Origin: a virus | Direction: 5' to 3' (one strand) | DNA length: 64,000 nucleotides | IMG/VR virus record: IMGVR_UViG_3300020229_000001 | Location: 1 to 64,000 of that record | Shown: positions 1 to 64,000 of the stretch, in pieces | Numbering within the stretch: position 1 is the stretch's first letter | Layout of the letters: every line of letters starts with the position of its first letter | Translations under genes and position numbers: made by a program | Notes under the pieces: generated by a model | Told to the model about the DNA's origin: nothing | Database searches by the model: none | The model's input: only the letters and a program-made list of their open reading frames with translations

Positions 1-2265
1 GCTTGCCTGGTTTTTAACCAGGATACGTTTCCCCACTGCCACTGTCACCCCGTCAACCTGTAGCGCCGTGTTTAGAGCTCCCGTAAGAGTCGCCAGGACT
101 CCAACGCCAGCCCCGCCTGGCTGATTATAGTTAGCCGCCGGAACAAGCGCTGCTATTGTTCCATAATCGCAAGCGTCATGGAAATTAACGCCGGATGCGA
201 TTGAGTCTGCGTAGAGCTTGTTGACAATGTCGGTTGAGGCTCCTGGAGCCGTAGAAACGGTTCCTGTCGTCAAAGCTAGCGACGTGATTTGGTCAGACCC
301 ACCAGACTGATGAGTTGATGCGTGCGCCGTCGGCGTCCGAGAATCACTCAGCCTAGAGTCATTCCCCTGGGCCGCGGTTCCGGAAGTAGTCCCGTAAGAG
401 ACAGCAAGCGTCCTGTCGGCAGTTAAATTTCCGCCACCTGTGAGCCCAGTTCCCGCCGTGATTGTTCGTGTTGTTGGCGTCTTTCCGTCCAAGGCTGCCG
501 TCAACCCAGTAACATCTCCCGTTGCGACTTCCCTCGGCGCCCAAGTGTTCGTTCCCACATCCCAACCCAAGTACTGATCTCCAATTGGAGTTGTGCTTGA
601 AATTGGATTTCCTTGAAGCTGCGTGGCATTTTGACTGCTTGCAGCCTTGATGGAACGCACCAGGATGGTGGCGCCGGCAGGTGGAGCGGTAGCAAAGACA
701 ATATTCCCAGTTGCAAGAACAGCTTGGATTGTAAAATCAGTCGTTGGACGCTGATCAATGCCGCCAACCGAGACAATGTAGCCTTGAGGGTCAGTTGAAA
801 TGAACCCATTCAACGTTCCAAAAATGAGCGTTGATCCGTTCCCTGTAAACGTTGTGACAATTGTTCCTGGGCCTGTCAAAACCGACAGCAGTCCAGTTCC
901 AGAGACAGAGAGCCCATTGCCCACAATTACGCCACCCAAGGCGCTCGTTGTCGCCGGTAGTAGCGGAGTTGCATTTGCGCTCAGAACTCCGCTGACTGCG
1001 TTGATTGTCAGATTTGACCCAACTTTAATTCCGCCTAAAACACTTGCCGTTGCAATTGGTAGCGGCGTGGCGTCGGCGGAAAGCACTCCGCTGACTGCGT
1101 TGATTGTCAGATTTGACCCAACTTTAATGCCGCCCAAGACGCTTGCCGTCGCGATTGGAAGGGGCGTTGCGTCAGCAGAAAGAACCCCGCCAGTGATTGT
1201 CAAATTTGATCCAATCTTGACGCCGCCCAATACAGACGCAGTCGCCGTTGGTAGCGTGTAGGCCACATAATCGGACTGCTTGGAAATCGCAGTAATGCGA
1301 CCGTAAGTATCAACCGTGACAGTCAAAAATTGAGGCGTGGTGGCGCCGTATGTAGCCGCGGTTGCTCCGGAGGCAGGAAGACGCCCTGCCGCGAGCGTGC
1401 CGGACGAAATATTCGTCGCGTTGGTTGTGTCTGTCACCGCAGAAGCGGCGAGCGCAACCATCGTGACATTTGACAGGCGCCCCTTGGAATCAACGGTGAC
1501 CTGTGGCACCCTGGCGACGCCGGACTGAATGACGTTGTACGCGCCGGCTGACACGCCGGTCGGAGTCAGCGCTAAAACAGCCGAGCCAATCGAGGAGGTT
1601 ACCTCTCCCGAGAATGCCGGAAGCCTTCCAGCCGGAAGCGTCCCGCTGCTAATGTTTGACGCATTGGTTGTGTCAACGTAAGCAGATCCGGCCAAAGTTG
1701 CCCAGGTGGGGAGCGTGCCGTTGCTGAGCAGCACCTGGTTCAGAGATCCAACCGACAAGTATGCCGTGTGAGTTGAATCGGACTGGTAAACCAGAGATCC
1801 AGGGAATCCGCCTTGCAGAGACCCGTTAAGATTTGCGGAGACAACCGATGCGGAGAAGTTCCCGCTGCTGTCGCGTTGTACTAGAGCTCCAGGAACGTTG
1901 CCAGCCGCCGGCGTGACCCAAGCCAGGTAGTTTGTGCCAGCAGAGCTCAAAATCTGCCCGTACTGGCCAGCAGGAATGAATGTCACCGCTTGAGTGTCCT
2001 GGAACGCCCGAATGAAGTAGCACATGAGCCCTTCGTTAGCGTTTCTGGTAATGCCAAAGACAGTTGCTGAGTTTGTCGGATCACAAGGAATGATCCATTT
2101 CACCTTCCCCGAAGAAACATCCTTCTGAATGATGCCGTACAGAGCCAAAGTCAGATTGTCCATCATGGACGGCACTGACTCATGCGAGACGCTCGGATAA
2201 GGAATATCCGCGTTGCAGAAGTTGTTGTAGGCGTCTCCCCCTCCAGAATTACAGTCGCATGACAT
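1..2265 (-). CDS. Fibre protein (tail/head fibre), 3' end runs off the window (not in ORF track)
   Basis: ATG at 2265 (MSCDCNSGGGDAYNNFCNADIPYPSVSHESVPS...); I saw no stop down to position 1. Gly/Thr/Ala-rich with LPxATxxxLGGxKxG repeats. N-terminal ~90 aa homologous to CDS 56988..58202. Confidence 0.8.
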   Translation of the reverse strand, partial: MSCDCNSGGGDAYNNFCNADIPYPSVSHESVPSMMDNLTLALYGIIQKDVSSGKVKWIIPCDPTNSATVFGITRNANEGLMCYFIRAFQDTQAVTFIPAGQYGQILSSAGTNYLAWVTPAAGNVPGALVQRDSSGNFSASVVSANLNGSLQGGFPGSLVYQSDSTHTAYLSVGSLNQVLLSNGTLPTWATLAGSAYVDTTNASNISSGTLPAGRLPAFSGEVTSSIGSAVLALTPTGVSAGAYNVIQSGVARVPQVTVDSKGRLSNVTMVALAASAVTDTTNATNISSGTLAAGRLPASGATAATYGATTPQFLTVTVDTYGRITAISKQSDYVAYTLPTATASVLGGVKIGSNLTITGGVLSADATPLPIATASVLGGIKVGSNLTINAVSGVLSADATPLPIATASVLGGIKVGSNLTINAVSGVLSANATPLLPATTSALGGVIVGNGLSVSGTGLLSVLTGPGTIVTTFTGNGSTLIFGTLNGFISTDPQGYIVSVGGIDQRPTTDFTIQAVLATGNIVFATAPPAGATILVRSIKAASSQNATQLQGNPISSTTPIGDQYLGWDVGTNTWAPREVATGDVTGLTAALDGKTPTTRTITAGTGLTGGGNLTADRTLAVSYGTTSGTAAQGNDSRLSDSRTPTAHASTHQSGGSDQITSLALTTGTVSTAPGASTDIVNKLYADSIASGVNFHDACDYGTIAALVPAANYNQPGGAGVGVLATLTGALNTALQVDGVTVAVGKRILVKNQAS
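986..1200 (-). repeat. 99-bp (33-aa) tandem coding repeat in fibre
   Basis: actccgctgactgcgttgattgtcagatttgacccaactttaat at 986 and 1085; encodes LPIATASVLGGIKVGSNLTINAVSGVLSA units. Confidence 0.85.
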
Positions 2266-2267
2266 AC

Positions 2268-2753
2268 TTATTTCCCTTCAGTTTTTTCGGGTTGATGACT
2301 GCTCCCGAAATAAAACGAGACAATCATAGCCCAGGACGCCCCGAGGCTCCCTACGAGCATCTGTAGCTCGGCGTGGCCTTCCCACATTTTGAGGTCTCCG
2401 GTCATTAGCCCGATTAAGATACCAAAGAATCCTAAGGTGACAACGCCGGCTAAGATTGGGACTGTTTTGGCGCCGGTTTTTGCCTGCATATCCCTAGCGC
2501 TTTGCCGGTCTTCCATCTCGAGCTTTTGCACGTCGATATTCATCGCCTTCATCTTTAGTTGAAGGTCAGCGTCGGCAGCCTTTATGGCAGCCAATTGCTC
2601 CGCGGTTAACGTGTTCTTTTGAAGCGCATTTTTAATGGCTTCCGGCGTCTTTTCGCCGCCCAAAATATTTCCAATTGCTTCAACGGCGATCCCAGCCAGG
2701 GGAGACCCCAAAAGCGAAGCAACGGTCGGTGCAATTTTTTTAAGCCACTCCAT
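2268..2753 (-). CDS. Holin (3TM-type)
   Basis: N-terminal amphipathic IAPTVASLLGSPLAG, DRQSARDMQ motif, two C-terminal TM helices ending FYFGSS; adjacent to endolysin. Confidence 0.7.
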   Translation of the reverse strand: MEWLKKIAPTVASLLGSPLAGIAVEAIGNILGGEKTPEAIKNALQKNTLTAEQLAAIKAADADLQLKMKAMNIDVQKLEMEDRQSARDMQAKTGAKTVPILAGVVTLGFFGILIGLMTGDLKMWEGHAELQMLVGSLGASWAMIVSFYFGSSHQPEKTEGK

Positions 2754-3288
2754 TTTTAATTCCTTTCACCATGTCAGCAACGCGCACCAGCCAACCATCG
2801 AGATATTCCGCTGATTCCGGATTCTTTTTTGCAAGCATTTCGTAGAAATCCGCTTTCATTTTGCAGATTTTCAACGCGAGATCTTTTGCGCCAATATTTT
2901 CAGCGGCAGCCAGCACCGCTGCTTTTGTTTTTGGACCCATGACGCCGTCGTCGTGCGCCCCAACTGCGCGCTGTAAGAACTTTGTGACCTGGCCGTTTCC
3001 CATATTCACGCAGCCGTCAAAATAGACCGCATTAAGGGGAAACGGGAAGTCATCGCAGTGAGCGTCTTTCCATTCTTCTTGGTAGATCTCCGTGGCCTGT
3101 TCCAAGGTTAGCGTTTCGATGCAAACGCCAGGGTGAGAGCGGGCGTCAACCCCGTAGCGGGTTGTACCCCCTGGATCATTTTTGTCATGCTCTGTGGCAA
3201 CATATTGGTCGTCGCCCCAGTGCTTGGGTTGGTATTCCGTTTCGTGCTCCAATACAAATTTCAGAGCTTTGGCAAAGTCCTCGTTCAT
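2740..3288 (-). CDS. Endolysin, glycoside hydrolase family 108-like with PG-binding C-terminus
   Basis: EHE...DPGGTTRYGV, FDGCVNMG, LQRAVGAHDDGVMGPKT, GWLVR motifs; probable start MNEDF at 3288. Confidence 0.85.
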   Translation of the reverse strand: MNEDFAKALKFVLEHETEYQPKHWGDDQYVATEHDKNDPGGTTRYGVDARSHPGVCIETLTLEQATEIYQEEWKDAHCDDFPFPLNAVYFDGCVNMGNGQVTKFLQRAVGAHDDGVMGPKTKAAVLAAAENIGAKDLALKICKMKADFYEMLAKKNPESAEYLDGWLVRVADMVKGIKNGVA

Positions 3289-3300
3289 AAGCGGTGACTT

Positions 3301-3326
3301 GGCCGGCCCCATCTCTGGAGCCGGCC
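3301..3326 (-). terminator. Strong hairpin after capsid gene (no U-tract; terminator or mRNA stabiliser)
   Basis: GGCCGGCUCCA-GAGA-UGGGGCCGGCC just downstream of the capsid stop codon. Confidence 0.55.
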
Positions 3327-3343
3327 CGTGTCAACGTTCAGGA

Positions 3344-4549
3344 TTAGAGGCCTGTTGCGCAGGGCAGAGCGGCGCCATCAAACTGGCAGCGCTTGTACAG
3401 CACCGGCAATACGTTCTGCGGACGAATTGGCTGAATTGCACGGCTGATTTGGTAGATGTGCTGACCAAAATCGCCATACAAGTTACAGTCATTGTCACGG
3501 AAGTAAGTCCATTCCAGTTCGCCCATTGAGAGCTGCGGAGCAAACTTAAACGTGCCTTCCCCGGTGTACTGCTCGGGCACCAAACGCTTGAATGCGTCAC
3601 CAGCAATAATGAATCCTACCTCGTAAGGAGCAGCGACCCAAGCGGGGTTGCGGCGCTGCGCAAAACCAGTTGTGACCGCTGTCGAGACGATGGGGTTTAT
3701 CAAGACGAGGTTGCCACTGCCGTCAAGGCCGGTGGAGCGCAAAGGCTGCTGGTCGATCCCAAAGGCAAACCCGCGGTATCCCATGAACTGGTAGCCGGAG
3801 ATGCTTTCTTCGCCGAGCTTGAAGCTACCGGCGGAGAGATACAGCAAGTCTTCTTTGACGTCCTGGTCGTTCCGAATGGCTTCAATCGCGTCGGCGCCCA
3901 GCATGACTTGGAAAAACTCTCCTTCTTTTGAGGAGAACGGTTCAGCAAGCATTTCCTCGCGAAGGAACGTCCCAAGACGATACAATGTCTTGAAATTCAA
4001 ATGCGAGTCTGTCGTGTTGTTGGCGAACTTCGTGTTGATCTGCTGCATATCACCGGTCAAATTGTCGGTGAAAGAATGCAACGAGGAGCAGACGAATTTG
4101 ACGCCAGACTGGAGCAGGTACTGGTAACGAATATCAGCGTTAATGAGCTGAAGGATCGTCTTTTCAAGGGATACCTGGGCTTGAAGGTACGAGCCTTTGA
4201 ACGCAGTCCGAGCCTGCTTAACGCAGACCCGAGGGCCGGCGCCGCGAAGCGTCTGGAGGCTGAATTCATATTCGGTGGACCCAACAACGTCAGGAGTGGC
4301 GCCAACGCCGCAAAGCGAAAGATCGCTCACAAACGTAGGAGCTGCCAGAGAAGAGGCCGGAACCGCCATTTCCTCAACCACCGAGCGGACGACATCCGAA
4401 ACGGAAGGCAGGGTGCCACCATCAATCGAATTGATGTAAGGGCTTTTGCGGGCCAGAACTTTTGCGATCTGTCCGATGATGCGCTTCGTATCTTTGGAAG
4501 CGAAATTCTGAATCGTTGCAATTGGAATACAATCGTTTGAGGAGGGCAT
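3344..4549 (-). CDS. Major capsid protein (copy 1, complete)
   Basis: 401 aa, downstream of portal and scaffold, preceded by promoter/leader and followed by a hairpin; near-identical protein conserved at 63472..64000. Confidence 0.75.
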   Translation of the reverse strand: MPSSNDCIPIATIQNFASKDTKRIIGQIAKVLARKSPYINSIDGGTLPSVSDVVRSVVEEMAVPASSLAAPTFVSDLSLCGVGATPDVVGSTEYEFSLQTLRGAGPRVCVKQARTAFKGSYLQAQVSLEKTILQLINADIRYQYLLQSGVKFVCSSLHSFTDNLTGDMQQINTKFANNTTDSHLNFKTLYRLGTFLREEMLAEPFSSKEGEFFQVMLGADAIEAIRNDQDVKEDLLYLSAGSFKLGEESISGYQFMGYRGFAFGIDQQPLRSTGLDGSGNLVLINPIVSTAVTTGFAQRRNPAWVAAPYEVGFIIAGDAFKRLVPEQYTGEGTFKFAPQLSMGELEWTYFRDNDCNLYGDFGQHIYQISRAIQPIRPQNVLPVLYKRCQFDGAALPCATGL

Positions 4550-4557
4550 AGCTAAGT

Positions 4558-4702
4558 CTAAGTGTTGGCGCTATGTGTTCGCATCCCACACAGGCGCGAA
4601 ATCATAACGTCGGAACGTGTAAGGATTCCTTACAGGTTCAAGGTTTTCTGATGTTCGCTGCGACACGATACAGCTTTTATGCGTGTCAGGCGCCAACATT
4701 AG
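4558..4702 (-). ncRNA. Structured 5' leader of capsid mRNA (multibranch)
   Basis: Closing stem ctaa(g)tgttggcgc 4558-4571 / gcgccaacattag 4690-4702; internal hairpins tgtaagga-t-tccttaca, gacacg...cgtgtc, tgtg...caca. Confidence 0.55.
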
Positions 4703-4749
4703 ACCGTTAGCAGGGTCACCCCATGCGGAGGGGCATACCGAATTGATGT

Positions 4750-4780
4750 ATTTCTACTTAATTAAATGATATTTGCAACA
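4750..4780 (-). promoter_or_regulatory. Possible sigma70-like promoter for capsid gene
   Basis: TTGCAA-N17-TAAGAA on the minus strand in an AT-rich patch upstream of the leader. Confidence 0.35.
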
Positions 4781-4781
4781 A

Positions 4782-5369
4782 TTATTCCAATTCCTGACAA
4801 ATAGACTTCATTTTTTCGGATTTCTTTTCTCCGTTAGCTTGGACGTGAATTATCGGAAGATTTAATTCTTCAAGCGTTGAGCCCAGTCCAAGGATTTCAG
4901 CTTCGCTCTTCATCCTAGACCCATCTAGCCAAGGTTCAGACAAGAACTTATCCAGGGCTTGAGTGATGCATTTCTGTGAAACGTAAAACAAATAAGCCTT
5001 GTCCTGGGTGATATGTAGCTGGGATTCTAGCTCAAGCTTTCCAGCCTGTTCTGGAGTAAATCCAGCGTTTATAACGTCGTAATGGCTCATCCAGCCCCCC
5101 TTCGAGGCGTGAAGGGCGCACCACCTTAGCAAGGTTGCCGAGAACTGATCTCTGACCGGCCCAGGATGCATATTCTCTTGGGTGGCAAATTCATGGATTC
5201 TCCTGGCTAGCTTTGTGGAATATTGAGAAGCAGCGGCGTGCGATTTATTCAGCATCGCCGGCGCCCACCCAGCTTTTTGCCAAGAGTGTTTCCAGTAATT
5301 AGCTCGAGCAAACTGCTCGTCCTGGTTTGAATTCAGGACGGCAGAATAAAATGCGTAGATCGGCTTCAT
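4782..5369 (-). CDS. Glycosyltransferase-like protein (DXD sugar-binding type, degenerate)
   Basis: W..SW..AGW...LN and LRWCAL..KGGWMSHYDVIN resemble GT32-like RW.AL..GG..(D)YD; DxD replaced by HYD. Confidence 0.45.
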   Translation of the reverse strand: MKPIYAFYSAVLNSNQDEQFARANYWKHSWQKAGWAPAMLNKSHAAASQYSTKLARRIHEFATQENMHPGPVRDQFSATLLRWCALHASKGGWMSHYDVINAGFTPEQAGKLELESQLHITQDKAYLFYVSQKCITQALDKFLSEPWLDGSRMKSEAEILGLGSTLEELNLPIIHVQANGEKKSEKMKSICQELE

Positions 5370-6379
5370 ACATTCCCGCCCCCAAACGCGTGCCGCCCAA
5401 CGTTGTAAACCGGAATCCCGAAATCGCAGTAGGACTGATGGCCAGCCTTCCGAGCCAAAGCACAGAATGCGGCGTCGCCTTTAAAAAACTCCAGGGGCGC
5501 GTTTGGGCGATTGGGTCGGATGCTTGGGTCGGTTGCTTCAATGTCTTCAAAAACGCGACGGTGAATGAGCAGCATTCCGGAACCGATCCAGTCTACCGGA
5601 TGCACCGCCTCTGCGTGCTGCCGCGTCAGGGCCACCGCGTTAGGGTGACCGCACGCGACAGCGGCGCCAGCCTGTTTGCCGAAATAAGAGGCGCCCACCA
5701 GCTTTCGACCAGCGCCCATGAGCCGGTGAAGAACGTGGCGGTTGATGACATTGTCCTGGACAGAAGCAGGCAGGGCCAATTTGCGACGGGTAAACGGCGC
5801 CCGTCCAATTGCCGGAACGATATCATTGCCGACCATAAGCAACCAAGGCGCGTCGGTTTGCAGGAACAACCCAACAAGCTGGTTCTTGGCCTCGTTAGGA
5901 TCAGGGTCTGTTGCGTAGTCGAATCGAATCTTGTCTTTGCCAAAGTCCAATGCAAGCGCCAGCAACCCGAAAGCCGTGGCGACGTTTGTGTCAAAGTTGC
6001 AGTGAAACCCGACAAAAACGTCACGGCCTGGCCACTCGACGCGGTAATTCGGAGAGCCGGCCTGGCTTCTCGTTTCAGCAATTGGGTTCTCAAACACCGG
6101 CGCCTCAATGTCCTCAAGGCTGATCTCAATTGCATCTGCGGATGCCTTTGGCGGGCGTCCTGGCTTACGCTTGGGAATGGACGAGTCTGGGATTGGAGTT
6201 TGCCGAGGCCGGCCAGGGCCGCGCTTTGCATCTTCGTCCAATAGTGCCGGAGCTGGCGTTTCTGGGACCGGCGCCGGAATTGGCTTTCCATTCTTCAGCG
6301 TTGGCTTTGGCGCCGTGTTGAATGGATTAGGCGAATCCAGTGCGTTGAGGGTAATGTCTTCAAGTCGTGTCGTGCTCAT
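5366..6379 (-). CDS. AT-hook-containing protein with C-terminal GT-A (GT2-like) domain
   Basis: KRGPGRPR and KRKPGRPPK AT-hooks; NEAKNQLV..FL..DAPWLLMVGNDI, VDWIGSGMLLIHRRVF, GDAAFC..ARKAG..YCD match GT-A motifs. Confidence 0.55.
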   Translation of the reverse strand: MSTTRLEDITLNALDSPNPFNTAPKPTLKNGKPIPAPVPETPAPALLDEDAKRGPGRPRQTPIPDSSIPKRKPGRPPKASADAIEISLEDIEAPVFENPIAETRSQAGSPNYRVEWPGRDVFVGFHCNFDTNVATAFGLLALALDFGKDKIRFDYATDPDPNEAKNQLVGLFLQTDAPWLLMVGNDIVPAIGRAPFTRRKLALPASVQDNVINRHVLHRLMGAGRKLVGASYFGKQAGAAVACGHPNAVALTRQHAEAVHPVDWIGSGMLLIHRRVFEDIEATDPSIRPNRPNAPLEFFKGDAAFCALARKAGHQSYCDFGIPVYNVGRHAFGGGNV

Positions 6380-6384
6380 TTTAT

Positions 6385-7653
6385 TTATTCGCCAGCTTCA
6401 TCTAGTCCCATATCAATTGCGTCAGATGACGACATTTTCAGTCGGTCTGTAGTGTTGTTTGCTTTTGAGCTTCCCGTCCCAACGCCTGGGCGAGGAACCT
6501 TTGCAGCCCCCTTATAGGAATTATTTTCAGTGACAGCTCGTTTAAGTTGCGATTCCAAGTCGGCGCGAAGCTTCTGTTCAACTCGGAGTTGCTGAGTCAA
6601 CACATGGCTGAACGTTGCAGCGGCGGCTACATTGGCGCGGTCCTGGGGCGTTGTCGGCCACAAGGCAGAATCAAACTTCTGCTTTAATTGCCAAACATTT
6701 TTGTTATGGCTTTGGAGGCGCTGAATCTGTTCTTGGCTTGCCCCTTGAGGGATCTGCTGGAACCTGGCCCAAGGCACATTCTCTACAATCTTCGAGATAT
6801 GATTCTCGATGTGATTCGTTTCTTCCGCGTACCAATTTTTGTTTTTCTCTTGGCGCTCTTGCAGAAATTGCTCCGCATTCTGGGCGGCGTGCTCGACCTC
6901 TTTGTCCTGCTGCTGCTTCAGCCCAACAACATCAACCAGGTTTTTCTTCAAGATCTCCCCGTCCAACATTGGGAGCTTGTCGATGGCGTTCTTTTTCCAC
7001 CAGTTCTGGTCAACCTTATCGGGGCCGCCGGCAGCCTCAATTGAGGCAATAACATCGTCTGGCGCGCCGTTTTTGCGCATGATGCTGTAGATGTTCTCCT
7101 TTGCGGAAGAAATCGGCGCATCATACTTTGTCCGGAATTCAGGGTCGTTTTTGATATCAAAGATCTGGCGGAATTTGCGCAGTTCGTCGTAATCCTGAGG
7201 CACCTGCTGATTGATTTGCTGCTGATCCAAGCGCTGCCTTAAGATCTCAGCTTCCGCTGCCTGGCGCTTATAGGTGCTCGCCGTCTCCTGAAGCTTGCGC
7301 CAGTTTGACTGGTTCTTCTCAGAGAGGTTCCTGGGCTGTTCAATTGCCAGTATTTCTGGGTCAATTTGCGCATGTTGTGTCCCGTAATTTTGCTGCGCAG
7401 GCTGCTGCTGCTGAGGCTGTTGAGGAGCGGTATCCCTAGAATAGGCTCCAGAATTGTCCGAGGAATTGTCCGCCGTTACTGGCGCGATATCTCGAGACGT
7501 GTCAGACGCGGATGTTTCCGCCTCCGCCATGTCGAGCATGGAATCAATCTGGTCGCTAGTGCTTTGCGTGATCGGATCGGCGTTTAGCTTTTCGGACCCG
7601 CCGTCCATGTTTGCTACGTTAAATTCCGGCACTGAATTGTTATCTTCGTCCAT
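6385..7653 (-). CDS. Capsid scaffolding protein
   Basis: Acidic/Gln-rich N-terminus, coiled coils, position between portal and capsid. Confidence 0.6.
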   Translation of the reverse strand: MDEDNNSVPEFNVANMDGGSEKLNADPITQSTSDQIDSMLDMAEAETSASDTSRDIAPVTADNSSDNSGAYSRDTAPQQPQQQQPAQQNYGTQHAQIDPEILAIEQPRNLSEKNQSNWRKLQETASTYKRQAAEAEILRQRLDQQQINQQVPQDYDELRKFRQIFDIKNDPEFRTKYDAPISSAKENIYSIMRKNGAPDDVIASIEAAGGPDKVDQNWWKKNAIDKLPMLDGEILKKNLVDVVGLKQQQDKEVEHAAQNAEQFLQERQEKNKNWYAEETNHIENHISKIVENVPWARFQQIPQGASQEQIQRLQSHNKNVWQLKQKFDSALWPTTPQDRANVAAAATFSHVLTQQLRVEQKLRADLESQLKRAVTENNSYKGAAKVPRPGVGTGSSKANNTTDRLKMSSSDAIDMGLDEAGE

Positions 7654-7654
7654 A

Positions 7655-7891
7655 TTACATTGATGCGAATGATGCTGCTGCTGAATCGTCTGGTTGTTTT
7701 ACTTGTTCAAGGAGGGCGTCAAACTCGCGCAGCATATGCTCGCAGCCTTCTTTGAATTTTGCCTCTAGGGCGACAGACTCAATTGTCGTCCCCGAAATTC
7801 TTGGCACCCTGGAAGCCAGGTATGCTCTTAATAGTCCGCCCGTGCGGGCATGGTAGTCTCTGAGTCTCGATGTATCTGATTGTTCCCACAT
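7655..7891 (-). CDS. Small head-module protein
   Basis: 78 aa tightly packed between portal and scaffold, as is usual in podoviruses. Confidence 0.55.
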   Translation of the reverse strand: MWEQSDTSRLRDYHARTGGLLRAYLASRVPRISGTTIESVALEAKFKEGCEHMLREFDALLEQVKQPDDSAAASFASM

Positions 7892-7894
7892 AAA

Positions 7895-10318
7895 TTATCC
7901 GGCAGTCGGAGGTTTTGGAGGGTTGGCGATATTGTTGACCAACCCAGCCTGGCTTTGCGAATTCTGGCCGTAGATCTCCCCAGCTATCTTTTGCCTGGCC
8001 GCGCTTGGCCGTGGCGCTGCTGGGTGATGCCCTCCGCCGCCATGCGCCGCTGCTGGAGCAATGTCCGGCACCGGAGGCCCATTGTGGCCTTTGGTTAAGT
8101 GCGCAGCCGCTTGGTAATACGCCTCTTTGTACTTCTGAAGCGCCTTCTTGTCGGCTCCTTTGACCTCCGCCGCGGCGATGTGTTCGTTGAAATGCTTGAG
8201 CGCTTGAACGAACGGAGGAACGCCTTCCGGAGGCAGTCCCCCAGGGGGGATTGCCTGGACGACCGGCATGAGCTTGAGCATAAGCGTGTCCAAGTGAACC
8301 CCGTCGTTGTCTCGAGGAGATACCGGAATCTCCTGGCCGGCAATAATCGATTGAAGCTCGATAATCTGCTGCCGCGTCGCCTCAATTGCGATGGCTTCGA
8401 TGCTGTCTTTCGGGAGGATGACCTGGTTGGCAACCGTCTCTCCCATTTTTCGGATCCAGTCGAGCTTCATCAACTCGTCTTGGTTGATGCCGGGATTTCC
8501 GGTGTAGCGCTGGATCATCATGTCCAGGATTTGATTGTCCTGGGCCGTCGTGTCCTGGAGCAATTCCATCGCCGGCGAGAATGCCATCAGCAGAATATCT
8601 GCCGGCGGCACATTGTGCTCTAGCATCTCGAGGCAACAATTAATTGCGTCCTCGTCCAGGTGCTCTGGAACTTCAAACGGAACCAGGAACGGAGGAAGTT
8701 CCATGTGAGAGCGGTCAAACGAGTCCACCACTTCGCGACGCGCCCAAATTGCGCCTTCTTGGTGCTGCCTAGCTAGGTCCAGCTTGCCTTTGAGATCCGC
8801 CGCCGCCTTGAGGTGCTCTGGGTGACAGATCCCGCGCTGCATCCGTTCAATCCCGTGGCTGAATTGCCGGCTGAACCGCATGAGAATTCCCTGCCGGAGC
8901 TGATTTTCAATAGCCGCAACACGATTCACCTCGGACGCCGTCTTGCGCTGCTGAGTTTCAACCGGAGATCCAGGAAGGAACGTTCCGACCTGAATTTCTG
9001 CAAGCTGAGAAACAAACTGATCCAGCTTCAAGAAGTCATCAATGTCCGCCGGCAGGTTGCCAGGGACGACCTCATACCCTTCCGAGATGTACGCAATGGG
9101 ATGATGAACCGTTAGCGGCGCCGCGTTTGGCTTCGCTGTCGGTAGCTTTTTGAGCAGGAGGAGCCCCTTTAGGTAGGCATTGTCCACAACCAAGTTACGA
9201 GCCTTGTCCACAGAGATGTGAGTATTGTACAGGTCGCGACCAGCGCCCCTGGAGGACATCAGACCGCCGCTGCCGATCTCGACAGCAAACAGCGCCAGGG
9301 TCTCTGACATTTTGTTGTACCGGTCCAACTGCGTGCAAATCTCGTCGCCGGACTTGTCGTCAAAGAGGAACCGGCTGATCTTCCCGTGCGGTTCTTTGAC
9401 CAGGATTTCCCCGAGCTCAACGTATTTTGCGTCGTTTTCGTAGGAGGCGCCGTAGCTGCCCTCCCGAATCCAGTCTTCGTACCGGCGCGCATCGTCGTCA
9501 GCGTCCAGTGTCCGGCCCGCGGGGATGGCGTTGTTGATGCTCCTCACCAGGTTGTTGATGTGCCAACCTGCCGCCGCGGAGTAATTTGGGCGTTCCAGGA
9601 TAGGCAGAAGCTCTGCAATCTGATACCGGCGTTTACGCGCCCAGATCGGCGTTGCGTCAGTCACCTGAGGCGTTTCGATAGAGAAGAACGTGTAATCCTG
9701 TCGGAGAAACTCGGCCTTCCAGTCGCGAAGGTCGTCCCAGCACCAGGCACAGAACCCGAAAGTTGTATTTTCATGGACGGTCTGGGCAACGAGGTCGTCA
9801 AAACCGGACCAGCCGCGGATGCATTTGGTGATCGCTTCTCGGAAGGTCTTGGTCTTGTGATCAGAATCAATCTCGTCCAGGGGATGCTTGGCAAAAGTGA
9901 GCGTCGGCGTCTGCTCAATGACCGCTTTAAACGGCGGCTGAATACGGCTCACCATTGTGCTCAGGAAGCCAGTAGGACGATTCGAGCGCCAATTCTGGCC
10001 CATAGACTCGAGCTTCTTTGGCGAATACGGAGGCTCGTTGTTGAGCTTCTTCTGAATCATTTGATTCTTCCGGTTCCGCTCAACGTTCTGCTGTTTCAGA
10101 CGGCGATACGCGGAATGGGCTTGAAGCGCGTCCTTAAACGTCCGGCGAACCGTAAGCGTCTCCGGATCGACCGTATCCATGTTTCCGTTGTCTGGATCGC
10201 GGACGTCTAGCCCGAGAACCCGTGGCTTGTCGTGAGTGTCCGATACCCTGGGCGCCTTGTCCGCAAACGCATCGGTAATGCGAGGGTCCAGTGGTTTAAT
10301 CGTCGAGGAAGTGGCCAT
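7895..10318 (-). CDS. Portal protein
   Basis: 807 aa downstream of terminase; KTASEV motif (cf. TATE of podoviral portals); helical, Gln/Pro-rich C-terminal tail. Confidence 0.75.
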   Translation of the reverse strand: MATSSTIKPLDPRITDAFADKAPRVSDTHDKPRVLGLDVRDPDNGNMDTVDPETLTVRRTFKDALQAHSAYRRLKQQNVERNRKNQMIQKKLNNEPPYSPKKLESMGQNWRSNRPTGFLSTMVSRIQPPFKAVIEQTPTLTFAKHPLDEIDSDHKTKTFREAITKCIRGWSGFDDLVAQTVHENTTFGFCAWCWDDLRDWKAEFLRQDYTFFSIETPQVTDATPIWARKRRYQIAELLPILERPNYSAAAGWHINNLVRSINNAIPAGRTLDADDDARRYEDWIREGSYGASYENDAKYVELGEILVKEPHGKISRFLFDDKSGDEICTQLDRYNKMSETLALFAVEIGSGGLMSSRGAGRDLYNTHISVDKARNLVVDNAYLKGLLLLKKLPTAKPNAAPLTVHHPIAYISEGYEVVPGNLPADIDDFLKLDQFVSQLAEIQVGTFLPGSPVETQQRKTASEVNRVAAIENQLRQGILMRFSRQFSHGIERMQRGICHPEHLKAAADLKGKLDLARQHQEGAIWARREVVDSFDRSHMELPPFLVPFEVPEHLDEDAINCCLEMLEHNVPPADILLMAFSPAMELLQDTTAQDNQILDMMIQRYTGNPGINQDELMKLDWIRKMGETVANQVILPKDSIEAIAIEATRQQIIELQSIIAGQEIPVSPRDNDGVHLDTLMLKLMPVVQAIPPGGLPPEGVPPFVQALKHFNEHIAAAEVKGADKKALQKYKEAYYQAAAHLTKGHNGPPVPDIAPAAAHGGGGHHPAAPRPSAARQKIAGEIYGQNSQSQAGLVNNIANPPKPPTAG

Positions 10319-10319
10319 A

Positions 10320-10904
10320 TTAAGTGAGAACGTTTACCCAGCAGTCAGCCGGCAAGTTTGCGGCTTTGTTCAGGGCGTCCCGATCCAGGAACACCGCGCT
10401 GCGATTGTCGTGGCGCATTACAAAACAGCCGCCCAAGTTGACAGACGACTTTACGTCGCGGCCCTGGCGCACGCCGGCGCTCAGGCGATCAACGGCAGAC
10501 ACGCAGGAGGAGCAGGATGACCTCCAATTGAGGTTCTTGGGGCATTTCTCGCACACTTGCGCCCGAGCCTCGGCCAGCTCATCCAAGACCAGCGGGTGAG
10601 GCTTGCTGGAGTTCAGGACCAGCTTGGCCCACGCCTGAACATCATTCATCAACTGCGTCCCCGTCGTCGGCGTCAGGTAGCTGATTACACTGACCGCGTC
10701 AACGCCGTGACAAAAGTGAGGCCAATTCCCGCAAATATATGAATTAACGTCTCCAGTGACATCGTTTTGAGGTAGATTGTTTTCAGCTCTAAAATTAGAG
10801 ACGACTTCAATAAGGTTGGCATAACAGTCACCTTCTAATGTTACGTCGCCCTGTTTGAAATGCCAGCCCCCAGGGGGGACCATTCCTTGAATTGGAGTCG
10901 CCAT
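10320..10904 (-). CDS. Cys-rich hypothetical protein
   Basis: 194 aa with ICGNWPHFC, RAQVCEKCPKN, CSSC, GGC, ADCW motifs. Confidence 0.65.
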   Translation of the reverse strand: MATPIQGMVPPGGWHFKQGDVTLEGDCYANLIEVVSNFRAENNLPQNDVTGDVNSYICGNWPHFCHGVDAVSVISYLTPTTGTQLMNDVQAWAKLVLNSSKPHPLVLDELAEARAQVCEKCPKNLNWRSSCSSCVSAVDRLSAGVRQGRDVKSSVNLGGCFVMRHDNRSAVFLDRDALNKAANLPADCWVNVLT

Positions 10905-10938
10905 TTATTGGATATTACCATTAATTCCAGCAACGCAA

Positions 10939-11490
10939 TCACAAAACAAATTCGTGATGGCATTTCGGACAAATAGTTGTATCTCCGTCCGCCTTCTTCT
11001 CTTCTTCATCTGCCACTTCCGGAGGTAGTTCCGGCGATCCAATTAATTCATCTAATTCTTCTTTGGTAAATCCCAATAATTCCAAATCAAACCCCTGGTC
11101 GTTCAAGGAATCAATTTCTGAAGCCAGTACATCAAAGTCCCAGCCGGCCATATTTGCGAGCTGGTTGTCTGCAATCACTAATGCTTGAACCTGAGCGTTA
11201 TTAAGGTGATCGAGCTTAATTACCGGCACCATTAATTGACCCACCCTGGACGCCGCTAATACCCTGCCGTGGCCCGCAATTATTTTTCCACCGGAATGGA
11301 TTAAAATTGGGTTTGTGAATCCAAAGGTCTTAATGCTTTCAGCAATCGCGTCAATTTGTTCGTCTGTATGAGTGCGTGAGTTTCTGGCGTAAGGCGTTAA
11401 CTCTGAAATGTTTATCATCTCAACCTGAAGTCGGCCTGGGGAATTGTTTGTATTTTCAGACATATTTTCTGAAATATTATTGACCGCCAT
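10939..11490 (-). CDS. ParB/Srx N-terminal domain protein with C-terminal zinc ribbon
   Basis: LTPYARNSRTH..QI..IA.SI..FGFTNPILI...IIAGHGRVLAA, IADNQL, WDFDVL, CPKCHHEF; typical terminase-linked ParB-like gene. Confidence 0.85.
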   Translation of the reverse strand: MAVNNISENMSENTNNSPGRLQVEMINISELTPYARNSRTHTDEQIDAIAESIKTFGFTNPILIHSGGKIIAGHGRVLAASRVGQLMVPVIKLDHLNNAQVQALVIADNQLANMAGWDFDVLASEIDSLNDQGFDLELLGFTKEELDELIGSPELPPEVADEEEKKADGDTTICPKCHHEFVL

Positions 11491-11508
11491 TTTTATTGCG
11501 ACAATAAT
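11480..11508 (+). promoter_or_regulatory. Sigma70-like promoter for the tRNA/ncRNA locus
   Basis: TTGACC (11480-85)-N17-AATAAT (11503-08), pointing into the RNA cluster. Confidence 0.55.
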
Positions 11509-11514
11509 CCCCCC

Positions 11515-11815
11515 CGTGTCTGGGCTGTGATCTTCACGAGGTGGCGGCCTGGGCGCACAAGCTCATCAACCATGTGTTGAAGGAGTAACGAGGCCGTCCC
11601 GAAAGAGGCGGCCTCAGCTTCCCTTGTCGCCAGATGATTTGCAGGGAGACCCTGCAATGGCCTTGATGTTTGGTCCATGAAACAAAGGCAGGCAAGGGTA
11701 TAACAGGGGGGGGCCGGCGTCGTTGTGGTCGCCGGCTCCCCAGCGCGACACCTGCGGGCTGGCACAAGTGCCGGTCGAATCAGTGGTGCGACGGCTCGGA
11801 GAGAACGAGCATCTT
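11515..11815 (+). ncRNA. Putative structured ncRNA upstream of tRNAs
   Basis: Consecutive hairpins: gaggccgtc-cc-gaaa-ga-ggcggcctc, ttgcaggg-aga-ccctgcaa, ggggccggcg...cgccggctcc, ggcac-aa-gtgcc, gctc-ggagagaac-gagc. Confidence 0.5.
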
Positions 11816-11820
11816 TTTTT

Positions 11821-11895
11821 AGCGGGGTGGAGCAGTGGTAGCTCGTCTGGCTCATAACCAGAAGGTCGGTGGTTCAATCCCACCCCCCGCCACCA
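11821..11895 (+). tRNA. tRNA-Met(CAT), initiator-like
   Basis: Cloverleaf with CTCATAA loop, 1:72 mismatch (A:C), A11:U24, TTCAATC T-loop, encoded CCA. Confidence 0.93.
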
Positions 11896-11900
11896 ATTTT

Positions 11901-11975
11901 GCCGTGATAGCTCAGTGGTAGAGCAGGGCTTTTGTAAAGCTCAGGTCGTCAGTTCAATCCTGACTTGCGGCTCCA
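11901..11975 (+). tRNA. tRNA-Thr(TGT)
   Basis: GCCGTGA acceptor, AGCTCAGTGGTAGAGC D-arm, TTTGTAA anticodon loop, TTCAATC T-loop, encoded CCA. Confidence 0.93.
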
Positions 11976-11979
11976 ATTT

Positions 11980-12135
11980 CGGGACGCCGAATCGGGAACG
12001 CCACCAAGAGTTAACAGGCGTGACGCTGGGAAGAGACCCAGGATAAGTTGCGAGTGTCTGCCAAGGGTTGTGAGACTGCCCTATGATTGGACGCCCGCCC
12101 CCGCGTCTGGCTAACCGCAAAGGGGGCACCTCTGA
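11980..12135 (+). ncRNA. Putative structured RNA trailer downstream of tRNAs
   Basis: acgcc...ggcgt stem followed by gac and ctggg-aagaga-cccag; further gcccc...ggggc stem. Confidence 0.4.
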
Positions 12136-12136
12136 C

Positions 12137-12331
12137 CTATACAGGCGGCCTATACAGGTAAGCGTGCGATGGGCAGCAGTACACTAGGCGCCCGTCCGCG
12201 GTCTTGCCTTTGGTCGCCGTGAGCGTATCGCACCGGAGATACTTCGCCTTACCCTGCTTCTCAACGTGGTCGCACCGCTTCACCGCCGGCACACGCTGGT
12301 TCTTTTCTTTCTTGGGGCCACCGGTCTTCAT
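12137..12331 (-). CDS. Small basic Cys/His protein
   Basis: 64 aa with RCDH, RC, CCPSH; translationally coupled to upstream gene. Confidence 0.5.
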   Translation of the reverse strand: MKTGGPKKEKNQRVPAVKRCDHVEKQGKAKYLRCDTLTATKGKTADGRLVYCCPSHAYLYRPPV

Positions 12332-12543
12332 TTGGTGTTTCCAGCTTGAGTGAATGTATGGGCCAATGTTCCTGGGGCCAGGCCAACATGGGGGGTCTCC
12401 GGAACAGGGGGGTCAGTGTCATTCGCGTCAGCGAGTCCGGTTTTTTTTTCCAGCTCCGCCACTCGGATCATCAACTCAGCCACCTTGCCGGCGGTCCTGG
12501 CCGCTTTCTTATTGAGCGCATCAAACTCTTCCTGGGGGATCAT
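12328..12543 (-). CDS. Hypothetical protein
   Basis: 71 aa, ATGA-coupled, short coiled coil. Confidence 0.5.
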   Translation of the reverse strand: MIPQEEFDALNKKAARTAGKVAELMIRVAELEKKTGLADANDTDPPVPETPHVGLAPGTLAHTFTQAGNTK

Positions 12544-12692
12544 CGTGCCCCCTTTCCTAGCTCTGCCAGCCTAATACGGGCGTAGGCGTCCAGTAACCCG
12601 CTAGCGCAGGAAGATACCGCGATCAACACCGCAATGGCCCCCATGAGGACCAGTAGGCGGTTAAACGTTCGTTCTTGGGTCTCGTTATTCAT
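12540..12692 (-). CDS. Small membrane/lipoprotein-like protein (not in ORF track)
   Basis: MNNETQERTFNRLLVLMGAIAVLIAVSSCASG...; overlaps terL stop by ATGA; lipobox-like VSSC. Confidence 0.5.
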   Translation of the reverse strand: MNNETQERTFNRLLVLMGAIAVLIAVSSCASGLLDAYARIRLAELGKGAR

Positions 12693-14563
12693 AAGCTGAA
12701 ATCAACAAAGTTCATGTCTGCATCCACCACACTGTAAATCTCTTTGCCTGTCTTTGCCTCCGCCCTTGGCTTCATCATACGCGCCTCGCTCTCGCCCCGC
12801 TGCCGGAGCAAATACACCAGCAGACTCAGGGAATCCAATGCGTCCGGCGACGGCTGACCGGTCCGCTTCCGGTAGTCTCCTTTCGACTCAACCCGGACCT
12901 TGCCCAACCCCTTCTGCCTGTACCGGCGCCCCGTAGCCTGCCTGGTCAACTCCTCGGCCCGAAACCCAGGCGAGATCTTTAGCCAGCCAAACTCCATGTA
13001 CCGCGTCAAGCCAAACAACAACTCAGTCACAACGCCGTCGTACAGCTCTGAGGCTTTCTGGCTGTCGTCTCCCAGGATGAACGCGTCAGTCGCGGCCCAG
13101 GAGTAGTTCACCCCCATTACCTCTTCCGACCAGAGCGTCTTGAGCGCGTCGTGTACCCCCGACCCGTTCCCCGTCCGGTCCACACACACCCACCGCGGCT
13201 CAACCTTCATTGTCTTGCAGAACTTTTGGATCGCCTGCGCCTGCTCAATCGTCGCCGCCTTAGGAAAGGGCACCTGGCTGTCCAACTGAAGCACCGTCCT
13301 GGCGCCCTCAGGAAACGGATGGAACTTGTCGTCCCGTCCCGTCCACCCATCCGCCAACCCCCAGCGGCCATAGCTGCACACCGTCTGATCGTTCCCCTCG
13401 AGTGCCAAGTCGAACCCAGCCACCGCTGTCACCGCCCCAATGAACCGGACAATGCCCACCGCGTTGTCCACCAAGACCGGCGAGATGAGTCCCATGCTGA
13501 TCCCCTCGTCCGGAAACCACCCACGCGCCATCGTCATCGCCTCCGCCGTTTTGCCCCTGGATACATAGCTCATGTACCCCTCGTAGGTCTGGAGGCCGGC
13601 GTACACTAGCTTCCGCTCCTTCACGTTCTCACAACGCGCCGCGTCCAGGCGGAGGACGTGCCACCCCTCCCTGGACTCCCACTCATGGTCATCCTCAATG
13701 TCGATACTGCCCCAGCCCGACGACGGCTCGCACCGCTGCCCGAACTCCGAGGTCCGGTCTTTGGGGTTGCTGGCCGCGAAGATCTTGATGGACCCAGGGT
13801 GCGCGTGCAGATCAACCGAGGACAGGATGTTGTTGCAGCCCTCCCATACCCCCGCCGGTATCTCCTCCGCCTCGTCAAGGACCACCATCGTCCGAGACAG
13901 CCTGCCCCACCGCCGATGAGCCGGACCGAACCGAGGTGACGGGTGGAACCCACGGAGCGTCCCGTGCCCCGACTCCCCCCTGGGGATGGCCACCAGGTGA
14001 ATGCCCTGCTTGCTGTCCGGCGTCACCTGGATGCTGTTGACCAGGTCAGACTCGAACTGGGTAGGCGGCCTGACGAGCGCTTGCCGGTGAAAGGTCTTGA
14101 TGCTGGCGAAGATGTTCCGCTCTGCGTGCTCCCTGGTCAGCGATACCACCTTGATGGCCGTGTACTCAGGGTCGCGGAACCAGTCCAAGTAGAACCAAGC
14201 GCCGCCACAGAAGCTCTTACCCATCGCGCCGGCGCCCTGGATCAACAGCTTGTCCTGAGCGAACAGGCAGCGCCATGTATCCCTGGAGGCCAGGGGTCGC
14301 CAGTCGTACACGTCCGGCCCCCAGAGCAGGGTAGCAGCCGCCTCGAAGTGGTCGTACTCGAGCATTGCCTGGACGTACTTGTAGATGACCTGGCGTGCCA
14401 TCTCAGGAGTGAGAGCGAGCGAGGACGGCGGGCGGTCGCTGGCGTTGCGGGCTATGTACGCCGCCCCCTCCTGGAGGCCATCCTCGCCCTTGTCAGCCAA
14501 GCGTCGAGCCTCGAGAGCGATGGCCATCGTCCGATCCACCGTGCGTGCGCGTACAGCAGGCAT
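12689..14563 (-). CDS. terL: Terminase large subunit
   Basis: Walker A GAGAMGKS, Walker B VVLDEAEE, ASNP coupling motif, RNase H GFDLA, VDRTGNG, SPDALD. Confidence 0.9.
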   Translation of the reverse strand: MPAVRARTVDRTMAIALEARRLADKGEDGLQEGAAYIARNASDRPPSSLALTPEMARQVIYKYVQAMLEYDHFEAAATLLWGPDVYDWRPLASRDTWRCLFAQDKLLIQGAGAMGKSFCGGAWFYLDWFRDPEYTAIKVVSLTREHAERNIFASIKTFHRQALVRPPTQFESDLVNSIQVTPDSKQGIHLVAIPRGESGHGTLRGFHPSPRFGPAHRRWGRLSRTMVVLDEAEEIPAGVWEGCNNILSSVDLHAHPGSIKIFAASNPKDRTSEFGQRCEPSSGWGSIDIEDDHEWESREGWHVLRLDAARCENVKERKLVYAGLQTYEGYMSYVSRGKTAEAMTMARGWFPDEGISMGLISPVLVDNAVGIVRFIGAVTAVAGFDLALEGNDQTVCSYGRWGLADGWTGRDDKFHPFPEGARTVLQLDSQVPFPKAATIEQAQAIQKFCKTMKVEPRWVCVDRTGNGSGVHDALKTLWSEEVMGVNYSWAATDAFILGDDSQKASELYDGVVTELLFGLTRYMEFGWLKISPGFRAEELTRQATGRRYRQKGLGKVRVESKGDYRKRTGQPSPDALDSLSLLVYLLRQRGESEARMMKPRAEAKTGKEIYSVVDADMNFVDFSL

Positions 14564-14826
14564 CAGAGTACCAGGCCAATGATCCAGTCAGCGACCAGGT
14601 AGGCGCAGCCCAGCATGAGGCCGATGAGGATGCCGGCAGCAGCGGCTAGGAGAACAGGGAGGCAGGCGAACGCGACGCTGCCCCATGCTTTGCCGATAGC
14701 CTGCTCAGCCGCGGTAGTGGGTTGTTTGTCTCGGATTATCATAAATGGGACGTTAAGTGGTTGCAAATCAACATTTCCAATTCCACATGACACACGTTGT
14801 ATTAAGTTATGAAGCAAGTCGTTCAA
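14563..14826 (-). CDS. Small membrane protein
   Basis: Long hydrophobic C-terminus; sits between terS and terL. Confidence 0.45.
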   Translation of the reverse strand: MNDLLHNLIQRVSCGIGNVDLQPLNVPFMIIRDKQPTTAAEQAIGKAWGSVAFACLPVLLAAAAGILIGLMLGCAYLVADWIIGLVL

Positions 14827-15407
14827 ACAGCGGATGTTACAGCCATTTGCGTGAACGAAAGCGTCTCAAGATCCGTTAGGCTTGGAGCTGTTTCATCAAC
14901 AGGCCCAGCGTATTGCGACAAGTCAACCGGCGTTGCGTCAATCTCACGCGTGACCGGCACAAGCTCAGCTTCAAGCCATTCCTTGGGCGCGAGCTTGTCG
15001 TCGCGTCCGTACATCTTAAACGTTAGTGCCAAGGCGCTTCCGTCTTGTTGCTGACGCCCGTCTGCTTCGCCGGAGATCTTGGCGTCCGTTTGCAGCGCCA
15101 GGAGCCGGTCAAAGATGGCTTCGACCTTGCCGTCGGCTTTGCGCACAACCTTAGTTGGAACCGTGCCCTCAATCATCTGGCGCAGCAGGTCTCTCTTTGC
15201 GTCCAAGCCCATGACGGCGCGACTGTGAACTTCAGTCTGGATCTCGGCGATGCGAGTCTTTACGTCAGGTCGCTGAGCAAGCCGGCAAGCCTGCGCGTTG
15301 GGATCAACGACGTGAGGAGCCAGCTTTCGGTAAGCGTCGCCCTGGAGAATGCCCTCAGCGAGCAAATGAGCGAAACGTTCGTGCAGTCGGTTTTGTAGAC
15401 GAGGCAT
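14823..15407 (-). CDS. terS: Terminase small subunit
   Basis: HERFA.LLAEG....DAY.......A.RL...PDVK.RIAE HTH typical of TerS; upstream of terL. Confidence 0.75.
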   Translation of the reverse strand: MPRLQNRLHERFAHLLAEGILQGDAYRKLAPHVVDPNAQACRLAQRPDVKTRIAEIQTEVHSRAVMGLDAKRDLLRQMIEGTVPTKVVRKADGKVEAIFDRLLALQTDAKISGEADGRQQQDGSALALTFKMYGRDDKLAPKEWLEAELVPVTREIDATPVDLSQYAGPVDETAPSLTDLETLSFTQMAVTSAV

Positions 15408-15641
15408 AAGTGGTTGAATAAAAAGGAAATACAAATAAAGACGGTCGTCTTTCTCTGGATTGACATCTAATCAATTGATTTCAATTAATTGCTAGAAACT
15501 GCTTTATTCATCACACAATTGCAAGTGCATTAAAACAATACGCCTCAATTCTGAACTTTATTCTTGACGGTTGATCGCTTGACTGCTTTAAAATTGAATC
15601 TATAGCCCTGTTATATGATGCTCATATGATAGAAGCCTGGC

Positions 15642-15938
15642 TTATTGGTTGACGATTAGTTGATAGGTGAACAGGCCGGCAATGAGACGGCGACGATTCA
15701 CGGTATGGCTGCCAAATCTGGCTTTCCTGAGGTCGCGCAGCCTGGCTGAAACTGAGGCTTCTGAGGCGCCGGTGATGCTTGAGAGCTCTGTTAGCGTGCG
15801 CCACTTAGCGTCTCGCATGACGCTGAATACCGCGGTGAGTTGCGCTGATAGCCTGGTTTGATCCTGTTTTGGGCTGTAGGTCTTGCCATCAAAGTGCCAG
15901 GGCGCAGGCTGATCAAAGTTGAGTGTTTCTTGAGTCAT
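15642..15938 (-). CDS. Winged-helix DNA-binding protein
   Basis: WRTLTELSSITGASEASVSARLRDLRK HTH followed by wing. Confidence 0.75.
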   Translation of the reverse strand: MTQETLNFDQPAPWHFDGKTYSPKQDQTRLSAQLTAVFSVMRDAKWRTLTELSSITGASEASVSARLRDLRKARFGSHTVNRRRLIAGLFTYQLIVNQ

Positions 15939-16591
15939 TCTCTGGTTGTGAGTTTGCCCACGGTTCTGTTGAGCAGGTTCAGGATGATTTGGGTGCGTTT
16001 GCTCTTCATTTTGCGCTCAAAGTCCAGGAATAAGACTGTCCTGGGTGTTTCGGTATCGTTTACGACCCAATGTTGGGTTGTATCGTCAAAAGCGACCAGT
16101 TCTCTGTCTTTCCAGGAGTAACGCTGGCCGTTGAGTGAGATGAAGCAGTTTGGGCTGTTGGGCGTTGTCAGGCCGATATGCACGCGGATGCAGCCGGCCC
16201 AGGGACCAGCGTGAGGATGGATCGTTGCCCTGGGCTCTAGGATGCTGAGCATCGCCAGGTGAATGTCTGGGTGCCGGCTGATGACGGCTAACGTCGCTGG
16301 GAAATCGGTTAGGGCTCGTTTGCTGGGCTTGGCGTACCATTTGAGGTAGTACTTCTTCCACAGGCCGTCGTTAGTGACCCTTGAGTCAAAGAACAGATCG
16401 CCTTGTATTGGGCTGGCTTTGTGCCTGGCGCGGGCTGTCTCGTCCAAGATGATAGGCAGGGCTGCCAGGAGATCCTGAGCGCTCTGGCGGGCTAGGATGG
16501 CGTCTGTGAGGAACGTCGTCGTTGGGTCCAGGCTGTTCCGATGAATCCAGGGGTTCAGCACCTCGGTCAAATATGAAATGAACCGGATCAT
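15935..16591 (-). CDS. Aspartyl/asparaginyl beta-hydroxylase-family 2OG-Fe(II) dioxygenase (LpxO-like)
   Basis: WKKYYLKWY, AMLSILEP...HPHAGP..G.IRVHIGL.TPN, YSWKD..LVAFDDT..HWV.N.T..RTVLFLD.ER. Confidence 0.85.
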   Translation of the reverse strand: MIRFISYLTEVLNPWIHRNSLDPTTTFLTDAILARQSAQDLLAALPIILDETARARHKASPIQGDLFFDSRVTNDGLWKKYYLKWYAKPSKRALTDFPATLAVISRHPDIHLAMLSILEPRATIHPHAGPWAGCIRVHIGLTTPNSPNCFISLNGQRYSWKDRELVAFDDTTQHWVVNDTETPRTVLFLDFERKMKSKRTQIILNLLNRTVGKLTTRE

Positions 16592-16869
16592 TTCAACACC
16601 CCGTTCCAGCCAATTTCGCAATCGCGGATGCGCTCGAGCGTTTCCTCAAGTTTCTCAATTTGTTCTTTTTGCTTAGCTATGAGCAGATCAGCAAATTTGG
16701 AAATGATTCCATGCCGCGTGCCTTTACCAACGCCTGCTGGTATTGGCAAATGCATTGCAGCTTGAACGATCTCAAAAACGTCATAGGCGCAGTTATACGC
16801 GTCCACATATGCATTGCATCCGTTGGCTTCTCGGGTTGTTAACTCAACCGCGTTAGGGTGAATTTTCAT
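16588..16869 (-). CDS. Hypothetical protein
   Basis: Coupled small early gene. Confidence 0.5.
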   Translation of the reverse strand: MKIHPNAVELTTREANGCNAYVDAYNCAYDVFEIVQAAMHLPIPAGVGKGTRHGIISKFADLLIAKQKEQIEKLEETLERIRDCEIGWNGVLK

Positions 16870-17177
16870 TCCTTTTCCTCCCATTTTCCCAGCGTCCGTA
16901 AAAACGCTTCTGCGCGTTGGCGGGCTGTTGCCCTGAGCAGGTACTCGTAATGGTGAGAGTTTGATATGTGCATTCCATATTCAAAAAGTAGCTCTTTGTC
17001 TCTTATCACCTTTTCCGCCTCATGCATCGCGTTGAGGCAGTGGGCGTACTCCTCAACCGCAGTCCGGCAGCCATGCGTCTCCGGGGCGACTCCCATCAAT
17101 CCAAACTCTGGATGCTCAAAAATGCCAGTCCATCCGCACGCTTTAGCAATCGCCGCGTTAATTTGGTCGTCGGTCAT
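16866..17177 (-). CDS. Hypothetical phage protein (IN.AIA..CGW / LNAMHEAE / ATARQRAEAFL type)
   Basis: Recurrent small phage protein motifs. Confidence 0.65.
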   Translation of the reverse strand: MTDDQINAAIAKACGWTGIFEHPEFGLMGVAPETHGCRTAVEEYAHCLNAMHEAEKVIRDKELLFEYGMHISNSHHYEYLLRATARQRAEAFLRTLGKWEEKE

Positions 17178-17767
17178 TTGGCCTCCTTTGCTGCTGCGAT
17201 GAGTGCGTCTGCCTGTTCAACAGCCCAGATTACTTCCAATTTTGCTTCCCACGATTCGCTTTCTCTGCCGGCCAGCGCAGCCAGCAACATCGCCGCAATC
17301 TCCAGCCGCGAGGGCTCGGGGCGAACTGTCAACTGTTGGTTGACGGTTGTGGCCTCGTAAGCTGCAACAGTGTCTTTGAGTTGTGCCACCTCGGCGCGGG
17401 CTTCGTCACGTTGTGACTGAAGCGTTACCGAACTGTTTAACTCGGCGTCTAGTTTTTCCTTCAATAGCTCCACCTCGACGCGGGCTTTGTTGCGTTGTTC
17501 CGCGAATTTTTCCGCATCTCGCGCATAGTCATCTCTATCGCTCTTAAGCCGCTTCACTTCTGCAAGTGCTTTGTCGAGCTCCTTTCGCAAAAAGGTAGCC
17601 TCCTCTCTTAAGAGCCCGTAATCGTGCGGGGTGCGCTCAGCAATGGCCTGGGATAATTCCTTTTGCAACGTTTCCAGTGCGTCTGCTGCCGACACATAAA
17701 GTATACATTCAAGCGGGCGCTTGGTTGCCACATAGCGCAGCCCTGTAATTATTTCTTTTGTGTTCAT
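17174..17767 (-). CDS. Coiled-coil hypothetical protein
   Basis: RDEARAEV repeats; C-terminal EPSRLEIAAM...ADALI. Confidence 0.65.
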   Translation of the reverse strand: MNTKEIITGLRYVATKRPLECILYVSAADALETLQKELSQAIAERTPHDYGLLREEATFLRKELDKALAEVKRLKSDRDDYARDAEKFAEQRNKARVEVELLKEKLDAELNSSVTLQSQRDEARAEVAQLKDTVAAYEATTVNQQLTVRPEPSRLEIAAMLLAALAGRESESWEAKLEVIWAVEQADALIAAAKEAK

Positions 17768-17930
17768 TTTTGTGTGGGTTGGCCTCCCAGGGAGGCGATT
17801 GTTTCTTCGTATGGGATCCCCAGGAGCTCAACGAGCTTCAACCTGGCTTCTGATTCTGACTCCGCGGTGATTGTCCAGGCTATGTATGGCAAAAAGTCCA
17901 CCGTCACGACGTACTCTGATTCCCAGGTGC

Positions 17931-18170
17931 TCATACTAAGCCGGCCTCCTGCGCCAGGCGCTTTGCTGCCGACAGCCCAGACTCTGCTTTTGGGTCAACC
18001 GGCGATTGGTGGGCGTAGGTTAGGCCGACCGCCTGAGCCTTACGCCTAGCAGCGGCTAGCGTGCCTTGGGCTGCCTCGCTGGAGCAGCAAAGCACTCGTC
18101 CGATCTCGCAAACAGACACTCCAGTGGCCGCCAGCCAATAAGCCAGGGCTTGACGTTGGCTAGGGCGCAT
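17931..18170 (-). CDS. Small HTH protein (sigma region 4-like)
   Basis: QRQAL....G.S..EIG..L..S......L..ARRK. Confidence 0.5.
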   Translation of the reverse strand: MRPSQRQALAYWLAATGVSVCEIGRVLCCSSEAAQGTLAAARRKAQAVGLTYAHQSPVDPKAESGLSAAKRLAQEAGLV

Positions 18171-18405
18171 CTGGTTTGACTGTTGTGCCGAACATGCCGG
18201 CGGTTGTGTTAAGCTTTTCTCGTGACCGTTGCCATGCAGCTTTTTTTGCAGAGCTTAAAACGGCGTGTTGATGCATGATTTCCTTCATAGTTGTGGTTCC
18301 AGACTGGGCAACCCGTCTCGCGTTTAACGCCTTGTTGACTGCTCTCAACGCCCCGCGATCTTTTCTGTCGGCAATAGCGCACCGGCCAATTGATTGTTGT
18401 CTCAT
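18160..18405 (-). CDS. Basic hypothetical protein
   Basis: 81 aa ORF in operon context. Confidence 0.45.
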   Translation of the reverse strand: MRQQSIGRCAIADRKDRGALRAVNKALNARRVAQSGTTTMKEIMHQHAVLSSAKKAAWQRSREKLNTTAGMFGTTVKPDAP

Positions 18406-18574
18406 ACTTCGTCCCCCCAGGGCTGCTCAGGCTCGCCATCAGCCTCCCAAGACCAGCCACAATGGCTATTGATGCAGCTAGCCCAGTCTGGGCCAGTCGC
18501 TGTTGGTGACCCGCAAATCGGACATTCTTTGTCCACGGGGTAGCGGTCGTCTTCGTCCCCTGGTGATCCTGTGC

Positions 18575-18841
18575 TTAGCATAATTTTATGAATAAAGGCG
18601 TTCCTGGGCCAACATACGACCCAAGAGTGTTGAAACTAAACCAATCCCAGGCGTCGTCCTGGCTCATGCCTGATTCCTCCACAAGCGCATAGAGGCAACG
18701 GTCCTGGTCGTAGCAAGCCAGAACGGGTTCGTTCATGCGTTGGACAAAACCCAAGAACGCGGACTCCATGCCGTCGGCCAGGATTACACGTTCTTCTGGG
18801 AACTCCTGTTCCAAAAAGTCTTCAATTTCTTGCCTGGTCAT
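18575..18841 (-). CDS. Conserved small phage protein
   Basis: ADG.E.AF.G...CYD...GMS.DDA.DWF.FN..G.YVG..TP.FI pattern; start MTRQE at 18841. Confidence 0.7.
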   Translation of the reverse strand: MTRQEIEDFLEQEFPEERVILADGMESAFLGFVQRMNEPVLACYDQDRCLYALVEESGMSQDDAWDWFSFNTLGSYVGPGTPLFIKLC

Positions 18842-19022
18842 CGTGCGTTTTTTAAGGCTTTCATCCGCTCGATCATCCTGCCGAGATCGGCCTCGAGCTC
18901 CGCTACTCGAATTTTCAGCCGGCGGATCTCCTCCTCGGCCTGCTCCAGGGCATGGTCTTCGTCCATTGGACGCTCCCCGGTTGAACACAACCTGGAGCCT
19001 TCAATGTATCGCACGCGCCCGC

Positions 19023-19334
19023 TCATGCGGACCTCCGAACAAAGGTGAATGTGCCGACCGGCCTGGAGTCCAGCTCCTCGCATTCCCACACTCCGTTGGG
19101 AAGCTCAAACGACCAGCCGACCGCTTGCTCCCATTTAAGGGGCGCCGGCGCCGTGTCTGTTCCGTCTTCGTAAAAGATCACTGGGACTTCATGCCCCATG
19201 CTGCATTCGTAGGCGTTCACCGCCCGATAATAGGCGCGCTCTCCGGCCCAAGAGCAATTCTTGCCGGCCTTTGCGCGGAGCACCGCGTTCCAAAGGGTTT
19301 GATTCCGCGTAGTTGTAGGTAGTGTTGCAGTCAT
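19023..19334 (-). CDS. Hypothetical protein
   Basis: 103 aa with A-rich leader aataaataaATG. Confidence 0.55.
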   Translation of the reverse strand: MTATLPTTTRNQTLWNAVLRAKAGKNCSWAGERAYYRAVNAYECSMGHEVPVIFYEDGTDTAPAPLKWEQAVGWSFELPNGVWECEELDSRPVGTFTFVRRSA

Positions 19335-19446
19335 TTATTTATTACGGTTTTTGTCCGCGGTTACAAACCGTAACCTTGGACTGTTGTGGTTGTTTTTAAC
19401 TGAGACGCCAAGCTATTGGGAGTTAGAACCCAGGTCAAATTTATTT

Positions 19447-19731
19447 TCAATTATTTTTCCACTGCTCTCCTATTTCGTCATTATCATCATCGTCTTGAGG
19501 CACTTCTGGTTCTGCTTCGTTGTCTTCAGAATGGTAATTTGGGCATGATTCTTGGTCGTTGAAACTGCGCTCCATGACGCATTCATCGCAGCCACACAGC
19601 ACCGCGACTGATATCTGAATGATCTTTCCATCATGCTCGCCGTCAGAGCATTGTAACTGAGCCTTGAAGTTTGAAATTCCGGCACCCAAAGTAAAGTCTG
19701 CGATTGTTGCGATTGCTTGTTTGAAGTCCAT
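19447..19731 (-). CDS. Acidic hypothetical protein
   Basis: 94 aa with CGCDEC motif. Confidence 0.5.
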   Translation of the reverse strand: MDFKQAIATIADFTLGAGISNFKAQLQCSDGEHDGKIIQISVAVLCGCDECVMERSFNDQESCPNYHSEDNEAEPEVPQDDDDNDEIGEQWKNN

Positions 19732-19752
19732 TAGATTGAGGCGGTTAAGTTT

Positions 19753-20406
19753 TTAGTTTGTTCTGTAAGACGGCCAATCGCAGAACGCGACGCCGCCGGT
19801 TTCTACGATCCTGGAAGCGACACTGTTTCCGATAGTGTCCAGGAATTTTGTTTGGTTTTGGTTAGTGATCAGCAGTGTGTCACGCATGGCGCCGTAGCGT
19901 CGGTCAATCAAATGCGTGAGAAGCCGGTTTTCCCAGGGGGTTTCTCCACGCTCCTGGAGCTCATCCAAGATCAGCAGACTTGGACCGCAATACGCATCAA
20001 TGACTGCTTTCTCCGAGCGTTTGCCCTCAAACGACTCTTTAATGTCGAGAAAGAACCCCATCGCCGTTGCGTACAATGGCGCCTTGCCGGCCCCCGCGTA
20101 GGTTTTGGCGATGGTTGCCGCCAATTGGGTCTTTCCGGTGCCCCTAGAGCCGCACAGAGCGATGATGAATCCGGAGTGGACCTTGGCCTCAACTCGAGCC
20201 AGGAGCGAAAGCCATCCTTCCCCTCGAGGCTCGACCGGTTGCCGGTGGCGATGGGGGATGTTGGACTTCTCCATCAGTTTGTGGGCAAGGATGCGTCGCT
20301 CCCTGGCCGCGGATTCTGCAACCCGTTGATCGATGTCGTCCTGGTCAAAAGACTGGGACATCAATGGACTCAGGACACTCTCCACTGCGTTTTTCAAGTT
20401 TTGCAT
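19753..20406 (-). CDS. DnaC/IstB-like AAA+ helicase loader
   Basis: GSRGTGKT Walker A, LLILDE Walker B, LIDRRY, TLLITN, SRI; directly after initiator. Confidence 0.88.
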   Translation of the reverse strand: MQNLKNAVESVLSPLMSQSFDQDDIDQRVAESAARERRILAHKLMEKSNIPHRHRQPVEPRGEGWLSLLARVEAKVHSGFIIALCGSRGTGKTQLAATIAKTYAGAGKAPLYATAMGFFLDIKESFEGKRSEKAVIDAYCGPSLLILDELQERGETPWENRLLTHLIDRRYGAMRDTLLITNQNQTKFLDTIGNSVASRIVETGGVAFCDWPSYRTN

Positions 20407-21151
20407 TTGTTTTGGTTTCTATGTGAATTCCGCTCCAGCCCTTTTCCATTGATTGAATCATTCCGGCTATCGCCGCCGGCACTCCGACCTCCACCGCCTT
20501 GGCGAAGACCCGAGTCCTGGACGGGAGCGTTTTGGCCGATTGCTTCTTCTTGTACGCGATATACTCAAGCCAGACGTTGACAAACTCCGGAACATTCAGG
20601 ACCGCCGGCAGGCCATCAAGCGGATGACCCCAGGCTGACTTCCGAACCCTGGGAGCTGCGACAGCAGCGACCGCCCCCTTAAAGGGGGTAGGGGGTATTA
20701 CTTGGTTACTGGTTCTTGGTTCTTGGTTCTTGGTTGGTATACCAGCACCCGTATACGGCACCTGGTATTCCTGCGGTATACTTTCTGATACCGTCGGTAC
20801 GGTTTCCGATACCGTCGGTATACCGTCGGTATTTTTAGACCATCTTTTTGACACTCTGGCCCTCTGCTGTTCCGAAAGCGAACGGTACTTTTCAAGCTCT
20901 TTGTCGGCTCGTTTGTGAGACCATACACCGTTGCAGTGAGAAAAGAACTCCCGCAAAACTCGTTCCACGGCTTCACGCTCGTCCTGAGCCCGAGCGCACA
21001 GCTTTCGGATTGCGTCGTCAACAGTGAGTTGAAGTGGTCCGTTGTTGAGGTAATAGAGATCGAGCAGGCGGCTGTAGACGCCGTGCTCTAGCAGAGACAG
21101 GTGACCGGTGTCCCGGAGGTAGTCCCCAATGTGTCGAGGGTAGTGGTTCAT
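20345..21151 (-). CDS. Replication initiator, YdaU/DUF1376-like
   Basis: MNHYPRHIGDYLRDTGHLSLLEHGVYSRLLDLYY...VLREFF...WSHKRADKEL; internal iteron-like repeats. Confidence 0.88.
   Translation of the reverse strand: MNHYPRHIGDYLRDTGHLSLLEHGVYSRLLDLYYLNNGPLQLTVDDAIRKLCARAQDEREAVERVLREFFSHCNGVWSHKRADKELEKYRSLSEQQRARVSKRWSKNTDGIPTVSETVPTVSESIPQEYQVPYTGAGIPTKNQEPRTSNQVIPPTPFKGAVAAVAAPRVRKSAWGHPLDGLPAVLNVPEFVNVWLEYIAYKKKQSAKTLPSRTRVFAKAVEVGVPAAIAGMIQSMEKGWSGIHIETKTNAKLEKRSGECPESIDVPVF
20701..20835. repeat. Probable replication origin inside initiator gene
   Basis: Palindromic TACCGTCGGTA at 20789, 20810 and 20821, plus adjacent (GGTTCTT)x3 tract. Confidence 0.65.
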
Positions 21152-21441
21152 TTGGTCGGACGAATTCGGCGGTTAGCCTCCTCCTGGGGATACCCAACTT
21201 TCACCAGGCCTTTCTTTAGGTCGTCGTCTGTCCATGTCTCTCCTTCAATAGGGTAGCGCATATATTCATCCAGATGGTCCCACCGGTTGCTACACGTCCT
21301 GGACGCAAACCAGTCCCACCAAACAATTCTGGCTACCGCGGCCCTGTACCGGGTTGGCAACCGCTTTACATTGTCCGCCCAGACGTCTGGGTCAATTCGG
21401 CGCCCGCGTGATATCCAAGGTCTCCCGCTCACTTTGCTCAT
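21148..21441 (-). CDS. Hypothetical protein
   Basis: 97 aa, Trp-rich, coupled. Confidence 0.6.
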   Translation of the reverse strand: MSKVSGRPWISRGRRIDPDVWADNVKRLPTRYRAAVARIVWWDWFASRTCSNRWDHLDEYMRYPIEGETWTDDDLKKGLVKVGYPQEEANRRIRPTK

Positions 21442-21851
21442 AATTTATTTATTTTAACTTCAATTTTTGGATCTTCGCCAATTGCTGCGTAGCACTTTCC
21501 GAGGTTCAGACGCACGATCTGGGCGTCGTCGTGCCAGAAGCCTTTTATGGCGTCCTGGAGCCCCTTCTGGAGGTTGTCCAGGTCGGGCCGGTGGATGTTC
21601 CATATGCGATCCGTTGAGTGCTTTTTAGCCATCAACACTTTTGGCCGGCGCAAAACGTACAGCACCTTCATCTCCAGGGCGCCTTCCAAGAGCACTGCTG
21701 GCCGGTAGGGAGCAGTCAGCCACTCGATTGACTGCTCCCATTTGACGACCTTTTTCTGCTTAAAGAAGATCGGCTTTCCGGCGCGCACCATCACCCGCTT
21801 TCCCGAAAACTGAACCGACATTGGGTCCACGGGGATAGTGAATTCAATCAT
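21438..21851 (-). CDS. rusA: RusA-like Holliday junction resolvase
   Basis: RPDLDNLQKGLQDAI...WHDDAQIV.L...K.Y motif. Confidence 0.88.
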   Translation of the reverse strand: MIEFTIPVDPMSVQFSGKRVMVRAGKPIFFKQKKVVKWEQSIEWLTAPYRPAVLLEGALEMKVLYVLRRPKVLMAKKHSTDRIWNIHRPDLDNLQKGLQDAIKGFWHDDAQIVRLNLGKCYAAIGEDPKIEVKINKL

Positions 21852-22609
21852 AATTGAGGGAACGCCTCTTTGTCTGGAGTCCAAGCCAAGGTCAATTTCC
21901 TGCCAGTCTTTGACCACTTCATGGCTTTAACAAGAACCGCCGTTAAATGGAGGCATCCCTCATTCCTCGAAGGCGCCAATCGTTTTTTCATGTACAAATC
22001 AAAGGCAGCTTGGGCGGAATCAAATTCGCTTTTTGACAGCTTTAAAAGCCACTCATTAACCCAATTGAGGCCATAAGCACGCATTGCAACAAAGAAAGCC
22101 GCGTGCTCAACGCTGGATGGAACTTTGAAAAACTTTAGGCGTCTCGATTTAACGCAATCGCGAATGTCTGGATTATCCTCTAAAATTTCACGCTGCGGGG
22201 AATAAGCTAATCGCTGATAACGTCCTCCAAAGATTTCGGCAATCAGGTTGATGACGGCACTCAAATGTTTAACGTTTTTCTCTTCATCAAAGGCGAGCAT
22301 ATCTGAAACCGTCCTCGGTTGAACTATGTCTATAGAATAGATGTACTCGTCAGGGATTCCGCGAGTCACCCACGTCTCAAATGAGACGTTAGCCTTGATG
22401 CAAGCCATCAACCGTTTCTGCCCATCGAGCAATCTTCCAGTAACGCCAAAACGAATGTTGGACGCATTCAGTTGCCAGTTTCCGCTGGCCATACTCTTAG
22501 CGTAGAGGTCAATTCGATGGTTCGACGCAGGACGATTTACCCAGTTTTGTAAGAGCATTCTATTTGCAATTGCTGGGGTGATAAGTTCAATTCTAGCTGT
22601 CTGTTTCAT
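21848..22609 (-). CDS. ParB/Srx-like (DGQHR-type) protein
   Basis: ITP..A..ML..N..NR......YA..M..G.W...I.F...G.LLDGQKRL.A. Confidence 0.7.
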   Translation of the reverse strand: MKQTARIELITPAIANRMLLQNWVNRPASNHRIDLYAKSMASGNWQLNASNIRFGVTGRLLDGQKRLMACIKANVSFETWVTRGIPDEYIYSIDIVQPRTVSDMLAFDEEKNVKHLSAVINLIAEIFGGRYQRLAYSPQREILEDNPDIRDCVKSRRLKFFKVPSSVEHAAFFVAMRAYGLNWVNEWLLKLSKSEFDSAQAAFDLYMKKRLAPSRNEGCLHLTAVLVKAMKWSKTGRKLTLAWTPDKEAFPQL

Positions 22610-22630
22610 TGTATTTATTGGGTTTGGGTT

Positions 22631-22736
22631 TTGCGCGTTTTACGAATGCGCGCCCCTCGGGTTTGCTGCTTTTACGAGAGCGTACTACTCCGGTTTGCTG
22701 CTTTTACGAGAGCGCGCCCCTCGAACTTGCTGTTTT
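22631..22736. repeat. Three 32-bp tandem repeats plus partial fourth
   Basis: Units start at 22631, 22663, 22695 (partial at 22727); core ttgctgcttttacgagagcg. Confidence 0.85.
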
Positions 22737-22877
22737 TAATTTGCGTTTTAACTTGGCTTCTTTTGTGTCTGACTTTGTGCAAGCTTTGCACTTATTTAGA
22801 TGGCCGTCGCTCATCCTTAGGTGGTGATAAAACTCAGTGAGGGGAAGTTTATTTCCGCATTTGAAACACGTTTTCAT
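22704..22877 (-). CDS. 57-aa zinc finger, probably a truncated HNH-endonuclease N-terminus (not in ORF track)
   Basis: MKTCFKCGNKLPLTEFYHHLRMSDGHLNKCKACTK; TAATG-coupled to SSB; stops inside the repeat array. Confidence 0.65.
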   Translation of the reverse strand: MKTCFKCGNKLPLTEFYHHLRMSDGHLNKCKACTKSDTKEAKLKRKLKTASSRGALS

Positions 22878-23407
22878 TAAAACGGAATATCGTCGTCAGC
22901 CAGATCAACAGGATCTGTCGCTTTCACTACCCGCCCTGGGACAACGGCCTTAGCGGCCAACCCCCGAGCGTTTGCCTTCATCCCGCGGTCCAAGGCACCA
23001 AGGATCGACCGGATCTTGGCTGGGTCTTGAGCGACGGTAGACTCCGGAGCGTTTGGATTATTGAGCCACTGCGCTTTCAGCGACTTCTTGCCATTCCAAT
23101 CGTTCCATTCAATGACAACTTCCACCTCTTTGCCAGCAAACGGCACTCGGCCATCTGCCAAAGCGGCTGAATCCCAGTCCCAGTCAAAACAGCGCTTAAG
23201 CTGGTCCTGGGTGATCTGCCGGCCTTTGTCAGTGCTCAACGAGCCGAACCAAGTTATTTCTGTCCCGCTGTTGTCGCCCTGGCCGTGGTCGATGACCATG
23301 CCAATGACAACGCTCGGCTTGTCGTCCTTGGACAAATATACCCAGGACTTTGATTCTTTGACGATGGCCAAGTAGCGGCCAGGTTCCGTTGGTTTTGTGT
23401 ATTCCAT
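22877..23407 (-). CDS. Single-stranded DNA-binding protein (DUF669-like)
   Basis: EPGRYLA start, C-terminal DDDIPF, follows Sak4-like ATPase. Confidence 0.8.
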   Translation of the reverse strand: MEYTKPTEPGRYLAIVKESKSWVYLSKDDKPSVVIGMVIDHGQGDNSGTEITWFGSLSTDKGRQITQDQLKRCFDWDWDSAALADGRVPFAGKEVEVVIEWNDWNGKKSLKAQWLNNPNAPESTVAQDPAKIRSILGALDRGMKANARGLAAKAVVPGRVVKATDPVDLADDDIPF

Positions 23408-23408
23408 A

Positions 23409-24287
23409 TTACTGTAGGGTTTTCAATTTTTCGATTCCGACTTTGATCCGGTCAGCAGGAAGCTGATCAACCGGTGTTTTCTGCCACTTGGCTTTGGCTT
23501 CTCCTTCGAGTTTGGCCGTGCTTAAGAGGGCGAGAAATTGTGCGCGGAGCTTGTCTGGCCGGTTGGCCTCGACTTCTGCCGCAAAGGTTGCGTAGTCCAA
23601 CTCCATCACTTCAGAAAGGCCCAGGCGGTTCTTAGCGTCCCACCCTGGCGACCAGGTGGTGTGCAATACTCGACCGCCGCCAGTGACCTTCTCGTTATTG
23701 GAGCCGCGCTCCTTGGTCTTGTAGACCTCGTAAACCGCAAACAAACAGGCGTCTGGCCACTCGCGGAGAATTCCGGTGAATCCCTTGTGCCCCTTCATTT
23801 CGTAGCGATCCCATGTATTGCCGTCCGGCGCCGAGAACGTCTTGATCTGGACGTGCGAGAGCAAGATGATCCCAAACTTCTGGCGCTGCCGGAGCGTGTC
23901 CAGTTTGGCCAGGAGAAGGCTAAGCTCCTGCTCGGCGATCTTGTAGCCCTTGCCAAACCCGTAGTCCTCAACGCCGGCTTTCCCGTCGCGCTTGCAGATA
24001 AACTGGTGGATGCTGCGCTCAAGCCAGTCGGTTGTGTCCAGGACCAAGGTCTTGTACTCGCCGGCGTCCAGGGTGAGCGCCTCGACCATCGCCGTAGTGT
24101 CGGCATAGGTTTCAGGGCTGATCCTGGCAACGTGATCCAGACCGGTGAGGCCGTCCTCCTGGGAGATAAACAACGGGCTGGGCGCCCCTGCTCCGAACGT
24201 TGATTTGCCAATCCCTTCCGGACCGGAAAGAAGAACTCGAGGTGGGAGGCTTTCGCCGCCGCGTTTGATTTTAGTTAGAATGCTCAT
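23409..24287 (-). CDS. Sak4-like AAA_24 recombinase ATPase
   Basis: GPEGIGKSTF, EDG, YKTLVLDTTDWLE, GFGKGY, EWPD, AKNR. Confidence 0.88.
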   Translation of the reverse strand: MSILTKIKRGGESLPPRVLLSGPEGIGKSTFGAGAPSPLFISQEDGLTGLDHVARISPETYADTTAMVEALTLDAGEYKTLVLDTTDWLERSIHQFICKRDGKAGVEDYGFGKGYKIAEQELSLLLAKLDTLRQRQKFGIILLSHVQIKTFSAPDGNTWDRYEMKGHKGFTGILREWPDACLFAVYEVYKTKERGSNNEKVTGGGRVLHTTWSPGWDAKNRLGLSEVMELDYATFAAEVEANRPDKLRAQFLALLSTAKLEGEAKAKWQKTPVDQLPADRIKVGIEKLKTLQ

Positions 24288-24295
24288 GGTTGTAT

Positions 24296-25354
24296 TTATT
24301 TGCTGACAATGAAATGGCGCAGGAACGTTTCCGCGGCCAGGTGAAAGGCGGTGCCCAGGGCGAGGGCTTCTTCTGTCTCTCCGACCTTCATGGTGGGAGA
24401 CTCGTATTTAAGGTAATGATACCGGCTGCACTTCCTCAGGGCCGTCAGCCGGCTATTAGTGAGGAGTTCTTTGGTGTTGGTCTCCTTCATCTCGAGCTCA
24501 GCGTGTTTTTCCGGCTTTGGAGCGTACCGGATGCCATCAACAGCCGACCGGCCTGAACAGAGCTCAAAGTACTCGCAGGTGCCGAACTGGGCGCAGGCGC
24601 TCGGGTTTCTGGGCCAAAGGTTCCGGCGGCGGAACCAAAGGATCTGCTGCGACAACGCCCAGGCGTCGTTCATGTACTCGAGCAGGTCGGAGTCGCTGCG
24701 TGCAATGTCACGCTGGACAAAGTAGTCCAGGGGCCGGTCACTGATCTCCTTAAACGTCCGGTCAAACAACTCCTGGGGCGTCTCCGGCCTTGAGAGAACA
24801 GCCCACCCGCGCTCAGTGTCCGCTGTCTGACGCCATTTTTTGCCGTCACTTGTGGTTATCCTGTTGCCGAACTGGTCCTGGACAATTTTGAGCCCGTTCT
24901 CGTCCAGGGTCGGCACCGAGCCGAGCTTGTATCCTGGTTTCCGGATAACGTCGTAGCAAACTTGGTTTGCGTCCAGGCCGCGGGCGCGGAGGCTCAATAG
25001 ATATTTGGAAATTTGCGTGTCCATCACCAGCCTGGGCCAGTAGTTGCTGTCCGAGTCGATGCTGTCCGCGGTCGTCTTGTGCTCGAGCACCTTTATGGTG
25101 CCAGAACGCTTATTGCGGAGAACGCCGTCAATCTTGCCGGCCTCCAGGAAGGTCTTGGACGGCGACTCAGTCTCGGGATTAAGGAGCGGGAATGAGAATT
25201 CCGACTCGACCTCGAGGACGTCGTGTTCGTCCAGGATGTGCCGGAAGGAACGGGTCCAGCCCAGGAAGAGGGCTGCCGCCTTTGCGGTCGCTGCGTTGGC
25301 AATGTTAATGGTTGCCATGCCGGCATCGGCGGCGTCAGTGTACTGATTTGTCAT
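24296..25354 (-). CDS. PD-(D/E)XK Cas4/AddB-like exonuclease, circularly permuted
   Basis: VE.EF, GKIDG, EHKT, Q...Y, C..FG.C.Y..LC; the usual N-terminal LTNSRL...RKC.R...Y...LGTAFH segment is at the C-terminus. Confidence 0.85.
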   Translation of the reverse strand: MTNQYTDAADAGMATINIANAATAKAAALFLGWTRSFRHILDEHDVLEVESEFSFPLLNPETESPSKTFLEAGKIDGVLRNKRSGTIKVLEHKTTADSIDSDSNYWPRLVMDTQISKYLLSLRARGLDANQVCYDVIRKPGYKLGSVPTLDENGLKIVQDQFGNRITTSDGKKWRQTADTERGWAVLSRPETPQELFDRTFKEISDRPLDYFVQRDIARSDSDLLEYMNDAWALSQQILWFRRRNLWPRNPSACAQFGTCEYFELCSGRSAVDGIRYAPKPEKHAELEMKETNTKELLTNSRLTALRKCSRYHYLKYESPTMKVGETEEALALGTAFHLAAETFLRHFIVSK

Positions 25355-25637
25355 TGGATGTATTTATTTGAATTTCCAGCTCAGTGATGCGGAGCTGAAG
25401 GCGCAGGTTTTCTTGAAGGAGCTCACGAATGCGCTCTTGTAGGAGGTCAATGAGGTGAGCGCTCATTATTTCGTGCCTCCAGGCCGCCGCACCGAGCGCG
25501 GAGGGATTTATTTTTTGCCGCTCTAGCGTTTGTCTGCGCCAGTTTTTCGGCTTTTGTGCGGTTTGGATTTTTTACCCGATTCCCGGAATAAATCCAACAT
25601 TCCGTCATTCCGCCCATGCCGGCTGTTCGCGAGCCCA

Positions 25638-25904
25638 TTATTTCCGAGCCTCCAGTGCTGCAAAGATGACAAGGATCCCGGTCGGCATTGTCAGCGCGGC
25701 CACAATGCAGGCCTCGACCGCGGACTCGGCAAAATGCGCCATGGCGCACCCGTCTGCCATCAGTAGTGCGACGCCCACCAGCAGCCAGACCGTGGCGGTG
25801 GTGCGCTGTGGGCGCGGGCGCAGGTGCGGATCCCCGAGTGGGATCCGGATCGTATCGCGGCCGACGTCGCCCCGGGGAGGGCGGGAATAGTGTGAGGTGC
25901 TCAT
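25638..25904 (-). CDS. Small two-TM protein
   Basis: Two hydrophobic segments. Confidence 0.5.
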   Translation of the reverse strand: MSTSHYSRPPRGDVGRDTIRIPLGDPHLRPRPQRTTATVWLLVGVALLMADGCAMAHFAESAVEACIVAALTMPTGILVIFAALEARK

Positions 25905-25907
25905 TGT

Positions 25908-26366
25908 CTATAAAAGTTTGATAATGGTTTCGGCGACAGCGTCAAGCGTTCCGGCTCTCTTGAGCGCGGCAATTCGCTCGCAAAGATCGACGAACTCGCG
26001 CAGCCTGGCTATTTCCTGATCGTGCTCGGCCCCGACAAAAAAAGTGCGGATATCTTGTAGCTCTTTTTTTATGGCGGTCACTTCGGCGACGTATGCGATT
26101 TTGAATCCCTTCAAATTTGAGAGGTGATTCTTCATGTTTTCCCGGTGTTTTTCCATATCCCCGCCGATGCCATTGTACATTTCGTCGATTGTCGCCCGGG
26201 CGTCTTGTGCCATGAGTACTTGAGGCCTGGTTTCTCGTGGCATCTTGCCGATTTGCTCTGCAATTAAGACGGCTATGTCGTCAAAGCTGTAAACATCCTC
26301 TCCGTTGACAATCTTGGTTTTGATTTTGCTGTCGCTGTCGTGACTGCTCATTACGTTATTTTTCAT
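25908..26366 (-). CDS. Hypothetical coiled-coil protein
   Basis: Probable start MKNNVM at 26366. Confidence 0.6.
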   Translation of the reverse strand: MKNNVMSSHDSDSKIKTKIVNGEDVYSFDDIAVLIAEQIGKMPRETRPQVLMAQDARATIDEMYNGIGGDMEKHRENMKNHLSNLKGFKIAYVAEVTAIKKELQDIRTFFVGAEHDQEIARLREFVDLCERIAALKRAGTLDAVAETIIKLL

Positions 26367-26371
26367 ACTAT

Positions 26372-26770
26372 TTATCGTTTTGAAATCAGGTACCCCGCCC
26401 GCACCCCCGCAACGATCCGCTCGTCCTGAGCGGTCGTCAGCGACAACTGGCTGCCTCCGCCGTGCCATGTCTCAACGCTGGCCAGCTCGGCGAGCGTCCA
26501 GCCTGTGGCGACGCGGACCAGCGTGGCGTGGGTGATTTTGACCTTGTATTTGTAGGCCGACGGCAACTTTTGCCCAGACGCCACTACTACGCTGGCGCCC
26601 TTGCGAGCGCTAACTGGCAGTCCGAGTTTTGCGAGGGCCGCCTCGGACGCCTCCGCGCAGGCGGTGATCTCGCTGGCCCGGGTGTAGGTGTGGGCCGTTG
26701 CTTTGCCGTTAACCGCTAGTAAGGCGGCGGTAATGGCCGCTGCGTTAGAAGTCGTGATTTTGATTTTCAT
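26372..26770 (-). CDS. Early hypothetical protein
   Basis: 132 aa; leader aaccaaatccaaacATG. Confidence 0.7.
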   Translation of the reverse strand: MKIKITTSNAAAITAALLAVNGKATAHTYTRASEITACAEASEAALAKLGLPVSARKGASVVVASGQKLPSAYKYKVKITHATLVRVATGWTLAELASVETWHGGGSQLSLTTAQDERIVAGVRAGYLISKR

Positions 26771-26816
26771 GTTTGGATTTGGTTAGAGGCGGGGGATAGA
26801 ACCCCGCCAGGGGTGA

Positions 26817-27026
26817 TTAGTTTACCGGAACAATCTGCGCATTCTTGTACCTGGATTCCGCCTGGTATTGTGCGAGAGCTTTGTGCGCCAGCACCAGGTT
26901 GCCGCAGTATGAAGTTGCGCCCCAGGTGTCATTGTCGCGGTCCTGGACCACAATTGCGTGGGTGTAGGTGCGGTTGGTTGTGCGCTTCGCGATTGTGCCG
27001 TCGGGGAGAGTAACTGTGATTTTCAT
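26817..27026 (-). CDS. Early hypothetical protein (RT..RTYTHA.V type)
   Basis: Start MKITVT at 27026; same leader as the next gene. Confidence 0.7.
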   Translation of the reverse strand: MKITVTLPDGTIAKRTTNRTYTHAIVVQDRDNDTWGATSYCGNLVLAHKALAQYQAESRYKNAQIVPVN

Positions 27027-27074
27027 GTTTGGATTTGGTTGTGGTTTCGTTGGCCGTACTGCGACCAACTGGAG

Positions 27075-27105
27075 CTATTAGAACCCACGGTTAGAATCTT
27101 GTGAA
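27075..27105 (-). promoter_or_regulatory. Possible early promoter
   Basis: TTCACA-N17-TCTAAT with upstream A/T tracts, immediately after a terminator. Confidence 0.4.
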
Positions 27106-27115
27106 GCTTTTTTTA

Positions 27116-27151
27116 TAAAAAAAAGTGCGCTGCGGTTAAACAGCGCACTTT
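27116..27151 (-). terminator. Rho-independent terminator ending the late operon
   Basis: AAAGUGCGCUG-loop-CAGCGCACUUU followed by a U-run on the minus strand. Confidence 0.75.
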
Positions 27152-27158
27152 CAGCCAC

Positions 27159-27335
27159 TTAGTAGCTGTATGTCGTTCGTCCGTTGCGTCGTCGCTTCAC
27201 CTTTCCGGACATTTTTCCACGCCCTTGGATGTTTTCAAAATTGGATTGGAACTTCGCTTTGTCCACCGGCCTGGGATCGTCTCCCTTTCCAGCGTGAGTT
27301 GAGTAGCATGGCCACTTGAATAGGTCTTCTTTCAT
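27159..27335 (-). CDS. Small basic protein (GKGD.PRP.D...F..NF type; not in ORF track)
   Basis: MKEDLFKWPCYSTHAGKGDDPRPVDKAKFQSNFENI..., ATGA-coupled. Confidence 0.55.
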   Translation of the reverse strand: MKEDLFKWPCYSTHAGKGDDPRPVDKAKFQSNFENIQGRGKMSGKVKRRRNGRTTYSY

Positions 27336-27616
27336 TTGTCGTCCATTGGCTTTGGGTTCTTGCCTTTAAACAGCCCGCCAAGCTTGCTGTTCAGCTTCTT
27401 TTTAGTGCCGGCGTGAATGCGACTATTCCGGAGCTCCTGCTGGGTCTCAGTGATCGCAATGCAACGTTGAAGATGCGGGTTCTTGTGTTTCATAACTCGT
27501 TGTCTCTTTTAAGCTTAAAAGATGAAAGCATATGCCGAGCAAGCACATCTTTGCGTTGCGGGTTTGCCTTCTTTGCGTCTCCTCCAGCAGGCTCATGTGC
27601 ATGAGCTCGAGGAGCT

Positions 27617-27877
27617 TCAGCTCGGCTCGCTGACGGGTTCTTCGTCGCCTGTCTGCTGTACTGGTTCTTGGCTTTCATTTTTCGGAGTGATTTTTTGAAG
27701 CACCGCGGTGGCAACCATGAGACGGAAAGACAACGTATTGAGAGCATTAAGAACATCAGCAATCACCTCTTGGTGGGTGACCTTCTCAAAGTCAATGGCG
27801 TTAATTGTTTGCGCAAATAGCTGCTCCATAGTCATTTGCTTAGGAGCTTCAGGCTGGGTTTCTTCGTTGGTTTCCAT
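27617..27877 (-). CDS. Hypothetical protein
   Basis: Start METNEE directly after the previous stop. Confidence 0.5.
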   Translation of the reverse strand: METNEETQPEAPKQMTMEQLFAQTINAIDFEKVTHQEVIADVLNALNTLSFRLMVATAVLQKITPKNESQEPVQQTGDEEPVSEPS

Positions 27878-27878
27878 T

Positions 27879-28136
27879 TTATTTTCTAACTGAGCGACGT
27901 GCCGGAATTCGGGCAGGTTTGCCTGGCATCGTGATTTTCTTTTCGTCTGTCTTAACTTTTTTTGCGTCGGCGGCACCTTTGTCCTTTGTTGGTGATTTGT
28001 AGGGCTTTGCAGCTTCCAGGCCGATACGGATTTCCGGCGAGCCGGTGTTTAACGAAACGCCAGAGTGGGTCTTTTCGGGCGCCTGGTAGGACGCTTTACC
28101 AGGCGTCACGGGGGTTTTTTTAGGTGGGAATCTCAT
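27879..28136 (-). CDS. Lys/Pro-rich basic protein
   Basis: 85 aa, coupled. Confidence 0.5.
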   Translation of the reverse strand: MRFPPKKTPVTPGKASYQAPEKTHSGVSLNTGSPEIRIGLEAAKPYKSPTKDKGAADAKKVKTDEKKITMPGKPARIPARRSVRK

Positions 28137-28354
28137 TTGTAATTCTCTTTTTCTGTTAACATTGTCTCAGCAAGCTTGAATGACTCTACAGAAGCGTCGG
28201 ACGAGTCCCATCCGGCAGCAAGCAGGCCGGTAAGAGCTGCCGCCGCAAAGTAGTCCAGGATGCTCATGCCGCTGTTTGATCGCACCGCCGCATTGTCTCG
28301 GTCGCCAGGGTAAGCCTGGACAGGAAAAGCTGGGTAGATAGGTATTCGTTTCAT
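28133..28354 (-). CDS. Conserved small phage protein (PAFP...GMS..DYFAA.A type)
   Basis: PAFP, GMSILDYFAAAALTG, A..ML motifs. Confidence 0.75.
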   Translation of the reverse strand: MKRIPIYPAFPVQAYPGDRDNAAVRSNSGMSILDYFAAAALTGLLAAGWDSSDASVESFKLAETMLTEKENYK

Positions 28355-28357
28355 TTA

Positions 28358-29059
28358 TTAAAAAAGTCTGTTTAGCCAGAGCGTCCTGGCTCCAATCGGG
28401 TCGATCAGAGGTTTTCCGAGGCGCTCGTTGACATTATTATGCAGACGCACCGACCAGTCAAACAGACGAGTGTAGTCCGGCGGGTCGGCAGCCAGGAAGG
28501 CTTCCAGGTGCGCTTTGCACGGGCACCCGTCAAACGGGAGGTCTCCCATCCAGTCCAGGAGCCAATGGTGCATATACCTAGGTTTCCCTTCGTGCCGGAG
28601 CGCGTACAGGTGCAGCTCCGCCCAAAACCTCGGGCCGGCCAGCATGATTTGGCTCTTCCGGCTTTCGCCGCGGTCGTAGATGCGCTCAACCTCGTTGCCG
28701 GCGTTGATGACCCATTGGTTATGGGCGTCCCAATCAGTTGAGAATGACATTGCGACCGTTTTCTCGGTCAACATGGCCGCCTGGTGTTGGATATGGTACG
28801 GCGCCTTGGGATCGTCGCCAGGCTCCTCGAGCTTGGGATGATCGGTGTCAAATTTGGTGACTTCCTCGTCGGTGATCCCGTCGCGCTTACAAAGCCATGC
28901 TTCGACAAGCTCATGCAGGGCCACCAGGAGGGCGCTTTGGTCCTGGCCGCCGTAGTCTGGCGCCGTAATCTTCAGCGCGCCGTCTGGGAGCCATTCCCAG
29001 TCGCCGGCTGTAGGATAACGCATGGCCGACGCGTCGATGGTCTTAATCTCAATCCTCAT
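28358..29059 (-). CDS. Fusion of a zincin/metal-binding-like domain and an Erv1/Alr-like sulfhydryl oxidase domain
   Basis: N-part RYPTAGDW...LHELVE...EPGDDP.APYH.QH; C-part FWAELH...LP.DGCPCKAH...FDWSVRLHNNVNERLGKP. Confidence 0.7.
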   Translation of the reverse strand: MRIEIKTIDASAMRYPTAGDWEWLPDGALKITAPDYGGQDQSALLVALHELVEAWLCKRDGITDEEVTKFDTDHPKLEEPGDDPKAPYHIQHQAAMLTEKTVAMSFSTDWDAHNQWVINAGNEVERIYDRGESRKSQIMLAGPRFWAELHLYALRHEGKPRYMHHWLLDWMGDLPFDGCPCKAHLEAFLAADPPDYTRLFDWSVRLHNNVNERLGKPLIDPIGARTLWLNRLF

Positions 29060-30324
29060 TCGTTAAACACGCTGAGGTTGAGCTTCTCCATTTCCTTGAT
29101 CTGCTCTCGCACCTGCTCAATGGCAGAGCTTTTTGACTCGAGGTAGTAACCTTCAACCTGCTCTGCGTTCTCTAAAGCGTGCGCAAACGCGTCTTCCATT
29201 GTGTCGCCCAGGCCGATAACAGCGCCTATCTCCGGCAGCCCACAGTCCTGGGGGATGCAATAAAAGCCGTCCTTGTTCTTGTAAACGTTCCGGAGCTTAA
29301 CAAAATCCCGGATCTCGTCGGGGAATTTGACCTTCTGCCAATTCTGGTCCGCCCAGGACGAGTGGAGCATGATCTCGGCGCCATAAATGGCCGTCGGCTC
29401 AGGATCAACCACAACGCCGTTCGCTCCGTACCACATACACTCTGCCAGGTTGGAATACTGCTCCTGGTAGAGCTCGTTTGGAGGACTCGGAGCCCTGGCG
29501 CAGAAATCGATCATGTAGGGATCCATGTCTTTCCCGATCCGGATCTCGGTCGAGAAAAAGCCGCGGTATCCGTAAGCCTCGAAAACCGGCTTCATCGCCT
29601 CATTAAAGCGAGTTAAAGGTTCCGGAAGGTCGGCGTAGTTTTTGAAGACGGAGGCGAACCCGCAATCCTTGATCTCCAGGCCGGAGATGAGCGTATTCGG
29701 AAACTGGCCGTCGATTGTCCAGGCATCTGTCCCAAACTCAACGCGGTCGGGAAGGTCTTCCTCGACAATAAATTTGAGGTCATGCTTGAGCGGCCCGAGC
29801 TTGTACTCGACCTCGTCCAGTTTTGGCTCCACCTCTTCATACGAGGGCGCCTTGAATGTTTCAAAAGTGCCGCGGTACTTGTCGATCTTGACGTGAACGT
29901 CGTCGTGCTCCTTCAGGAAGGAGCGCAGGTTGTCCATGCCAGTGATTTCCCAATACTTGCCAACAGGCAGGCCGGTGCGCTCGATAATGCGCTTCATGCC
30001 GGCGCGGTCCAGTTCCATTTCCTCGCCCAGGCGAGAACCCCAGACAACCTTACCCATCCGGTCCAGCATTCGCTGCTCCCATCCAAAATAGATATCGGGG
30101 AAGCAGAAGAAATCGACGTCGTCAAAATGCGGGCCGTAGATGGAATCAACCAGCTCCAGGCCGTCCAACCCCTTGCCGATCCAGGCGGTGTTCAGCTTGG
30201 CAAAGGCGCACTCCCAGGGGCAATAATAGTAAACCTTTTTGAAGGTCTTGCTTAGTTTTAGCGCAAGTTCAACAAACAGGCCGTTGTCTACGACAAGACA
30301 GACTACGTCTTTTGGGTCTTTCAT
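29056..30324 (-). CDS. ATP-grasp ligase, PurD (GAR synthetase)-like
   Basis: MELDR..MK.....GLP, HVK, FIVEE, GYRGFFSTE, YMIDFCAR.P.P, GAVIGLGDT.E.A...A; three-domain GARS layout, 422 aa. Confidence 0.78.
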   Translation of the reverse strand: MKDPKDVVCLVVDNGLFVELALKLSKTFKKVYYYCPWECAFAKLNTAWIGKGLDGLELVDSIYGPHFDDVDFFCFPDIYFGWEQRMLDRMGKVVWGSRLGEEMELDRAGMKRIIERTGLPVGKYWEITGMDNLRSFLKEHDDVHVKIDKYRGTFETFKAPSYEEVEPKLDEVEYKLGPLKHDLKFIVEEDLPDRVEFGTDAWTIDGQFPNTLISGLEIKDCGFASVFKNYADLPEPLTRFNEAMKPVFEAYGYRGFFSTEIRIGKDMDPYMIDFCARAPSPPNELYQEQYSNLAECMWYGANGVVVDPEPTAIYGAEIMLHSSWADQNWQKVKFPDEIRDFVKLRNVYKNKDGFYCIPQDCGLPEIGAVIGLGDTMEDAFAHALENAEQVEGYYLESKSSAIEQVREQIKEMEKLNLSVFNE

Positions 30325-30590
30325 TTGCAGTTCCAGCGTTTAAGTGATGCGGCTTTACGGGTTGGGCGACCCTTTTCGTCTTTCATCGGACCGGGATTGC
30401 CGCTCATTCTAGCGCAGAATGAAGCCTTTCTGCCAGCGTCGGCCTTGGTCTTTGGGTGCGGCGCAGGCGCCTTCAAGTTGCTGCCAGTTGCCGCGTTGAT
30501 TTTGGCTCGGCCCTTGGCTGTTAGCCCGGCGCCCCGGGAAACAGGAAGCTTATCTCCCTTCGATACAGATAGTTTTGGTGTTTTTGGCAT
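30321..30590 (-). CDS. Basic DUF6321-like phage protein
   Basis: GLTAKGRAK.N..TGSNLKAP...RKASFCARMSG..GPMKDEKGRPTRKA.SL.RW.C. Confidence 0.75.
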   Translation of the reverse strand: MPKTPKLSVSKGDKLPVSRGAGLTAKGRAKINAATGSNLKAPAPHPKTKADAGRKASFCARMSGNPGPMKDEKGRPTRKAASLKRWNCK

Positions 30591-30591
30591 A

Positions 30592-33500
30592 TTATTCTTC
30601 GTCTTCTCCTTCAGCTTCTTTTCGCAGTTTTTCTGCCGCTTTGATTGCTTTTTCTTTTTCCATCAATTGCTTCATTAGCCCCTTATTGGGAGACTTAACG
30701 CCAGTGAGGTTTGCCTCATCGGCCTCGGACAAGAGTCGCACTGTTTCCCCTTTACGATCCACTTGGAACAAACCTCCAGCTTGGATGATGTCCAAAGAAA
30801 ACTTGGCGGCGTCAGCGTAGTCCGCTGGCTCTGCTCCGCTCGTTGCCGCCCCGTACTTGCCAAACAATTCCTTCTCGTTAAACCACAGGGCAGCCTGCAT
30901 ATCGGCAATGGTAACAACAATCCCGGCTTGAGCAAGCCTAGCCTGAGCCTGCTCCATCGTTGTCTGCTGAAACGCCCGCTCGTTACTGGCCCGAGGTGCG
31001 CCAAGCGGCGTTGTGCGATCCTGCACCCAATTCTTGGCGGCTCTTCGTAATTCGGTTTTTCCCTTGAAGCTGCCAGTTCTGAATACTTTTTCAAGGTGCT
31101 CCGCAAACTCAAGCATCGCGCCGCTGTCTTCTAGTAATTTGTGGAATTCTTTTTTCGACCATCTGGGCGCGTCTTCTCCGTAAAGGTAGGGCTCTTCAAC
31201 TCCTTTTTTAATGAGCACTCGGTCGGTATATTCCTTGCCTTTTTTGAGCGCCTGATTTCTGTTGTATTCCTCAATCAACGAGTCTTGAAACCGCTCAAAT
31301 TGATGCCCTTCCTTGAGAGGATCATACTTAAATGAGCGACCAAGAATTCGATTCCACGTTCTGGTATACCAAAGGTCGGCGGTTAGCGTTGAGTAGTCGC
31401 CGTGGAGGTTATTAATGAAAGATCCGATCTTTGGCCCAAAGACCATAAACCCGGTCACCATTTGATTTTTGCCGCCCTCAACAGACAGCGGCTCCCCGTT
31501 GTAATACAGGGAGGTGTCTTGCTTCAGATTCTTGTTCCAATTTGCAACAGTGTCCGTTTTGAACAAAAGGGCTCGGAGCTGACTTGGGGTATGCCTTGTC
31601 AGCAACTCGTGCAATTTCAGTATGTTGTTTTCAATCGCGGCAGTTTTATCGCCGAATGTGCCATGCAGTGCGGTGACAATTTCTGGAAGGGTTTTGCCAT
31701 TTTCTAACATTAGCGTTACCCGAGTTGCCATTTTGCCATTCTCGAAGACGTCGTTGCCCTGAGACGCAATCCCGAGAACCGCATCGAAAACAAGGCTCTT
31801 GTCTGCGTCGTGCTGGGGAGACCCAACCTCGAGCCACGGAAAGAGTTGCGAGTACATTCCCTTCATCCGCTTCAGGGCCGCGTCGTACCATCCAATTGCG
31901 TTTGGAGACTTTGGATTCAGCGCGGCCCTCGCCATGTGCTGCTGAACCTCGTCGGCCACAACTGACGAAATGATATCCATCGCCCTCGGGCTATAGTCTC
32001 CGGGCAGGATTACCCCATCACTGGCCGCTCGATTCTGCAACGCATGAATCATGTCCGGGACGGCTGTCTCCCGCTTGCCTGCAAGCGTGTACGTTGACCT
32101 CACGGGCAGGATTTCGGTTCCTGCCAACAGCGGACTGGCGCTCCGGGCCATTGGGTCTACCGGGTACAGCTTGTCCTTTATGTACTTGGCGTCGGAGTCA
32201 CTGAGTCCGTACCGCTTGGCGTAGAGGGCTGGGTCGAAGATGTAGCCTTGCGCGGCTGCTGCCTTGGCGTAGTCGATAAGAAGGCTATCGATACTTCGTT
32301 GTAGTAAGGACTGTCCACCGGAAGTGGCTTGAAGCCAAACCGGGAGAACTCTCTGGTTGTCTCTTCCCTTGAATATTTTTTCAGTTTCATAAAGCTCTGA
32401 GGCTACAATTGTTTCGTATGATTGATCGATTGATGCTGATTTTTGGATTTCACTGAGCTTGCTGGCAAAGTCCTCGGTCCCAAAGTTGAGTGCCTTGATG
32501 CCCTTGCCGTCCGTTGTCGTAGAAACGTCTACGCCAACTTCTCTCGCTTTGTCAAAAGCCAACTTCAACTGGTCGTCGGTGAGCTTTGTAGAATGGATCA
32601 GGTATGCTGCCTGAGTGCCTTCTTTAAGGTCAATTGACGGCTTGTAGGTGATGCCAGCGTCTTGAGCAAAAGCAAGAGTTAGAAGCTGAGTGATTTGCTT
32701 TGCCTTGTCAAACGTAAGTTCAGGATGAACCAAATCAAAAGATGGTTCTACCTTCCCCTGCCACGTTCCTGCAATCGGCCTAATCTCCAGACCATCAAGG
32801 CCAAAGAAGTCTTTTAGTATCCCGTTGAAGCCATCGGATTTCAGAATGTCATGCACTGAGTCTCCAAGCTCTGCCATGCTGCGAATTCCAAGCGGATTGG
32901 CGGTGAATGGAGCAGGGGTTGCCTTTAGCGACACCTCTTCAAACGACCTGTTTAGCTTTTTGACTTGAGCTTTCCACGCGGCGTCTTCCGGGCTCATGTT
33001 CTGCATCTTTTCCGGGAACTGCGAGCGCATCTCTTCGATCTGGGTGTCGAGCGCGGCAACCTTTTCCGCATAGGCGGCCTTCTTTGCTTCAAATTCCGCC
33101 GTTTTTTCAGGCTTCTTTGCGTTCTTAGCCGCCTCGTCTGCCTTGGCAAGCAACTCAAGTTGGCGTTGTTTTTTAAGCTGCAATTCGCCCCATGTTTCAA
33201 CTGCTGCCTTTTGGCCGGAAACCGTTTTAAGCTGATCTCTTAGCTCGGATGCCGTTCTGTAGGTGTAACCGTGCTCACCGGGCTTGGCTCCAATCACAAC
33301 GCTGAACATCCCGCGTTCATCAGTGATGGTTTTGGGAAGCGGAGCAATTGACGCAAGAGCAGGCAGACGCTCTTCCTCTTTTGGCTCTATTTTTATGCCT
33401 TCCAGCGCCCCGGGAATATTTTCGTTGTCCGGCATAAACCGCACCTGAGCACCTTCAAGGGCTCCCGAGGCGCTGGGGTCGGTTAGGAATGGTTTAATTT

Positions 33501-36500
33501 CGTCGTATTTTTCACGACTGATGGAGCCATTCACCATTTTAGTAAACAGCTTTCGATTAAACGCCTTGATGTCATTGGCATCCGATGCATTTGCATAACG
33601 CATTGGCACATCGATGACAAAAATGGCCTCCTTTCCATCGGGGCCAAGCCCCGAAACCACATTTCCTTCGTGGGCATCTCGCAAAAATGTTTTTGCCTTT
33701 GGATTGTAGAATTCAAAAAGATTGCCTCTTACTATCCTGAAAAAGTTTCTTTGATTTAAATATGAATCAATTTGGTTAATTGATAACGGGTCTAAAATTT
33801 TGACGTAAGGCTGCTCCGTGACAACATACGCACCGGGATCAGATCCCGTTACCCTTCCAGTAACAAGGTCTGAAAAATTTCCCTGAACATTGGCTTCCGA
33901 TTCCTTTGCTTGATCGTGGATTCCCTTAACGGTGATTTTTGTTTCAGGGAAAAACTCATTGTGCAGTCGAATTCGGTCGAAATAATCACCCCAGTTTTCT
34001 TCAAACATGGGAATATTTGTCCGCTTTTCAACTTTGCCATTTTCATTTCCAAGAATGACTTGATGCTCGGCCCCTGATTTATACCCCGACGCCCTCCACC
34101 TCTCGAGAAAGTCCCGATGATCCAAAAGCGCCCCGTGCTGGCGTGCTGCATCAACTAGACGGGTGTCTTGCGCTCGCTTTGCTGCCTCTGACGCACGGCG
34201 ACTTTCAGTTTCTCCTCGAACCTGTTCTGATTCTGAATCCTTTCCTCTAACGGAACGCTCGAAAACACTTCCGAGATTCTCACTAGGTGCTCTCGACCCT
34301 TGTTTGTTTTGGCTGCTTCCTGCTCTACTAACCTCTCCCTCTCTGCTCTGTCTGGAATTAAGTATTCGTTCATATTCTTCTTTTTCGGCAAAATCGCCAG
34401 ATTCTTTAGGATTACCATCAGGCATAAATCGAGCCTGACCGCCTTCCACAGAGGAGCGCATCTCGGGAGTAATGGCGACTTTCCAGATTTTGGGATTTTC
34501 TCCAATCTCTACAACTTCTCCACCTTCTCCGCGTCCCCGGTTGTTAAGCGCAACAACTGCGTGAGAACGGTTGGTGAACGTCATTGTTGGAGCGATATTT
34601 GGATTTCCTTGAATGACGTACTCTTTCTTGCCTTCAACCTCACCCGTTTCAACTTTAGCACCCCATTGCTTGACGTACTTGCCAATTTCATTTGGTAGGA
34701 TTTTGTCGTAAAAGCCTGTCATGCCTTCGCCGCCAATATCAAGGTCTAATCCGTCAGCTTTTGCGTATGCCGTAACCGGATCTGATTGAGAATTGAGGTC
34801 AGCAATAAGCTTTTCTGCAAGTGGCTTCCCTATTGTGTCAGCTACCTCCTGAGCAGACAGTCCGGGTTTATTTATTACTGATACAGGAAGGTTTGATCCA
34901 TCTGTGTTTTGGTATGCACTGACATGATACTTTCCGTCACCGTCATTTATTAGGTCAATGGCTGAGACATGTTTACTTAGGGAATACCGATCAGCTTGCG
35001 CTTCTCCTCCGGTCCAGCCAATCCAATTCTTGCCGTCAGCAACAGCTTTTTGAAGTGCGTGCTTGAATAGTTGAATGGGCCAATCTTTGCGGAATGGTGC
35101 GTCGGCAACGCCGTCTTGACGCATTGCTCCTGCGTTCATTAAGGCTGTCCATTCCTTGCGCTCTTCAGGTGTTGCCGCTTGCCCTTTTGCTTCAATTTCA
35201 CGCACCCTATTATAATCGCGAAGTTGTTCATTTTTGTACCCTCTTTTCCTAGCCGCCTGATGCAGATCAGATTGCAACTCTTCAATCAGCCTGCCAGTTC
35301 CAAAGTCTTGAGTGCGCATATGCGCAACATAGTTTGGAACGTCTGGAAAGTGGCTTGAGCGAAACTCTCCAACTCCAACAACATCGCTTTCTCCCCTGCC
35401 ATCAATTCTGGCTTGATCTAATGTGTCATAAGTGCCTTGTTCTCCATCAATAAATTCAACATCAAAAGATCCATCGTTTAATTTTTTAAATGAAGCAATT
35501 GGGTCAATTTCTGTTTTAGACGGCATTCTAAGAACAACCTCTTCGTAGTTTGTGCCGCCGGGAAGCTTGTATTTGGAGTATTGCGTCTCGTCTTCTCCGT
35601 ACTCAGAATCGATTTGGTTGGTCTCAGAAACGAACTCTTCCGCTTCTGGTCTACTCATCCCAAACATTTCCATTGCAGATTTCTCTGCTTCCTCAATTGT
35701 GTTAAATTTTGCAGCGCCTCCCCACTCTTCAGCTTCAGAGTAGAACTCGCCTTCAAAGGACTTTGCTTCTCGCATCCTCTGCGTCTCAAACTTTGCAACG
35801 TAACCGTCTTTCAAGAACTGCTTAACGTCATCTTTCGTGACATATCCTTTCTCCGCCTGCGCTGCGTCAATAAACTGATTGATGCCGCTCCATTTCATTT
35901 CGTCAGGCTTCACGCCACTACCCTTCTGCGGGTCCAGAATGCCCCTTATTTGCTCCGCACTGGCCCGATTAGGCATCTTGTTTAATAGAACCCGTCCAGC
36001 CTTGCTGTAGAACCCGGGGGCGACCTTTGTAGGGTCTTCCTCACGCTCTGGCATGAAGCGAATGCCTGACGGGATTTTGCTAGATGCCCACATGCTCCCG
36101 CCTTGCGGATCTGGTCTGCCAGTTTCCGTATCAAATAATTTTTCTCTTCGTAATGTAGCCTGTTTTGATATTGGCTCTCCGTATAGTTTTGTTGCACCAA
36201 TGCTTTGAGCATATTTTGCAATTTCTCGGTACAAAGCTTCTCCGTATCCTTGTTTTTCAAACCCGGAAGAATTGGCAGACAGCACCACCTTCAGGAGCTC
36301 TGGGTCATACGGATCTCTAGTGACAGTTGCGCTAGCCGCAACCTTGTTAGACATTTCCGGGTAAATGTAAATGTGCGTGTCTGGGTCTTCTTCAATTTCC
36401 TCAACTCTAGATTTGTATTTTGGCAACCTTGCCTTCATTACGTTCAGCTCTTCTTGAGTTGGTACGCGACGGTATTCATCTTCCAATTTCTCAGGTATAA

Positions 36501-39500
36501 ACCGGACCTGCGCTTCTGCTGGCTGAACCGTTGCCTTGATTTCACCAGTGCCTTTTGGGTCGTACTTAGCAGAGACTGATCCCAAACCTTTTAGGATACT
36601 ACCACCGAGCGCAGGACGCTGTTCTTCTTTAGCCTCCTGTTCGGGCATAAACCGGGCCTTGTACGGGATCGGGTACTTATACTCCGTGTTTGCGTTCTCT
36701 TCGGCAGCAGTGTGCGAATCAAGGCGGAATGATTTGATGATCTGGTCAAAGCTAGACTGTTTATCGAGCTTGCGTTCGGATCGGCTAAACTTGTTCCGGT
36801 CTAGGTCTGGAATAGACTCAACGTCGGGCACATTTGGATTTGGTGCGCCGAGCATCTTTTCGTAAATGGTTCGCTTGAGCTTTGCAACATTTGGGTCTGC
36901 ATCGAGTCCCTGCCAGCCCGGGACACTTGCGTCGGGGTTCGCAAGGTTCGGAAGCAGCACCGTTCTAAACTCGTTCCAAAATTTTTGTGTGTCGCCGCCC
37001 CAAGGCTCAAACACTCCCTTGGCATATTTCTCATAAAGCCCAACCTTCCTACGAAGGTCGCTAATATCCCAAGCAGTTGTGTAAAAATTGCCAGCCTTTG
37101 AGAGGTGCAATTGCAATGGGACGATCTGCCGAATCTTTGGAGAAAACGCCTGATAGTTGCCTTTGTCATTCAACCGGGAGGCGTAATCGATATCAAGCAC
37201 CGTCCCGTCGCCCCGAGTCATTAGGTCGTCGTACTTAAACAACAGTTCCTTCATTGAGGCTGGAACAATACTTTCAGGAAGTGCAGCAATTGCCGCACGC
37301 TGCGCTGGAGTCATTTTTCCAGTGTAGTGCAGGTCTTCATCATCTTTTCCCTGCCCGCCTTTGATCGCCCGGAACCGTCCCAGCTCAGATGGATCTCCAG
37401 CGTTATCGATGGCATCACGGACCATTTGCACCCGGCGCTTAATATGCGCTACGGTTTCCTTGTTTTTGCGTTCTTTTGGCTTCCCGGTGGCCTCGTCGTA
37501 AGCAATCTGACGTTCTACTTGTACTCGCCCACCGACCGGGACTTCGAGTCCAACTAATTCAGGATGTAATTCTCCAAATCCCCGTTCCTTGTTTGGAACA
37601 TTATCCCCAGTCGTATCGTCTTGGTGATAAATCCAACTACCTTCAGATGCGTTGTTGTCAGTTAGGTTAACCGTCTGCACTACCTTACCATCTGCGTCCG
37701 TAACTACAGCCACTGGAATCGTCTCAAATTTCCCTGTGTCCTTAAAATACTTGTTAAGCAACTCTTTTGAGTTTTTTACGTCTTTTGGCGTAATGGGCGC
37801 AGCCACCGCTTCTCCCGGCTCTGCGTCAGTAAAGTCGCCGTCGTACTTCTTCATCTCCCGCTCGACGTTGCGTATCGCACGCATTACCTCAGGGCTGTAC
37901 GTTGCGCCAACAAGCCCAGAAGTCCACTGTTTGTACACCGCTGGCCCTGCAATTGCGTACAAGTGATTCAACGCAGATTTGACGTTGTTGCTACTGACAC
38001 GAGAAGCCAACCAGTTAATTCCTCGCTGCGCTGGAGACTCTGGGTCGCCAAAGAACCTTCCTGCGTGAGCTTCTGCGAGAGTTTCCTCCCGCATCAATTC
38101 AACAATCTTGTTCTTGTTAAAGTCGTTTGCCGCTTCATCCCAAACTCCAGCGGCTTCAGCGTAATCCTGAACTTGTTCTGCTGTCTTTCCTTCTAAATAT
38201 TTTTTGTAAAATTTGCCAAACAGATCATCCCGGGACATTCCGGGCTCCGCAGGAGTGATTTGTCGCACATTGCCATTTTCATCAACAGCCTCTGTGCCGA
38301 ATATTTTGTTGAACAAAGGTGCGATCCGCTTGCGGTATTCGTCCTTGCCAAACAAGCCGTGCCCAACAACTTCGTGAGCAAGGACGTTTGAGATAGCCTC
38401 CCCAGAAAGCTCTGCCTTTTTTAAAGCGTTTTCAACATTCACAAACACCGTATCTTTGGCAGGGTCCATCGTAAACCCGTCCTTGGCGGTGCCTTTCCCA
38501 ATCATAATGCCGTCAGCGGTTGGATTCTTTTCTAACGCCTGCTCAATAGTCATTGGTGCTCCAACCCCATTGAAATTAGGGTTTTCCGTAATCATCTTGT
38601 CGATAATTTGGCTAGATGTAAGCAACTCAATGTTCATGTTGCTGTTAGGAGTCAGCACCCCGTTTATGAGGTTTGACACTTTCCCTAGCGACAATTTAAT
38701 GCCATCCTCGAACGCTTGCCGGGCTTCCGGGGGCGCAACTATGTTTTCCTGATGGAGTCGATAAGCAAACTCGTAATCTGCTTTGGCCTTAGCCGCTTCA
38801 GGTGTATTTGCCCCGTTCACCATTTCGGCAAAATGCGTTTTCTGAGCCCGATCAAGGCGTTTTTCAGACTGCTTGATGACCTTGTCCCAGTTCAAATTTG
38901 TGACATTTTCTCGAGATTCTGGGCTTAACCCAAGCATAACCCTTTGAGCCTGTCGCATCTCTGCGTCTCGGTTCATTTTGTTGCGAATCGGATCATTCCC
39001 TACTAATCCTCCGAGAACCTGCCCGTGAATAAATCCATAGGTCGCAAACTCAGCCCACATTTGTGCAAACTCTTGAGCGTCCTTGTCTTCAAGTACTCCC
39101 ATTGCAACCATCATTGGCAGCATTGACACGTTGTGTTGCACAAAGACGTTTGCGTTTTTTTCAATAAAATCCAACGCTTTGCCGCCACCAGCTTTTTGCG
39201 ACCAGTTCAAAAATCGTTGCACCTCAGGAGATGCTGATTCCATTTTTTCTAACGCCTCAAAGCGGCCCAATTCAGCGCCGGATAACCTTCCAGCTTTAAG
39301 TAGCTGCTGCCCAAGGCGAGGCGCAGCCGCAATCGCCTTACCAGCAAGCTGAATTCCAAGCCCAGTTCCTGCGCCTTTTAACGCCCCGGCCAGCGGATCA
39401 TCAGACGCCAATGCACCAGCGCCAGCGCCAAGTAGAGTCGACCCGGCATATTTTACAGGTTTTGGAAGGCTTTCAAAGGCTGTTTTAGACCGATCAATGG

Positions 39501-40998
39501 TGTCTGCAATGTTGCCAAGTGGCTTTTCGAGCCACCCGGGCTGCTCTCGGGCAATTGCCTCCGCTTCACGCTGCGCTTGCAGTGCCGCGCTATCAGCGGC
39601 GTACATAACATTGCGAGCCTCACCAGTCTTTCCAGCCGCTCTCAACCCTCGACCTATTTGCTGACCTAACATGCTCAAATCTCGCACAACTGCCCCGCCC
39701 AACCCAAACACGTTTAATGGCGATGTCATGGCAATTGCGCCAACTTGTTCAGGGTCTTCCCGTAGACGATTGGCTTCTTTTATTTGAGCTTGCACCCCAG
39801 TTTCAGCGGCTGCTTCTGCTTGCAATCGACGGTTAGCCCTCGCTGCTTCAATATTGCCTCCAAATCCAAAAACAGCGTCTTCTGCTGGGGGCATCAACTT
39901 TTCAACAACATCAACCCAGTATTTTTTAACGGCAGGATCTTGCCACAGGTCATCAATTGTTCTGGCCAAAACAGCGGGATTTTTTTCCCTCTGCATGTGG
40001 TCGATATACTTTGCATTCATCCGAGTTGCAAAGTTCTTCCTAGCTTGATCCATTGCTGGAGCAGCCGCAGCTTCACGCAATGCAGCTTCTTGCTCCATAG
40101 AGATGGCAGGAGCAATTGATGGGTCTGCTAGAGTCCCTTCCGCAGTGGCTTTAGCAATGCCAACCTTAGCCTTGTCCCAAAGCATAGCTCTACCTTCAGA
40201 AAAATCCTTTGTTGCCTTTAAAAGGTCTTCTCTAGCCATCAAAAGGGCATCGCCAAACACCCGAGCGGACCGATACGTTTTGTCTCGGAGCGACAATTCA
40301 GCGTCTCGGATTTGCTGTTCGTTTAGTCCCTTTTTTTGCTCTTCAGTGAGCGTTTTGCCTTTCCCGAAATCTTCAGGGCTACCGACATACACTGCGCCTG
40401 TAAGAGCATCCTTTGCTAGCCTGCCAGCGCCAGCAGCAAGAGGAGGCAAAGACGCCAACATTCCAACCCCGGCCTTCCCTGCGTCTGCAATTAAATCAAA
40501 CGCACTTGTATCCTTGTTCCACCTGTAATCGAACAGAGACTGCAACTGCACAGGGTTTTCGGCCATGTTGTACCAAGGAACTGTCTTGTGTAGCTCCTCA
40601 AGGTCGTGCGGGTCGGTGATTCCTTTGAACACCGTTTCCGTAATCCCCTTGCGGGTGTTAGGATCAGTGATTCCAGCGTATGCATTAAACTTGCCTGTTG
40701 GGCCAACCGGGACTGGGGCAAACTGCCCAGAGCCGAGTGCTCCGCTGCCAATCAACGAAGACTGTTCTGGAGGCGCAGTGCTGCCGACCATTTCGGGACG
40801 AAACATCTCGCCGCCACCAGACAGCGTGCCACCAGAAGTCTGCATTCCGGGGGATTCCCCCTTGAATGCAGCTAGAATTTCTTCATCAGAAATGCCTTTT
40901 GCCTCTTCCTTGCTGTAAATAGGCTGACTGACAGATGGCTGTTCTCCCTTAAACGCAGCCAGAATTTCTTCGTCTGAAATCTTTGGAGTTTCAGCCAT
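30592..40998 (-). CDS. Giant polyvalent ejection protein (zincin, GNAT, kinase and HhH-like domains)
   Basis: 3468 aa after the internal virion genes; LAHEVVGH...EE zincin; FEKQGYGEALY GNAT; SGAEHQV..LHNEFFP..QPYV..DAHEGNV..VID kinase; GWY..GPKIGSF.NNL.GD...T.DLW..R..QAALW domain. Confidence 0.85.
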   Translation of the reverse strand: MAETPKISDEEILAAFKGEQPSVSQPIYSKEEAKGISDEEILAAFKGESPGMQTSGGTLSGGGEMFRPEMVGSTAPPEQSSLIGSGALGSGQFAPVPVGPTGKFNAYAGITDPNTRKGITETVFKGITDPHDLEELHKTVPWYNMAENPVQLQSLFDYRWNKDTSAFDLIADAGKAGVGMLASLPPLAAGAGRLAKDALTGAVYVGSPEDFGKGKTLTEEQKKGLNEQQIRDAELSLRDKTYRSARVFGDALLMAREDLLKATKDFSEGRAMLWDKAKVGIAKATAEGTLADPSIAPAISMEQEAALREAAAAPAMDQARKNFATRMNAKYIDHMQREKNPAVLARTIDDLWQDPAVKKYWVDVVEKLMPPAEDAVFGFGGNIEAARANRRLQAEAAAETGVQAQIKEANRLREDPEQVGAIAMTSPLNVFGLGGAVVRDLSMLGQQIGRGLRAAGKTGEARNVMYAADSAALQAQREAEAIAREQPGWLEKPLGNIADTIDRSKTAFESLPKPVKYAGSTLLGAGAGALASDDPLAGALKGAGTGLGIQLAGKAIAAAPRLGQQLLKAGRLSGAELGRFEALEKMESASPEVQRFLNWSQKAGGGKALDFIEKNANVFVQHNVSMLPMMVAMGVLEDKDAQEFAQMWAEFATYGFIHGQVLGGLVGNDPIRNKMNRDAEMRQAQRVMLGLSPESRENVTNLNWDKVIKQSEKRLDRAQKTHFAEMVNGANTPEAAKAKADYEFAYRLHQENIVAPPEARQAFEDGIKLSLGKVSNLINGVLTPNSNMNIELLTSSQIIDKMITENPNFNGVGAPMTIEQALEKNPTADGIMIGKGTAKDGFTMDPAKDTVFVNVENALKKAELSGEAISNVLAHEVVGHGLFGKDEYRKRIAPLFNKIFGTEAVDENGNVRQITPAEPGMSRDDLFGKFYKKYLEGKTAEQVQDYAEAAGVWDEAANDFNKNKIVELMREETLAEAHAGRFFGDPESPAQRGINWLASRVSSNNVKSALNHLYAIAGPAVYKQWTSGLVGATYSPEVMRAIRNVEREMKKYDGDFTDAEPGEAVAAPITPKDVKNSKELLNKYFKDTGKFETIPVAVVTDADGKVVQTVNLTDNNASEGSWIYHQDDTTGDNVPNKERGFGELHPELVGLEVPVGGRVQVERQIAYDEATGKPKERKNKETVAHIKRRVQMVRDAIDNAGDPSELGRFRAIKGGQGKDDEDLHYTGKMTPAQRAAIAALPESIVPASMKELLFKYDDLMTRGDGTVLDIDYASRLNDKGNYQAFSPKIRQIVPLQLHLSKAGNFYTTAWDISDLRRKVGLYEKYAKGVFEPWGGDTQKFWNEFRTVLLPNLANPDASVPGWQGLDADPNVAKLKRTIYEKMLGAPNPNVPDVESIPDLDRNKFSRSERKLDKQSSFDQIIKSFRLDSHTAAEENANTEYKYPIPYKARFMPEQEAKEEQRPALGGSILKGLGSVSAKYDPKGTGEIKATVQPAEAQVRFIPEKLEDEYRRVPTQEELNVMKARLPKYKSRVEEIEEDPDTHIYIYPEMSNKVAASATVTRDPYDPELLKVVLSANSSGFEKQGYGEALYREIAKYAQSIGATKLYGEPISKQATLRREKLFDTETGRPDPQGGSMWASSKIPSGIRFMPEREEDPTKVAPGFYSKAGRVLLNKMPNRASAEQIRGILDPQKGSGVKPDEMKWSGINQFIDAAQAEKGYVTKDDVKQFLKDGYVAKFETQRMREAKSFEGEFYSEAEEWGGAAKFNTIEEAEKSAMEMFGMSRPEAEEFVSETNQIDSEYGEDETQYSKYKLPGGTNYEEVVLRMPSKTEIDPIASFKKLNDGSFDVEFIDGEQGTYDTLDQARIDGRGESDVVGVGEFRSSHFPDVPNYVAHMRTQDFGTGRLIEELQSDLHQAARKRGYKNEQLRDYNRVREIEAKGQAATPEERKEWTALMNAGAMRQDGVADAPFRKDWPIQLFKHALQKAVADGKNWIGWTGGEAQADRYSLSKHVSAIDLINDGDGKYHVSAYQNTDGSNLPVSVINKPGLSAQEVADTIGKPLAEKLIADLNSQSDPVTAYAKADGLDLDIGGEGMTGFYDKILPNEIGKYVKQWGAKVETGEVEGKKEYVIQGNPNIAPTMTFTNRSHAVVALNNRGRGEGGEVVEIGENPKIWKVAITPEMRSSVEGGQARFMPDGNPKESGDFAEKEEYERILNSRQSREGEVSRAGSSQNKQGSRAPSENLGSVFERSVRGKDSESEQVRGETESRRASEAAKRAQDTRLVDAARQHGALLDHRDFLERWRASGYKSGAEHQVILGNENGKVEKRTNIPMFEENWGDYFDRIRLHNEFFPETKITVKGIHDQAKESEANVQGNFSDLVTGRVTGSDPGAYVVTEQPYVKILDPLSINQIDSYLNQRNFFRIVRGNLFEFYNPKAKTFLRDAHEGNVVSGLGPDGKEAIFVIDVPMRYANASDANDIKAFNRKLFTKMVNGSISREKYDEIKPFLTDPSASGALEGAQVRFMPDNENIPGALEGIKIEPKEEERLPALASIAPLPKTITDERGMFSVVIGAKPGEHGYTYRTASELRDQLKTVSGQKAAVETWGELQLKKQRQLELLAKADEAAKNAKKPEKTAEFEAKKAAYAEKVAALDTQIEEMRSQFPEKMQNMSPEDAAWKAQVKKLNRSFEEVSLKATPAPFTANPLGIRSMAELGDSVHDILKSDGFNGILKDFFGLDGLEIRPIAGTWQGKVEPSFDLVHPELTFDKAKQITQLLTLAFAQDAGITYKPSIDLKEGTQAAYLIHSTKLTDDQLKLAFDKAREVGVDVSTTTDGKGIKALNFGTEDFASKLSEIQKSASIDQSYETIVASELYETEKIFKGRDNQRVLPVWLQATSGGQSLLQRSIDSLLIDYAKAAAAQGYIFDPALYAKRYGLSDSDAKYIKDKLYPVDPMARSASPLLAGTEILPVRSTYTLAGKRETAVPDMIHALQNRAASDGVILPGDYSPRAMDIISSVVADEVQQHMARAALNPKSPNAIGWYDAALKRMKGMYSQLFPWLEVGSPQHDADKSLVFDAVLGIASQGNDVFENGKMATRVTLMLENGKTLPEIVTALHGTFGDKTAAIENNILKLHELLTRHTPSQLRALLFKTDTVANWNKNLKQDTSLYYNGEPLSVEGGKNQMVTGFMVFGPKIGSFINNLHGDYSTLTADLWYTRTWNRILGRSFKYDPLKEGHQFERFQDSLIEEYNRNQALKKGKEYTDRVLIKKGVEEPYLYGEDAPRWSKKEFHKLLEDSGAMLEFAEHLEKVFRTGSFKGKTELRRAAKNWVQDRTTPLGAPRASNERAFQQTTMEQAQARLAQAGIVVTIADMQAALWFNEKELFGKYGAATSGAEPADYADAAKFSLDIIQAGGLFQVDRKGETVRLLSEADEANLTGVKSPNKGLMKQLMEKEKAIKAAEKLRKEAEGEDEE

Positions 40999-41001
40999 AA
41001 A

Positions 41002-43074
41002 TTACTCTTTTGAGGAAGTATTCCATCCGCCATCAGCGTTCCATCCGTTCTCAAACTGTGATGGCGCAGGTGCAGAGAAATACGAAGCGTGAAACCCGGG
41101 CACTTTGAAGTATGTCAGGGATCCAAAAGCTTCCTTTTTGGGGTGTTTTAACTCATCAAGGTTCGGAGGGATAAAGCTGTTGTTTTTCAACGCAATGTAA
41201 TCTTTAACAATCGGGTTTAGTTTCAAAAATTGCTCACGTTTATCTTTGGGCATTTCCCCCTTTAAAGTGCCAGTTGCGTCATCAAAATACTCACCTTTCA
41301 ATTTTGCGTGCTCAATCAATGCTTGCTCTAGATCTTTCCCTCCGAGTTGCTCTTTCAAGAACTCCTTTGTCTTCAGTAGCGGATATTTTACAGGCAACTT
41401 GATAGGCGAAATGTTTGGGTTTTCGCTTTTCAAAATAGACTCAATATTTGTCAACTGAGCGTTCACCTGATCCGCAGACGTGTTGTAAGTGTTAAGCATC
41501 AAATCTTGCATTGTGCGGACATCACGTTCATCAAGCGTAGCCCCAGAGTTCCAAAATTGCACTTTTTTGGCAATGCTCTGCCATCCGCTCAAACCTGAAA
41601 ATGCGTGTTTTGTTTCTTTGAATTGGGCTTCGGTAGGAGCTTTTCCAGAAGCAAATTGAGCAAACAAATCCATCATTTCTTGATGGACTGCCCCCAATGA
41701 TGCTTCAGCATTATTTTTACGAGCAATTTTATCTTCCGCCACGGCTGTAAGCATGCGCTGCATTGCGTCTTTACGAGTGTCCATCAACTTTGATGTCGGA
41801 TGCCTTTCGTAATTATTTGCCATTGCCGTCACTTTGGCTTCTCGGGAAATATCAAGGCGCTGCTGTTTCAATCCTTGAGTTGCAGCATGTTCTTCAACGG
41901 TGCGAATTTCGGCCCTGCGTTCTTTTGTCACATCTATGTAATCAACGTGAAAATAAGGAACTTGCGTGGTCGGATCTTTGGACACCGCCATAACCTCTCC
42001 AAAAGGATATTTCCTGTTGAATGTAAGCGCCTGAAGATTTGCTAAATCTTTTCTTTCTGGATAACGAGTCAGCATGTCTCGCTGATTAACTTTTTGAATG
42101 TCTGGTACTCTAGCCAAGGCCCCTTTTGGTTTTGAGTCTTCAGGCTGAAGTGATGGCTCTCCTAACATTCCCAATGCAGGCAGATATTTAACGGCATCAG
42201 TCTGGGAATTGTCTTTTTCCCCGGCAGGAGTTCCAAGTGCAGGAAGCTCTTCTTTTTTTGATTCTTCTTTTGGTTTTGGAGGTTCAAAAGTTGGTAGTGG
42301 CAAGCTTGAAAGCCTTCCCTTTTTGATAATTTCAGCCTCTTGCTCTGCTGGCGTTAATTCAACAGGAACCGCAATAGGAGCCGCCACAGGAATAACTTTA
42401 GGCGGAGCCGCTGTGGAAGCCACAGGAACAACCTTAGGTGGAGCGGCGATAGGAGCAACTGAAAGCGACATTGCAGGCCCACCCGTTGGGGCTCCGTTTA
42501 ATGTCATTGTTGGCATGCTTGGAATAAGAGGAGAAGCAGTGGCAATGCCTTGCAGTGCTCCAACTTGGTCAGTAGAAGATGCCTGCGGGAGCGGGAGCGG
42601 GTCAAGTGTGGGGGCAATGCGTGTGTTGGTTGCTCCAGTTGATGCATCACCTTGATCGCCTTCATCACCCCCAGCCCCAATAACCGGGTCTAAAGAAAAC
42701 TGTTGCTTTCCTTTCCCAGAAGAAACAGCGTCCACCCGGGCCATCGCCTCTTTGTGCATGTCCTCGTTTCGCTTTTCTTGAGCCGCCTGTTTCTGCTCTT
42801 GTAAAGCTTGCTGTCTCTCAGCTAACGCTGTCCTTTTGGCGTCTTTCTCTGCCGCATATCTGGCGCTGATTCCAGCCCCAATGGACTTGATTGCGCTCTC
42901 GATCCCTTGAGCAATGTAAGGCTTGCCTTCAGGAACCACCCATTGAGCACCTGCACTAATTTGAATTGGATTCTGACCAAATGACAACGGACGAATACCT
43001 GCCAGCGCATTATAATTAATGTTTGGCGTGGCTAATTGAATTGGAATTCCAGCGGTGTCGTAAAACAAAGGCAT
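41002..43074 (-). CDS. Internal virion/ejection protein
   Basis: Pro/Ala-rich linker and helical C-terminus; position before the giant protein. Confidence 0.65.
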   Translation of the reverse strand: MPLFYDTAGIPIQLATPNINYNALAGIRPLSFGQNPIQISAGAQWVVPEGKPYIAQGIESAIKSIGAGISARYAAEKDAKRTALAERQQALQEQKQAAQEKRNEDMHKEAMARVDAVSSGKGKQQFSLDPVIGAGGDEGDQGDASTGATNTRIAPTLDPLPLPQASSTDQVGALQGIATASPLIPSMPTMTLNGAPTGGPAMSLSVAPIAAPPKVVPVASTAAPPKVIPVAAPIAVPVELTPAEQEAEIIKKGRLSSLPLPTFEPPKPKEESKKEELPALGTPAGEKDNSQTDAVKYLPALGMLGEPSLQPEDSKPKGALARVPDIQKVNQRDMLTRYPERKDLANLQALTFNRKYPFGEVMAVSKDPTTQVPYFHVDYIDVTKERRAEIRTVEEHAATQGLKQQRLDISREAKVTAMANNYERHPTSKLMDTRKDAMQRMLTAVAEDKIARKNNAEASLGAVHQEMMDLFAQFASGKAPTEAQFKETKHAFSGLSGWQSIAKKVQFWNSGATLDERDVRTMQDLMLNTYNTSADQVNAQLTNIESILKSENPNISPIKLPVKYPLLKTKEFLKEQLGGKDLEQALIEHAKLKGEYFDDATGTLKGEMPKDKREQFLKLNPIVKDYIALKNNSFIPPNLDELKHPKKEAFGSLTYFKVPGFHASYFSAPAPSQFENGWNADGGWNTSSKE

Positions 43075-43075
43075 A

Positions 43076-43588
43076 CTAAGAGCCCCCAAAGGAGATTTGA
43101 CCTAAATTCGGGACTTGAAATTGTTTCACCTCGGGCGGGGTTGCCGTCATTTGGTTTGCCGCCCGGGCAGCTTGTGGGCCTTGAGACACTTGAGCTGCTT
43201 GCGGTGACATTCTTGGCGATTGGGTTGTAGCAGCGGGGGAAACGGGCGCTGCTGCCGCTCCGGGTGCTTTAAGCACGCTCGCGTTGGTTATGCCCTGAGG
43301 GGCAGAATATGCCGTTGGCTGCTGCACTGCTGGTGTTACTGAAGCGGAAGTAGAAGGTGATGCAGATGGCGCTGGAAGCCCTTGTGCAGGCTCTGTCTTT
43401 ACTGGGTGAGCATCTCCATACGCTTTGGTGAAATCACCGTAGCTCTGTCCTTTTGCGGGGGGAGGAGCGTCAGAGTGAGCCGCAGCAAACTCACGATTTT
43501 TTGTAAAATCCGAGCCAAAAGTAGCATTTAAAAAGTTGGTTCCACCTATTTTTTCAATAAAGTCAGGGTTTTTAAATTTTCCGCCCAT
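43076..43588 (-). CDS. Low-complexity virion protein with FGG-X C-terminal tag
   Basis: Starts MGG; ends FQVPNLGQISFGGS. Confidence 0.65.
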   Translation of the reverse strand: MGGKFKNPDFIEKIGGTNFLNATFGSDFTKNREFAAAHSDAPPPAKGQSYGDFTKAYGDAHPVKTEPAQGLPAPSASPSTSASVTPAVQQPTAYSAPQGITNASVLKAPGAAAAPVSPAATTQSPRMSPQAAQVSQGPQAARAANQMTATPPEVKQFQVPNLGQISFGGS

Positions 43589-43590
43589 AA

Positions 43591-44148
43591 TTAAGATCCT
43601 CCAAAGGTTAAGCCCGAAATGCTCGGGAGACGAAAGTTGCTCTGCTCTTGCGCTTGTTGTGTAAGAAAAGCTCCACCGCCACCCGGCTTATTATAAACTG
43701 GAGCATTTTTTACTGCTTTTGTCATGGAAGTTGGTGCGCTAAAATTAGTTGGCGACCCATCGCTCGTAGACATTGGTCCCACAGCTTGCATTGGTCCCAC
43801 AGCTTGACTAGCTGTTGTATCTGGAGCAGTTGCCGTAACTGGTCCGCCAAGGGTAGCCTGCCCAACAATGTTTGGATGCTGAATGTCATAAAGTTTTTTT
43901 GCCTGAACGTCAGAGGCTGCTTTTGCTTGAGCATCCGCATTAGCTGCGGCCAAGCTATTTGCCTTCATTAAGTTAAGCCCTACGCCCGCAGAAACAAGTC
44001 CAATTGGCCCCATGAACGGGGCAGTGGCAACCAGTACTGGAGCAAGTTCTTTTGGAACCGCTTTAGTAAATTCTTTTGGAACAGCCTTGGCTATTTCATT
44101 GGGAATCATTTTTGCAACGGCACGAAATCCAGATGACAACCAGCTCAT
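43591..44148 (-). CDS. Low-complexity virion protein with FGG-X C-terminal tag
   Basis: Ends FRLPSISGLTFGGS. Confidence 0.65.
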   Translation of the reverse strand: MSWLSSGFRAVAKMIPNEIAKAVPKEFTKAVPKELAPVLVATAPFMGPIGLVSAGVGLNLMKANSLAAANADAQAKAASDVQAKKLYDIQHPNIVGQATLGGPVTATAPDTTASQAVGPMQAVGPMSTSDGSPTNFSAPTSMTKAVKNAPVYNKPGGGGAFLTQQAQEQSNFRLPSISGLTFGGS

Positions 44149-44149
44149 A

Positions 44150-44632
44150 TTATATTCCTCCAAAAGTTACTCCAGTCGTGCGGGGCATCTGGAATTGTGA
44201 TTGCTTAGAATTGGGCATAGCTGGGTTTACTGGGCTCAAGTTGCTTCCAGCAAGATTGGCCGCAGTCCGGGGTAGATAGTATGCCGCTGCGCTTAAATTA
44301 GATAGCTTGGCTTGATTTAAGGCATTAACGTCAATTGCGCCACCAGTAATGGCGGACCCAGCCATTCCCGCCTGAGCTGCCGCCGCCTGTGAGGCAGTAG
44401 AATCTTTTGCCTTCTGATAAGCCTGCGCTCGAAGGAGGCTTTGTTGCGCCTGAGAATTACTCTGGTTCATGCCTAGCTGCGCTGCGTTATTTTGAGCGTC
44501 AATCATGGCTCTGCGCTGGGCTTCCGCTGCATCCTGCGCTGCTGCCCCCTGTTGTTGGCGCATCAATTCAATCTGCGCGATCATCGGAGTGTAATCAGGA
44601 GGTGGTGGTGCTGAGTAATGTGATCCGCCCAT
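44150..44632 (-). CDS. Low-complexity virion protein with FGG-X C-terminal tag
   Basis: MGGS..APPPPDY start typical of ejection proteins; ends FQMPRTTGVTFGGI. Confidence 0.7.
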   Translation of the reverse strand: MGGSHYSAPPPPDYTPMIAQIELMRQQQGAAAQDAAEAQRRAMIDAQNNAAQLGMNQSNSQAQQSLLRAQAYQKAKDSTASQAAAAQAGMAGSAITGGAIDVNALNQAKLSNLSAAAYYLPRTAANLAGSNLSPVNPAMPNSKQSQFQMPRTTGVTFGGI

Positions 44633-44638
44633 AATTTG

Positions 44639-45472
44639 TTATTTCTTAAATAGCCCGGGATTGCCAGCAAATCCTCCTGCAATTGACCCTGCCGCGCCAA
44701 TACCAGCCCCAACAAGAGCATTGCTTTGATCTGCGTTATGCTGCGCCCCTTGGAGCATAGCCTGTTGGTAGTTCTGCCAGTCTTTTTTGTTAGCTTCCGC
44801 CGCTTGATTGGTAGAAGACATCATCTGATTAATCCAGTCTGTCGTTGTCTGAGCAGCGCCTTGCGTGCGCCCCAGCATCGCTTCTTGAAATCCAGCCCGC
44901 TGTTGCATTCCCTGAGCTTTAGCGGCCTGCTGTGCGCCCAGAATCGAACCAACATCAATGCCTGCGGTGGGTGCTGGATTGCCACCAAGATAAGCTTGCG
45001 CCCGATCTAGATTTGCCCGTCGCATTGCCATCCCTTCGAGCGTTCCAGCGTCGTAGAGCGCCGACTTGCCAACCGTGGAATCAGCCATCCCAGAACCAAG
45101 ATATTTGGCTAACCCCGCACGTTTTGCCCATTGATCCATTTGTTTCTGCCAGTTCCCGGGCGAGAGGTCTTCCTGCATTGCGGCTGGCAGTGACTGGCGC
45201 AACGCTGCCATTTCTGGGTTGGTCTGCTTTTCAAGCTCCTTCGACTTAAAGGAGTTAATTGCAGCAATTTCGCCAGCTTGCGTTGACATGCCATCCTGCC
45301 CCCAGATGTCAGGAGTCCAGCTTTCCAAAGGCATGTTAGCAGCAAAGCCAAGCAGCCTGTTTTGTTGGGCCATCTGTTGGGTGCCCAGAGCCGACTGCAT
45401 GCCAAGTTGCGCCGCCGAAAGGGCAGGATCTGGGCGAGTGATAAAAGCTGAAGGGTCAACGGAAGATCCCAT
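44639..45472 (-). CDS. Ejection (pilot-like) protein
   Basis: Gln/Ala-rich with C-terminal Gly-rich hydrophobic helix (ALVGAGIGAAGSIAGG). Confidence 0.65.
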   Translation of the reverse strand: MGSSVDPSAFITRPDPALSAAQLGMQSALGTQQMAQQNRLLGFAANMPLESWTPDIWGQDGMSTQAGEIAAINSFKSKELEKQTNPEMAALRQSLPAAMQEDLSPGNWQKQMDQWAKRAGLAKYLGSGMADSTVGKSALYDAGTLEGMAMRRANLDRAQAYLGGNPAPTAGIDVGSILGAQQAAKAQGMQQRAGFQEAMLGRTQGAAQTTTDWINQMMSSTNQAAEANKKDWQNYQQAMLQGAQHNADQSNALVGAGIGAAGSIAGGFAGNPGLFKK

Positions 45473-45476
45473 AGTT

Positions 45477-45866
45477 TTAAAAGGTAGGATAGTACAATTC
45501 TCTGTTAAGTCTAGTTAATCCAAGTTTTTTCATTATGTCTTCTGAAAAATTGCCGATTCCATTGTTGTTGTTGGACGGAACTGCAATGTAGCCCGGATTG
45601 CCTGATAGTTGAGAGTGTGTTTTCCAGTCATTCATCACCTGAACAACGTCCCTTGGCTTAGTGTGTTCAGGGTGGAACGCTGGGTATGCTGTTGGGATAA
45701 AGACCTGATCAATGTATCCAAACAAGCGCCCATTTTTGTAATTTGCATAAACCACAATGTTTGGATGTGGCGTTATGACGTGGTTAAACGATTTTGCAAA
45801 CTCTTGAAGTTCAGAGAATTCAGGAGTTCCGTCTTGTGTTTTTCTGTAATGGATGGAATTTATCAT
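45477..45866 (-). CDS. Small tail-module protein, GNAT-like (T7 gp13 position)
   Basis: Position after nozzle gene; MKKLGL.R..RE.Y C-terminus. Confidence 0.45.
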   Translation of the reverse strand: MINSIHYRKTQDGTPEFSELQEFAKSFNHVITPHPNIVVYANYKNGRLFGYIDQVFIPTAYPAFHPEHTKPRDVVQVMNDWKTHSQLSGNPGYIAVPSNNNNGIGNFSEDIMKKLGLTRLNRELYYPTF

Positions 45867-45867
45867 T

Positions 45868-46113
45868 TTATGGGAATAATTGAACACTTACCGTTTCGTC
45901 AGCGATAGAAATGTTCTTGGTTGCTTCGTAAGCTATGACTTGCGCCCGTTGTGTGGAATTTCCGCAAACTACGCACGGGACACACCCAGAGCCAACGCCA
46001 CTTATTAGCGGAATACTGGAATACAAGGGGATAATTCCATCATTGCCATATGGAGAGACAAATTTGTTTGGAAAAACCGAAACCGCCGTTGATGCCGATT
46101 TAATGGATGGCAT
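45868..46113 (-). CDS. Small Cys-cluster virion protein
   Basis: MPSIKSA...GCVPCVVCG. Confidence 0.55.
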   Translation of the reverse strand: MPSIKSASTAVSVFPNKFVSPYGNDGIIPLYSSIPLISGVGSGCVPCVVCGNSTQRAQVIAYEATKNISIADETVSVQLFP

Positions 46114-46114
46114 A

Positions 46115-48256
46115 TTATGCGATTGGAGGGTGAAGCGCCCTATATTGTTGCGCAGCCAACTGCGCTTCTGCTGTTGCTTTTGCAAGCGCAATAGCGTCAG
46201 CGTCAGCCTGTGAAATGTACGACGTTGCTGTAGCGGTGGCTGTGGCAACGGCATTTCCGCGCCTCCCCGAAATGGCACCGACTTGAACGGAGGCTGTTTT
46301 TGTAGCGGTCCAAACCATCCTTTGGCTGTTTGGATTTTCTTGCGGGGCAGGAGCCAGTGAAACCAGTGTTGTTGCCCCCGTTTCGCCTAAAACACAGAAT
46401 TGCGTCTCGTTGAAAGTTACCTGACCAGTAGAGCGGTCTTGGAACGGATCTTGATACATGCGAAGGGCCTCGACACCAAGGCCGCCGCACCACTCGATTA
46501 AAAGCGAAAACGCCTTGTCAATATTAAGCAAAAAGTTGCTTTCGCAGCTCTTTTCCGTTGAATTTGGTTGCACGGATTCCGTGATAAGCCTGCGGTGTTG
46601 AGTTTGAAGAAACCCAAATTTATCAATGTTATTTGATTCGTAGCTTGTCTCGTACTCGTAACCTTCCGTGGCGGCTAAGATGCGAGTGCTTAAAATAGGT
46701 TGGTAAGTACCCTTGCTGCCTCTGTAACTAATCTTAACGTCAACAGTCCCTGCAATTTGACCGCAATCAACTTCAGCGTAGGCCAACTGCTTTAAGTCCA
46801 TGCTGTCTCCGAGCAGCGCTGTTTCCATCTGGCAGTAAATTCGATTCACCAAAGTGGTTGTGCTGCCATCCTCGTTGATATTTAGGTAAGTGTCATACCT
46901 TTCTGGCACAAATGCTTCCCAAAGGTGGATGTGCGAGCCGTCGTTTGTACGCCCGTAATCTACCGAAAACGCAAAGATCCTCGGCGCACTCGTGACAACC
47001 CCAGAAACCCACTCAATAGGGCGAATCCCTGTCCAGACTCCGGCCCAAGCAGGGTTCCTAGCTTGGTTCCACTCGGCGGCGGCGGCATAATCGAGCATCA
47101 TCGTTACCGAGTTGACGGGCTCAAGGTAAGGTATTGAGCAAAGTAGGTAATTTTCAAACGAGGCAGAACAAATGCCAGACAAGTTGGACGACATAAGCCG
47201 TTTGGCCTTTGCCATCTCCACATCCTTGTACAGCACCTGCGACGAAAGATAACTGCTAGCGGCAACGTCCGCGCTTACAAGCCCACCTTGCGAGTACCAC
47301 CACATCATCCCGGCTTGGAACGCAATGCTTTTCCCAGCAATGCACCCCACAGTGGGGTAGAGGACGTTCTGAAAGTTCGCGGTAGTCGCCCACTGCGCTC
47401 GGTCAAGAATCCCAGACGCTAGCGAATAGGTTGAACGGTCAGTCCAGACGTAGAGTCGAGAGTCGTTATTCTGCCCGACATAGTCCTGCATGGCGGTAAT
47501 TCTACGCGGGACCGAAAAATCACCTCTACCCGATCCAATCGTGCGTTCAATCCAACTGAGGGGATCGCCAAGATCTGACGCTGAAATAATATTTCCAGAC
47601 GCAACCCAAAGGCGGTTTCCGGAAAATGCCATCCAATAGCCGATTGGAATGTCTTTTAATTGCGTTCCAGTTTGGTCTGAGCCATCCCAAACACCAGCAT
47701 ATCGCACTCCATCTTGAACAACGATAATTCGATGCGCGGGCGTGATTGAGAAGTCGCCGCCAGACGAGATGGTTGCTGTCTTGGTAGCAGTTACGAAATT
47801 GACCCGTTCAACATTAGGGTCTAAAGAGATGCCTGCCAGCAGGTAGTCGTTCCAGTTCTTGGGCTGAACCAGCGGGAATGGGCAGTAATAAACCTTGCCA
47901 TCGACGGAAAACACAATGTAGGGCAACTCGGACTCCTCAGACTGACCACCTTCAGGCGTGTAGATTGTAGCGACCTGCGAAATCTCTACACCATAAAGAT
48001 TTGTGTACGTTGAACTCGCCTTGTACTGCTTGTTGGAATTAAAAAGTATTCCGCCTTGGAAGTTGCCACTTGGAAGCGAAAGCCGCATGGCAAACCCCGG
48101 GCGAGTTTGAACAATACCTCCGCGAACGGTAACATTTTGCCCCCATTTAAACTGGTCCTCTGGCAGGGTCCACGGGTTGCGAACTGAGTTAACTCCATGC
48201 GTCCACCCAGCGGAAACCTTATTGAGCCGCCCAGAAGTAATATTTGGGCTTTTCAT
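46115..48256 (-). CDS. Tail nozzle/stabilisation protein (T7 gp12 / P22 gp10-like)
   Basis: GVNS...P..LP..Q.....N...RGG...TRPG start, NRLWVA..SDLGDP..W beta-propeller motifs; 713 aa. Confidence 0.75.
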   Translation of the reverse strand: MKSPNITSGRLNKVSAGWTHGVNSVRNPWTLPEDQFKWGQNVTVRGGIVQTRPGFAMRLSLPSGNFQGGILFNSNKQYKASSTYTNLYGVEISQVATIYTPEGGQSEESELPYIVFSVDGKVYYCPFPLVQPKNWNDYLLAGISLDPNVERVNFVTATKTATISSGGDFSITPAHRIIVVQDGVRYAGVWDGSDQTGTQLKDIPIGYWMAFSGNRLWVASGNIISASDLGDPLSWIERTIGSGRGDFSVPRRITAMQDYVGQNNDSRLYVWTDRSTYSLASGILDRAQWATTANFQNVLYPTVGCIAGKSIAFQAGMMWWYSQGGLVSADVAASSYLSSQVLYKDVEMAKAKRLMSSNLSGICSASFENYLLCSIPYLEPVNSVTMMLDYAAAAEWNQARNPAWAGVWTGIRPIEWVSGVVTSAPRIFAFSVDYGRTNDGSHIHLWEAFVPERYDTYLNINEDGSTTTLVNRIYCQMETALLGDSMDLKQLAYAEVDCGQIAGTVDVKISYRGSKGTYQPILSTRILAATEGYEYETSYESNNIDKFGFLQTQHRRLITESVQPNSTEKSCESNFLLNIDKAFSLLIEWCGGLGVEALRMYQDPFQDRSTGQVTFNETQFCVLGETGATTLVSLAPAPQENPNSQRMVWTATKTASVQVGAISGRRGNAVATATATATSYISQADADAIALAKATAEAQLAAQQYRALHPPIA

Positions 48257-48257
48257 A

Positions 48258-51200
48258 CTAGAACATTACGCAATCGGTTCCATCTCCGTATGTTATGTTG
48301 TTTATCTGCGGAGGTTGCATGGCATGCCCGTCCATTGAATCGCTTTCGCTGCGCAAATACATAACGGATGCCTGCCAATACTTTTGCGCTTGATCAAGAA
48401 AGTCTTTGTCTTCCAAATCAACCGCATGAACGCCAGCAATAATTGCGCGGGCGTTTTCAAGCGGAATGTAGTCGTAAACACTCGTGATTTCAGGGCACTT
48501 TACGCGATAAATCAAGCGAACCCACGCGGATTGCTGGCCAATGCGAATGCGCCGATACTTTGGGTTGGTCTCGGACGGGTGATACTGCCCGATCAGCGCC
48601 ATATCGTTTGAGCGCCCATAATCAAAAGCGTAGAGCGAAACATAGCCAATCGTTAGTGGCTTTTCAATGTGTTGCACTGACTTCACTAAAATTGGATCAA
48701 GGATGGAATCGATGTAGAAAATGGAATCGATAGTGTCCCCAGTGCTCAGAAAGTCTATTCTTCCAGTGATGCTGGATGTTGTGGTTGCATGTGGCTTGGT
48801 GTCATACAGCTCCACAAAATTATCTCCAATAGCCCGGGCGTAATAAGTCGAAGAGTCAGACAATGGAACGGGAAGCGTGTCGCCCTGATTTGCCCGAACC
48901 AGAACTTGATCCCCCGTGTTTAAAATAGAATTTCCTGCAATTACTGCCGTGGATGGCTCGACTGTAAAATCGCGAGAAATATCAAGCGACAAATACCCCT
49001 CGCCAAGATTAGTAAAAACAATCGGCGTTCCGTTTTGTAAGGTTATTGAAACTTTTCCCTTTATTACAGACAACAAGTATACAGTCGATGCACTCAAAGG
49101 CGCAGGCAATACTCCCGTGGTTGAAGAAAACTTCACCCTCATGCCCGATAACAGGTAAGTCAAGTACGATGGGATAATTTCGTTGTTTGCAACTATTCCA
49201 CCACTGCGAGCGCCATAAGCGTAATACGCTTGCCCAGCTCCAAGTTCTTGGACTTGCAATAAGACAGTGGCACCAGAATCCGTGTAAACTCCTGCGCTAA
49301 AATTACTTACTGCCTTTAGGTAATACGTTTGCGCTACACTTGATGGTGGTGAAGTTATTGGCAACTCGTAATCTGTTTGCAACCTTACTGGAAGGACAGT
49401 GGTGATTGCAGAAAAGTCTCCATTCCAATAATTAGTAAATCCAATCGCGAATGTTCTGGAAATAACCAAGTACAAAGTGCCACTTCCAGTTGACGTTACG
49501 TTTACGTCCGTAAAATCAGCATTTTTGACGGTGAACGAGTTTCCAGAAGACGGATTTTCAGCCCGATACGACTGCCCCTGCACGAGAGGAATCGGAAGCG
49601 TTCCAGTGGACGAGAATTGAATAAAAACACCAGTGGACGGCAACACGGAAACCGTAGGCGCTGTAGTATATCCTGTGCCTTCAGTAACGACATTTACATT
49701 TGTCACAACGCCAGTGTATTCAAACGAGAATGTTGCCCCTCCTCCCCCTGCGGGAGAGAAAGAAATTTGCGGGTTACTGTAGCCGTATCCGTAATTAGTG
49801 ATTGTTATTCCCGTGATCTTTCCAGCGGAGACGGCGACTGACGCAGTTGCGCCAGTTCCAGTTCCGCTAGATCCGTCCGTGATGAGAGCGGTCAAAGAAG
49901 ACGAATATCCAGAACCCTGCGTAAGTACGTTAATTTTACCGATCCCAAATTGATCCAGCACCGCAGTTGCGCTAGCGCCTGTTCCGCCTCCGCCAGAGAT
50001 GTTGACGGCAGGGACGTTCTGGTATCCAGATCCGCCATTTTCAACAACGTACTCGGATACAAATGACGTTGTGATGGTGCTAGATGCCGTTGCCGTTTTA
50101 GGAAGGCTGCTTGAGAACGTAATTGCGGGCGTTGAGCCTCCTGTCATCACGCTAATCGACGTTATTGTCACCCCCGTTGGAGGCGTAATTACAATTGTAT
50201 CGTTGGATGTTGGAGAAACGGCGGCGGAATAACCTCCAACCGTAATTAAAGGAGCCAAACCAGCGGCAACTGTGGAAACGGACGGGGCAGCGGGGGTATT
50301 GGTAAATGTAGCAGACAACAAATTTGTAGCTAACCCATTGACTGTAAGTGAAGTTACGGTTGCGTTTTGTACGCCCGGGCTAGCAATTGTGAGCTGCGGC
50401 TTTAGCTGCTGCGGGGCGCTAATGGTCACTCGTGGCGGATACAGGTAGCCCTGTCCTGACGAAGTGATGTTAATCCCGTTTACAGAACCCGTAATAGAGT
50501 TTACGGACAAAGAAGCCGCTGCATCCGATCCATATGGCAAAAGTGTAACTCCAGTGATTGTGCCGCTTCCATTGAGAACCAAGGACGCTTTTGCGTGGAA
50601 TCCGCCAGTCGAAAGACCACCAATAAAAACAACCTTTGGTAAATTTGCGACCGTGTAGCCCAATCCGCCGCTGTTAATTTGTATTGAAGCCACATAACTA
50701 AATCCAGTGGCTACGTCAGTGCCAAGGATTGCTTGGAGCGATGCCGCTGTCGTATATGTGCCGCCCACAAGAGACAAATTTGGAGCGGCTGCGTACTTGT
50801 ATCCTCCAATGTCTGAAATTGTGGCCGTTGCCGTTGTGTAGCCTGCGCCCCCAGTCACCAACGTCATCAACGTGATTGGCCCGGAAACGCGAGCTGTGAT
50901 AAGAGCACCTGACCCAGTTGCAGGCGGAAGCGTCAAACCAGAAACGGAAATGTTATTTTTAGTTCCGGGCGATGCTGTTGCCGTTAAAAGTTTAGCAATA
51001 CTGTTCTGGCCAGACCCCGCCGTAGTCAACGCAATTGGGCTAGACCCACTCAGTGCATCCGAGTAACTGTTATGTAATGTAACCGCTGGAAGTAATTCAT
51101 CTGGCAACACATACACATAATAATTCTGGCCAATAATTAACGGCTGAGGAAGGGTGCCTCCAGCAGTATTTGCTTGAACTATGTCCCCAGAGGAGTAATT

Positions 51201-52316
51201 TGGGTCGGACGTAAAAACCAATTTAGTTTGAGGACTAAATGGCTTGCGAATGTAAGTCGTCAAGTCGCTCGATGAGCCAGATAAATAAATTGGATTTGTA
51301 GAATTTTGAGCATCACGGAGCGAAGCGTAAACCTGCAAATTTACAACAGCACTTGATCCAGAGTCAACTTGCTGGGCAAAATAAGTTGTATTTATTTGCA
51401 ATGGAACTGGAAGCGGATTTGCCCCACGAATTGCAAATGTAACTTCGTTGGGAGAGTCAATCGGCACTGGAGGAACGCCATCTTTTAGCGTGACAACCGT
51501 AGAAAGCTGGGTTGGACGAGAGTCCGTAAGGTTTATCCCAGTTGAGCCAACAATAGACGACATCTTGTACGGGTTTGTCCCGTATTGAGCGTCCAACTCG
51601 TTGTCGTAAAGCTCAACTTCAGTGCTGGATATCACTCCAGTGTAGTACTTTTGCTTGTCCTCAAGGCCCGCTGGCATTGTGCCTGTAGCAGTTAGCTGAA
51701 CAGACTGCCCAGAGGATAGCTGGTGCGGGGTGCTGGAAAGTAGCGTGGTAATTGGATCAACAGCAACTGACCGAGTTGTGATCGTCACGCCATCGGGCTG
51801 GATTGTCCCGTAAGGAAAGTCGCTTTGCGCCCGGACGGTGACCAACAGTCCGTCAACGGTTGTCCCGTCTCCTAATTGCGCCCGCAATTCGCGGTTGTTG
51901 CCGTCGGTTCCAATTACCCGGATAACTTTCCCTGCATCGGCTTCATGTTCAGCAACCGCAACAAGCTGGGACGGCTGACGAATATCCATTTGAGTCGCCA
52001 CCATCCCCCGGTCGTCCCATGCCCACCCGACAGGGTTGTACATGCCCCCTTTGTTGATATTGTACTGAAAAAGCCGCCCCCTAAAGTACATTGGAGACCC
52101 ATCAACATTGACTGCCAGAGGTACTTCTATGCCTCTTGGCAGGGTTATTGTCTGCCCGTCCCATCCTGAACATACATCGACCTCAGCGTTCGTATGAAAA
52201 TAGTGCCCACTCTGCATGAGCACCTGAACAGCTTGCGTCAATTTCCGGAAAGCCTTGGGTTTGTCTGTGGTCCCGAGGATCTCAAGAATTTCGTCGATGA
52301 TTTGGGAGACAAACAT
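48258..52316 (-). CDS. Head-tail adaptor-like protein with large repeat insertion
   Basis: Adaptor-like N- and C-terminal helices; interior LP.PL....YY and I..GSGY...P.V repeats. Confidence 0.65.
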   Translation of the reverse strand: MFVSQIIDEILEILGTTDKPKAFRKLTQAVQVLMQSGHYFHTNAEVDVCSGWDGQTITLPRGIEVPLAVNVDGSPMYFRGRLFQYNINKGGMYNPVGWAWDDRGMVATQMDIRQPSQLVAVAEHEADAGKVIRVIGTDGNNRELRAQLGDGTTVDGLLVTVRAQSDFPYGTIQPDGVTITTRSVAVDPITTLLSSTPHQLSSGQSVQLTATGTMPAGLEDKQKYYTGVISSTEVELYDNELDAQYGTNPYKMSSIVGSTGINLTDSRPTQLSTVVTLKDGVPPVPIDSPNEVTFAIRGANPLPVPLQINTTYFAQQVDSGSSAVVNLQVYASLRDAQNSTNPIYLSGSSSDLTTYIRKPFSPQTKLVFTSDPNYSSGDIVQANTAGGTLPQPLIIGQNYYVYVLPDELLPAVTLHNSYSDALSGSSPIALTTAGSGQNSIAKLLTATASPGTKNNISVSGLTLPPATGSGALITARVSGPITLMTLVTGGAGYTTATATISDIGGYKYAAAPNLSLVGGTYTTAASLQAILGTDVATGFSYVASIQINSGGLGYTVANLPKVVFIGGLSTGGFHAKASLVLNGSGTITGVTLLPYGSDAAASLSVNSITGSVNGINITSSGQGYLYPPRVTISAPQQLKPQLTIASPGVQNATVTSLTVNGLATNLLSATFTNTPAAPSVSTVAAGLAPLITVGGYSAAVSPTSNDTIVITPPTGVTITSISVMTGGSTPAITFSSSLPKTATASSTITTSFVSEYVVENGGSGYQNVPAVNISGGGGTGASATAVLDQFGIGKINVLTQGSGYSSSLTALITDGSSGTGTGATASVAVSAGKITGITITNYGYGYSNPQISFSPAGGGGATFSFEYTGVVTNVNVVTEGTGYTTAPTVSVLPSTGVFIQFSSTGTLPIPLVQGQSYRAENPSSGNSFTVKNADFTDVNVTSTGSGTLYLVISRTFAIGFTNYWNGDFSAITTVLPVRLQTDYELPITSPPSSVAQTYYLKAVSNFSAGVYTDSGATVLLQVQELGAGQAYYAYGARSGGIVANNEIIPSYLTYLLSGMRVKFSSTTGVLPAPLSASTVYLLSVIKGKVSITLQNGTPIVFTNLGEGYLSLDISRDFTVEPSTAVIAGNSILNTGDQVLVRANQGDTLPVPLSDSSTYYARAIGDNFVELYDTKPHATTTSSITGRIDFLSTGDTIDSIFYIDSILDPILVKSVQHIEKPLTIGYVSLYAFDYGRSNDMALIGQYHPSETNPKYRRIRIGQQSAWVRLIYRVKCPEITSVYDYIPLENARAIIAGVHAVDLEDKDFLDQAQKYWQASVMYLRSESDSMDGHAMQPPQINNITYGDGTDCVMF

Positions 52317-52322
52317 GGGCGA

Positions 52323-52685
52323 TTATCGGGACTTCAAGTTGCCTTCTTCCATCATTGAGCGCAGAAAATCTTCATCTTCGGGAGCCGCTCCACCGGGAGG
52401 CATTTCTCCGCCCATGTCGCCGCCCATGTCAGGAGGCATTTCTCCACCCCCGGGAGGCGCTCCTGCGGCCTGTTGGTTGACCTCTTTGGCAAGCTGATCG
52501 AGGCCGCTGGCCAACTGCATCACAATTTGATGCATGGTATCAAAGGCGGCTTTTGGGAGATTGATCATTACATCCCCGCCGGGTCCGCCGGGTCCGCCGG
52601 GAGGCATTGAGGGATCGCCGCCTCCGTAAGAAGGTGATGGCATGGAGCTTGGGTCGTTAGGAGGCATTGTTTTGTCGGTGGCCAT
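52323..52685 (-). CDS. Pro/Gly/Met-rich protein
   Basis: Low-complexity flanks around one helix. Confidence 0.6.
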   Translation of the reverse strand: MATDKTMPPNDPSSMPSPSYGGGDPSMPPGGPGGPGGDVMINLPKAAFDTMHQIVMQLASGLDQLAKEVNQQAAGAPPGGGEMPPDMGGDMGGEMPPGGAAPEDEDFLRSMMEEGNLKSR

Positions 52686-52723
52686 AATGGTTGTGTGTAA
52701 AAGTCAAAATTTTCCTAAAAAAA

Positions 52724-53425
52724 TTACCATTGAAGTGGCGTCATGTACAACCAATTCATTCTGGTACATCTGCCCTCGTGCCGAATGTAATCTAAGACGT
52801 AATCAGGCAACACTATGCCTTCCGGGAGCCTTGGAATTGTCTTATTCCAGTCGTCTACAATGTTGATGATCCTGTGGGTTCGCTGAAATCTAGCTATCAG
52901 CTCGTTTGTGACGCCCATCCTAAAACAATCGTGCATTTCTACAGTGATTGTAGCCCTCGATAAGTCCGGGGCTTCTGCCGGGTTTAGTAAGTCAGCCTCA
53001 GCTCCTTCTATATCCACAAAGACCCAAGGGTTATTGCTCCCGGCAAGAGCCGCCTGAAGGCTCTGATTATTGAACTCGTTCCGAAACGTGTAATCTGAAA
53101 TCCCATTCAAGTTACACGACAGCTTGACCTGTTCCAAGCAGGCGGAATCGATGTCCACCATGAGCAAGTTTGTGCTTGGGCTTCTGAGTTTCACCCCGAC
53201 TCCATAATAGCCGTCCCCACAACCAATATTGATAAAAAGGTCGTGGTTTTTAGCCAGTTCGGAATTAATGCTTCTGTGGATTGGCTGCTCAAATGTCCCC
53301 AAAAGTTTCACAACGGAATGACCAACTCCGAAATGAGCAATGTCACTCATCTGCATCCCCATAAATGGCCCAGAGATTGCCTTTCCAAGGCAGGCGGCGT
53401 GAATCTTGCGCTCAATGTCTTCCAT
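52724..53425 (-). CDS. SAM-dependent methyltransferase (FkbM-like)
   Basis: KLLGTFE, FINIGCGDGYY, VDIEGAE.DLL, VEMHD. Confidence 0.8.
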   Translation of the reverse strand: MEDIERKIHAACLGKAISGPFMGMQMSDIAHFGVGHSVVKLLGTFEQPIHRSINSELAKNHDLFINIGCGDGYYGVGVKLRSPSTNLLMVDIDSACLEQVKLSCNLNGISDYTFRNEFNNQSLQAALAGSNNPWVFVDIEGAEADLLNPAEAPDLSRATITVEMHDCFRMGVTNELIARFQRTHRIINIVDDWNKTIPRLPEGIVLPDYVLDYIRHEGRCTRMNWLYMTPLQW

Positions 53426-53426
53426 A

Positions 53427-54320
53427 TTATTCAATTAATTTTACCCAAGGTTCGATGCGGTTACTCCAGTCAAAATTTTCCCTAGCGTACTGCTGAGACC
53501 GCTCGCAGGTTTCTTTGTAGATTATCGGGTCTTGGTGCGCCAGCAAAGCAGCTCTAGCGTCTTTTACCCACTCATCTTCCGGGAGACGGCAATTGATGCC
53601 AAAATTCCCGTCAAAGTAGCCAACCCCGGCGGAGCACAAAACCAATCGGCCAGCAGCCGCCGCTTCCATCATGGGCAGTCCGCAGGCTTCATAGCTAGAG
53701 GGCAACAAAAGAGCGTCTATCGTCTGGTAGAACGAAGCCATGCACAAATGATGCATGAAATTGTGGTCTTTAAACTCAAGCGGCAACCCATCCAGCACCC
53801 TTGGGATAAGTTCTTTTCGTTTGCAGTCAACTCCATCAGGACGGTTATGGAACAGCGCCCCGGCGTACCCGGCAATCTTCACTGCATTGCCTATAGGCGA
53901 GTAGAAAAAGTCAAAATCAATGCCGTTGAGTACGACATCTGGAATTCGCGTCAGCCCAAACTGCTGACTAGACGATACCAGCGACTCGTGGACAGCTCCG
54001 TAGGCTTTCAGGCCGTCAAACATCTCAGGACCAGCAGCCATGACTGCTTTGTGGATGTCGTCGTCGGCGTGAGCAACCGTAATGATCCGCTCTTTTGGAA
54101 TTCCAAAAGTCTGCATCAAAACAGGAACCTGCGGAGGGTTTGTGTACCAGTACTCAAACTTTTGCCGCAAGTACTCTATCTCAAGAGCACTGTAGCTCAG
54201 ATTCCAGTCGAGAATGTGAGAGTAAATACCATGCTCCCACAGCCTTTTAATGAGGGCATTGTGGATTGTTCCAAACGCCCAAGCGTTCCGCGTAAAAAAC
54301 AGGACAGAACGGCTATACAT
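53427..54320 (-). CDS. Glycosyltransferase, GT-B (GT4-like)
   Basis: NGIDFDFF, FY..ID.LL.PS..EACGLPMMEAAAAG, ENFDW. Confidence 0.85.
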   Translation of the reverse strand: MYSRSVLFFTRNAWAFGTIHNALIKRLWEHGIYSHILDWNLSYSALEIEYLRQKFEYWYTNPPQVPVLMQTFGIPKERIITVAHADDDIHKAVMAAGPEMFDGLKAYGAVHESLVSSSQQFGLTRIPDVVLNGIDFDFFYSPIGNAVKIAGYAGALFHNRPDGVDCKRKELIPRVLDGLPLEFKDHNFMHHLCMASFYQTIDALLLPSSYEACGLPMMEAAAAGRLVLCSAGVGYFDGNFGINCRLPEDEWVKDARAALLAHQDPIIYKETCERSQQYARENFDWSNRIEPWVKLIE

Positions 54321-55455
54321 ACAGGCTCTTGTAATCCAACCCGAGCGAAGTCAATGGTCTGTCGTGCAACTCGTACCAGCCTTTGCCGTGCATTACGTCC
54401 GAGAAATCGGCAAACGCCCGTTCAAACTTGGGGCGCACCGCATCGAGCGAGAAATTGTCCTGAGCAAAACGAATCATTCGGTCCCGGTTAATAGTTGGAA
54501 CAAGCCTAATGGCCCGGAGGATATCTCCCATTGTGTTGCACCTAAATCCATTCACGCCATCAACGATATATTCTGTCATTGCCCCCGAGTCAGTACAGAC
54601 CGGGACACAGCCCGACAGCATTGATTCAACGGCAGTTCCGCCAAACGGCTCCCAGTATGTTGAGAGGAGGAATGAAAACGATGCCTCCCCTAGTAGGCGC
54701 TTTCGCGTCTCAAGGTCTGCGTATCCAATGTACTCGACGTGATCTGGCCATTTCTCGTACCCCACGTCCCGTGGGCCTCCCTGCCCGGCCACGACCAGTT
54801 TAATGCCAGCCCGGAACGAAGCCTCAATTGCGATATCAACGCCTTTATTTGGGCCGATGCGGCCCAGCGCAACGGCATAAGGCTGACGCTCGCTTTTTGC
54901 CTCAAAGTCTCGAAGATCAAAATAGTTTGGGACAACACGTCCATACCATTCTGGGTTGCAATAAGCGACAGTTTGCGTCCCGGCAAAAGCCGCCTTGAGC
55001 GGATAGGACTCGTAGCATCTAAATTGAGCAAAAGCGTACCCAGAGCCAATCCCGGGTTCCACGATGATCAGATCGCCGTCTTTGTTTGCGTCATGCGCGG
55101 ACTGAGCCGTGCCGCCCCAAAAGCACAAAACAAAGTCTCCCCGTTGCTTTCGAGCGTAGATCTCTTTACCAGCGTTTTCGTTAAACGTCTTGTGGGCGTG
55201 GTCGTCGATTGAATGTTTAAACAACCCCTTTTTCCAATCGTACCCCCCGTAAGCCTTTTTGAGAGTTTCGTTGTCGGTGACCGTCACCTGCTCGTCGGCA
55301 TCCGTCACAGAGTCTTTGTGGCCGTAGTGAATTGTCTTATAGCCACGTCCCTTGAACATGGTCAGAAACTTACGCACCTTTTGGGTAAAGGCGCACGCTA
55401 CATAGTCAGCGTTGGAAATTGTATGTGGAAGTCCAAGGCAATGTATCTGAGTCAT
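54313..55455 (-). CDS. Glycosyltransferase, GT4-like
   Basis: LGRIGPNKG, EPFGGTAVESMLSG.PV...D.G...E.I.DGVNGF. Confidence 0.9.
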   Translation of the reverse strand: MTQIHCLGLPHTISNADYVACAFTQKVRKFLTMFKGRGYKTIHYGHKDSVTDADEQVTVTDNETLKKAYGGYDWKKGLFKHSIDDHAHKTFNENAGKEIYARKQRGDFVLCFWGGTAQSAHDANKDGDLIIVEPGIGSGYAFAQFRCYESYPLKAAFAGTQTVAYCNPEWYGRVVPNYFDLRDFEAKSERQPYAVALGRIGPNKGVDIAIEASFRAGIKLVVAGQGGPRDVGYEKWPDHVEYIGYADLETRKRLLGEASFSFLLSTYWEPFGGTAVESMLSGCVPVCTDSGAMTEYIVDGVNGFRCNTMGDILRAIRLVPTINRDRMIRFAQDNFSLDAVRPKFERAFADFSDVMHGKGWYELHDRPLTSLGLDYKSLYV

Positions 55456-55718
55456 TTAATAATGTTTACAATCCGGCTGTTGGGTTCGAGAGCTATGAAC
55501 TCATGCTCTTGATTGGCTGGAAGATCAATAACTTTACCACACTCTACATCGTCTGTCCAGTTTCCTGCTGTGACTCGTATTTTGCCCTTAGCCACAATCG
55601 TGATGTGAGCAGTTGCGTCATCATGCCTGTGCATGGGAAGAACGTCCCCTACCTCAGGAAAATCGTAAATAGCCCCTTTTAATTTCCCAAACGCAATTGG
55701 GATTGAAGTCACTATCAT
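55452..55718 (-). CDS. Cupin-domain protein
   Basis: LPMHRH...HITIV.KG...HEF.ALE. Confidence 0.8.
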   Translation of the reverse strand: MIVTSIPIAFGKLKGAIYDFPEVGDVLPMHRHDDATAHITIVAKGKIRVTAGNWTDDVECGKVIDLPANQEHEFIALEPNSRIVNIIK

Positions 55719-55939
55719 ACCACCGTAGGAGTTGCATCAGTATTAACTGGAGGCTCAACAGGTGGTGCTGGTGGGATTTCAACAAATTGAGTGCCATCCC
55801 ATGTGTGCGTTGATGGAGACACTCCTGCGGGACAATTCACCCAAAAAAACTCAGGTTCCGTAACTGGAAACTGCGCCTCGGATGTTTGTAAAAAACAATA
55901 CGGTTGTTCTGCGTATATTGTGGAGATTAATGCGAACAT
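55715..55939 (-). CDS. Small fibre-associated (chaperone-like) protein
   Basis: FPV...FWVNCP.....WDG..F type gene after fibre. Confidence 0.55.
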   Translation of the reverse strand: MFALISTIYAEQPYCFLQTSEAQFPVTEPEFFWVNCPAGVSPSTHTWDGTQFVEIPPAPPVEPPVNTDATPTVV

Positions 55940-55944
55940 AATTT

Positions 55945-56985
55945 TTACCATTGAACGATAACTGCACCTTTACCCGCACCGCTGCCAGCCGCACCAACAG
56001 TCACAGAGTTTGAGTAAGTATTGCCTGACGTGACGGCAATCGTATAGGTTGCGTACCCACCTCCTCCACCATCACTCCCTGCACCGAACTGGGTGGTATC
56101 ACCAGAACCACCAAATCCAGCTCCTCTACCCGGGAGTGCTATAGGACTATTGGCAATAACGACCATACTTCCATATCCGCCTCCTCCAATACCACACCCC
56201 CCGCCAATATACCCTGATCCCGGGTAACACCCACCCCAAGAGCCATATCCATTACCCCCGCCGCCATACCCGCCGCTTGTACCAGTGCCATTTGTTTGGG
56301 AAACGGTGCCAGAGGATGATCCTGTACCTCCCGTACCAGCCCCCAACCCAACCCCAGCCACAGCAGCCACAGAACCACCGCTTCCTGTTCCGCCACCGCT
56401 AATCCCGCCACCCGCAGTTATTGTAGTTCCCCCGATGGAGCAAGTGGATGCGCCCCCGTTGGTAGACCCACCGCCACCGCCGATCACTGTTATCTGGACG
56501 CTTGTGACCCCAGTAGGGACAGTCCAAGATTGGTTTGCACCTACCGTATCAAAAATTTTGATCCCGCCGCCGCCGCCGCCGCCGCTTGCCGAGGAGTTAA
56601 TCGTGATTGCTCCAGCCCCATTGGTGATCGTTACGTTCGTTCCTGCCGTAATGGTAGCAAGAGTGTATCCAGTGGCGTTACCGATTGGGATCTGCCCATT
56701 AGCCGGTGTGGCAGTAAGGCCAGTGCCGCCTTTACCAACCGTCACGGTAGCAAGCGTTGCGGCAATCGTTCCACCTTGGGCTTCACTCGTAGCGGTCGCA
56801 GTAGATCCGGTAACGTCACCGGTCAATATGACGCGAGCGGGATCTTGCACCGCAGCAGACTCCGTTTTAACGTAAAGCCGTCCGGTGAATTTGTTTTCGG
56901 CAAGTTCACCAGCAACCAGTGCCGACGCAAGCGGCGCGGTGGCCGACCCAGCAGTTGAATTTGTTTTTGGAATAAGCGCGGCCAT
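55945..56985 (-). CDS. Glycine-rich fibre/receptor-binding protein
   Basis: N-terminal P..L..GELA.N...RLY.K domain; WTVPTGVTS..IT.IGGGGG and G.GAVIVQW gly-rich domain. Confidence 0.75.
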   Translation of the reverse strand: MAALIPKTNSTAGSATAPLASALVAGELAENKFTGRLYVKTESAAVQDPARVILTGDVTGSTATATSEAQGGTIAATLATVTVGKGGTGLTATPANGQIPIGNATGYTLATITAGTNVTITNGAGAITINSSASGGGGGGGIKIFDTVGANQSWTVPTGVTSVQITVIGGGGGSTNGGASTCSIGGTTITAGGGISGGGTGSGGSVAAVAGVGLGAGTGGTGSSSGTVSQTNGTGTSGGYGGGGNGYGSWGGCYPGSGYIGGGCGIGGGGYGSMVVIANSPIALPGRGAGFGGSGDTTQFGAGSDGGGGGYATYTIAVTSGNTYSNSVTVGAAGSGAGKGAVIVQW

Positions 56986-56987
56986 AA

Positions 56988-58202
56988 TTAGTAAGTCCCA
57001 AATGCGGTTTGAGTGAGTACGTTATCACGAACAGACACAGACGTTGTCAAATACAAAGTATTCCCGTCCCATTCTGCGGCGTTGGCTTGAGGAGAAGCCA
57101 TCAAAGTTGCAGGCGTTTGAAAATAAAACGGAGCTTGGTTGGCAGAAGCGCCATTTGCCCTAAATGTCTGCGGGCCTGTATATGTATTTGCCCCAAGGCT
57201 TTGAACTCCTGTCGCTCCATTATAACCTGTCCCGCCTTGATACCCGGTTGCCCCCAGCCCGGTAGCTCCCTGAAAACCCGTCGCGCCCAGCCCGGTCGCC
57301 CCTTGAAAACCCTGAGTCCCAATACCCGTGCTTCCTTGAAGGCCCGTCGCGCCCAGCCCAGTCGCTCCTTGAAAACCCTGAGTCCCAATACCCGTGCTTC
57401 CTTGAAGGCCCGTCGCGCCCAGCCCAGTCGCTCCTTGAAATCCAGCACCTGTACTGCCTTGGTATCCTGTCGCGCCCGGTGATCCAATTCCAGTAGCGCC
57501 CGTAGCCCCAGCGGGTCCGTTGGCTGGCCCTGTGGCCCCTTGATAACCCGTAGCGCCCTGAAATCCAGAGCCTGTACTTCCCTGCAATCCTACCCCAGTT
57601 GCGCCTTGATAACCAGTTGCACCGACTCCAGTTGCGCCAATTCCAGTGCTGCCGCGAAGCCCAGTACTGCCTTGATACCCCGTACTTCCGTCGTTGCCAG
57701 CAACTCCAATACCTGTGCTGCCCTGATACCCGGTGCTGCCTTGATAACCTGTTGCTCCAGCGCCAGTTGCGCCAATTCCTGTACTTCCTTGCAACCCTGT
57801 ACTGCCTTGATACCCGGTACTTCCGTTGTAACCAGTTGCGCCTGACCCAGTTGAGCCACGAAGCCCAACCCCGGTCGCCCCTTGGTAGCCTGTACTCCCC
57901 TGATACCCAGTCGCCCCGATGATGCTTGAAGCTTGAAGCGCCCTGATAAAGTAGCACATCAAGCCCTCGCCTTCATTTCGAGGAACCCCAAAAACTGTTG
58001 CGCTTTGAGTGGGATCGCAAGTAGTCCAGACCACCTTTCCGCTCACTACGGATTTTTGCACCGTCCCGTACAGTGCCTGCGTTAAATTTGAGATCAGGCT
58101 CGGGACAGATTCTGCCGATACGCTCGGGTATGGAACCTCCGGGGCGCAGGCGGCGTAGTATGCGGAATTTTGCCCAAATGGACTATTGCAATCGCAGCTC
58201 AT
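56988..58202 (-). CDS. Fibre with MSCDC anchor and interrupted collagen-like repeats
   Basis: N-terminus homologous to CDS 1..2265; GAT/GST/GYQ repeats; ends EWDGN.LYLT...FGTY. Confidence 0.8.
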
Positions 58203-58203
58203 G

Positions 58204-58467
58204 TTAATGGTTCTCTCTTTGTTTAAGGGCAGAAACCGCAGTTATGGCGTCTTGCTCGCATGCAGCGTAACGAGCCGCAGAATGCCATGTCTCATTGCCC
58301 GCTGCTGTGTACGTCTGGCCCGGGGACAGCCTCAAGATTCCGCTGGGCGGAAACACTGAGTCCCGAGGAACTGAGGAAACGCTGGTGCAGGAGGTCTGCG
58401 CGACCGTCATCGCCAGCAGAGCGAGCCTTGAGGATTTGATTCTGAACGTCGTCACAATAATTTTCAA
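58204..58467 (-). CDS. Putative o-spanin-like lipoprotein (overlapping)
   Basis: [14 protein letters not shown] lipobox-like signal; overlaps the upstream ORF as in Rz/Rz1. Confidence 0.45.
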
Positions 58468-58558
58468 TGTCTCGTTCCAGCTCCCATTTGGCCCGGACCG
58501 ATTTGATGTTTAGGAAAGCCTCAAGAGACTTTAGGATCGACAGGAGCAGCGGTAGCAT
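58292..58558 (-). CDS. Putative i-spanin-like protein
   Basis: Hydrophobic N-terminus then helical region; in lysis cassette. Confidence 0.45.
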   Translation of the reverse strand: MLPLLLSILKSLEAFLNIKSVRAKWELERDIENYCDDVQNQILKARSAGDDGRADLLHQRFLSSSGLSVSAQRNLEAVPGPDVHSSGQ

Positions 58559-58727
58559 TGGTCTTTTCCTTGCGAACGACGTTAATGACGCCCATTAGCG
58601 CCAACCCGGCAGAAATGATGGACTCCGCGAGGTCTGGGCGTAACTTAACTCCGAGACCAGTGATTAGAGAGATGACTCCACGCCAAGTGGATGGCTCGTT
58701 AAGTCGTTCAGTGATGTATTGAATCAT
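58521..58727 (-). CDS. Holin-like two-TM protein
   Basis: RL.EPSTW.G motif, two TM segments, basic tail. Confidence 0.7.
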   Translation of the reverse strand: MIQYITERLNEPSTWRGVISLITGLGVKLRPDLAESIISAGLALMGVINVVRKEKTNATAAPVDPKVS

Positions 58728-59245
58728 ACAATTATGGTTTTTTTGAGGTCAGAAACTCGGTTTAGCCATCCGTTTTTGGCGTAGTTATATTCAGGCTTTG
58801 CCTTGCAAAGCGCAACGTAGAACTGTTCTTTCTTTTGGCAGTATGCTAATGCCACCTCTGTGGGCGTTTTGAGCGTGCAGGCCGTAATTGCAGCTCCAAT
58901 GGTAGCAGGACCAATGATGCCGTCATCTTTGGCTCCTACGGTGCGTTGGAGCAGTAAAACACCTTGATGCACCCCGGAATTAACGCAGGCGTCAAAATAT
59001 GCAAGCGACAATGGCCAAGGTAGCTTGTCGGCCTTGCAGTCGAGCCATTCCTGCCAGTAAATTGCGGTCGCCATCTCCTCGTTGAGGTTTTCCACGTCCA
59101 CCCCCTTATGGCTACGGGCATCAATCCCGTATTTCGTGAGGCCACCCGGGTCCCGGGGGTCATGCTCACTGAGCACCTTGCCACGAGACATCACGTTCTC
59201 GTGTTCAAAGATGAACTTCATGGCATTTTTAAAATCATTTGTCAT
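58724..59245 (-). CDS. Endolysin, GH108-like (copy 2)
   Basis: EHE...DPRDPGGLTKYGI, FDACVNSG, LQRTVG..DDGIIGP.T, GWLNR. Confidence 0.85.
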   Translation of the reverse strand: MTNDFKNAMKFIFEHENVMSRGKVLSEHDPRDPGGLTKYGIDARSHKGVDVENLNEEMATAIYWQEWLDCKADKLPWPLSLAYFDACVNSGVHQGVLLLQRTVGAKDDGIIGPATIGAAITACTLKTPTEVALAYCQKKEQFYVALCKAKPEYNYAKNGWLNRVSDLKKTIIV

Positions 59246-59481
59246 TGTGCGCTCCTTCCAAGAACTTTTGCCCATAACTCTTTGCGGTCTCGCTCGCACT
59301 CAAGAATTGCTTCTTTAAGGTCGTTAATTTGATCGCCGAGAGCCTTCATATGCTGATTTCGCTCTTCGTTTAGCCTTGTGATTAACCCTTTATTCATTTG
59401 CTGGATAAAGCCAATCGCGACGCAGGCCATTAAAAACGGAAGCCCTTGGTTTTTTGACGCTTCTATGAGTAATTCGTTCAT
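59242..59481 (-). CDS. Single-TM coiled-coil protein (holin/antiholin-like)
   Basis: TM segment then coiled coil with ECERDR..LW; directly upstream of endolysin. Confidence 0.55.
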   Translation of the reverse strand: MNELLIEASKNQGLPFLMACVAIGFIQQMNKGLITRLNEERNQHMKALGDQINDLKEAILECERDRKELWAKVLGRSAQ

Positions 59482-59483
59482 AA

Positions 59484-62400
59484 TTAATACGTTCCGAATG
59501 ATGCTGCTGTTAAAATTGCGTCTCTGTTGGCTATAGTAAACGAAGTGGCAGTTGCTGCTGCGTTTGTTGGGTTAGCTCCAACAGTAAACGTCGTGAGGCT
59601 GTTGATTGCAGTCACATACAATTGTGCCGCCCCAGTGATCCCAGACGCAATTGCCGCCCCGACAACGAGGCCAGACGTTGTCCCAGTTGTTAGCGTAATA
59701 AGCGCACTTCCCGTTGTCCAAGTGCCAGCCAATGAGACAAGTGCCGTCAGGTATTCAGTGTTTCCATCCCATTCTACGGAATGCACTACTGGCGTTGTTT
59801 GAACTACCCCAGCTTGAAACTTTGTTGGGGCACTCGTAAGCGTTCCTGCTGCAAAATTTTGCGTTGAACTTGCGGTAAAAGTATTACTTGCTAAAACTGC
59901 GTTAGTGTTTCCCCTTGAAGCAACAAGGCTAACGGTTAACGAGTCAACGCCAATTTGCGTTCCAGTTGCGCCTGCCACTAAACTCACTGTCAAAATAGCC
60001 CCTTGGTTGCCTGTACCAGAGGTAATTGTGACTAAAAGAGGCGCAGTTATATTTCCTGTAAACCAGCTTGGACGAACAAGAGAAACTCCAGTGCCAATGC
60101 TACTTACAACCCAAGGACCACTTTGCGCCAACGCCGTTTGACTCAAAAAAACAGTATCTCCAGTTGCAAGGGTTTTACCATCAACTGTCAAAAGAGATGC
60201 CGTAACAAGCGTTGTAGGCGTTGAGTTGTAAAGTATTAGAGCCCCAGATCCAGTTGCCCCAGCACCACTGCTCATCGTGATCTGCGTCGCGCTATCAACT
60301 GTTTTAATAACGCCCGCAGCCACCCCCAAATTGATGCTCATCCCAACAACCGGAGTTATTGAGGAGGTTGCAAAAGTAATAACACCAGAGTTTTGAGTCC
60401 AACTTGCTCCTGCAATCGTTCCGGCAGTTGCGGGAATTACGTTTGACGTTTGCCTGACTGTAACTAATTGCGGCCCTCCAACAACGGCCCTTGCGTCTCC
60501 TGCGGTTGTAGAAGCAGTCCCACCATTTGCAATCGAAACAGGCGTTGCAATTGCTGGACCTGTAGCTCCAGTGGCTCCTAGCGTGCCAATTCCTGTGGCC
60601 CCGGTAGCTCCGACAGACCCAATCCCGGTTGCTCCAGTCGCTCCAATACTTCCAATACCCGTAGCTCCCGTAGCCCCAGCGGACCCAATGCCCGTGGCCC
60701 CCGTGGCCCCGATTGTGCCGATCCCTGTGGCCCCAGTCGCGCCAATGCTTCCAATTCCCGTTGCGCCCGTCGCGCCTTGCGTTCCAATTCCCGTGGCTCC
60801 TTGAATACCAATGCCCGTAGCTCCCGTTGACCCCTGTGTGCCAACGCCTGTGGCTCCTTGGAACCCTGTAGCGCCCAACCCTGTAGCACCTTGAAGTCCT
60901 TGCGTTCCGACTCCTGTGCTTCCCTGAGTTCCGACCCCCGTGCTCCCCTGAAAGCCCGTCGCACCAAGCCCGGTTGCCCCTTGCAAACCTTGAGTTCCAA
61001 GCCCGGTTGCTCCTTGCAATCCCTGAGTGCCGACGCCAGTAGAACCCTGATAACCAGTGGCCCCCAATCCAGTTGCTCCTTGTAAACCTTGAGTTCCAAG
61101 ACCCGTCGCCCCTTGTAAGCCTTGAGTTCCAAGACCCGTCGCCCCCGTCGCCCCAATGGCTCCGATGCCAGTAGCCCCAGTAGATCCAATATTTCCAATC
61201 CCGGTTGCTCCTTGCGTCCCGATGCCTGTAGCCCCCGTGGACCCCTGAGTTCCGATCCCGGTTGCGCCCTGATAACCAGTTGCGCCCTGCCCGGTTGCGC
61301 CCTGTACCCCGGTAGACCCAATGCCAGTCGCCCCTTGTAGTCCTTGTGATCCTATGCCTGTGCTGCCTTGATAACCAGTTGCGCCAACGCCAGTTGCACC
61401 TTGGGACCCAATTCCTGTCGCTCCCTGATACCCAGTGCTTCCTTGATAACCCGTTGATCCAATTCCAGTTGCGCCTTGATAGCCCGTGCTTCCCTGTAAT
61501 CCAGACGTAACAATAGCCCAAATCAACTGATGGTTATTGGCAAAATTCGTTGTACCGCTGCCGCCAGAAGTTTGAAGCGTTACAGGAATTACAATGTAAG
61601 AATTGTCGCCAATTGTGGGAGTGCCATTAATTTTCCAACTTTGATAATTATCGGAATTGTTTTGATCTTGAATAACAAACGTGTCCCCATTTTTATAAAG
61701 CGGGAAAAATACATCAATGTCATTTCCATTGCCGTCAATGTGCGAGAATGCAATATTTGCGGAAAGTCGCTGTGTAGCGTTGTCCCATAAAATGTGCCCA
61801 TTGGTAATTGGCCCAGTAGGAGGCAGAACTTGAGTAGACGTGTCCGCTTGGTAATTAAAGAATGAGGCCGACTGCCCGTTTGCCCCCGTCAACCCGGTCG
61901 CGCCCTGATACCCGGTACTCCCAATCCCAGTCGCCCCTTGATTTCCTACACCAGTGCTGCCCTGATACCCGGTGCTGCCCTGATCCCCGGTTGATCCGAT
62001 TCCAGTAGCCCCTTGATATCCAGTTGAGCCAATCCCAGTGCTACCTTGATACCCGGTCGAGCCGATGCCAGTTGCCCCCTGTAACCCTTGAGATCCAATC
62101 CCGGTGCTGCCCTGATAACCAGTGGCTCCGATGCCCGTAGCTCCCGTGTCTCCTTGAGTTCCGACCCCGGTTGCGCCCTGCGTTCCAACGCCCGTACTGC
62201 CTTGCAATCCAGTTGCGCCGACGCCTGTAGCCCCTTGAATTCCAACGCCAGTACTGCCCTGCAATCCCTGAGTGCCAACGCCAGTGGCCCCTTGGAACCC
62301 CGTTGCGCCCAACCCCGTTGCGCCCTGAGATCCCTGCGTGCCGATGCCAGTCGCACCCTGCAAGCCCTGAGTGCCGATTCCAGTAGAACCCTGAAATCCC

Positions 62401-63401
62401 GTCGCACCAAGACCAGTTGCGCCCTGAATGCCCTGAGTTCCAACCCCCGTTGCCCCCTGCAAGCCAACTCCTGTTGCCCCTTGCGTGCCGATACCCGTGG
62501 CTCCGACGATTCCGATGCCTGTCGCGCCCTGCAATCCAATCCCGGTGCTGCCCTGATAACCCGTGGCTCCGACGCCCGTGGCTCCCGTGTCTCCTTGAGC
62601 GCCTTGCGTGCCGACTCCTGTGCTACCCTGATACCCGGTCGAGCCGATGCCCGTGGCTCCCGTGTCTCCTTGAGCGCCAATCCCAGTGCTACCTTGATAA
62701 CCCGTGGCTCCGACGCCTGTAGCTCCTTGAACCCCTTGCGTGCCGACTCCTGTGCTCCCTTGAGTTCCAACCCCCGTGCTCCCCTGAAAGCCCGTCGCAC
62801 CAACCCCGGTAGCGCCTTGCAAGCCCGTGCTGCCTTGATTTCCAACTCCTGTTGCCCCCTGAAGACCAACACCAGTGCTGCCTTGATAACCCGTGGCTCC
62901 GACAGTTCCGATGCCTGTCGCGCCCTGCAATCCGATGCCTGTGCTGCCTTGATATCCAGTTGCCCCGGCCAAACCAGCCCCTGTTGAACCTTGAGTTCCA
63001 ACCCCGGTTGCCCCCTGCGTGCCGATACCCGTACTGCCCTGATAGCCCGTGGCTCCAACGGTTCCGATGCCCGTGCTGCCTTGAGTTCCAACCCCGGTTG
63101 CCCCTTGGAAGCCAACACCAGTGCTGCCCTGATAGCCTGTAGCCCCGAACCCCGTAGCCCCAACCAATCCAGCTCCTGTTGAACCCTGATACCCGGTCGC
63201 CCCCTGATACCCGGTCGCGCCGATACCGCTGCCGCCACCCCCGCCATGAGTAGCAATGTATTCCAGCAACGACAGGACGTATTGCCTGTAAACCGCTGTA
63301 GACAAATTGCTGTGAATGCCCACAATTCCAGATGCTCCGGCAATCTGCTGGAGCAAAGTGAGTGCGTATTGCTGAAAAACTGCGGTAGACAAATTAGACA
63401 T
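59484..63401 (-). CDS. 1305-aa collagen-like fibre (possibly head fibre)
   Basis: Two long GAT/GST/GxQ tracts around a globular insert; duplicated N-terminal SNLSTAV.xQY.L.LL helix; ends FGTY; directly after the capsid gene. Confidence 0.8.
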
Positions 63402-63420
63402 AACCTTGCGTAAGCTAATC

Positions 63421-63452
63421 AGAAGGGGCTGGCAATCTAACCAACCCCCTCT
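63421..63452 (-). terminator. Hairpin after capsid gene copy 2
   Basis: AGAGGGGGUUGG-loop-CCAGCCCCUUCU. Confidence 0.55.
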
Positions 63453-63471
63453 TCATTAACTCACGTTAAGA

Positions 63472-64000
63472 TTAAAGCCCAGTTGCTGCTGTGCTGCAAG
63501 GCAACGGCTGACCGTCAAACGGGCAACGCTTGTACAGAATTGGCATGACATTTTGCGGACGAATTGGCTGAATTGCACGGCTGATTTGGTAGATGTGCTG
63601 ACCAAAGTCGCCGTACAAGTTACAGTCATTGTCGCGGAAGTAAGTCCATTCCAGTTCGCCCATTGCAAGCTGCGGGGCAAATTTAAACGTGCCTTCTCCA
63701 GCGTAATTTTCTGGAACCAAACGCTTGAATGCGTCTCCTGCAACAACAAAGCCTACTTCGTAAGGAGCAGAGACCCAATCAGGGTTCCGGCGCTGGGCAA
63801 ACCCGTTCGTGACAGCAGTGCTGATGATAGGATTTACAAGCACCAGATTGCCGTTGGAATCAAACCCCGTGGATCGAAGCGGTTGCTGGTCAATCCCGAA
63901 CGCAAAGCCACGATAGCCTTGGAACTGGTATCCAGAAATCGAGTCTTCACCGAGTTTGAAGCTGCCAGCGGTTAGGTAGAGCAAGTCTTCCTTCACGTCA
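63472..64000 (-). CDS. Major capsid protein (copy 2, 5' part outside window)
   Basis: 21 substitutions and one 3-aa indel versus the last ~171 aa of 3344..4549. Confidence 0.8.
   Translation of the reverse strand, partial: DVKEDLLYLTAGSFKLGEDSISGYQFQGYRGFAFGIDQQPLRSTGFDSNGNLVLVNPIISTAVTNGFAQRRNPDWVSAPYEVGFVVAGDAFKRLVPENYAGEGTFKFAPQLAMGELEWTYFRDNDCNLYGDFGQHIYQISRAIQPIRPQNVMPILYKRCPFDGQPLPCSTAATGL

Follow-up and report, generated by a model that had tools for sequence, protein, structure and literature searches.

A PurD-shaped ATP-grasp ligase with a metal-binding partner protein: a candidate small-molecule ligase module among the late genes of tailed phages

The enzymes PurD, PurK and PurT join small carboxylates to ribotide amines. 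Amide-forming ATP-grasp enzymes also occur together with decarboxylases, as in MfnA/MfnD of methanofuran synthesis and in the case of glutathionylspermidine synthetase. In such pairs, the decarboxylase supplies the amine that an ATP-dependent ligase then couples to a carboxylate, and the ligase has an amidase counterpart. Here we describe a locus of an uncultivated tailed phage that encodes a ligase of PurD-like shape. The locus lies within a 64,000-nucleotide stretch, referred to as the window, of a 94-kb viral record. With roughly even confidence, we propose that the second and third of its three genes constitute a late-expressed phage carboxylate-amine ligase module, which most likely acts on a small molecule.

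Gene order at the locus

The three genes are located on the minus strand after a giant virion open reading frame (ORF), and consecutive genes share a 4-nucleotide overlap, ATGA (Table 1). The ORF coordinates and the overlaps confirm the preliminary description of three overlapping genes that follow the giant protein. The 3468-residue ORF is directly upstream of the DUF6321 gene, and its stop codon TAA is followed by one base and then ATG. Therefore, the giant ORF and the DUF6321 gene are connected by ordinary translational coupling, and a fusion of the two proteins by frameshift was rejected. The gene context was taken from 80 related IMG/VR loci, four MAG contigs, and a second copy within the record. 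In most related loci the ligase gene follows a very large ORF, and the ligase module of related phages is usually positioned near terminase, portal or giant virion genes.

Table 1 Features of the ligase locus and of neighbouring genes in the window
Feature	Position	Strand	Assignment
DUF6321 protein, 89 aa	30590-30321	minus	Pfam PF19846
PurD-fold ATP-grasp ligase, 422 aa	30324-29056	minus	predicted fold; no Pfam or PHROG model
Two-domain protein, 233 aa	29059-28358	minus	metal-binding N-domain and Erv C-domain
N-domain of the 233-aa protein, residues 1-132	28664..29059	minus	weak zincin-like fold
Erv1/ALR-type FAD sulfhydryl oxidase domain, residues 137-233	28361..28651	minus	PF04777
Polyvalent virion protein, 3468 aa	40998-30592	minus	Kinase-PolyVal (Pfam, E 4e-16)
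Three tandem ORFs ending FGGS, FGGS, FGGI	43076..44632	minus	C-termini confirmed

The protein encoded by the first gene belongs to Pfam family DUF6321 (E 2e-23, 83.1 bits against a gathering cut-off of 28.5). It has a pI of 11.2, and 22 of its 89 residues are lysine or arginine. In PHROG, it matches the C-terminal ends of profiles of larger phage proteins; DUF6321 was not found as a C-terminal domain of giant proteins in the related loci. The gene is next to that of the ATP-grasp in only five of the 80 related loci, where the DUF6321 proteins are 89–95% identical and the ligases 70–75%. This rare adjacency argues against the earlier inclusion of the DUF6321 protein as a component of the system. 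It is a basic neighbour specific to the lineage, placed by chance between the giant ORF and the ligase module, and does not belong to the conserved partners of the ligase.

The ATP-grasp ligase and its relation to PurD

The AlphaFold2 model of the 422-residue protein (pLDDT 92.5) matches 13 PurD structures with Z scores of 27–31, and the 362–381 aligned residues cover all four domains (N, B, A and C). PurK and PurT form the next-best structural tier (Z about 24) and share the same general chemistry, the joining of a small carboxylate to an amine, but their structural similarity to the ligase is below that of PurD. The top 50 structural matches are completed by biotin carboxylases (Z about 22). 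Residues K146, E188/E189, D273 and R277 of the ligase are invariant or nearly so in its family, and hhalign pairs them with the IKADG, VIEEFL and IEFNCR segments of E. coli PurD. The four-domain fold, the ATP-binding lysine, the hinge Glu-Glu, the acidic Mg ligand and the following arginine align with those of PurD (2yw2, 3lp8 and 1gso), and the protein has the fold, ATP-binding lysine, hinge acidic residues and acidic Mg ligands by which the ATP-grasp superfamily is recognised. The third Mg-ligand position differs: the asparagine of the E-x-N motif of PurD is replaced by Cys, Thr or Ala in the ligase family, and the motif reads D-x-C in the 422-residue protein.

The protein had been called a GARS-like ATP-grasp in the preliminary description. 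The name is right at the level of fold only, because PurD structures score above those of PurK, PurT and biotin carboxylase, whereas by sequence the TIGR00877 (purD) model gave 15.4 bits against a cut-off of 288. Over the whole record, this model yielded only a 9.5-bit match, compared with matches above the cut-off in 14 of 14 control genomes. The identity of the ligase to PurD is 13–18%, with an hhalign probability of 7%, and the PurK model gave a 12-bit match, with no further detectable sequence relationship to PurK or PurT. Comparison of the E. coli PurD sequence with the family alignment, complemented by hhalign, showed that the loops GNGGREHA and GPNTGGMG, which have a substrate-binding role in PurD, are absent, and that the ligase family has DNGLFVEL and EIKDCGFASVF in their places. 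Models of purF, purN and purM had no match in the 94-kb record; the earlier statement that no other purine-synthesis gene was found holds for these three models. A role in purine synthesis is therefore not indicated, and the low purD score and the missing signature motifs agree with the earlier view that the enzyme does not serve purine metabolism. A genuine auxiliary PurD (GAR synthetase), boosting the purine synthesis of the host, would be consistent with PurD being the best structural match and with the annotation of distant homologues from Aquificae viruses, but we find it scarcely credible in view of the same score, hhalign probability, absent loops and absent purine genes. The ligase family also differs from PurD in being viral and lacking a purine pathway context.

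At E<=1e-3, the ligase family comprises 1227 clusters, of which approximately 96% are viral according to Atlas taxa, and its matches in MAGs are limited to four contigs among 185,579 species genomes. The only GenBank phages with a ligase homologue are three Aquificae viruses (24–26% identity); the small ORFs flanking their ligases match neither of the partner HMMs, and no homologue of the 233-residue protein was found in GenBank phages. The few homologues deposited in GenBank carry a PurD or PurK annotation, and these labels are contradicted by the present evidence. Literature searches on phage Erv1, on ATP-grasp together with polyvalent proteins, AdoMetDC or speD, on DUF6321 and on the Aquificae virus paper found no account of the family. 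Its alignment has a mean column identity of 58% and about 65 invariant columns, and inteins sit at four of the invariant motifs. Ligases are 43–98% identical across phages whose neighbouring genes are past alignment. The ligase belongs to a family of ATP-dependent ligases of PurD-like shape that is large, uncharacterised and found almost exclusively in viruses. In a large group of uncultivated phages, few enzymes are better conserved than this one, yet searches of Pfam and PHROG gave no match and neither collection holds a model of it.

Partner domains of the ligase

The N-domain of the 233-residue protein carries H49-E-L-V-E53 and A86-P-Y-H-I-Q-H92, and the LHELVE and PYHxQH motifs claimed for the third gene are thus present. 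The invariant residues of the N-domain family are H49, E53, D71 and H92, yet H49 is lost in several members fused to Erv. The domain adjoins the ATP-grasp in 45 of the 80 IMG/VR loci, either upstream or downstream, and the two are also adjacent in two of the four MAG contigs and at the second copy in the record. Among related phages, this adjacency is partly inherited synteny. The predicted complex of the two proteins had a score of 0.00, which was counted neither way. Of the writer/processor pair proposed earlier, the conserved gene pair, found in both gene orders, stands, but a peptidase is not supported. The N-domain lacks HExxH, and its fold matches YbeY, selecase, PprI, CapP, abylysin and SPRTN weakly, with Z of 4–5. 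Furthermore, the glutamate at the catalytic position of zincins (residue 50) is Ala or Ser in six of the 37 distinct members. The Atlas lead for the domain is Peptidase_M78 (score 0.78). The N-domain profile had no match among PDB sequences, and a stand-alone member had none among PHROGs; Pfam matches of family members were weak and below cut-off (Fe_dep_repr_C in seven of 20). A search for longer N-domain fusions found none beyond those to Erv.

The ligase had also been linked, speculatively, to FGG-X tails. According to this proposal, the tails would be trimmed by the zincin-like domain, after which the ATP-grasp would couple the newly exposed Gly-Gly carboxylate to an amine, in the manner of ubiquitin. 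The three tandem ORFs of the window phage ending FGG[SI], the two ORFs ending FGG[NL] in its relative G001, and the conserved pairing of the ligase with a metal-binding domain would suit such a mechanism. However, real FGG-X-ended ORFs are confined to the window phage and G001, one of the two close relatives sampled. Pattern scans of ten related genomes detected real ORFs only in G001; in the nine others, which all carry the ligase and of which three are complete, none was found. In these three complete genomes, the ligase is nevertheless adjoined by the N-domain and/or decarboxylase gene. Co-occurrence therefore does not support the link to the tails, and the absence of HExxH and of a conserved catalytic glutamate speaks against clipping by the N-domain. 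Since the closest structural relatives of the ligase, PurD, PurK and PurT, are small-molecule enzymes, ubiquitin-like protein conjugation is less likely, and we consider the tail-clipping mechanism very improbable.

The C-terminal domain of the 233-residue protein matches PF04777 (E 4e-8, 33.8 bits against a gathering cut-off of 27.6). The earlier account of the third gene did not mention this Erv1/ALR domain, which had been noted separately. Its closest similarity is to pB119L of ASFV (3gwl; sequence E 3e-8, fold Z 13.5), and its fold also resembles those of Erv1 (Z 12.5) and mimivirus R596 (Z 11.5). The flavin motifs W-x3-H and H-N-x-V-N are present, and W146, H150, H207 and N208 are nearly invariant among 24 family members. 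The domain has C179-P-C181, a CxC motif, where the Erv1/ALR family has CxxC; most members share CPC, and one has CGC. For a tailed phage to carry an Erv-type oxidase with CPC is unusual in its own right.

Other partners of the ligase occur in related phages. A member of the AdoMet_dc family (E 6.5e-17) overlaps the ligase start in two loci (L042 and L053), and a divergent AdoMetDC-like protein with a conserved Glu-Ser processing site and Ser-Cys motif adjoins the ligase in 21 further loci. Some phages encode the ligase as a fusion with a HAD phosphatase or with an acylphosphatase, and HAD phosphatase genes are also found adjacent to it. AdoMetDC is absent from the record of the window phage. 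Spermidine synthase is absent from five related genomes, and therefore a polyamine route is not demonstrated.

The invariable location of the module in the late, structural or packaging region and the fusion of the N-domain to a protein-disulfide oxidase fold would also fit the modification of virion proteins. A scan of the window ORFs showed that the same phage encodes an Asp/Asn beta-hydroxylase and a glycosyltransferase, candidate protein-modifying genes that would fit it as well, and collagen-like fibres. In virion-protein maturation, the ATP-grasp would add residues to structural or ejected proteins or introduce cross-links of the isopeptide or ester type, the fused Erv domain would make the disulfides of these proteins, and the N-domain would dock or trim the protein substrate. 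We consider this unlikely. Among the top 50 structural matches, the nearest folds are PurD, PurK and PurT rather than known protein-modifying ATP-grasps, and partners of the AdoMetDC-like, HAD and acylphosphatase types are better suited to metabolites. Moreover, the ligase is very highly conserved where virion proteins are unalignable, which argues for a universal substrate.

Modification of DNA or nucleotides at packaging is a further alternative, in which the ligase would acylate a base, nucleotide or SAM-derived nucleoside bearing an amine (or a carboxyl) group, and the decarboxylase and phosphatase partners would finish the product. It is consistent with the ribotide amines on which PurD, PurK and PurT all act, the HAD phosphatase fused or adjacent to the ligase, the nucleoside substrate of the AdoMetDC family partner, and the position of the module next to terminase and portal genes. 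However, no hydroxymethylase, DNA kinase or transferase genes characteristic of known hypermodification pathways were found among the window ORFs scanned, many of which are unannotated, and we regard the alternative as distinctly improbable.

A proposed late ligase module and its known counterparts

Small-molecule chemistry is the reading that we prefer, because the closest structural relatives of the ligase act on small carboxylates, and because decarboxylase, phosphatase and acylphosphatase partners suit metabolites. The second and third genes would form an accessory enzyme module that is expressed together with the late virion and packaging genes. The ligase is probably an active ATP-grasp enzyme of PurD/PurK/PurT descent with a different substrate pocket. 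By analogy with its superfamily, it would form an acyl-phosphate by phosphorylating a carboxylate and then transfer the acyl group to an amine. The N-domain of about 130 residues may bind a metal through its His, Glu, Asp and His residues and serve as a hydrolase or a substrate-handling subunit; in the lineage of the window phage, it is joined in a single protein with an FAD-dependent sulfhydryl oxidase of the Erv type whose redox motif is CPC. The most likely substrate is a small amine of the polyamine, decarboxylated-amino-acid or nucleoside type, and an FGG-tagged protein is an improbable one. Points against this reading are the altered third Mg-ligand position, the lack of a decarboxylase in the window phage, the absence of spermidine synthase from the five related genomes, and the share of inherited synteny in the gene adjacency.

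More tentatively, a widespread module specific to tailed phages might produce a novel amide compound or install a novel modification, required late in infection when DNA is packaged or virions mature. It would comprise the PurD-derived ATP-grasp and the His/Glu/Asp/His metal protein, joined depending on the lineage by a pyruvoyl decarboxylase, a HAD phosphatase or an Erv-type oxidase. If so, the product might be a new polycation, a nucleoside conjugate, or a covalent mark on virion components. The shifting partners of the ligase (metal protein, pyruvoyl decarboxylase, phosphatase and sulfhydryl oxidase), combined with its constant position among the genes for packaging and the virion, point to a chemistry of late infection that is new for phages.

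The likeness of the module to pairs of the MfnA/MfnD type is one of logic, and the window phage lacks a decarboxylase. The N-domain resembles zincin-like domains (minigluzincins/selecase, IrrE/PprI/CapP, SprT and YbeY) in its three-strand sheet followed by a helix, which bears two putative metal ligands four residues apart. It differs from them in having H-[EAS]-x-x-E instead of HExxH and in the absence of a sequence match; locally it is more similar to the H-x3-E helix that carries the metal in DtxR/MntR, as detected in the seven of 20 members mentioned above (best E 9e-4). The oxidase domain shares the helical FAD-binding fold and the W...H and HNxVN flavin motifs with the likewise virus-borne Erv oxidases ASFV pB119L, mimivirus R596 and vaccinia E10R (Z 11.5–13.5). 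It differs from these enzymes in its C-P-C motif, in its fusion to an unrelated N-terminal metal-binding domain, and in its carrier, which is a tailed phage and not a eukaryotic large DNA virus.

Identity and distribution of the ATP-grasp ligase

The 422-residue ligase is an intact ATP-grasp enzyme of the PurD lineage, yet it is not PurD. Searches of its sequence against Pfam and PHROGs returned no match, the NCBIfam purD model, which has a cut-off of 288 bits, scored it at 15.4, and hhalign gave E. coli PurD a probability of 7%. In the PDB, the family profile retrieved PurD chains only at E-values of 0.004–0.9. The AlphaFold2 model of the ligase is confident (pLDDT 92.5, pTM 0.91) and matches 13 PurD entries with Z-scores of 27–31 over 362–381 aligned residues; scores were lower for PurK and PurT (Z about 24) and for biotin carboxylases (about 22). 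In the aligned core, the invariant residues K146, E188/E189, D273, and R277 pair with the IKADG, VIEEFL, and IEFNCR motifs of PurD, and therefore nucleotide and metal binding look intact. The family has DNGLFVEL and EIKDCGFASVF in the positions of GNGGREHA and GPNTGGMG of E. coli PurD. The record contains none of purF, purN, and purM. The PurD fold, the weak purD score, the replaced loops, and the lack of these three genes identify the protein as a PurD-derived ATP-grasp and not a GAR synthetase, which bears out the preliminary description in placing it outside purine metabolism.

The ligase has at least 524 word-indexed relatives, and 1227 clusters at 50% identity match it with E ≤ 1e-3, 727 of them with E ≤ 1e-30. 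About 96% of the ligase-family Atlas clusters are viral. The only matches in 185,579 species genomes are four MAG contigs (L097–L100), binned into Opitutaceae, Sedimentisphaerales, Fimbriimonadaceae, and Armatimonadota; these bins give a weak hint of host groups, as binning of phage contigs is unreliable. Among GenBank phages, matches were limited to three Aquificae viruses, annotated as PurD or PurK, and a literature search on the family found nothing. Twelve representatives (P0215, P0216, P0219, P0220, P0244, P0267, P0269, P0273, P0282, P0313, P0324, and P0339) hold inserts of about 320–360 residues, most of which carry intein hallmarks (C..TE[IV]LT at the start, and a closing SGN with C or S after it). 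The inserts are distributed over four sites, close to residues 152, 197, 221, and 275 of the window ligase, each at or beside a residue invariant in the family, which indicates that the ligase is a strongly constrained enzyme.

Partners of the ligase and their genomic setting

The ligase gene lies in an overlapping gene series that follows a giant gene, whose Kinase-PolyVal domain indicates a polyvalent virion protein. In relatives, the module is located 3' of a giant virion protein gene or between terminase and portal, and occupies a late-module position.

Features of the window and its source record
Feature	Position	Strand	Remark
3468-aa ORF	40998-30592	-	stop TAA; Kinase-PolyVal domain
89-aa gene (DUF6321)	30590-30321	-	ATG one base past TAA of 3468-aa ORF
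422-aa gene (ATP-grasp ligase)	30324-29056	-	ATG shares 4 nt with stop of 89-aa gene
233-aa gene (N-domain + Erv)	29059-28358	-	4-nt overlap with 422-aa gene
73-aa ORF	28133-28354	-	directly downstream of 233-aa gene
228-aa Asp/Asn beta-hydroxylase family protein	15935-16621	-	PF05118, E 1e-36
337-aa ORF	5366-6379	-	ends ...RHAFGGGNV
Glycosyltransferase	54313-55455		
Second module copy (L081)	~90.9-94.1 kb of record		beyond the window

The 89-residue protein is a clear DUF6321 member (83 bits; cut-off 28.5) and strongly basic (pI 11.2); PHROG profiles align to it by their C-terminal ends. Its gene is present at just the five closest of 80 IMG/VR loci with a ligase relative; it is a lineage-specific neighbour. 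At L001, L002, L005, L006, and L061, DUF6321 is 89–95% identical to that of the window, whereas the adjoining ligase reaches just 70–75%; judged from these sequences, the constraint on the small basic protein appears unusually strong.

Residues 137–233 of the third protein form an Erv1/ALR domain (PF04777, E 4e-8; ASFV pB119L, E 3e-8; Z 13.5), which keeps the flavin motifs and has C179-P-C181 in place of the family CxxC. The HExxE motif, previously described as peptidase-like, is present and falls in the N-domain (residues 1–132). Across 37 distinct relatives, H49, E53, D71, and H92 are invariant, and E79-P80, P87-Y88, A95, and E99 almost so. The assignment as a peptidase is not supported: E50, at the position of the zincin catalytic glutamate, is Ala or Ser in six of the 37 members, and the fold matches reach just Z 4–5, although they are small zincin-like proteins throughout. 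Similarity to a DtxR-type metal-binding helix is weak and was seen for seven of 20 members. We read the N-domain as a putative metal-binding domain, not a demonstrated peptidase.

The proposed pairing of this domain with the ligase is conserved: the two adjoin at 45 of 80 IMG/VR loci, on two of four MAG contigs, and in the second copy of the record. The N-domain, mostly a stand-alone protein of about 120–140 residues, may be downstream or upstream of the ligase, or one gene away, and its fusion to Erv is restricted to the roughly 20 closest loci. Relatives of the 73-residue ORF, whose PHROG match is to the end of profile 2201 (E 4e-6), occur in 23 loci including the window (HMM).

Decarboxylase, phosphatase, and oxidase are alternative partners of the ligase. 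An AdoMetDC-like protein of 117–130 residues, retaining the Glu-Ser self-processing site and a Ser-Cys motif, adjoins the ligase in 21 loci; the gene upstream of the ligase in L042 and L053 clearly belongs to the AdoMet_dc family (E 6.5e-17). This decarboxylase was not found in the record of the window, nor was spermidine synthase in five related genomes searched. Some ligases are fused to HAD phosphatase or acylphosphatase. At one locus, a stand-alone upstream gene looks HAD-type by eye (DxDG-like N-terminal motif); it matched no Pfam family.

The window is the first 64 kb of a 94,385-bp IMG/VR virus record, which contains a diverged second module copy with a 72.5% identical ligase and its own N-domain–Erv gene. 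The end of the giant gene flanking this copy has 90.7% DNA identity. Since the record exceeds its relatives (60–64 kb) in size by a factor of about 1.5, two variants of related phages may be joined in it.

FGG-X tails and possible function of the module

Three tandem ORFs upstream of the giant gene end in FGGS, FGGS, and FGGI, and the preliminary description suggested, as a speculative link, that the module may clip such tails and ligate the exposed Gly. A scan for F-G-G-X-stop in ten related genomes does not support this link. Two close relatives were sampled, and one of them, G001, whose ligase is 68% identical, is the sole scanned genome with real tagged ORFs; the remaining matches are ORFs of at most 46 residues, and the complete genomes G004, G008, and G009 contain no real tagged ORF. 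The observation in the relative covers G001 (the record of L009), L087, and L089. Two ORFs of G001 (250 and 504 residues, stop to stop) end in ...PKVD.L.FGG[NL], as FGGN and FGGL, so the tail appears conserved within the lineage of the window phage. These tails characterize the lineage and are uncoupled from the ligase. Separate from the three tandem genes, the 337-residue ORF has a looser FGG-type C-terminus.

The beta-hydroxylase family protein is of the 2OG-oxygenase, protein-modifying type, and the phage that encodes it and the Erv oxidase also has the glycosyltransferase and collagen-like fibre proteins. The Erv fusion, together with the beta-hydroxylase and glycosyltransferase in the same phage, supports a possible role of the module in maturing virion proteins. 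The ligase would use acyl-phosphate chemistry to join a carboxylate to an amine. We favour a small molecule as its probable substrate because its partners are metabolite-type enzymes, and because PurD, PurK, and PurT all act on small carboxylates and ribotide amines.

Follow-up and report, generated by a model that had tools for sequence, protein, structure and literature searches.

A tailed phage from lake water, assumed here to be oxic, encodes a 233-residue protein whose C-terminal region is, judging from sequence profiles and a predicted structure, a genuine Erv/ALR-fold domain with CxC replacing CxxC. In textbooks, disulfide-forming Erv enzymes mark eukaryotes and the large DNA viruses that infect them. 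The gene was found in a stretch of 64,000 nucleotides (positions 1 to 64,000 of the IMG/VR record IMGVR_UViG_3300020229_000001), called the window below. The Erv domain is probably an accessory cytoplasmic thiol oxidase with candidate clients only. For the protein as a whole, we consider it an even call that it is a bifunctional cytoplasmic phage protein whose Erv half makes disulfides in phage proteins as an accessory activity. The tailed-phage setting proposed in an earlier, sequence-only reading of the window is upheld, and the same phage encodes a peptidoglycan endolysin.

That reading had placed an Erv1/Alr-like domain at positions 28358..28640. The domain is real, but it is not free-standing: the interval is the 3′ portion of the ORF for the 233-residue protein (about residues 141-233 and the stop codon), and the domain forms the C-terminal half of a fusion whose gene is coupled to an ATP-grasp gene (Table 1). 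The protein contains three cysteines only, at positions 57, 179 and 181, and its sequence shows neither a signal peptide nor a membrane segment. It has no match in PHROGs, and tblastn with the fusion against 50,697 deposited phage records gave none either. Full-length metagenomic homologues number 90, most of them with a precomputed PF04777 match.

Table 1 Coordinates of the fusion gene, its domains and motifs, its neighbours and the candidate clients.
Feature	Position	Strand	Basis or description
Whole fusion gene, 233 aa	28358..29059	(-)	Zincin-like N-domain and Erv/ALR domain; ORF list and translation
N-terminal domain, aa 1-132	28664..29059	(-)	DSSP of model, VIA-align, stand-alone loci
H49-E-L-V-E53-A-W-L-C57, conserved N-domain motif (HExxE...C)	28889..28915	(-)	Homologue conservation
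Erv/ALR-fold domain, about aa 137-233	28361..28651	(-)	Pfam PF04777, PDB profile, Foldseek, VIA-align
W146-A-E-L-H150, helix-1 flavin-binding motif (W-x3-H)	28610..28624	(-)	Conservation in alignment A3; alignment to pB119L and ALR
Cys179-Pro180-Cys181, putative redox-active pair replacing CxxC	28517..28525	(-)	Sequence, conservation, motif alignment
H207-N-N-V-N211-E-R-L-G-K216, helix-4 flavin-binding motif (HNxVNxxLxK)	28412..28441	(-)	Conservation in alignment A3; alignment to pB119L and ALR
Cys-free small protein, 73 aa	28133..28354	(-)	Directly downstream of the fusion gene; phrog_2201, E 4.4e-6
PurD (GAR synthetase)-like ATP-grasp ligase, distant, 422 aa	29056..30324	(-)	Translationally coupled upstream neighbour of the fusion gene
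DUF6321 protein, 89 aa	30321..30590	(-)	Pfam PF19846, 83 bits; flanked by the gene of the giant Cys-free protein and the ATP-grasp gene
Candidate client: collagen-like fibre, N-terminal anchor (aa 1-95)	57918..58202	(-)	5 Cys: 3, 5, 19, 62, 83; part of ORF 56988..58202
Candidate client: second fibre, N-terminal anchor	1981..2265	(-)	5 Cys: 3, 5, 17, 61, 82; ORF 1..2265, truncated at the start of the record
Candidate client: probable major capsid protein, 401 aa	3344..4549	(-)	7 Cys, six conserved in most relatives

The three signature segments noted in that reading, FWAELH, DLPFDGCPCKAHL and WSVRLHNNVNERLGKP, are all present, and Pfam, PDB profile and fold agree on the assignment at levels well beyond chance. 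The suggested search with Evr1_Alr (PF04777) returns 33.8 bits over residues 145-220 (E 4.4e-8), above the gathering cut-off of 27.6. With a family profile run against PDB sequences, ASFV pB119L (3gwl) is found at E 4.6e-13, and ALR, Erv1 and Erv2 follow at E 1e-9 to 1e-5. Fold prediction, likewise proposed as a check, gives the Erv helical bundle in an AF2 model of the fusion (pLDDT 95.5), with predicted helices at residues 137-155, 164-172, 181-191, 199-214 and 221-230. Foldseek places the model on 3gwl with a TM-score of 0.75 and an rmsd of 2.3 Å; VIA-align reports Z 13.5 over 94 residues for the same structure and 11.7-12.7 for Erv1, Erv2 and mimivirus R596. The pB119L protein is thus the best match in both sequence, at 27-29% identity, and structure.

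In a motif alignment with CxxC relatives, Cys181 corresponds to the second, flavin-proximal cysteine of CxxC, and Cys179 lies one residue nearer than the usual first one. The domain is filed as a homologous variant, not as a canonical PF04777 member, because its site reads C179-P-C181 in place of CxxC. To our knowledge, there is no known Erv enzyme with CxC beside the flavin. The CPC triplet is invariant in 22 diverse C-domains (alignment A3), and each of the 48 fused relatives carries it. It is retained also in a fusion subclade of 29-34% identity with a decayed N-domain motif, and in the L043-L050 subclade Cys57 is gone and CPC is kept.

The flavin-side motifs are conserved to a similar degree. 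In A3, the W, E, L and H of WAELH are invariant, as are the H, N, V, N and R of the helix-4 motif and the C-terminal aromatic W228, which aligns to pB119L and ALR. Across C-domains just 40-60% identical, the invariant set comprises C-P-C, W146, H150, H184, H207, N208, V210, N211 and R213. The invariant W-x3-H and HNxVNxxLxK motifs, carried on a predicted Erv helical bundle, suggest FAD binding and oxidase activity.

By analogy with the family, the C-terminal 97 residues would form a compact Erv/ALR-type domain binding FAD, and Cys179-Pro-Cys181, at the start of the active-site helix, would be its redox-active disulfide. This pair would take two electrons from a substrate thiol pair and hand them to the flavin and then to O2, giving H2O2. 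The protein lacks a second, shuttle disulfide of the flexible-tail kind, its only other cysteine being Cys57. Such a disulfide is defining for Erv1, Erv2 and long ALR, not for minimal viral enzymes.

The missing CxxC, together with the promiscuous fusion of the domain to other enzymes, could also mean that it is not an oxidase: the Erv fold would persist as a module for structure, dimerisation or metal binding, with CxC and His184 binding metal or being structural. We find this improbable. Every FAD-contacting residue class is invariant along with both cysteines, as in an active flavoenzyme, and the pairing of sister genes with Cys-rich partners, described below, is hard to square with an inert module. 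Moreover, CxC disulfides serve as relay sites in the same pathway, namely the C-G-C tail of Erv2 and the C-P-C of Mia40; they are redox-active, though not flavin-adjacent.

The N-terminal domain is of a different kind. In the AF2 model, DSSP assigns it a three-stranded sheet and helices, and VIA-align gives weak matches (Z 4.2-5.1) to AQ_1354/YbeY, selecase, PprI, CapP and Wss1-type folds. Its Atlas match is to unnamed viral clusters, the nearest named one being Peptidase_M78 at 0.78. The HExxH motif of zincin metallopeptidases is absent from the domain, which instead has H49-E-x-x-E53 followed by C57; conservation is 90% or higher at E50, E53, A54 and C57, and His49 is not universal. The domain occurs in other phages also as a stand-alone protein of ~125 aa, with about 30 such N-only loci.

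Its neighbour upstream, the ATP-grasp protein, has no Pfam or PHROG match as a single sequence. A profile of 21 homologues nevertheless finds 2yw2 (phosphoribosylamine-glycine ligase) at E 1e-19 and 2xcl at 5e-19 in the PDB, over residues about 85-405. The N-domain tracks this PurD-like gene, not the Erv domain. The HExxE motif is intact in 20 of 20 fusions adjoining the ATP-grasp gene and degenerate in 17 of 19 without it, and 12 N-only proteins have the ATP-grasp neighbour and no Erv domain. From the N-domain tree, which is weakly resolved, only the placement of truly Erv-less rows was used. The HExxE domain may have a separate function, tied to the adjoining PurD-like ligase.

The same arrangement admits another explanation, in which Erv acts with the HExxE domain and the ligase, oxidising a product thiol (of a small molecule or peptide) or redox-switching these enzymes, and not virion proteins. 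The two domains are physically fused, the ATG of the fusion gene overlaps the ATP-grasp stop by 4 nt, the trio DUF6321/ATP-grasp/N-Erv is syntenic in about 20 relatives, the neighbour is PurD-like by profile, and the ATP-grasp protein has 7-10 cysteines. We judge this explanation unlikely, since those cysteine counts are equal with and without Erv, and the 17 fusions with a decayed HExxE, all lacking the ATP-grasp gene, keep CPC and the flavin motifs intact. The 12 N-only proteins beside an ATP-grasp gene speak against it as well, as does the fusion of CxC-Erv elsewhere to unrelated enzymes, such as a GT4 glycosyltransferase.

Disulfide formation in phage proteins, the reading we prefer, draws on the relatives of the domain. 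The family had been described as characteristic of eukaryotes and their viruses; that restriction does not hold. By sequence, CxC is not private to this lineage, and a large CxC Erv clade is found on contigs of uncultured viruses. CxC stands at the aligned position in 93 of the 145 nearest cluster representatives, and 6 changes suffice for the trait on a 149-leaf tree. The free-standing genes of this clade encode mostly 90-180 aa, and others are the GT4 fusions. When two free-standing CxC proteins were compared with deposited phage records by tblastn, a Mollivirus record was the sole match. A scan of genome contigs with alignment A5 retrieved only 4 MAGs, of Verrucomicrobiota and Planctomycetota, and 200 other Planctomycetota genomes yielded no match. 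Our literature searches found no paper describing a phage Erv oxidase.

Gene contexts in the clade were drawn from IMG/VR loci. The gene directly upstream of a non-fused CxC-Erv gene encodes a protein with at least 4% Cys in 17 of 21 loci, against 25 of 205 in the background (Fisher 6e-11). These partners have 4-9% Cys, 12-41 cysteines in number, with N-terminal poly-Cys, and their genes frequently overlap the Erv start. In one partner family, 22 of the 31 invariant columns are cysteines. Several of the contigs carry tape-measure or portal genes, and several of the loci are siphophage tail modules with tape-measure matches. The model of one partner (pLDDT 85.5) resembles nothing in the PDB convincingly (Foldseek E >1e-3, VIA-align Z <=5.8). 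The Cys-rich partner genes make a disulfide-forming role likely for the CxC-Erv clade. Because the usual genomic partner in the clade is a Cys-packed late/tail-module protein, the most likely job of the phage domain would be to introduce disulfides into phage proteins within the reducing bacterial cytoplasm.

In the window, the most plausible clients would be the N-terminal anchors of both fibres with their clustered cysteines, and perhaps also the capsid protein. The two fibre N-termini share the pattern MSCDCNS..C..CDP..MCY, confirming the five cysteines attributed to each; the collagen-like fibre, taken as a whole protein, has Pfam Collagen and PHROG tail-fibre matches. The count of seven cysteines in the capsid candidate is also correct, its identity as a capsid protein being a lead from Atlas, where its feature match to N4-gp56/Phage_capsid_3/4 clusters scores 0.97. 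The string CVPCVVC indeed occurs in 45868..46113, as part of GCVPCVVCG. Of the Cys-rich protein noted at 10320..10904 (194 aa), the 9 cysteines are there, but they follow a CxxC...CxxC pattern and the protein looks zinc-ribbon-like, or zinc-binding, by its sequence.

A correlation between the domain and virion cysteines across relatives, another suggested check, gave a negative result. No Erv domain is found anywhere in the relatives G001 and G002 (complete) and G005 (near-complete). In these three, the 807-, 713-, 624- and 194-aa proteins have unchanged Cys counts, and the fibre anchors and their cysteines persist in relatives with Erv as in those lacking it. Cysteines of the capsid candidate are kept in 2 of 4 Erv-less relatives (G001 and G005). 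Proteome Cys is 1.12-1.27% with Erv (window, G006, G015) and 1.07-1.47% without, in a small sample of 11 vs 4 capsids and 3 vs 3 genomes. Thus neither orthologous structural proteins nor whole proteomes differ in Cys content with the presence of Erv.

For the cytoplasmic disulfide pathway once proposed to cross-link the virion, this leaves a mixed outcome: the disulfide role is likely from the sister contexts, but the link to virion cysteines fails here. We regard the oxidase as accessory because Erv-less relatives keep the same virion cysteines; its activity would not be essential, close relatives having lost the domain with those cysteines unchanged. A thioredoxin- or glutaredoxin-like relay gave no Pfam match among about 40 window ORFs, most of which have no match at all.

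Since close relatives can do without the domain, as is often so for accessory genes of host takeover, it might instead be directed at the host, oxidising its thiols (thioredoxin, glutaredoxin or low-molecular-weight ones) or making H2O2 so as to bring the metabolism or defences of the host to a halt, with virion disulfides incidental. In keeping with this, the lineage encodes no dedicated Cys-rich client close to the gene: the studied genome has no homologue of the sister-clade partners, and no such gene adjoins the fusion. We nonetheless give such a role a low probability. The sister genes are tightly coupled to a Cys-rich late/tail-module protein, which points to dedicated protein clients; the fusion gene is found where the block of virion and ejection proteins ends, not within the small early genes; and glutathione is generally poorly oxidised by Erv enzymes.

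Among known systems, ASFV pB119L is the closest. Like the phage domain, it is a ~100-aa minimal helical bundle with no flexible shuttle disulfide, and it is virus-encoded, its virus assembling within a reducing cytoplasm. It differs in having C-T-R-C where the phage has C-P-C, in being free-standing and not fused to a zincin-like domain, and in belonging to a eukaryotic virus and not to one with a bacterial host. The oxidising equivalents of pB119L go to pA151R and pE248R; in the phage, no relay protein was found. Cellular Erv1/ALR and Erv2 (4E0H, 3W4Y, 1OQC, 3MBG, 1JR8) share the fold (Z 11.8-12.7) and the motifs W-x3-H and HNxVNxxLxK, but possess a flavin-side CxxC and a second shuttle disulfide on the tail, unlike the phage domain with CxC and no tail pair. 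The poly-Cys/CxC-Erv pairs of uncultured phages belong to the same clade and lie on viral contigs that in several cases also carry tail-module or portal genes nearby; there Erv follows a 12-41-Cys protein, a neighbour that the studied fusion gene lacks.

Such a pathway is feasible in bacteria: with the CyDisCo approach, expression of yeast Erv1p is enough for disulfides to form in the cytoplasm of E. coli (PMC8601162, PMC11180911). The vaccinia E10R-A2.5L-G4L pathway, as summarized in PMC10598087 (citing Senkevich et al. 2000), produces virion disulfides in the cytoplasm with a virus-encoded Erv-type oxidase, the concept also proposed for the phage. The poxvirus enzyme, however, belongs to Pfam PF04805, unlike the phage domain in PF04777; it is essential for morphogenesis and uses two relay proteins, whereas close relatives of the phage do without its domain and no relay is seen. 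In mimivirus R596 (3GWN/3TD7), a viral Erv domain is fused to an ORFan domain (PMC3509050). R596 (Z 11.7) resembles the phage protein in joining Erv to a further domain, but its active site is CxxC, and the additional domain lies at its C terminus and bears no relation to the HExxE domain of the phage.

If the CxC-type proteins are active, tailed phages would form structural disulfides in the reducing bacterial cytoplasm with an enzyme of their own, and the Erv family would have a second active-site design, a strained Cys-x-Cys beside the flavin. Such ~100-aa enzymes, adapted to the bacterial cytoplasm, would be candidates for producing disulfide-bonded proteins in bacteria. The locus offers natural controls, near-identical phages with and without the domain, which make its benefit to the phage directly testable. 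More speculatively, and with little confidence, CxC-Erv could do for bacterial viruses what the disulfide machinery does for poxviruses and ASFV, as a self-encoded cytoplasmic oxidase stapling tail and fibre proteins. Here it would perhaps be wired with the PurD-like ligase and the zincin-like domain into a virion-maturation or small-thiol relay module, in which, for example, a low-molecular-weight thiol made by the ligase is oxidised by Erv to a diffusible oxidant.

The overall Cys content of 1.1% is ordinary. A run of zero-Cys proteins extends over 30592..45887 (5,096 aa in total, including one of 3,468 aa); we rejected it as a mark of an oxidising infected cell, the giant proteins of Erv-less relatives being equally Cys-free. 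On the other side of the fusion gene, the 73-aa small protein is present at 40 of 80 related loci and lies 3′ of the fusion gene in many relatives.

The Erv domain of the 233-aa protein is a genuine feature. It scores 33.8 bits with Evr1_Alr (Pfam; gathering cut-off, 27.6), and a profile built from 91 family members has ASFV pB119L (3gwl) as its best PDB match, at E 4.6e-13, with ALR, Erv1 and Erv2 next. The AlphaFold2 model, built from the 91-member alignment, has a pLDDT of 95.5 and comprises two domains. In this predicted model, residues 137-233 superpose on pB119L at TM 0.75 (rmsd 2.3 Å, Z 13.5) and reach Z 11.7-12.7 against Erv1, Erv2 and mimivirus R596; structure comparison gave no unrelated fold above Z 6 for them. 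Pfam score, PDB profile, model and superposition together bear out the Erv/ALR assignment made in the sequence-only reading, and the motifs it quoted are in the ORF: WAELH at 146-150, GCPCKAH at 178-184 and HNNVNERLGK at 207-216.

The canonical CxxC of the family is absent from the 233-aa protein. Its description as a CxC variant is correct, since in the alignment with CxxC relatives Cys181 is the counterpart of the second, flavin-proximal cysteine and the first lies one residue nearer than usual. Among 22 C-domains that are only 40-60% identical, the family's FAD-contacting residues (W146, H150, H207, N208, V210 and N211) are invariant, as are both cysteines, Pro180, His184 and Arg213. Beside such invariance, an inert module with no oxidase function is a very improbable reading of the domain. 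The phage locus holds a real CxC variant of the known Erv/ALR family. The family is listed as eukaryotic, present also in some dsDNA viruses and in few groups of bacteria (PMC10598087), with no Erv oxidase described in bacteriophages (PMC13576161); our literature search likewise found no published description of a phage Erv oxidase.

Several features mark the virus as a tailed phage of a peptidoglycan-bearing bacterium: PHROG tail-fibre hits, an endolysin with GH108 and PG_binding_3, Sak4-like and exonuclease genes, and a capsid-like protein. DNA of the record is found in lake-water and freshwater metagenomes. The record, 94,385 nt long, probably represents about 1.5 genomes, two related strains joined by assembly, because its last 31 kb (63512-94385; 63472..64000 at the window end) are collinear with 3375-31862 (nucleotide identity 67-91%) and relatives bounded by terminal repeats measure 60-65 kb. 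A second Erv copy, 63% identical, lies at 90892-91599. The chimeric assembly explains why capsid, endolysin, fibre-anchor and Erv genes occur twice; the two endolysins are copies from the two strains.

Features of the window and of related loci (L-numbers, IMG/VR or MAG loci)
Feature	Coordinates or loci	Strand	Remarks
Erv fusion gene, 233 aa	28358..29059	minus	the sequence-only reading covered its 3' part
PurD-like ATP-grasp ligase, 422 aa	29056..30324	minus	upstream neighbour; profile against PDB
DUF6321 protein, 89 aa	30321..30590	minus	immediately precedes the ATP-grasp gene; relative G006 has it at 95% identity
DUF1376 protein, 268 aa	20345..21151		among small early-type genes
194-aa protein	10320..10904		9 Cys including CEKC...CSSC; flanked by the 807-aa protein and the probable terminase region
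Endolysins, ~190 aa, GH108 + PG_binding_3	2740..3312 and 58724..59299		4 and 5 Cys
Cys-rich gene followed by CxC-Erv	L119:6760-8477, L121:7060-8270, L123:7201-8291, L144:5419-7244, L152:6549-9278, L140:6641-9662, others
CxC-Erv fused to GT4 glycosyltransferase (Glycos_transf_1, Glyco_trans_1_4)	L152:7956-9278, L167:7875-9209		directly after a 34-Cys protein
Cellular matches to the CxC-Erv pattern	L197-L200		MAG contigs: Chthoniobacteraceae, Verrucomicrobiaceae, Pirellulaceae, Pirellula (PVC group)

Every long ORF of the window lies on the minus strand. Ahead of the fusion gene come, in order, a 3,468-aa gene, the DUF6321 gene and the 422-aa gene, whose stop shares 4 nt with the fusion's ATG. 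The 422-aa neighbour is a PurD-like ligase of the ATP-grasp type, though a distant one: a 21-homologue profile matches GAR synthetases at E 1e-19. A strong terminator-like hairpin (27121..27152, minus strand; 13-bp stem, then a T-run) lies downstream of the Erv gene at a distance of about 1.2 kb, and the transcription unit with the genes for giant protein, ligase and Erv fusion possibly ends there.

Residues 1-132 are a domain of their own, modelled as a three-stranded sheet with helices. Its structural matches to small zincin-like hydrolases are weak (Z 4.2-5.1), and its motif is H49-E-x-x-E53-x3-C57, not HExxH. Among the best 80 IMG/VR loci, this N-domain is fused to Erv in 48, with CPC in 48/48, and stands alone as a protein of ~125 aa in ~30. 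The HExxE...C motif is intact in 32/32 related loci (L003-L082) with an adjacent PurD-like ATP-grasp gene. Fusions next to the ligase gene keep it in 20/20 cases; in fusions without the ligase it has decayed in 17/19, and there CPC and the flavin motifs are retained. The ligase neighbour is also retained beside 12 stand-alone N-domains. The N-domain, the Erv domain and the ligase segregate independently; therefore the chemistry of the N-domain tracks the ligase, and the Erv domain is under a constraint of its own. The pattern suggests that N-domain and ligase are one functional unit, and a role for the Erv domain as partner in the ligase pathway appears unlikely.

By analogy with the Erv family, the relay would run from a substrate dithiol through the Cys179-Cys181 disulfide and FAD to O2, giving H2O2. 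CxC disulfides are strained and oxidising, and CxC is already a redox relay in the Erv pathway, in the C-G-C tail of Erv2 and the C-P-C of Mia40. Oxidation would take place in the cytoplasm, because the 233-aa protein has no visible signal peptide or membrane segment; in the CyDisCo literature, Erv1p alone is reportedly enough for disulfides to form in the E. coli cytoplasm. Of this phage's proteins, the fibre anchors are the likely clients, and the capsid protein may be another. The cytoplasmic disulfide pathway proposed earlier is plausible for this phage, if unproven. An obligatory role in this lineage falls with the Erv-less relatives: the oxidase is not obligatory, and its benefit would be conditional, given that relatives get by without the domain.

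The sequence-only reading had tied the domain to a cysteine-rich virion. Its Cys counts are right (capsid candidate, fibre anchors, 45868..46113 and the 194-aa protein), in a window of ordinary overall Cys content (1.1%), but the correlation of the domain with virion cysteines across relatives was not found. Five relatives of the same synteny carry the N-domain gene alone, two of them complete genomes with terminal repeats, and neither PF04777 nor a search with the window's C-domain reveals an Erv domain in these five. In Erv-less relatives G001 and G005 the capsid candidate shares 83-84% identity with that of the window, and its six or seven Cys are the same; Erv-less G002 and G004 have a variant candidate with three. 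The three Erv-less genomes fetched whole (G001, G002 and G005) retain the fibre anchor MSC[DG]C..C..CDP..LCY; for the 807-, 713-, 624- and 194-aa proteins, those orthologues that were found in them also keep the Cys counts. The oxidase thus cannot be required for the cysteines that Erv-less relatives retain. In a weakly resolved N-domain tree, the G001 gene is placed among Erv-plus genes, a position consistent with secondary loss of Erv. The 194-aa protein holds 8-9 Cys in both Erv-plus and Erv-less relatives. Its CxxC...CxxC arrangement is typical of zinc ribbons, and it resembles one of these more than a disulfide client.

Seven consecutive proteins, 5,096 aa in all and including the 3,468-aa protein (window 30592..45887), have zero Cys. 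A link of this block to Erv is ruled out: it occurs with and without the domain and is thus independent of the oxidase. A 1,305-aa fibre-like protein (59484..63401) and a 422-aa protein (6385..7653) are also Cys-free, against a genome average of 1.1% Cys; the lack of Cys may have to do with ejected proteins having to pass through the tail.

In a search of 1.84 billion cluster representatives, the C-domain profile matches 3,152 proteins with E values of 1e-3 or lower. Among the best 145 outside the query rows, the active site is CxC, with any middle residue, in 93 and CxxC in 46; the CxC trait requires only 6 changes on a 149-leaf tree. Clade proteins, mostly 90-180 aa, are absent at BLAST level from 50,697 deposited phage genomes and common on IMG/VR contigs of uncultured viruses, several with tape-measure or portal genes nearby. 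On these contigs the gene immediately upstream of Erv, often overlapping its start, encodes 240-480 aa with 12-41 Cys; at least 4% Cys is reached by this partner in 17/21 loci, against 25/205 background genes (Fisher 6e-11). Some pairs sit two or three genes past a Cys-free tape-measure gene. The partners form about 13 groups without BLAST links between them, and a CC(C)xC cluster at the N-terminus is common to most of them; one family has Cys at 22 of 31 invariant columns, and no solved structure matched its fold. This is strong associative evidence that the CxC-Erv clade acts on dedicated cysteine-rich late proteins, beside which a redox weapon directed at the host seems improbable. Besides the GT4 fusions, there are CxC-Erv proteins of 330-620 aa whose C-terminal extensions have no Pfam match.

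No homologues of the cysteine-rich partner families were found in this genome; its fibres likewise start with a Cys cluster (MSCDC), and one is collagen-like, with a glycosylation cassette beside it. Specific to this locus are the HExxE-domain fusion, the PurD-like ligase coupling, the lack of an adjacent client gene and the natural Erv-less siblings. Scanned for the CxC-Erv pattern, 185,579 species genomes yielded four MAGs, all Verrucomicrobiota or Planctomycetota; 200 other Planctomycetota genomes searched gave 0 matches. One Pirellula MAG has three CxC-Erv copies, and one MAG match lies inside a 1,138-aa ORF. These PVC-group hits, which could represent prophages or phage contigs in the bins, give a hint of the hosts that part of the clade infects.

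Follow-up and report, generated by a model that had tools for sequence, protein, structure and literature searches.

Polyvalent proteins are regarded as the weapons that a phage delivers first, and they raise two questions: by what route a single chain of 380 kDa could yield a set of working enzymes, and how phages renew this arsenal. Both bear on a giant ORF of 3468 amino acids in a 64,000-nucleotide stretch of DNA from an uncultured lake phage (IMG/VR virus record IMGVR_UViG_3300020229_000001, positions 1 to 64,000), hereafter the window. This single ORF combines a GNAT acetyltransferase, a Kinase-PolyVal domain (PF18762, 60 bits against a Pfam cut-off of 27), a zincin-like region and a module that we call domain A. 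With at least two unrelated effector domains in one chain and the PolyVal signature, its product is a phage polyvalent protein (Iyer et al., 2017). The ORF closes the structural gene block at its distal end, in the neighbourhood of tail fibre genes and an internal-virion-protein-like gene (phrog_511, E 6e-5), and the protein is probably virion-borne, packed into the phage particle. The whole protein gave no match against NCBIfam and PHROGs, and blastn and tblastn searches of 50,697 phage records found no cultured relatives, the matches there being remote and at the level of domains. One of these is to split genes that follow the portal gene of MW202675 and lack the motif described below.

We found that five copies of RF[MI]P[ED] constitute one junction peptide, which stands at every joint of the exchangeable cassettes in the middle third of the protein (Table 1). 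A sequence-only reading of the locus had reported five such motifs, spelled in different codons and bracketing the enzyme modules, and all of this held: each copy was located, together they separate the N-terminal core, the spacer, the GNAT cassette, domain A, the kinase cassette and the C-terminal region, and their codons differ (CGG, CGC or CGA for Arg, TTT or TTC for Phe, and CCC, CCT, CCA or CCG for Pro). Chance occurrence was ruled out: 0.003 copies are expected from the composition of the ORF, and no shuffle out of 20,000 contained at least two. The motif is absent from the other ORFs of the window, and across the phage ORFs even the relaxed pattern [RK][FYW][MILVSA]P[EDAS] was matched outside the giant ORF by a single unrelated sequence, KYLPA. 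Phe and Pro are encoded at the motif about as variably as in the gene at large, and selection thus acts at the level of the peptide.

Table 1. Features of the giant ORF, with positions in the window
Feature	Positions	Strand	Residues and description	Basis
Giant ORF	30592-40998	minus	3468 aa	ORF listing and translation
N-terminal core	36655-40998	minus	aa 1-1448; Gly/Ala-rich segments and zincin-like region; conserved in relatives	cluster B, 24 proteins
HEVVGH	38359-38376	minus	aa 875-880; HExxxH metal and catalytic motif (predicted)	conservation
Glu972	38083-38085	minus	partner of HEVVGH	conservation
Junction peptide 1, ARFMPE	36640-36654	minus	RFMPE, aa 1449-1453; end of N-terminal core	motif scan
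Spacer	36505-36639	minus	45 aa; no recognisable domain	cluster K, 50-52 aa, four proteins
Junction peptide 2, VRFIPE	36490-36504	minus	RFIPE, aa 1499-1503; spacer/GNAT joint	motif scan
GNAT acetyltransferase cassette	36061-36489	minus	aa 1504-1646	Pfam Acetyltransf_1, E 0.016
Junction peptide 3, IRFMPE	36046-36060	minus	RFMPE, aa 1647-1651; GNAT/domain A joint	motif scan
Domain A	34432-36045	minus	aa 1652-2189 (538 aa)	AF2 model and homologue search
Junction peptide 4, ARFMPD	34417-34431	minus	RFMPD, aa 2190-2194; domain A/kinase joint	motif scan
Kinase cassette	33442-34416	minus	aa 2195-2519; 80-aa Ser/Arg/Glu-rich linker and Kinase-PolyVal	Pfam PF18762
Kinase-PolyVal domain	33607-34179	minus	aa 2274-2464	Pfam PF18762, E 3.6e-16
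Junction peptide 5, VRFMPD	33427-33441	minus	RFMPD, aa 2520-2524; kinase/C-terminal joint	motif scan
C-terminal region	30595-33426	minus	aa 2525-3468 (944 aa)	cluster L, 931-945 aa

The most widespread module of these giants is domain A, found in 8,710 cluster representatives at E<=0.001. It matches no Pfam family, and a Foldseek search with its AF2 model (pLDDT 75.6, folded core at model residues 34-557) returned nothing significant; all 50 VIA matches listed were GNAT-fold proteins or GNAT domains (Z 7.5-9.2), and on this modelled evidence domain A is a probable GNAT-like core with insertions. The GNAT module of one relative (P0008), homologous to the GNAT cassette here, matches Acetyltransf_1 at E 3.8e-8. 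The C-terminal region, which the sequence-only reading had labelled HhH-like, has no Pfam match and carries no junction peptide, internal or terminal, and searches of metagenome contig and viral contig sets gave no match for the kinase cassette. The earlier impression that the kinase segment is richer in AT than its flanks stood only in part: its GC content is indeed lower than that of the N-terminal core (0.50) and the C-terminal region (0.51), but the kinase is not unique in this, since all three cassettes have a GC content of 0.445-0.471.

Comparison with homologues bore out the suggestion that modules are swapped at RFMP. Between residues 1300 and 2700, 142 of 282 alignment ends fall within 10 aa of a motif, against 7.5% under the null; 50 alignment ends lie in aa 2190-2199, at junction peptide 4, and among the ends that mark recent exchange 46 of 70 lie within 15 aa of a motif. 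The segments between motifs cluster as shuffled cassettes, among them PBECR5, ART-PolyVal, GNAT and DUF7178. Near-identical cassettes (88-95%) have unrelated flanks, and near-identity passes into no similarity within the motif itself, both for the kinase cassette, which is 93% identical in P0002 with its right identity boundary at junction peptide 5, and for the GNAT cassette, which is 88% identical in P0003, where it is placed after domain A, with its left identity boundary at junction peptide 2. The C-terminal region is 95% identical in P0018 from aa 2548 onward. The same mosaics occur in lake metagenome contigs, by which the exchange breakpoints were located to about 10-25 nt: on one contig, 98% nucleotide identity is confined to window positions 33452-34409, within the kinase cassette, and the block stops 8 nt before motif 4 and 11 nt before motif 5. 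Because homology blocks end at motifs, identity boundaries fall inside the motif and metagenome contigs carry the same mosaics, we regard cassette exchange at the motif as well supported by these sequence comparisons. The joint may fall there because of DNA micro-homology of 5-11 nt, or selection may merely keep the joints that restore the peptide.

The peptide is not peculiar to this protein. RF.P is present three to eight times in about 33 of 97 relatives, YKARF[ML]PEQ is kept at the joint that ends the N-terminal core (junction peptide 1), and relatives at 25-30% identity retain the amino acids of the motif. Judging from their sequences, other lineages use a variant of their own at every joint, which changes in concert. 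At three joints whose orthologues carry RFMP, P0006 has [KR]FAGE, and the variants of other relatives are [FYW]MAE (P0024), DIRFQLSED in three copies (P0059), RYSQFG in four (P0051), xFMPG in nine (P0167) and L[FN]QSER in six (P0132). Among further giants, a variant repeats more often than in any shuffle in 31 of 92. The "PLxRFG domain" of P0093 was rejected as an instance of the same motif, being an unrelated C-terminal domain of about 700 aa (NF032893). These variants lead us to a generalization in which our confidence falls somewhat short of even, namely that phage polyvalent proteins share a junction peptide code: each lineage would place its own peptide of 4-6 residues at every joint, where it would serve both as processing site and as in-frame splice point and would co-evolve with the protease that reads it. 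If so, any cassette that bears the peptide of the lineage would be pluggable and would be released on delivery. Here the peptide may have spread to the other joints from the conserved tail of domain A, GQ[PA][LR]F.

The junction peptide is confined to joints and is missing from both ends of the protein: every motif is followed by at least 290 aa in 31 of 33 proteins, and the N-termini carry none. Models place it in a linker that is predicted to be disordered and acidic. In the domain A model, motifs 3 and 4 belong to low-confidence tails immediately beyond the folded core (motif 3 at model residues 18-22, within the stretch 3-31 of pLDDT <50; motif 4 at model residues 561-565, within the low-confidence stretch 560-580, pLDDT <50), and in the same model the peptide comes right after the final helix of the domain upstream of it. 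Glu is enriched 1.9-fold in the downstream flanks, and Trp, Ile and Asn are depleted there. Motif pairs 9-50 aa apart with no intervening domain also occur.

We judge the chances evenly balanced that this peptide is the recognition site of some protease that cuts the chain there, and we give the same even weight to the explanation as a whole, in which one peptide would be joint marker, swap point and protease site. A protease reading the peptide would split the chain into separate enzymes, in the filled head or after ejection. Recombination at the peptide would join unrelated cassettes in frame because it is the only sequence that they have in common, and we propose that each new cassette would thereby stay cleavable. 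Self-processing of the chain, as the sequence-only reading had it, is plausible and matches what Iyer et al. (PMC5512222) predict for the class; the further idea that release is timed after injection is pure conjecture. Why cutting would need pairs of motifs that enclose no domain is not obvious, and such pairs count against it.

The candidate cutter within the chain is the zincin-like region of the N-terminal core. The HExxxH...E site that had been noticed upstream in the same chain proved to be conserved: an alignment of aa 700-1150 in 26 diverged relatives, at 22-88% identity, shows H875, E876, H880 and E972 to be invariant. In the AF2 model of the region (pLDDT 68), strands are followed by a helix with the conserved HExxxH and by a later helix with the conserved downstream Glu, E972. 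Pfam gave no match on aa 767-1000 at E<=10, a PDB sequence search with the region returned nothing, Foldseek with the model gave only weak YbeY-like rows (probability 0.3-0.4), and the VIA list was filled by N-terminal helices, with no clear peptidase match. Zincins usually prefer a bulky hydrophobic residue at P1', a preference that the aromatic residue of the motif, its most widely conserved position, would satisfy. Zincin autoprocessing, including that of HExxxH forms, is predicted for polyvalent proteins by Iyer et al. (PMC5512222). A complex prediction that combined Zn with the zincin region (aa 700-1024, supplied with an alignment) and the linker of aa 1628-1668 scored 0.00, which speaks neither for nor against. 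RF.P accompanies six or more zincin subtypes, and recombinants such as P0010 and P0025 pair a core of one type with cassettes from a different lineage. The presence of HExx(x)H is not significantly associated with a junction peptide that recurs (odds ratio 1.4, p 0.38), and clear motifs occur in eight giants of 4,400-6,200 aa that lack HExxH altogether. Since motifs thus occur in giants without HExxH and the association is not significant, a zincin in cis is not the general reader. That the conserved HExxxH...E zincin cuts this chain is possible but doubtful, and a cutter encoded elsewhere, by phage or host, is in our view an unlikely solution.

The same observations can be read without a cut. 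A short linear motif might be bound intact, by a virion partner (portal, inner capsid surface or ejection channel) or by a host protein, with its repeats serving to load, hold or thread the chain like beads on a string. A peptide that is short, exposed, repeated and lineage-variable would fit any co-evolving reader, its presence in giants without HExxH is as readily understood, tandem copies 9-50 aa apart would increase avidity, and three small virion proteins of the same phage do share a C-terminal tag, though a different one. Yet a tag carried by each module should also close the last one, and the motif is found at junctions only; nor is any partner known, and the motif occurs in none of the other ORFs of the phage. 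We therefore think docking unlikely.

Two further readings would dispense with a reader of the peptide altogether. If the peptide were functionless and only its DNA (CGN TTY ATG CCN) guided in-frame exchange, the identity boundaries of recent cassettes would fall within the motif, as they do; Met has one codon and Phe two, which leaves 9 of 12 bases fixed, and all 19 copies spell Arg as CGN, a codon type that accounts for 76% of Arg across the gene, a weak point given that the copies are related. However, the wobble positions of Phe and Pro are roughly as variable as elsewhere in the gene, so that uninterrupted identity extends over just 5-11 nt; the amino acids are retained at 25-30% identity; whole sets of joints switch in concert to other peptides, which argues for a protein reader rather than DNA; and evolvability alone is weak selection. 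We consider micro-homology alone highly improbable. Alternatively, the motif could be passive, a cap or stop at a domain end or a pause in translation or folding for each module, neither read nor cut. It does follow directly on the last helix of domain A, whose related tail GQ[PA][LR]F is conserved in nearly all of 73 aligned relatives, distant ones included. This conserved tail means that the motif may have begun as one intrinsic to the domain. But the same peptide closes unrelated folds (N-terminal core, GNAT, kinase and ART modules) and is predicted to be disordered, not packed; concerted lineage-specific change is unexpected for a generic cap, and the ribosome is too conserved to account for such variants. 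A passive role is accordingly improbable.

The preferred reading, a junction peptide that is both swap point and putative cleavage site, has partial counterparts in known systems. MARTX toxins of Vibrio are very large delivered chains with a conserved delivery part and an effector array that recombines between strains, and an internal protease cuts the linkers between effectors after delivery. The giant ORF would follow the same delivered-array logic, as a functional analogy without homology. The MARTX cutter is a cysteine protease domain that cleaves after Leu once host inositol hexakisphosphate has activated it, and the toxin is type I secreted, whereas here the candidate cutter is a zincin and the carrier a phage particle; a MARTX-type cysteine protease domain was not among the Pfam matches of the whole protein. 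Prohead proteases likewise read a short consensus many times, in proteins that travel in the capsid and are later ejected: T4 gp21 cuts at L/I-x-E and phiKZ gp175 at S/A/G-x-E. Cutting inside the head would allow one targeting part to load many cargoes. In T4 and phiKZ, however, capsid, scaffold and other head proteins bear the site too, while the motif here is found in no other ORF, and neither Pfam nor PHROGs recognised a prohead protease in the ORFs scanned, many of which had no match at all. The demarcation motifs of polymorphic toxins (VENN in CdiA and PxxxxDPxGL in Rhs, where the motif doubles as a self-cleavage site) and the conserved boxes of T-even tail-fibre genes also divide constant from variable parts and act as points of cassette exchange, but they occur once per protein, before a single variable tip, whereas here a motif stands at every joint of a multi-cassette array and its consensus differs by lineage. 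Closest are the polyvalent proteins of Iyer, Burroughs, Anand, de Souza and Aravind (2017), with which the giant shares the multi-effector phage chain, Kinase-PolyVal and a zincin-like HExxxH, and its relatives ART-PolyVal, PBECR5 and GNAT; it differs in that Pfam does not recognise its zincin region. That work (PMC5512222) predicted autoproteolytic domain release and raised cassette-like recombination; a joint peptide, lineage-specific variants and mapped exchange breakpoints were not found by term searches of it or in the literature searched.

For polyvalent proteins, the junction peptide offers a simple rule by which thousands of unannotated giants can be parsed into modules, and it names the exact bonds to look for by N-terminomics and the residues to mutate. 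It also accounts for the passage of cassettes from phage to phage with the reading frame and the putative release mechanism intact. If the code is real, a chosen cargo could be loaded into, and released from, engineered phage particles.

Searched as a whole against Pfam, the giant protein carries a Kinase-PolyVal domain at aa 2274-2464 (E 3.6e-16) and a weak GNAT match at aa 1528-1606, and the GNAT assignment is confirmed by the homologous module of P0008 (E 3.8e-8), one of its relatives from uncultured contigs. Judged by these domains, it is a phage polyvalent protein and thus a member of the class described by Iyer et al. (2017; PMC5512222). Its N-core is followed by a spacer, GNAT, domain A, and kinase cassettes, and a C-terminal region. 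We found RF[MI]P[ED] at aa 1449, 1499, 1647, 2190, and 2520, so that all five copies are present where the sequence-only reading had placed them, and their codons indeed differ from copy to copy. Composition predicts 0.003 copies, two copies occurred in 0 of 20,000 shuffles, and no other ORF of the window contains the motif, even with a relaxed pattern. The same reading had described the kinase segment as AT-rich. It is more AT-rich than the N-core and the C-terminal region, but so are the GNAT and domain A cassettes (GC 0.445-0.471 in all three vs 0.50 and 0.51, respectively), and AT-richness is therefore not specific to the kinase. Junction peptide 4 is separated from the kinase core by an 80-aa Ser/Arg/Glu/Gln-rich segment, probably disordered, which has a very low GC3 (0.28) and moves together with the kinase cassette in P0002, another relative. 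The N-terminus carries two copies of a ~13-aa direct repeat, ISDEEILAAFKGE, 29 aa apart.

The motif marks the borders of modules. In an AF2 model of aa 1630-2215 (29-row alignment, pLDDT 75.6), the folded core spans model residues 34-557, the last helix of domain A ends five residues before motif 4, and motifs 3 (model residues 18-22) and 4 (561-565) lie within tails of pLDDT <50. When comparing 97 related proteins (1,900-6,000 aa, encoded on ~60-kb uncultured contigs), we found the relaxed form RF.P three to eight times in about 33 of them and at junctions only: it is never close to the N-terminus, and at least 290 aa lie beyond the last copy in 31 of the 33 proteins. We split all proteins at RF.P and clustered the resulting segments, which gave a conserved N-core of about 1,450 aa, two to seven cassettes varying in order and number (domain A, GNAT, ART-PolyVal, PBECR5, and others), and one of several C-terminal domains. 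Between aa 1300 and 2700, 142 of 282 BLAST block ends, which are not independent because the relatives share ancestry, fall within 10 aa of a motif, compared to 7.5% expected. C-terminal block ends lie 1-4 aa inside the motif and the following block begins 13-16 aa on, which indicates a variable linker after the motif. The spring-water phage MW202675.1 (61 kb) encodes domain A and other polyvalent-type modules in individual genes that immediately follow the portal gene; this gene set is a split form of the array, and the junction peptide is absent from its separate module genes.

Module swaps at RFMP, as anticipated from the sequence, were found among homologues, with cassette identity boundaries falling at the motifs. 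The kinase cassette of the giant protein is 93% identical to that of P0002, with identity starting at R-F-M-P-D of motif 4 and stopping at R-F-M of motif 5, and the flanks on both sides are unrelated. The GNAT cassette is 88% identical from motif to motif in P0003, a further relative, in which it stands after domain A rather than before it as in the giant protein. For blocks of at least 85% identity with dissimilar flanks, counted over all motif-rich proteins, 46 of 70 ends are no more than 15 aa away from a motif. One contig from another lake-water metagenome matches 33452-34409 at 98% nucleotide identity, and this similarity ends 8 nt before motif 4 and 11 nt before motif 5; other such contigs join the domain A end to the GNAT start, as in P0003, and further ones retain the C-terminal region alone, up to about 33330. 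These boundaries indicate that cassettes are exchanged at the motif, and RF[MI]P[ED] is very probably the junction peptide of exchangeable cassettes.

Some related giants carry other peptides at their joints. P0006 has the same domain A-kinase-C-terminal arrangement (72% identity over aa 1963-3460) and an N-core only about 24-30% identical to that of the giant protein, and it has [KR]FAGE[PR] at three joints orthologous to the RFMP joints. Further lineages each use a variant of their own throughout their joints ([FYW]MAE, RFSLEE, LFSLGE, DIRFQLSED, RYSQFG, L.AAPL, LFSAPAQ, xFMPG, or L[FN]QSER). A shared reader predicts this pattern of one peptide per protein that differs from lineage to lineage. 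In 31 of 92 further domain-A giants, the pentapeptide following the GQ-x tail occurs three or more times, which exceeds its count in all 60 shuffles. Domain A ends in ITPEMR..V..GQ[PA][LR]F in nearly every one of 73 aligned relatives, and given this near-universal tail, the junction peptide may have spread from it. ART-PolyVal cassettes (relatives P0002-P0029) close with a doublet, LSERFNP-x4-DIRFMP; its LS[EQ]RFNP half is retained in distant giants with another junction peptide, and thus seems to be part of the ART-PolyVal domain itself, not of the joint.

In a set of 19 motif copies taken from four genomes, wobble positions of the F and P codons are about as variable as gene-wide, which limits unbroken DNA identity between copies to 5-11 nt. 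The Arg codon is CGN in 19 of 19 copies vs 76% gene-wide, a weak hint only, because the copies are related. It is the peptide on which selection acts, and a reader of it is implied. The published candidate cutter is the conserved putative zincin of the N-core. The proposed HExxxH...E site stands, with H875, E876, H880, and E972 invariant in 26 relatives at 22-88% identity, and an AF2 model (pLDDT 68) places HExxxH and E972 on helices after a small sheet; searches of Pfam, PDB sequences, and folds did not confirm this region as a peptidase. Zincins have a hydrophobic S1' pocket, which makes a putative cut before the aromatic residue of the motif the most natural guess.

Several findings count against the N-core zincin as general reader. 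RF.P is found with at least six zincin subtypes, and recombinants mix types of core with sets of cassettes. Giants with a recurring junction peptide are not significantly more likely to carry HExx(x)H (odds ratio 1.4, p 0.38), and HExxH is absent from eight giants (4,400-6,200 aa) with clear junction peptides. For this reason, we give cutting of the junction peptide only an even chance. A cut by the candidate zincin in cis is a doubtful proposition, and one by another, putative protease is less likely still; no prohead protease was recognised among the phage ORFs scanned. What remains of the probability falls to a motif that serves as an uncut docking tag, a passive cap, or micro-homology at the DNA level only.

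Domain A belongs to a very large family (8,710 cluster representatives with E<=0.001, 1,759 of them with E<=1e-30) for which Pfam has no model. Invariant residues (alignment A3) include K68, E71, Y189, E191, S252, H254, H264, R266, E278, Q280, D282, and D469. Every one of the 50 VIA structure matches listed is a GNAT-fold protein or a GNAT domain (Z 7.5-9.2), so that domain A may be an enzyme of GNAT-like type carrying large insertions.

The window covers positions 1 to 64,000 of a 94,385-bp IMG/VR virus record in which the final 422 aa of the giant ORF are repeated 62,523 bp downstream. The record is probably a ~62.5-kb genome assembled about 1.5 times, seemingly from two strains. No related cultured phage was found by blastn and tblastn against 50,697 phage records, which gave remote domain-level matches only. 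The giant gene closes a structural block, preceded by tail-fibre genes, an endolysin, a 1352-aa virion protein, and an internal-virion-protein-like gene. This one ~62-kb genome contains two endolysin-like genes, each with GH108 plus PG_binding_3, whose products match at 84 of 200 aligned positions (only about 42% identity). The second gene downstream of the giant gene encodes a 233-aa protein in which Pfam detects an Erv1/Alr sulfhydryl-oxidase domain (E 4.4e-8, above cut-off), which to our knowledge is unusual for a tailed phage. Three small proteins encoded immediately upstream of the giant gene are dissimilar except for a shared C-terminal tag, F-[QR]-[VLM]-P-x4-[IL/V]-[ST]-F-G-G-[SI]-stop, whose register is unlike RFMP and which may serve virion proteins as a sorting signal of its own.

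Features of the giant gene, its surroundings, and the split array (window positions unless stated otherwise)
Feature	Location	Strand	Remark
Giant ORF	30592-40998	minus	3468 aa
HEVVGH	aa 875-880		giant protein N-core
Domain A	34432-36045	minus	aa 1652-2189
Ser/Arg/Glu/Gln-rich segment	34180-34416	minus	aa 2195-2273
N-terminal direct repeat	40855-40980	minus	aa 7-48
Duplicated 422-aa end	30595-31860 and record 93118-94383		97% amino-acid identity
Endolysin-like gene	2740-3312	minus
Endolysin-like gene	58724-59299	minus
Erv1/Alr-domain protein	28358-29059	minus	233 aa
Three small tagged proteins	43076-44632	minus
Split module genes	MW202675.1 6773-15435		directly after portal gene

In functional terms, the MARTX toxin design comes closest, and partial analogues are T4-type head processing and the motifs that demarcate the variable tips of Rhs and CdiA toxins. 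For polyvalent proteins, passages of Iyer et al. (2017; PMC5512222) already predict zincin-mediated autoprocessing, HExxxH variants included, and raise cassette-like recombination; the junction peptide, its lineage variants, and mapped exchange points appear neither in those passages nor in the other literature searched. Our analysis adds that the exchange breakpoints are resolved to the motif itself, and that this motif may have originated in the tail of domain A.

Follow-up and report, generated by a model that had tools for sequence, protein, structure and literature searches.

Why should three adjacent small proteins, dissimilar along most of their length, end in the same short peptide? 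The window analysed here (the whole stretch of 64,000 nucleotides, part of a 94-kb IMG/VR virus record) carries on its minus strand three such genes, each of which terminates in [FY]-x-[ML]-P-x4-[LIV]-x-F-G-G-x followed directly by the stop codon. The initial annotation had read this tag as a sorting signal or as a processing or conjugation tag.

Three adjacent genes and their common C-terminal peptide

The tagged genes and the neighbours to which we refer below are as follows.

46115-48256, minus strand: beta-propeller protein, 713 aa, highly conserved, tail hub/nozzle-like
44639-45472, minus strand: untagged small protein, 277 aa, starts MGSS, Gly-zipper hydrophobic C-terminus
44150-44632, minus strand: tagged protein 1, 160 aa, starts MGGS, core family present in most relatives
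44153-44194, minus strand: tag 1, FQMPRTTGVTFGGI, Gly-Gly codons GGA GGA
43591-44148, minus strand: tagged protein 2, 185 aa from its ATG, KAVPKE-like N-terminal repeats
43594-43635, minus strand: tag 2, FRLPSISGLTFGGS, GGAGG at 43598-43602
43076-43588, minus strand: tagged protein 3, 170 aa, starts MGGK, Pro/Ala-rich, basic
43079-43120, minus strand: tag 3, FQVPNLGQISFGGS, Gly codons GGG GGC
41002-43074, minus strand: 690-aa protein, directly after the last tagged gene in every relative, gp15-like position
30592-40998, minus strand: polyvalent protein, 3468 aa, Kinase-PolyVal domain, HExxH, gp16-like position

The three C-terminal ends are exactly those first quoted, and the description of three tandem proteins with a common tag is confirmed. 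A six-frame scan of the whole window with F..P......FGG gives three matches only, each at one of these C-termini; no further ORF of the window ends in the tag motif, and [FYW]GGx endings in the 94-kb record are limited to the same three ORFs.

Tagged gene 2 starts with the ATG at 44148, and the gene of the 690-aa protein starts at 43074. A TTG at 44163 was considered as the start of tagged gene 2 (190 aa) and rejected as an artefact of the upstream tag read in another frame. With the corrected starts (44148 and 43074) the genes are therefore 1-2 nt apart and do not overlap; a single nucleotide separates the stop codon of tag 3 from the ATG of the 690-aa gene (43072-43074).

All three proteins are rich in Ala, Gln, Pro and Ser and are basic (pI 9.3-9.6). 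Tagged protein 1 consists of an MGG N-terminus, a long Gln/Ala-rich helix and the tag, and its Atlas model has a pTM of 0.30. A crude Kyte-Doolittle scan yields values under 1.0 throughout for the 160- and 170-aa proteins and a single hydrophobic segment (1.74) for the 185-aa protein. Pfam gives no match for the tagged proteins even at E<=10, PHROGs and NCBIfam are also empty, and a cluster look-up returns solely the name 'hypothetical protein', from metagenomes.

Conservation of the tag and of the proteins that carry it

With the 713-aa protein as the anchor for finding relatives, about 150 related IMG/VR contigs were seen to carry the motif, on one to five small genes in tandem; in the related loci the tagged small ORFs, one to four in a row, sit downstream of the 713-aa homologue. 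In total, 165 unique tagged proteins were collected, a number that counts related sequences and not phylogenetically independent ones. Their consensus is N-x-[FY]-x-[ML]-P-x-[TS]-x-G-[LI]-x-F-G-G-x-COOH. The tag is kept in every known relative, so that the possibility of orthologues lacking it, raised at the outset, can be set aside; lineages with one small gene ahead of the 690-aa homologue still keep the variant IQSPAVGKTLGGY.

The position of the tag is strict. An HMM search for C-terminal restriction, as first proposed, places all tag matches above 10 bits (among 1360 ORFs) within 0-12 residues of the stop codon, and among 1.84 billion protein representatives 78 of the 81 profile matches have the tag at the extreme C-terminus. 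These 78 are proteins of 128-303 aa or fragments of such proteins. A pattern for the front half of the motif gives 172 unique near-C-terminal occurrences, with x[FL]GGx-stop coming next in 152 of them. The segment LMSSNLSGIC inside the hub protein scores below 5 bits as a tag and was treated as chance. An IMG/VR-wide DNA pattern scan finds the motif nearly confined to one phage lineage; there is no match among INPHARED phage genomes and no relative of the 713-aa protein in GTDB genomes. To our knowledge, the spacing of the conserved residues fits none of the clamp-binding, PIP-box, sortase LPXTG, double-glycine leader or adenovirus-protease motifs.

At the DNA level the tag has diverged, both in the window and across the relatives: the codons for F, P and L/I differ synonymously and the tag is kept. 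Across relatives, identity is no more than 55-60% even for the best-conserved neighbour. Judging from this codon usage, selection acts on the tag at the level of the protein, as the initial annotation had held.

The same annotation had called the three proteins otherwise unrelated, and this stands in part. The three bodies fall into separate BLAST clusters and, after removal of the tag and the first four residues, profile-profile comparison gives hhalign probabilities below 1%, equal to those of reversed-sequence controls. Their similarity is thus undetectable in the window. On the other hand, two of the three window proteins and 135 of the 165 tagged relatives begin with M-G-G, a weaker NPA...AAN...GG[TS] stretch is often found upstream of the tag, and the arrays of some relatives contain true paralogues, with several loci holding two members of one BLAST cluster.

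These features leave room for a family of paralogues that arose by tandem duplication and whose bodies have diverged past recognition, the tag being the most constrained ancestral remnant and not a portable signal. The variation of the arrays from one to five copies, the shared MGG start, the similar sizes and a wider C-terminal module of about 40 residues that is partly common all agree with such a history. It is harder to reconcile with window bodies that match each other no better than reversed controls, and it leaves unexplained why just about 14 residues should be fixed where the neighbour is at 55-60% identity. Moreover, untagged proteins of the module (the 277-aa family) also begin with MG[GS], and such an N-terminus is therefore not specific to the tagged proteins. 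We give this history something like one chance in four. Since paralogy would still need a functional constraint on the peptide, it overlaps with a docking function of the tag and does not replace it.

The Gly-Gly codons and the start of the next gene

In tag 1 the Gly-Gly codons produce GGAGG at 44157-44161 and the ATG of the next gene (44146-44148) lies 8 nt on, while in tag 2 the next ATG (43586-43588) lies 9 nt past the GGAGG. Across the relatives GGA is the first Gly codon (GGA GGN) in 124 of the 165 tags, compared with 31% of internal Gly-Gly pairs. Where the next ATG follows 1-2 nt past the stop codon, GGA is used in 88 of 97 tags; otherwise it is used in 22 of 42. A GGAGG-type core 5-10 nt before the next start, as expected of a Shine-Dalgarno sequence, is found in most of the tags, with GGAGG 7-9 nt ahead of the start codon. 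The Gly-Gly codons (mostly GGAGG), the one codon after them and the stop would therefore double as a Shine-Dalgarno-like ribosome-binding site for the next gene, and the tag end probably drives coupled translation of that gene as well. This role of GGAGG is plausible but unproven, because Shine-Dalgarno motifs are otherwise scarce in this genome (10 of 58 genes).

The strong enrichment of GGAGG at the correct spacing to the next ATG might even suggest that the nucleotides alone are conserved, as a translational-coupling or ribosome-binding element at gene junctions, and that the peptide has no function. Such an element accounts for only about 5 of the 42 nucleotides of the tag, however, and most genes of this phage do without it. 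FGG persists with non-Shine-Dalgarno codons (GGC GGG or GGT GGA) where the next gene is preceded by an AGGA of its own within a long spacer, and F, P and L/I are kept as amino acids while their codons vary freely. Because this variation is synonymous, a purely nucleotide-level explanation is largely refuted, and we assign it almost no probability.

The ending also resembles that of ubiquitin, ThiS and MoaD precursors, which have a C-terminal Gly-Gly plus one variable residue. A peptidase could trim the last residue of the tag and expose Gly-Gly-COOH for ubiquitin/ThiS-like or ATP-grasp-dependent ligation to a lysine or to an N-terminal Gly-Gly; in a simpler variant the tag would be a plain cleavage site of a maturation protease. 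The near invariance of G-G, with one residue after it in 152 of the 172 occurrences, is in agreement with this, as is the frequent N-terminal M-G-G in the same module (Gly-Gly once Met is removed). In addition, the window encodes an ATP-grasp-like protein of 422 aa, with a faint, sub-threshold match to PurD (15 bits against a cut-off of 288), and HExxH occurs in the sequence of the giant protein.

Several observations weigh against processing. The GG-x-stop geometry coincides with the putative GGAGG ribosome-binding site, so that the Gly codons would have a second use that those of the precursors lack. The cap after GG is at times 0 or 2 residues, and GG itself is occasionally replaced, with ends such as FGEGR, FSGK and TFR. 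Unlike the precursors, the tagged proteins have no folded beta-grasp domain ahead of GG: low-complexity sequence and a Gln/Ala helix lead into a linear motif (pTM 0.30), and Pfam, NCBIfam and PHROGs give no family match. An activating enzyme or peptidase partner is likewise missing. The sole candidate, the ATP-grasp-like protein, occurs in one of five near-complete tag-bearing relatives and is absent from the other four, contrary to the co-occurrence that had been suggested, and family scans recognise no E1-like or JAMM gene. The ubiquitin/ThiS-like part of the initial interpretation is weakened by the GGAGG geometry, the variable cap and the linear, disordered nature of the motif, and we regard processing or conjugation as improbable.

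In a bolder form, the C-terminal F-G-G-x and the N-terminal (M)G-G would both be substrates of a virion-associated peptidase or ligase that takes off the cap and links the proteins either end-to-end or to lysines. This is very improbable, and we know of no such ubiquitin- or sortase-like chemistry in tailed phages; if true, it would mean that internal or ejection proteins are covalently linked. The tag illustrates clearly how the last codons of a coding motif could serve as the ribosome-binding site of the next gene, and cautions that not every 'GG-X-stop' is a ubiquitin-like end.

Gene context and a possible docking role

The tagged genes lie in the order tail hub-like gene, small genes, tagged genes, 690-aa protein and 3468-aa polyvalent protein; the order 713 aa, small genes, 690 aa and 3468 aa is kept in all relatives. 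The untagged 277-aa protein is a further member of this series of module proteins with an MG[GS] start. The assignment of the 713-aa protein as a hub is based on its Atlas structure neighbours, which include a cluster with PF11134 in 17% of members (TM 0.62/0.84), and on low-TM Foldseek matches that include the podophage tail chains 9nwi_Y and 9vyg_M, because its AlphaFold model is poor (pLDDT 54). A PDB sequence search is empty for the 713-, 807- and 401-aa proteins, and PHROGs, Pfam and NCBIfam return nothing for the 277-, 136- and 690-aa proteins or for the presumed portal (7895-10318), scaffold (6385-7653) and coat (3344-4549).

The model of the 690-aa protein has a long helix (52-118), a disordered Pro/Ala-rich region (120-337) and a confident helical domain (338-669). 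For this protein Foldseek and VIA-align give generic helical bundles only and no specific match to T7 gp15. A complex predicted for one monomeric pair, the 690-aa protein with the last 45 residues of the tagged proteins, has an ipSAE of 0.00, a value with no bearing on binding either way.

By analogy, the order small genes-690 aa-3468 aa matches the gp14-gp15-gp16 ejection operon of podoviruses, in which gp14-like proteins have 181-240 aa and typically 2-5 predicted transmembrane helices (PMC8954989). T7 gp14 is held in the core by gp15, is the first protein ejected and makes an outer-membrane pore (PMC8954989), and in P22 the scaffolding protein and the ejection proteins assemble together (PMC12005531). 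Like the genes of T7 gp14 and P22 gp7, the tagged genes lie downstream of a hub/nozzle gene and are followed directly by those of two internal proteins, the first mid-sized and the second very large; the tagged products are of comparable size (160-190 aa versus 181-240 aa), Gln/Ala-rich and helical. They differ in that several copies are present per genome instead of one, and in that most copies, by a crude Kyte-Doolittle scan, appear to be without multiple predicted transmembrane helices. Pfam (E<=10) and PHROGs reveal no sequence or family tie to gp14 or gp7 (for example PF25688), and the Atlas feature score of 0.80 to P22_gp7 is a lead only. We know of no description of gp14 or gp7 that mentions a conserved C-terminal F-G-G-x peptide.

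The gp14-like gene position also raises the prospect that the tag works after ejection, given that T7 gp14 leaves first and forms the outer-membrane pore (PMC8954989). The peptide could resemble a short beta-hairpin, with a hydrophobic mini-strand on each side of a P-N-T-S-G turn. In this form it would attach to the tail hub or to a component of the host envelope, or it would oligomerise, with different tagged proteins joining one ring at the start of a trans-envelope channel. The alternating hydrophobic pattern F-14, M/L-12, L/I-6 and F-4 and the hydrophobic segment of one tagged protein are compatible with this, and several different tagged proteins per genome would suit a mixed oligomer. 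Structure prediction does not support the hairpin, however (the Atlas model of tagged protein 1 has a pTM of 0.30), a strand of 3-4 residues could not cross a membrane, and most tagged proteins appear, by the crude Kyte-Doolittle scan, not to have the 2-5 predicted transmembrane helices of gp14-like factors. We consider a role of this kind unlikely.

The explanation that we prefer, to which we give about an even chance, is docking or loading: internal or ejection proteins would share the tag for this purpose, much as T4 uses its capsid-targeting sequence (CTS), but at the C-terminus. The general idea of an address or docking signal on virion-module proteins, present in the initial interpretation, is supported because the tag is strictly C-terminal, conserved in the lineage and carried by proteins at the position of ejection proteins. 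From gene position alone we infer that the tagged proteins are present in the virion, and we also infer that they dock on one common virion partner. The roughly 14 C-terminal residues would act as a short linear docking or assembly motif, carried in one uncultured podovirus lineage by one to five otherwise dissimilar, disordered, basic small internal proteins of ejection type whose genes lie between that of the tail hub and the gp15- and gp16-like genes. All carriers would bind a single common partner through the peptide, which would place them in the internal protein complex of the particle and possibly later in the trans-envelope conduit. Candidate partners are the 690-aa protein, the scaffold-like 422-aa protein, the portal and the hub.

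The T4 CTS addresses internal proteins to the assembling head, and in T-even phages it is the sole common element of otherwise highly diverse internal proteins (PMC3012670). In both systems a peptide of about 10-15 residues alone is common to diverse small basic internal proteins encoded in a variable locus (in T4, these are IPI, IPII, IPIII and Alt); the tag is found on 165 unique proteins. The two peptides have no sequence similarity, and the tag belongs to a podovirus-like lineage. The CTS stands at the N-terminus, from which the prohead protease removes it at L/I-x-E after targeting to the scaffolding core, whereas the tag is strictly C-terminal, lacks such a motif and is accompanied by no evident protease or cleavage. 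The CTS carriers are folded inhibitors or enzymes, while the tagged bodies are of low complexity and are not recognisable cargo enzymes; the analogy with the diverse effectors of T4 is therefore incomplete. The M-G-G starts, the similar sizes and the proven paralogues in some arrays indicate that common descent may explain part of the resemblance.

Short C-terminal peptides that dock proteins inside an HK97-fold shell or assembly core include the encapsulin cargo-loading peptides and the ends of scaffolds (P22 gp8, 80alpha/SaPI1 CpmB). They resemble the tag in being short and C-terminal on otherwise unrelated proteins, although coat binding by the tag is hypothetical, and the encapsulin peptides are Gly-Ser-Leu-rich and the scaffold ends helix-turn-helix, both different from the tag consensus.

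How internal and ejection proteins enter podovirus particles is poorly understood, even for P22 and T7. A compact, lineage-wide C-terminal peptide would help to identify its receptor within the procapsid or core. If the tag is portable, it could also bring foreign proteins into the particles of short-tailed phages, a use to which the CTS is put in T4.

Three consecutive genes with a common C-terminus

The window covers the initial 64 kb of an IMG/VR virus record 94,385 bp in length, and every gene around the tagged array is located on its minus strand. The three tagged ORFs are consecutive and their C-terminal peptides align without gaps, as the initial annotation of three tandem C-terminal tags had it.

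Genes of the tagged module, in downstream order from the 713 aa gene
46115-48256, minus strand: 713 aa hub/nozzle-like protein
next gene, minus strand: 129 aa protein
44639-45472, minus strand: 277 aa protein
44150-44632, minus strand: tagged protein 1, 160 aa, C-terminus FQMPRTTGVTFGGI
43591-44163 (ORF as listed), minus strand: tagged protein 2, 185 aa from the ATG at 44148, C-terminus FRLPSISGLTFGGS
43076-43588, minus strand: tagged protein 3, 170 aa, C-terminus FQVPNLGQISFGGS
41002-43074, minus strand: 690 aa protein
30592-40998, minus strand: 3468 aa polyvalent protein

A six-frame scan of the 64 kb window for F..P......FGG returns these three C-termini only, and the motif is confined to the same three across all 94,385 bp of the record. 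TTG starts that would imply overlap between neighbouring genes are artefacts, with the tag being read in another frame; using the ATG starts, the genes are spaced by 1–2 nt. The N-terminal part of the 185 aa protein (window 44020-44130) contains three to four tandem short repeats, A/I-P-K-E-[IF]-x-K-A-V, ahead of a hydrophobic segment rich in Gly. Homologues of this protein in two related loci (L004 and L052) conserve the repeat.

The record resembles about 1.5 genomes joined together: its first ∼32 kb (1-31862) is collinear with its last ∼31 kb (63512-94385, beyond the window) at an identity of only 67–91%, and related complete contigs are 60–64 kb long. Assembly probably fused two related phages into a chimera, although CheckV scores the record as 100% complete.

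Conservation and C-terminal restriction of the tag

Related loci (n = 66) were retrieved from IMG/VR via the conserved 713 aa neighbour. Where the flanking sequence is long enough, most of these loci contain, downstream of the 713 aa gene, one to four small ORFs that share the motif ending. A scan of all 2.9 million IMG/VR contigs with a back-translated DNA pattern gave 94 stretches. About 88 were assigned to the tag-bearing lineage by nearby 713, 136 or 277 aa homologues or by typical tandem tagged ORFs, and about six seem random, near the rough chance expectation. The unique tagged proteins number 165 in total, with the consensus N-x-[FY]-x-[ML]-P-x-[TS]-x-G-[LI]-x-F-G-G-x.

Among the 1360 ORFs of the loci, all matches above 10 bits to an HMM of the tag lie 0–12 residues from the stop codon, in line with a C-terminal restriction of the tag. 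A regular expression for the front half of the tag alone, blind to the GG, matches near the C-terminus in 172 unique cases, and x-[FL]-G-G-x-stop follows in 152 of these. The cap is absent in two and consists of two residues in one, while the GG is missing in a handful (FGEGR, FSGK, TFR). The last 45 residues were also built into a profile, and its search of 1.84 billion protein representatives (E ≤ 0.001) gave 81 matches: 78 fall at the extreme C-terminus of small 'hypothetical' proteins from metagenomes, the other three being repetitive outliers. Lineages that at first appeared tagless, which would have counted against the initial annotation, carry the variant IQSPAVGKTLGGY on a single small gene preceding the 690 aa homologue. 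It follows from the HMM, regular-expression, DNA-pattern and profile searches that the tag is real, strictly C-terminal and universal within the lineage and, over the sequence space that they cover, limited to it. No relatives were found in cultured phage genomes or GTDB genomes.

Codon usage and the Gly-Gly end

The tag is conserved at both the protein and the DNA level. Codon choice is free at the conserved F, P and L/I positions and the peptide is therefore under selection, in agreement with the initial annotation. Of the 165 tags, 124 have GGA as the first Gly codon, compared with 31% of internal Gly-Gly pairs, and GGAGG is thereby formed; where one further codon, the stop codon and 1–2 nt come after it, GGAGG is 7–9 nt ahead of the next ATG. 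Tags with this 1–2 nt spacing use GGA in 88 of 97 cases versus 22 of 42 otherwise, counts that are not phylogenetically independent. Genes that follow a tag across a long spacer mostly carry an AGGA of their own (16/23). This enrichment and spacing are as expected from a built-in ribosome-binding site, and the geometry of a GG capped by exactly one residue is thus what such a site would produce. The Gly-Gly is also maintained as protein, and tags followed by a separate AGGA often read GGC GGG or GGT GGA with F-G-G still retained.

As a caution to this reading, a Shine–Dalgarno-like motif is present at just ten of the 58 genes of the window, and A/T-rich stretches (aataaataaa, for example) lie ahead of most gene starts on the minus strand. 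Of the four GGAGG elements in the window, two are within tags. The sequence suggests a host that rarely relies on Shine–Dalgarno sequences.

The capped di-glycine had been likened to the ends of ubiquitin/ThiS-like precursors. A ubiquitin-like or ligase use of the GG end has little support: no folded domain precedes the GG, the cap varies in length and the GG is occasionally lost. The 422 aa ATP-grasp-like protein (window 29056-30324), which was expected to co-occur with the tag, matches PurD at 15 bits and PurK at 12 bits, both sub-threshold. Its gene is absent from four of five tag-bearing relatives that are 95–100% complete and is therefore an accessory of the closest relatives, outside the lineage core.

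Protein bodies, gene neighbourhood and possible role

Trimmed of their last 16 residues, the three window proteins belong to different BLAST clusters. In profile–profile comparison, the bodies reach probabilities of less than 1%, equal to reversed controls. All three are basic and of low complexity. Their description as otherwise unrelated stands to this extent and is weakened by a frequent M-G-G start (135/165 tagged proteins), by a weaker NPA..AAN..GG[TS] stretch often found upstream of the tag, and by two members of one BLAST cluster within some arrays of relatives, so that tandem duplication occurs. Many untagged small module proteins, for example the 277 aa family, are likewise M-G-G-initiated. 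An M-G-G or M-G-S start is found nearly throughout the small module proteins (window 43076-45472; related loci L002–L160), covering tagged proteins, the 277 aa family and other untagged proteins of 84–185 aa, and never on the larger neighbours; M-G-G opens 112 of 828 ORFs other than the tagged ones.

The 713 aa protein is a highly conserved β-propeller protein (72% mean column identity). Among its structural neighbours in the Atlas is a cluster with PF11134 (P22 gp10 hub family) on 17% of members (TM 0.62/0.84), and a weaker model matches the podophage tail chains 9nwi_Y and 9vyg_M. A 690 aa homologue always directly follows the last tagged gene; in the predicted model, a disordered Pro/Ala stretch separates a long helix from a confidently modelled helical domain. 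The polyvalent protein carries a Kinase-PolyVal domain. The tagged module parallels in gene order the podovirus gp14–gp15–gp16 ejection operon, whose gp14-like factors are 181–240 aa long; in the T7 core stack gp15 holds gp14 inside (PMC8954989). In P22, the scaffolding protein co-assembles with the ejection proteins and the portal is not needed (PMC12005531).

The 690 aa family has a tag-like stretch inside its conserved N-terminal ∼50 residues (window 42970-43074), reading GFNFALPSLAGIT in the related locus L058 (15052-15120; tag HMM 5.9 bits). The 1352 aa protein, whose gene is immediately upstream of the hub-like one, has a C-terminus (window 48258-48320) ending in DGHAMQPPQINNITYGDGTDPVMF that is well conserved in homologues, and its core N-I-T-[FY]-G-[DG]-G bears a faint likeness to the G-L-T-F-G-G of the tag.

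The motif, position, conservation and gene context of the tag are directly observed; from these we infer that the tagged proteins are present in the virion and dock onto a common partner. The nearest known parallel is the capsid-targeting sequence of T4, the one element conserved among internal proteins that are otherwise highly diverse (PMC3012670), from which the tag differs in being C-terminal and in showing no sign of cleavage. We give an even chance to the tag being a shared docking/loading peptide. A core tagged protein (the 160 aa family, shared by most relatives), together with as many as four other dissimilar small proteins, would then engage, through the tag, a common partner located within the internal protein complex of the particle.
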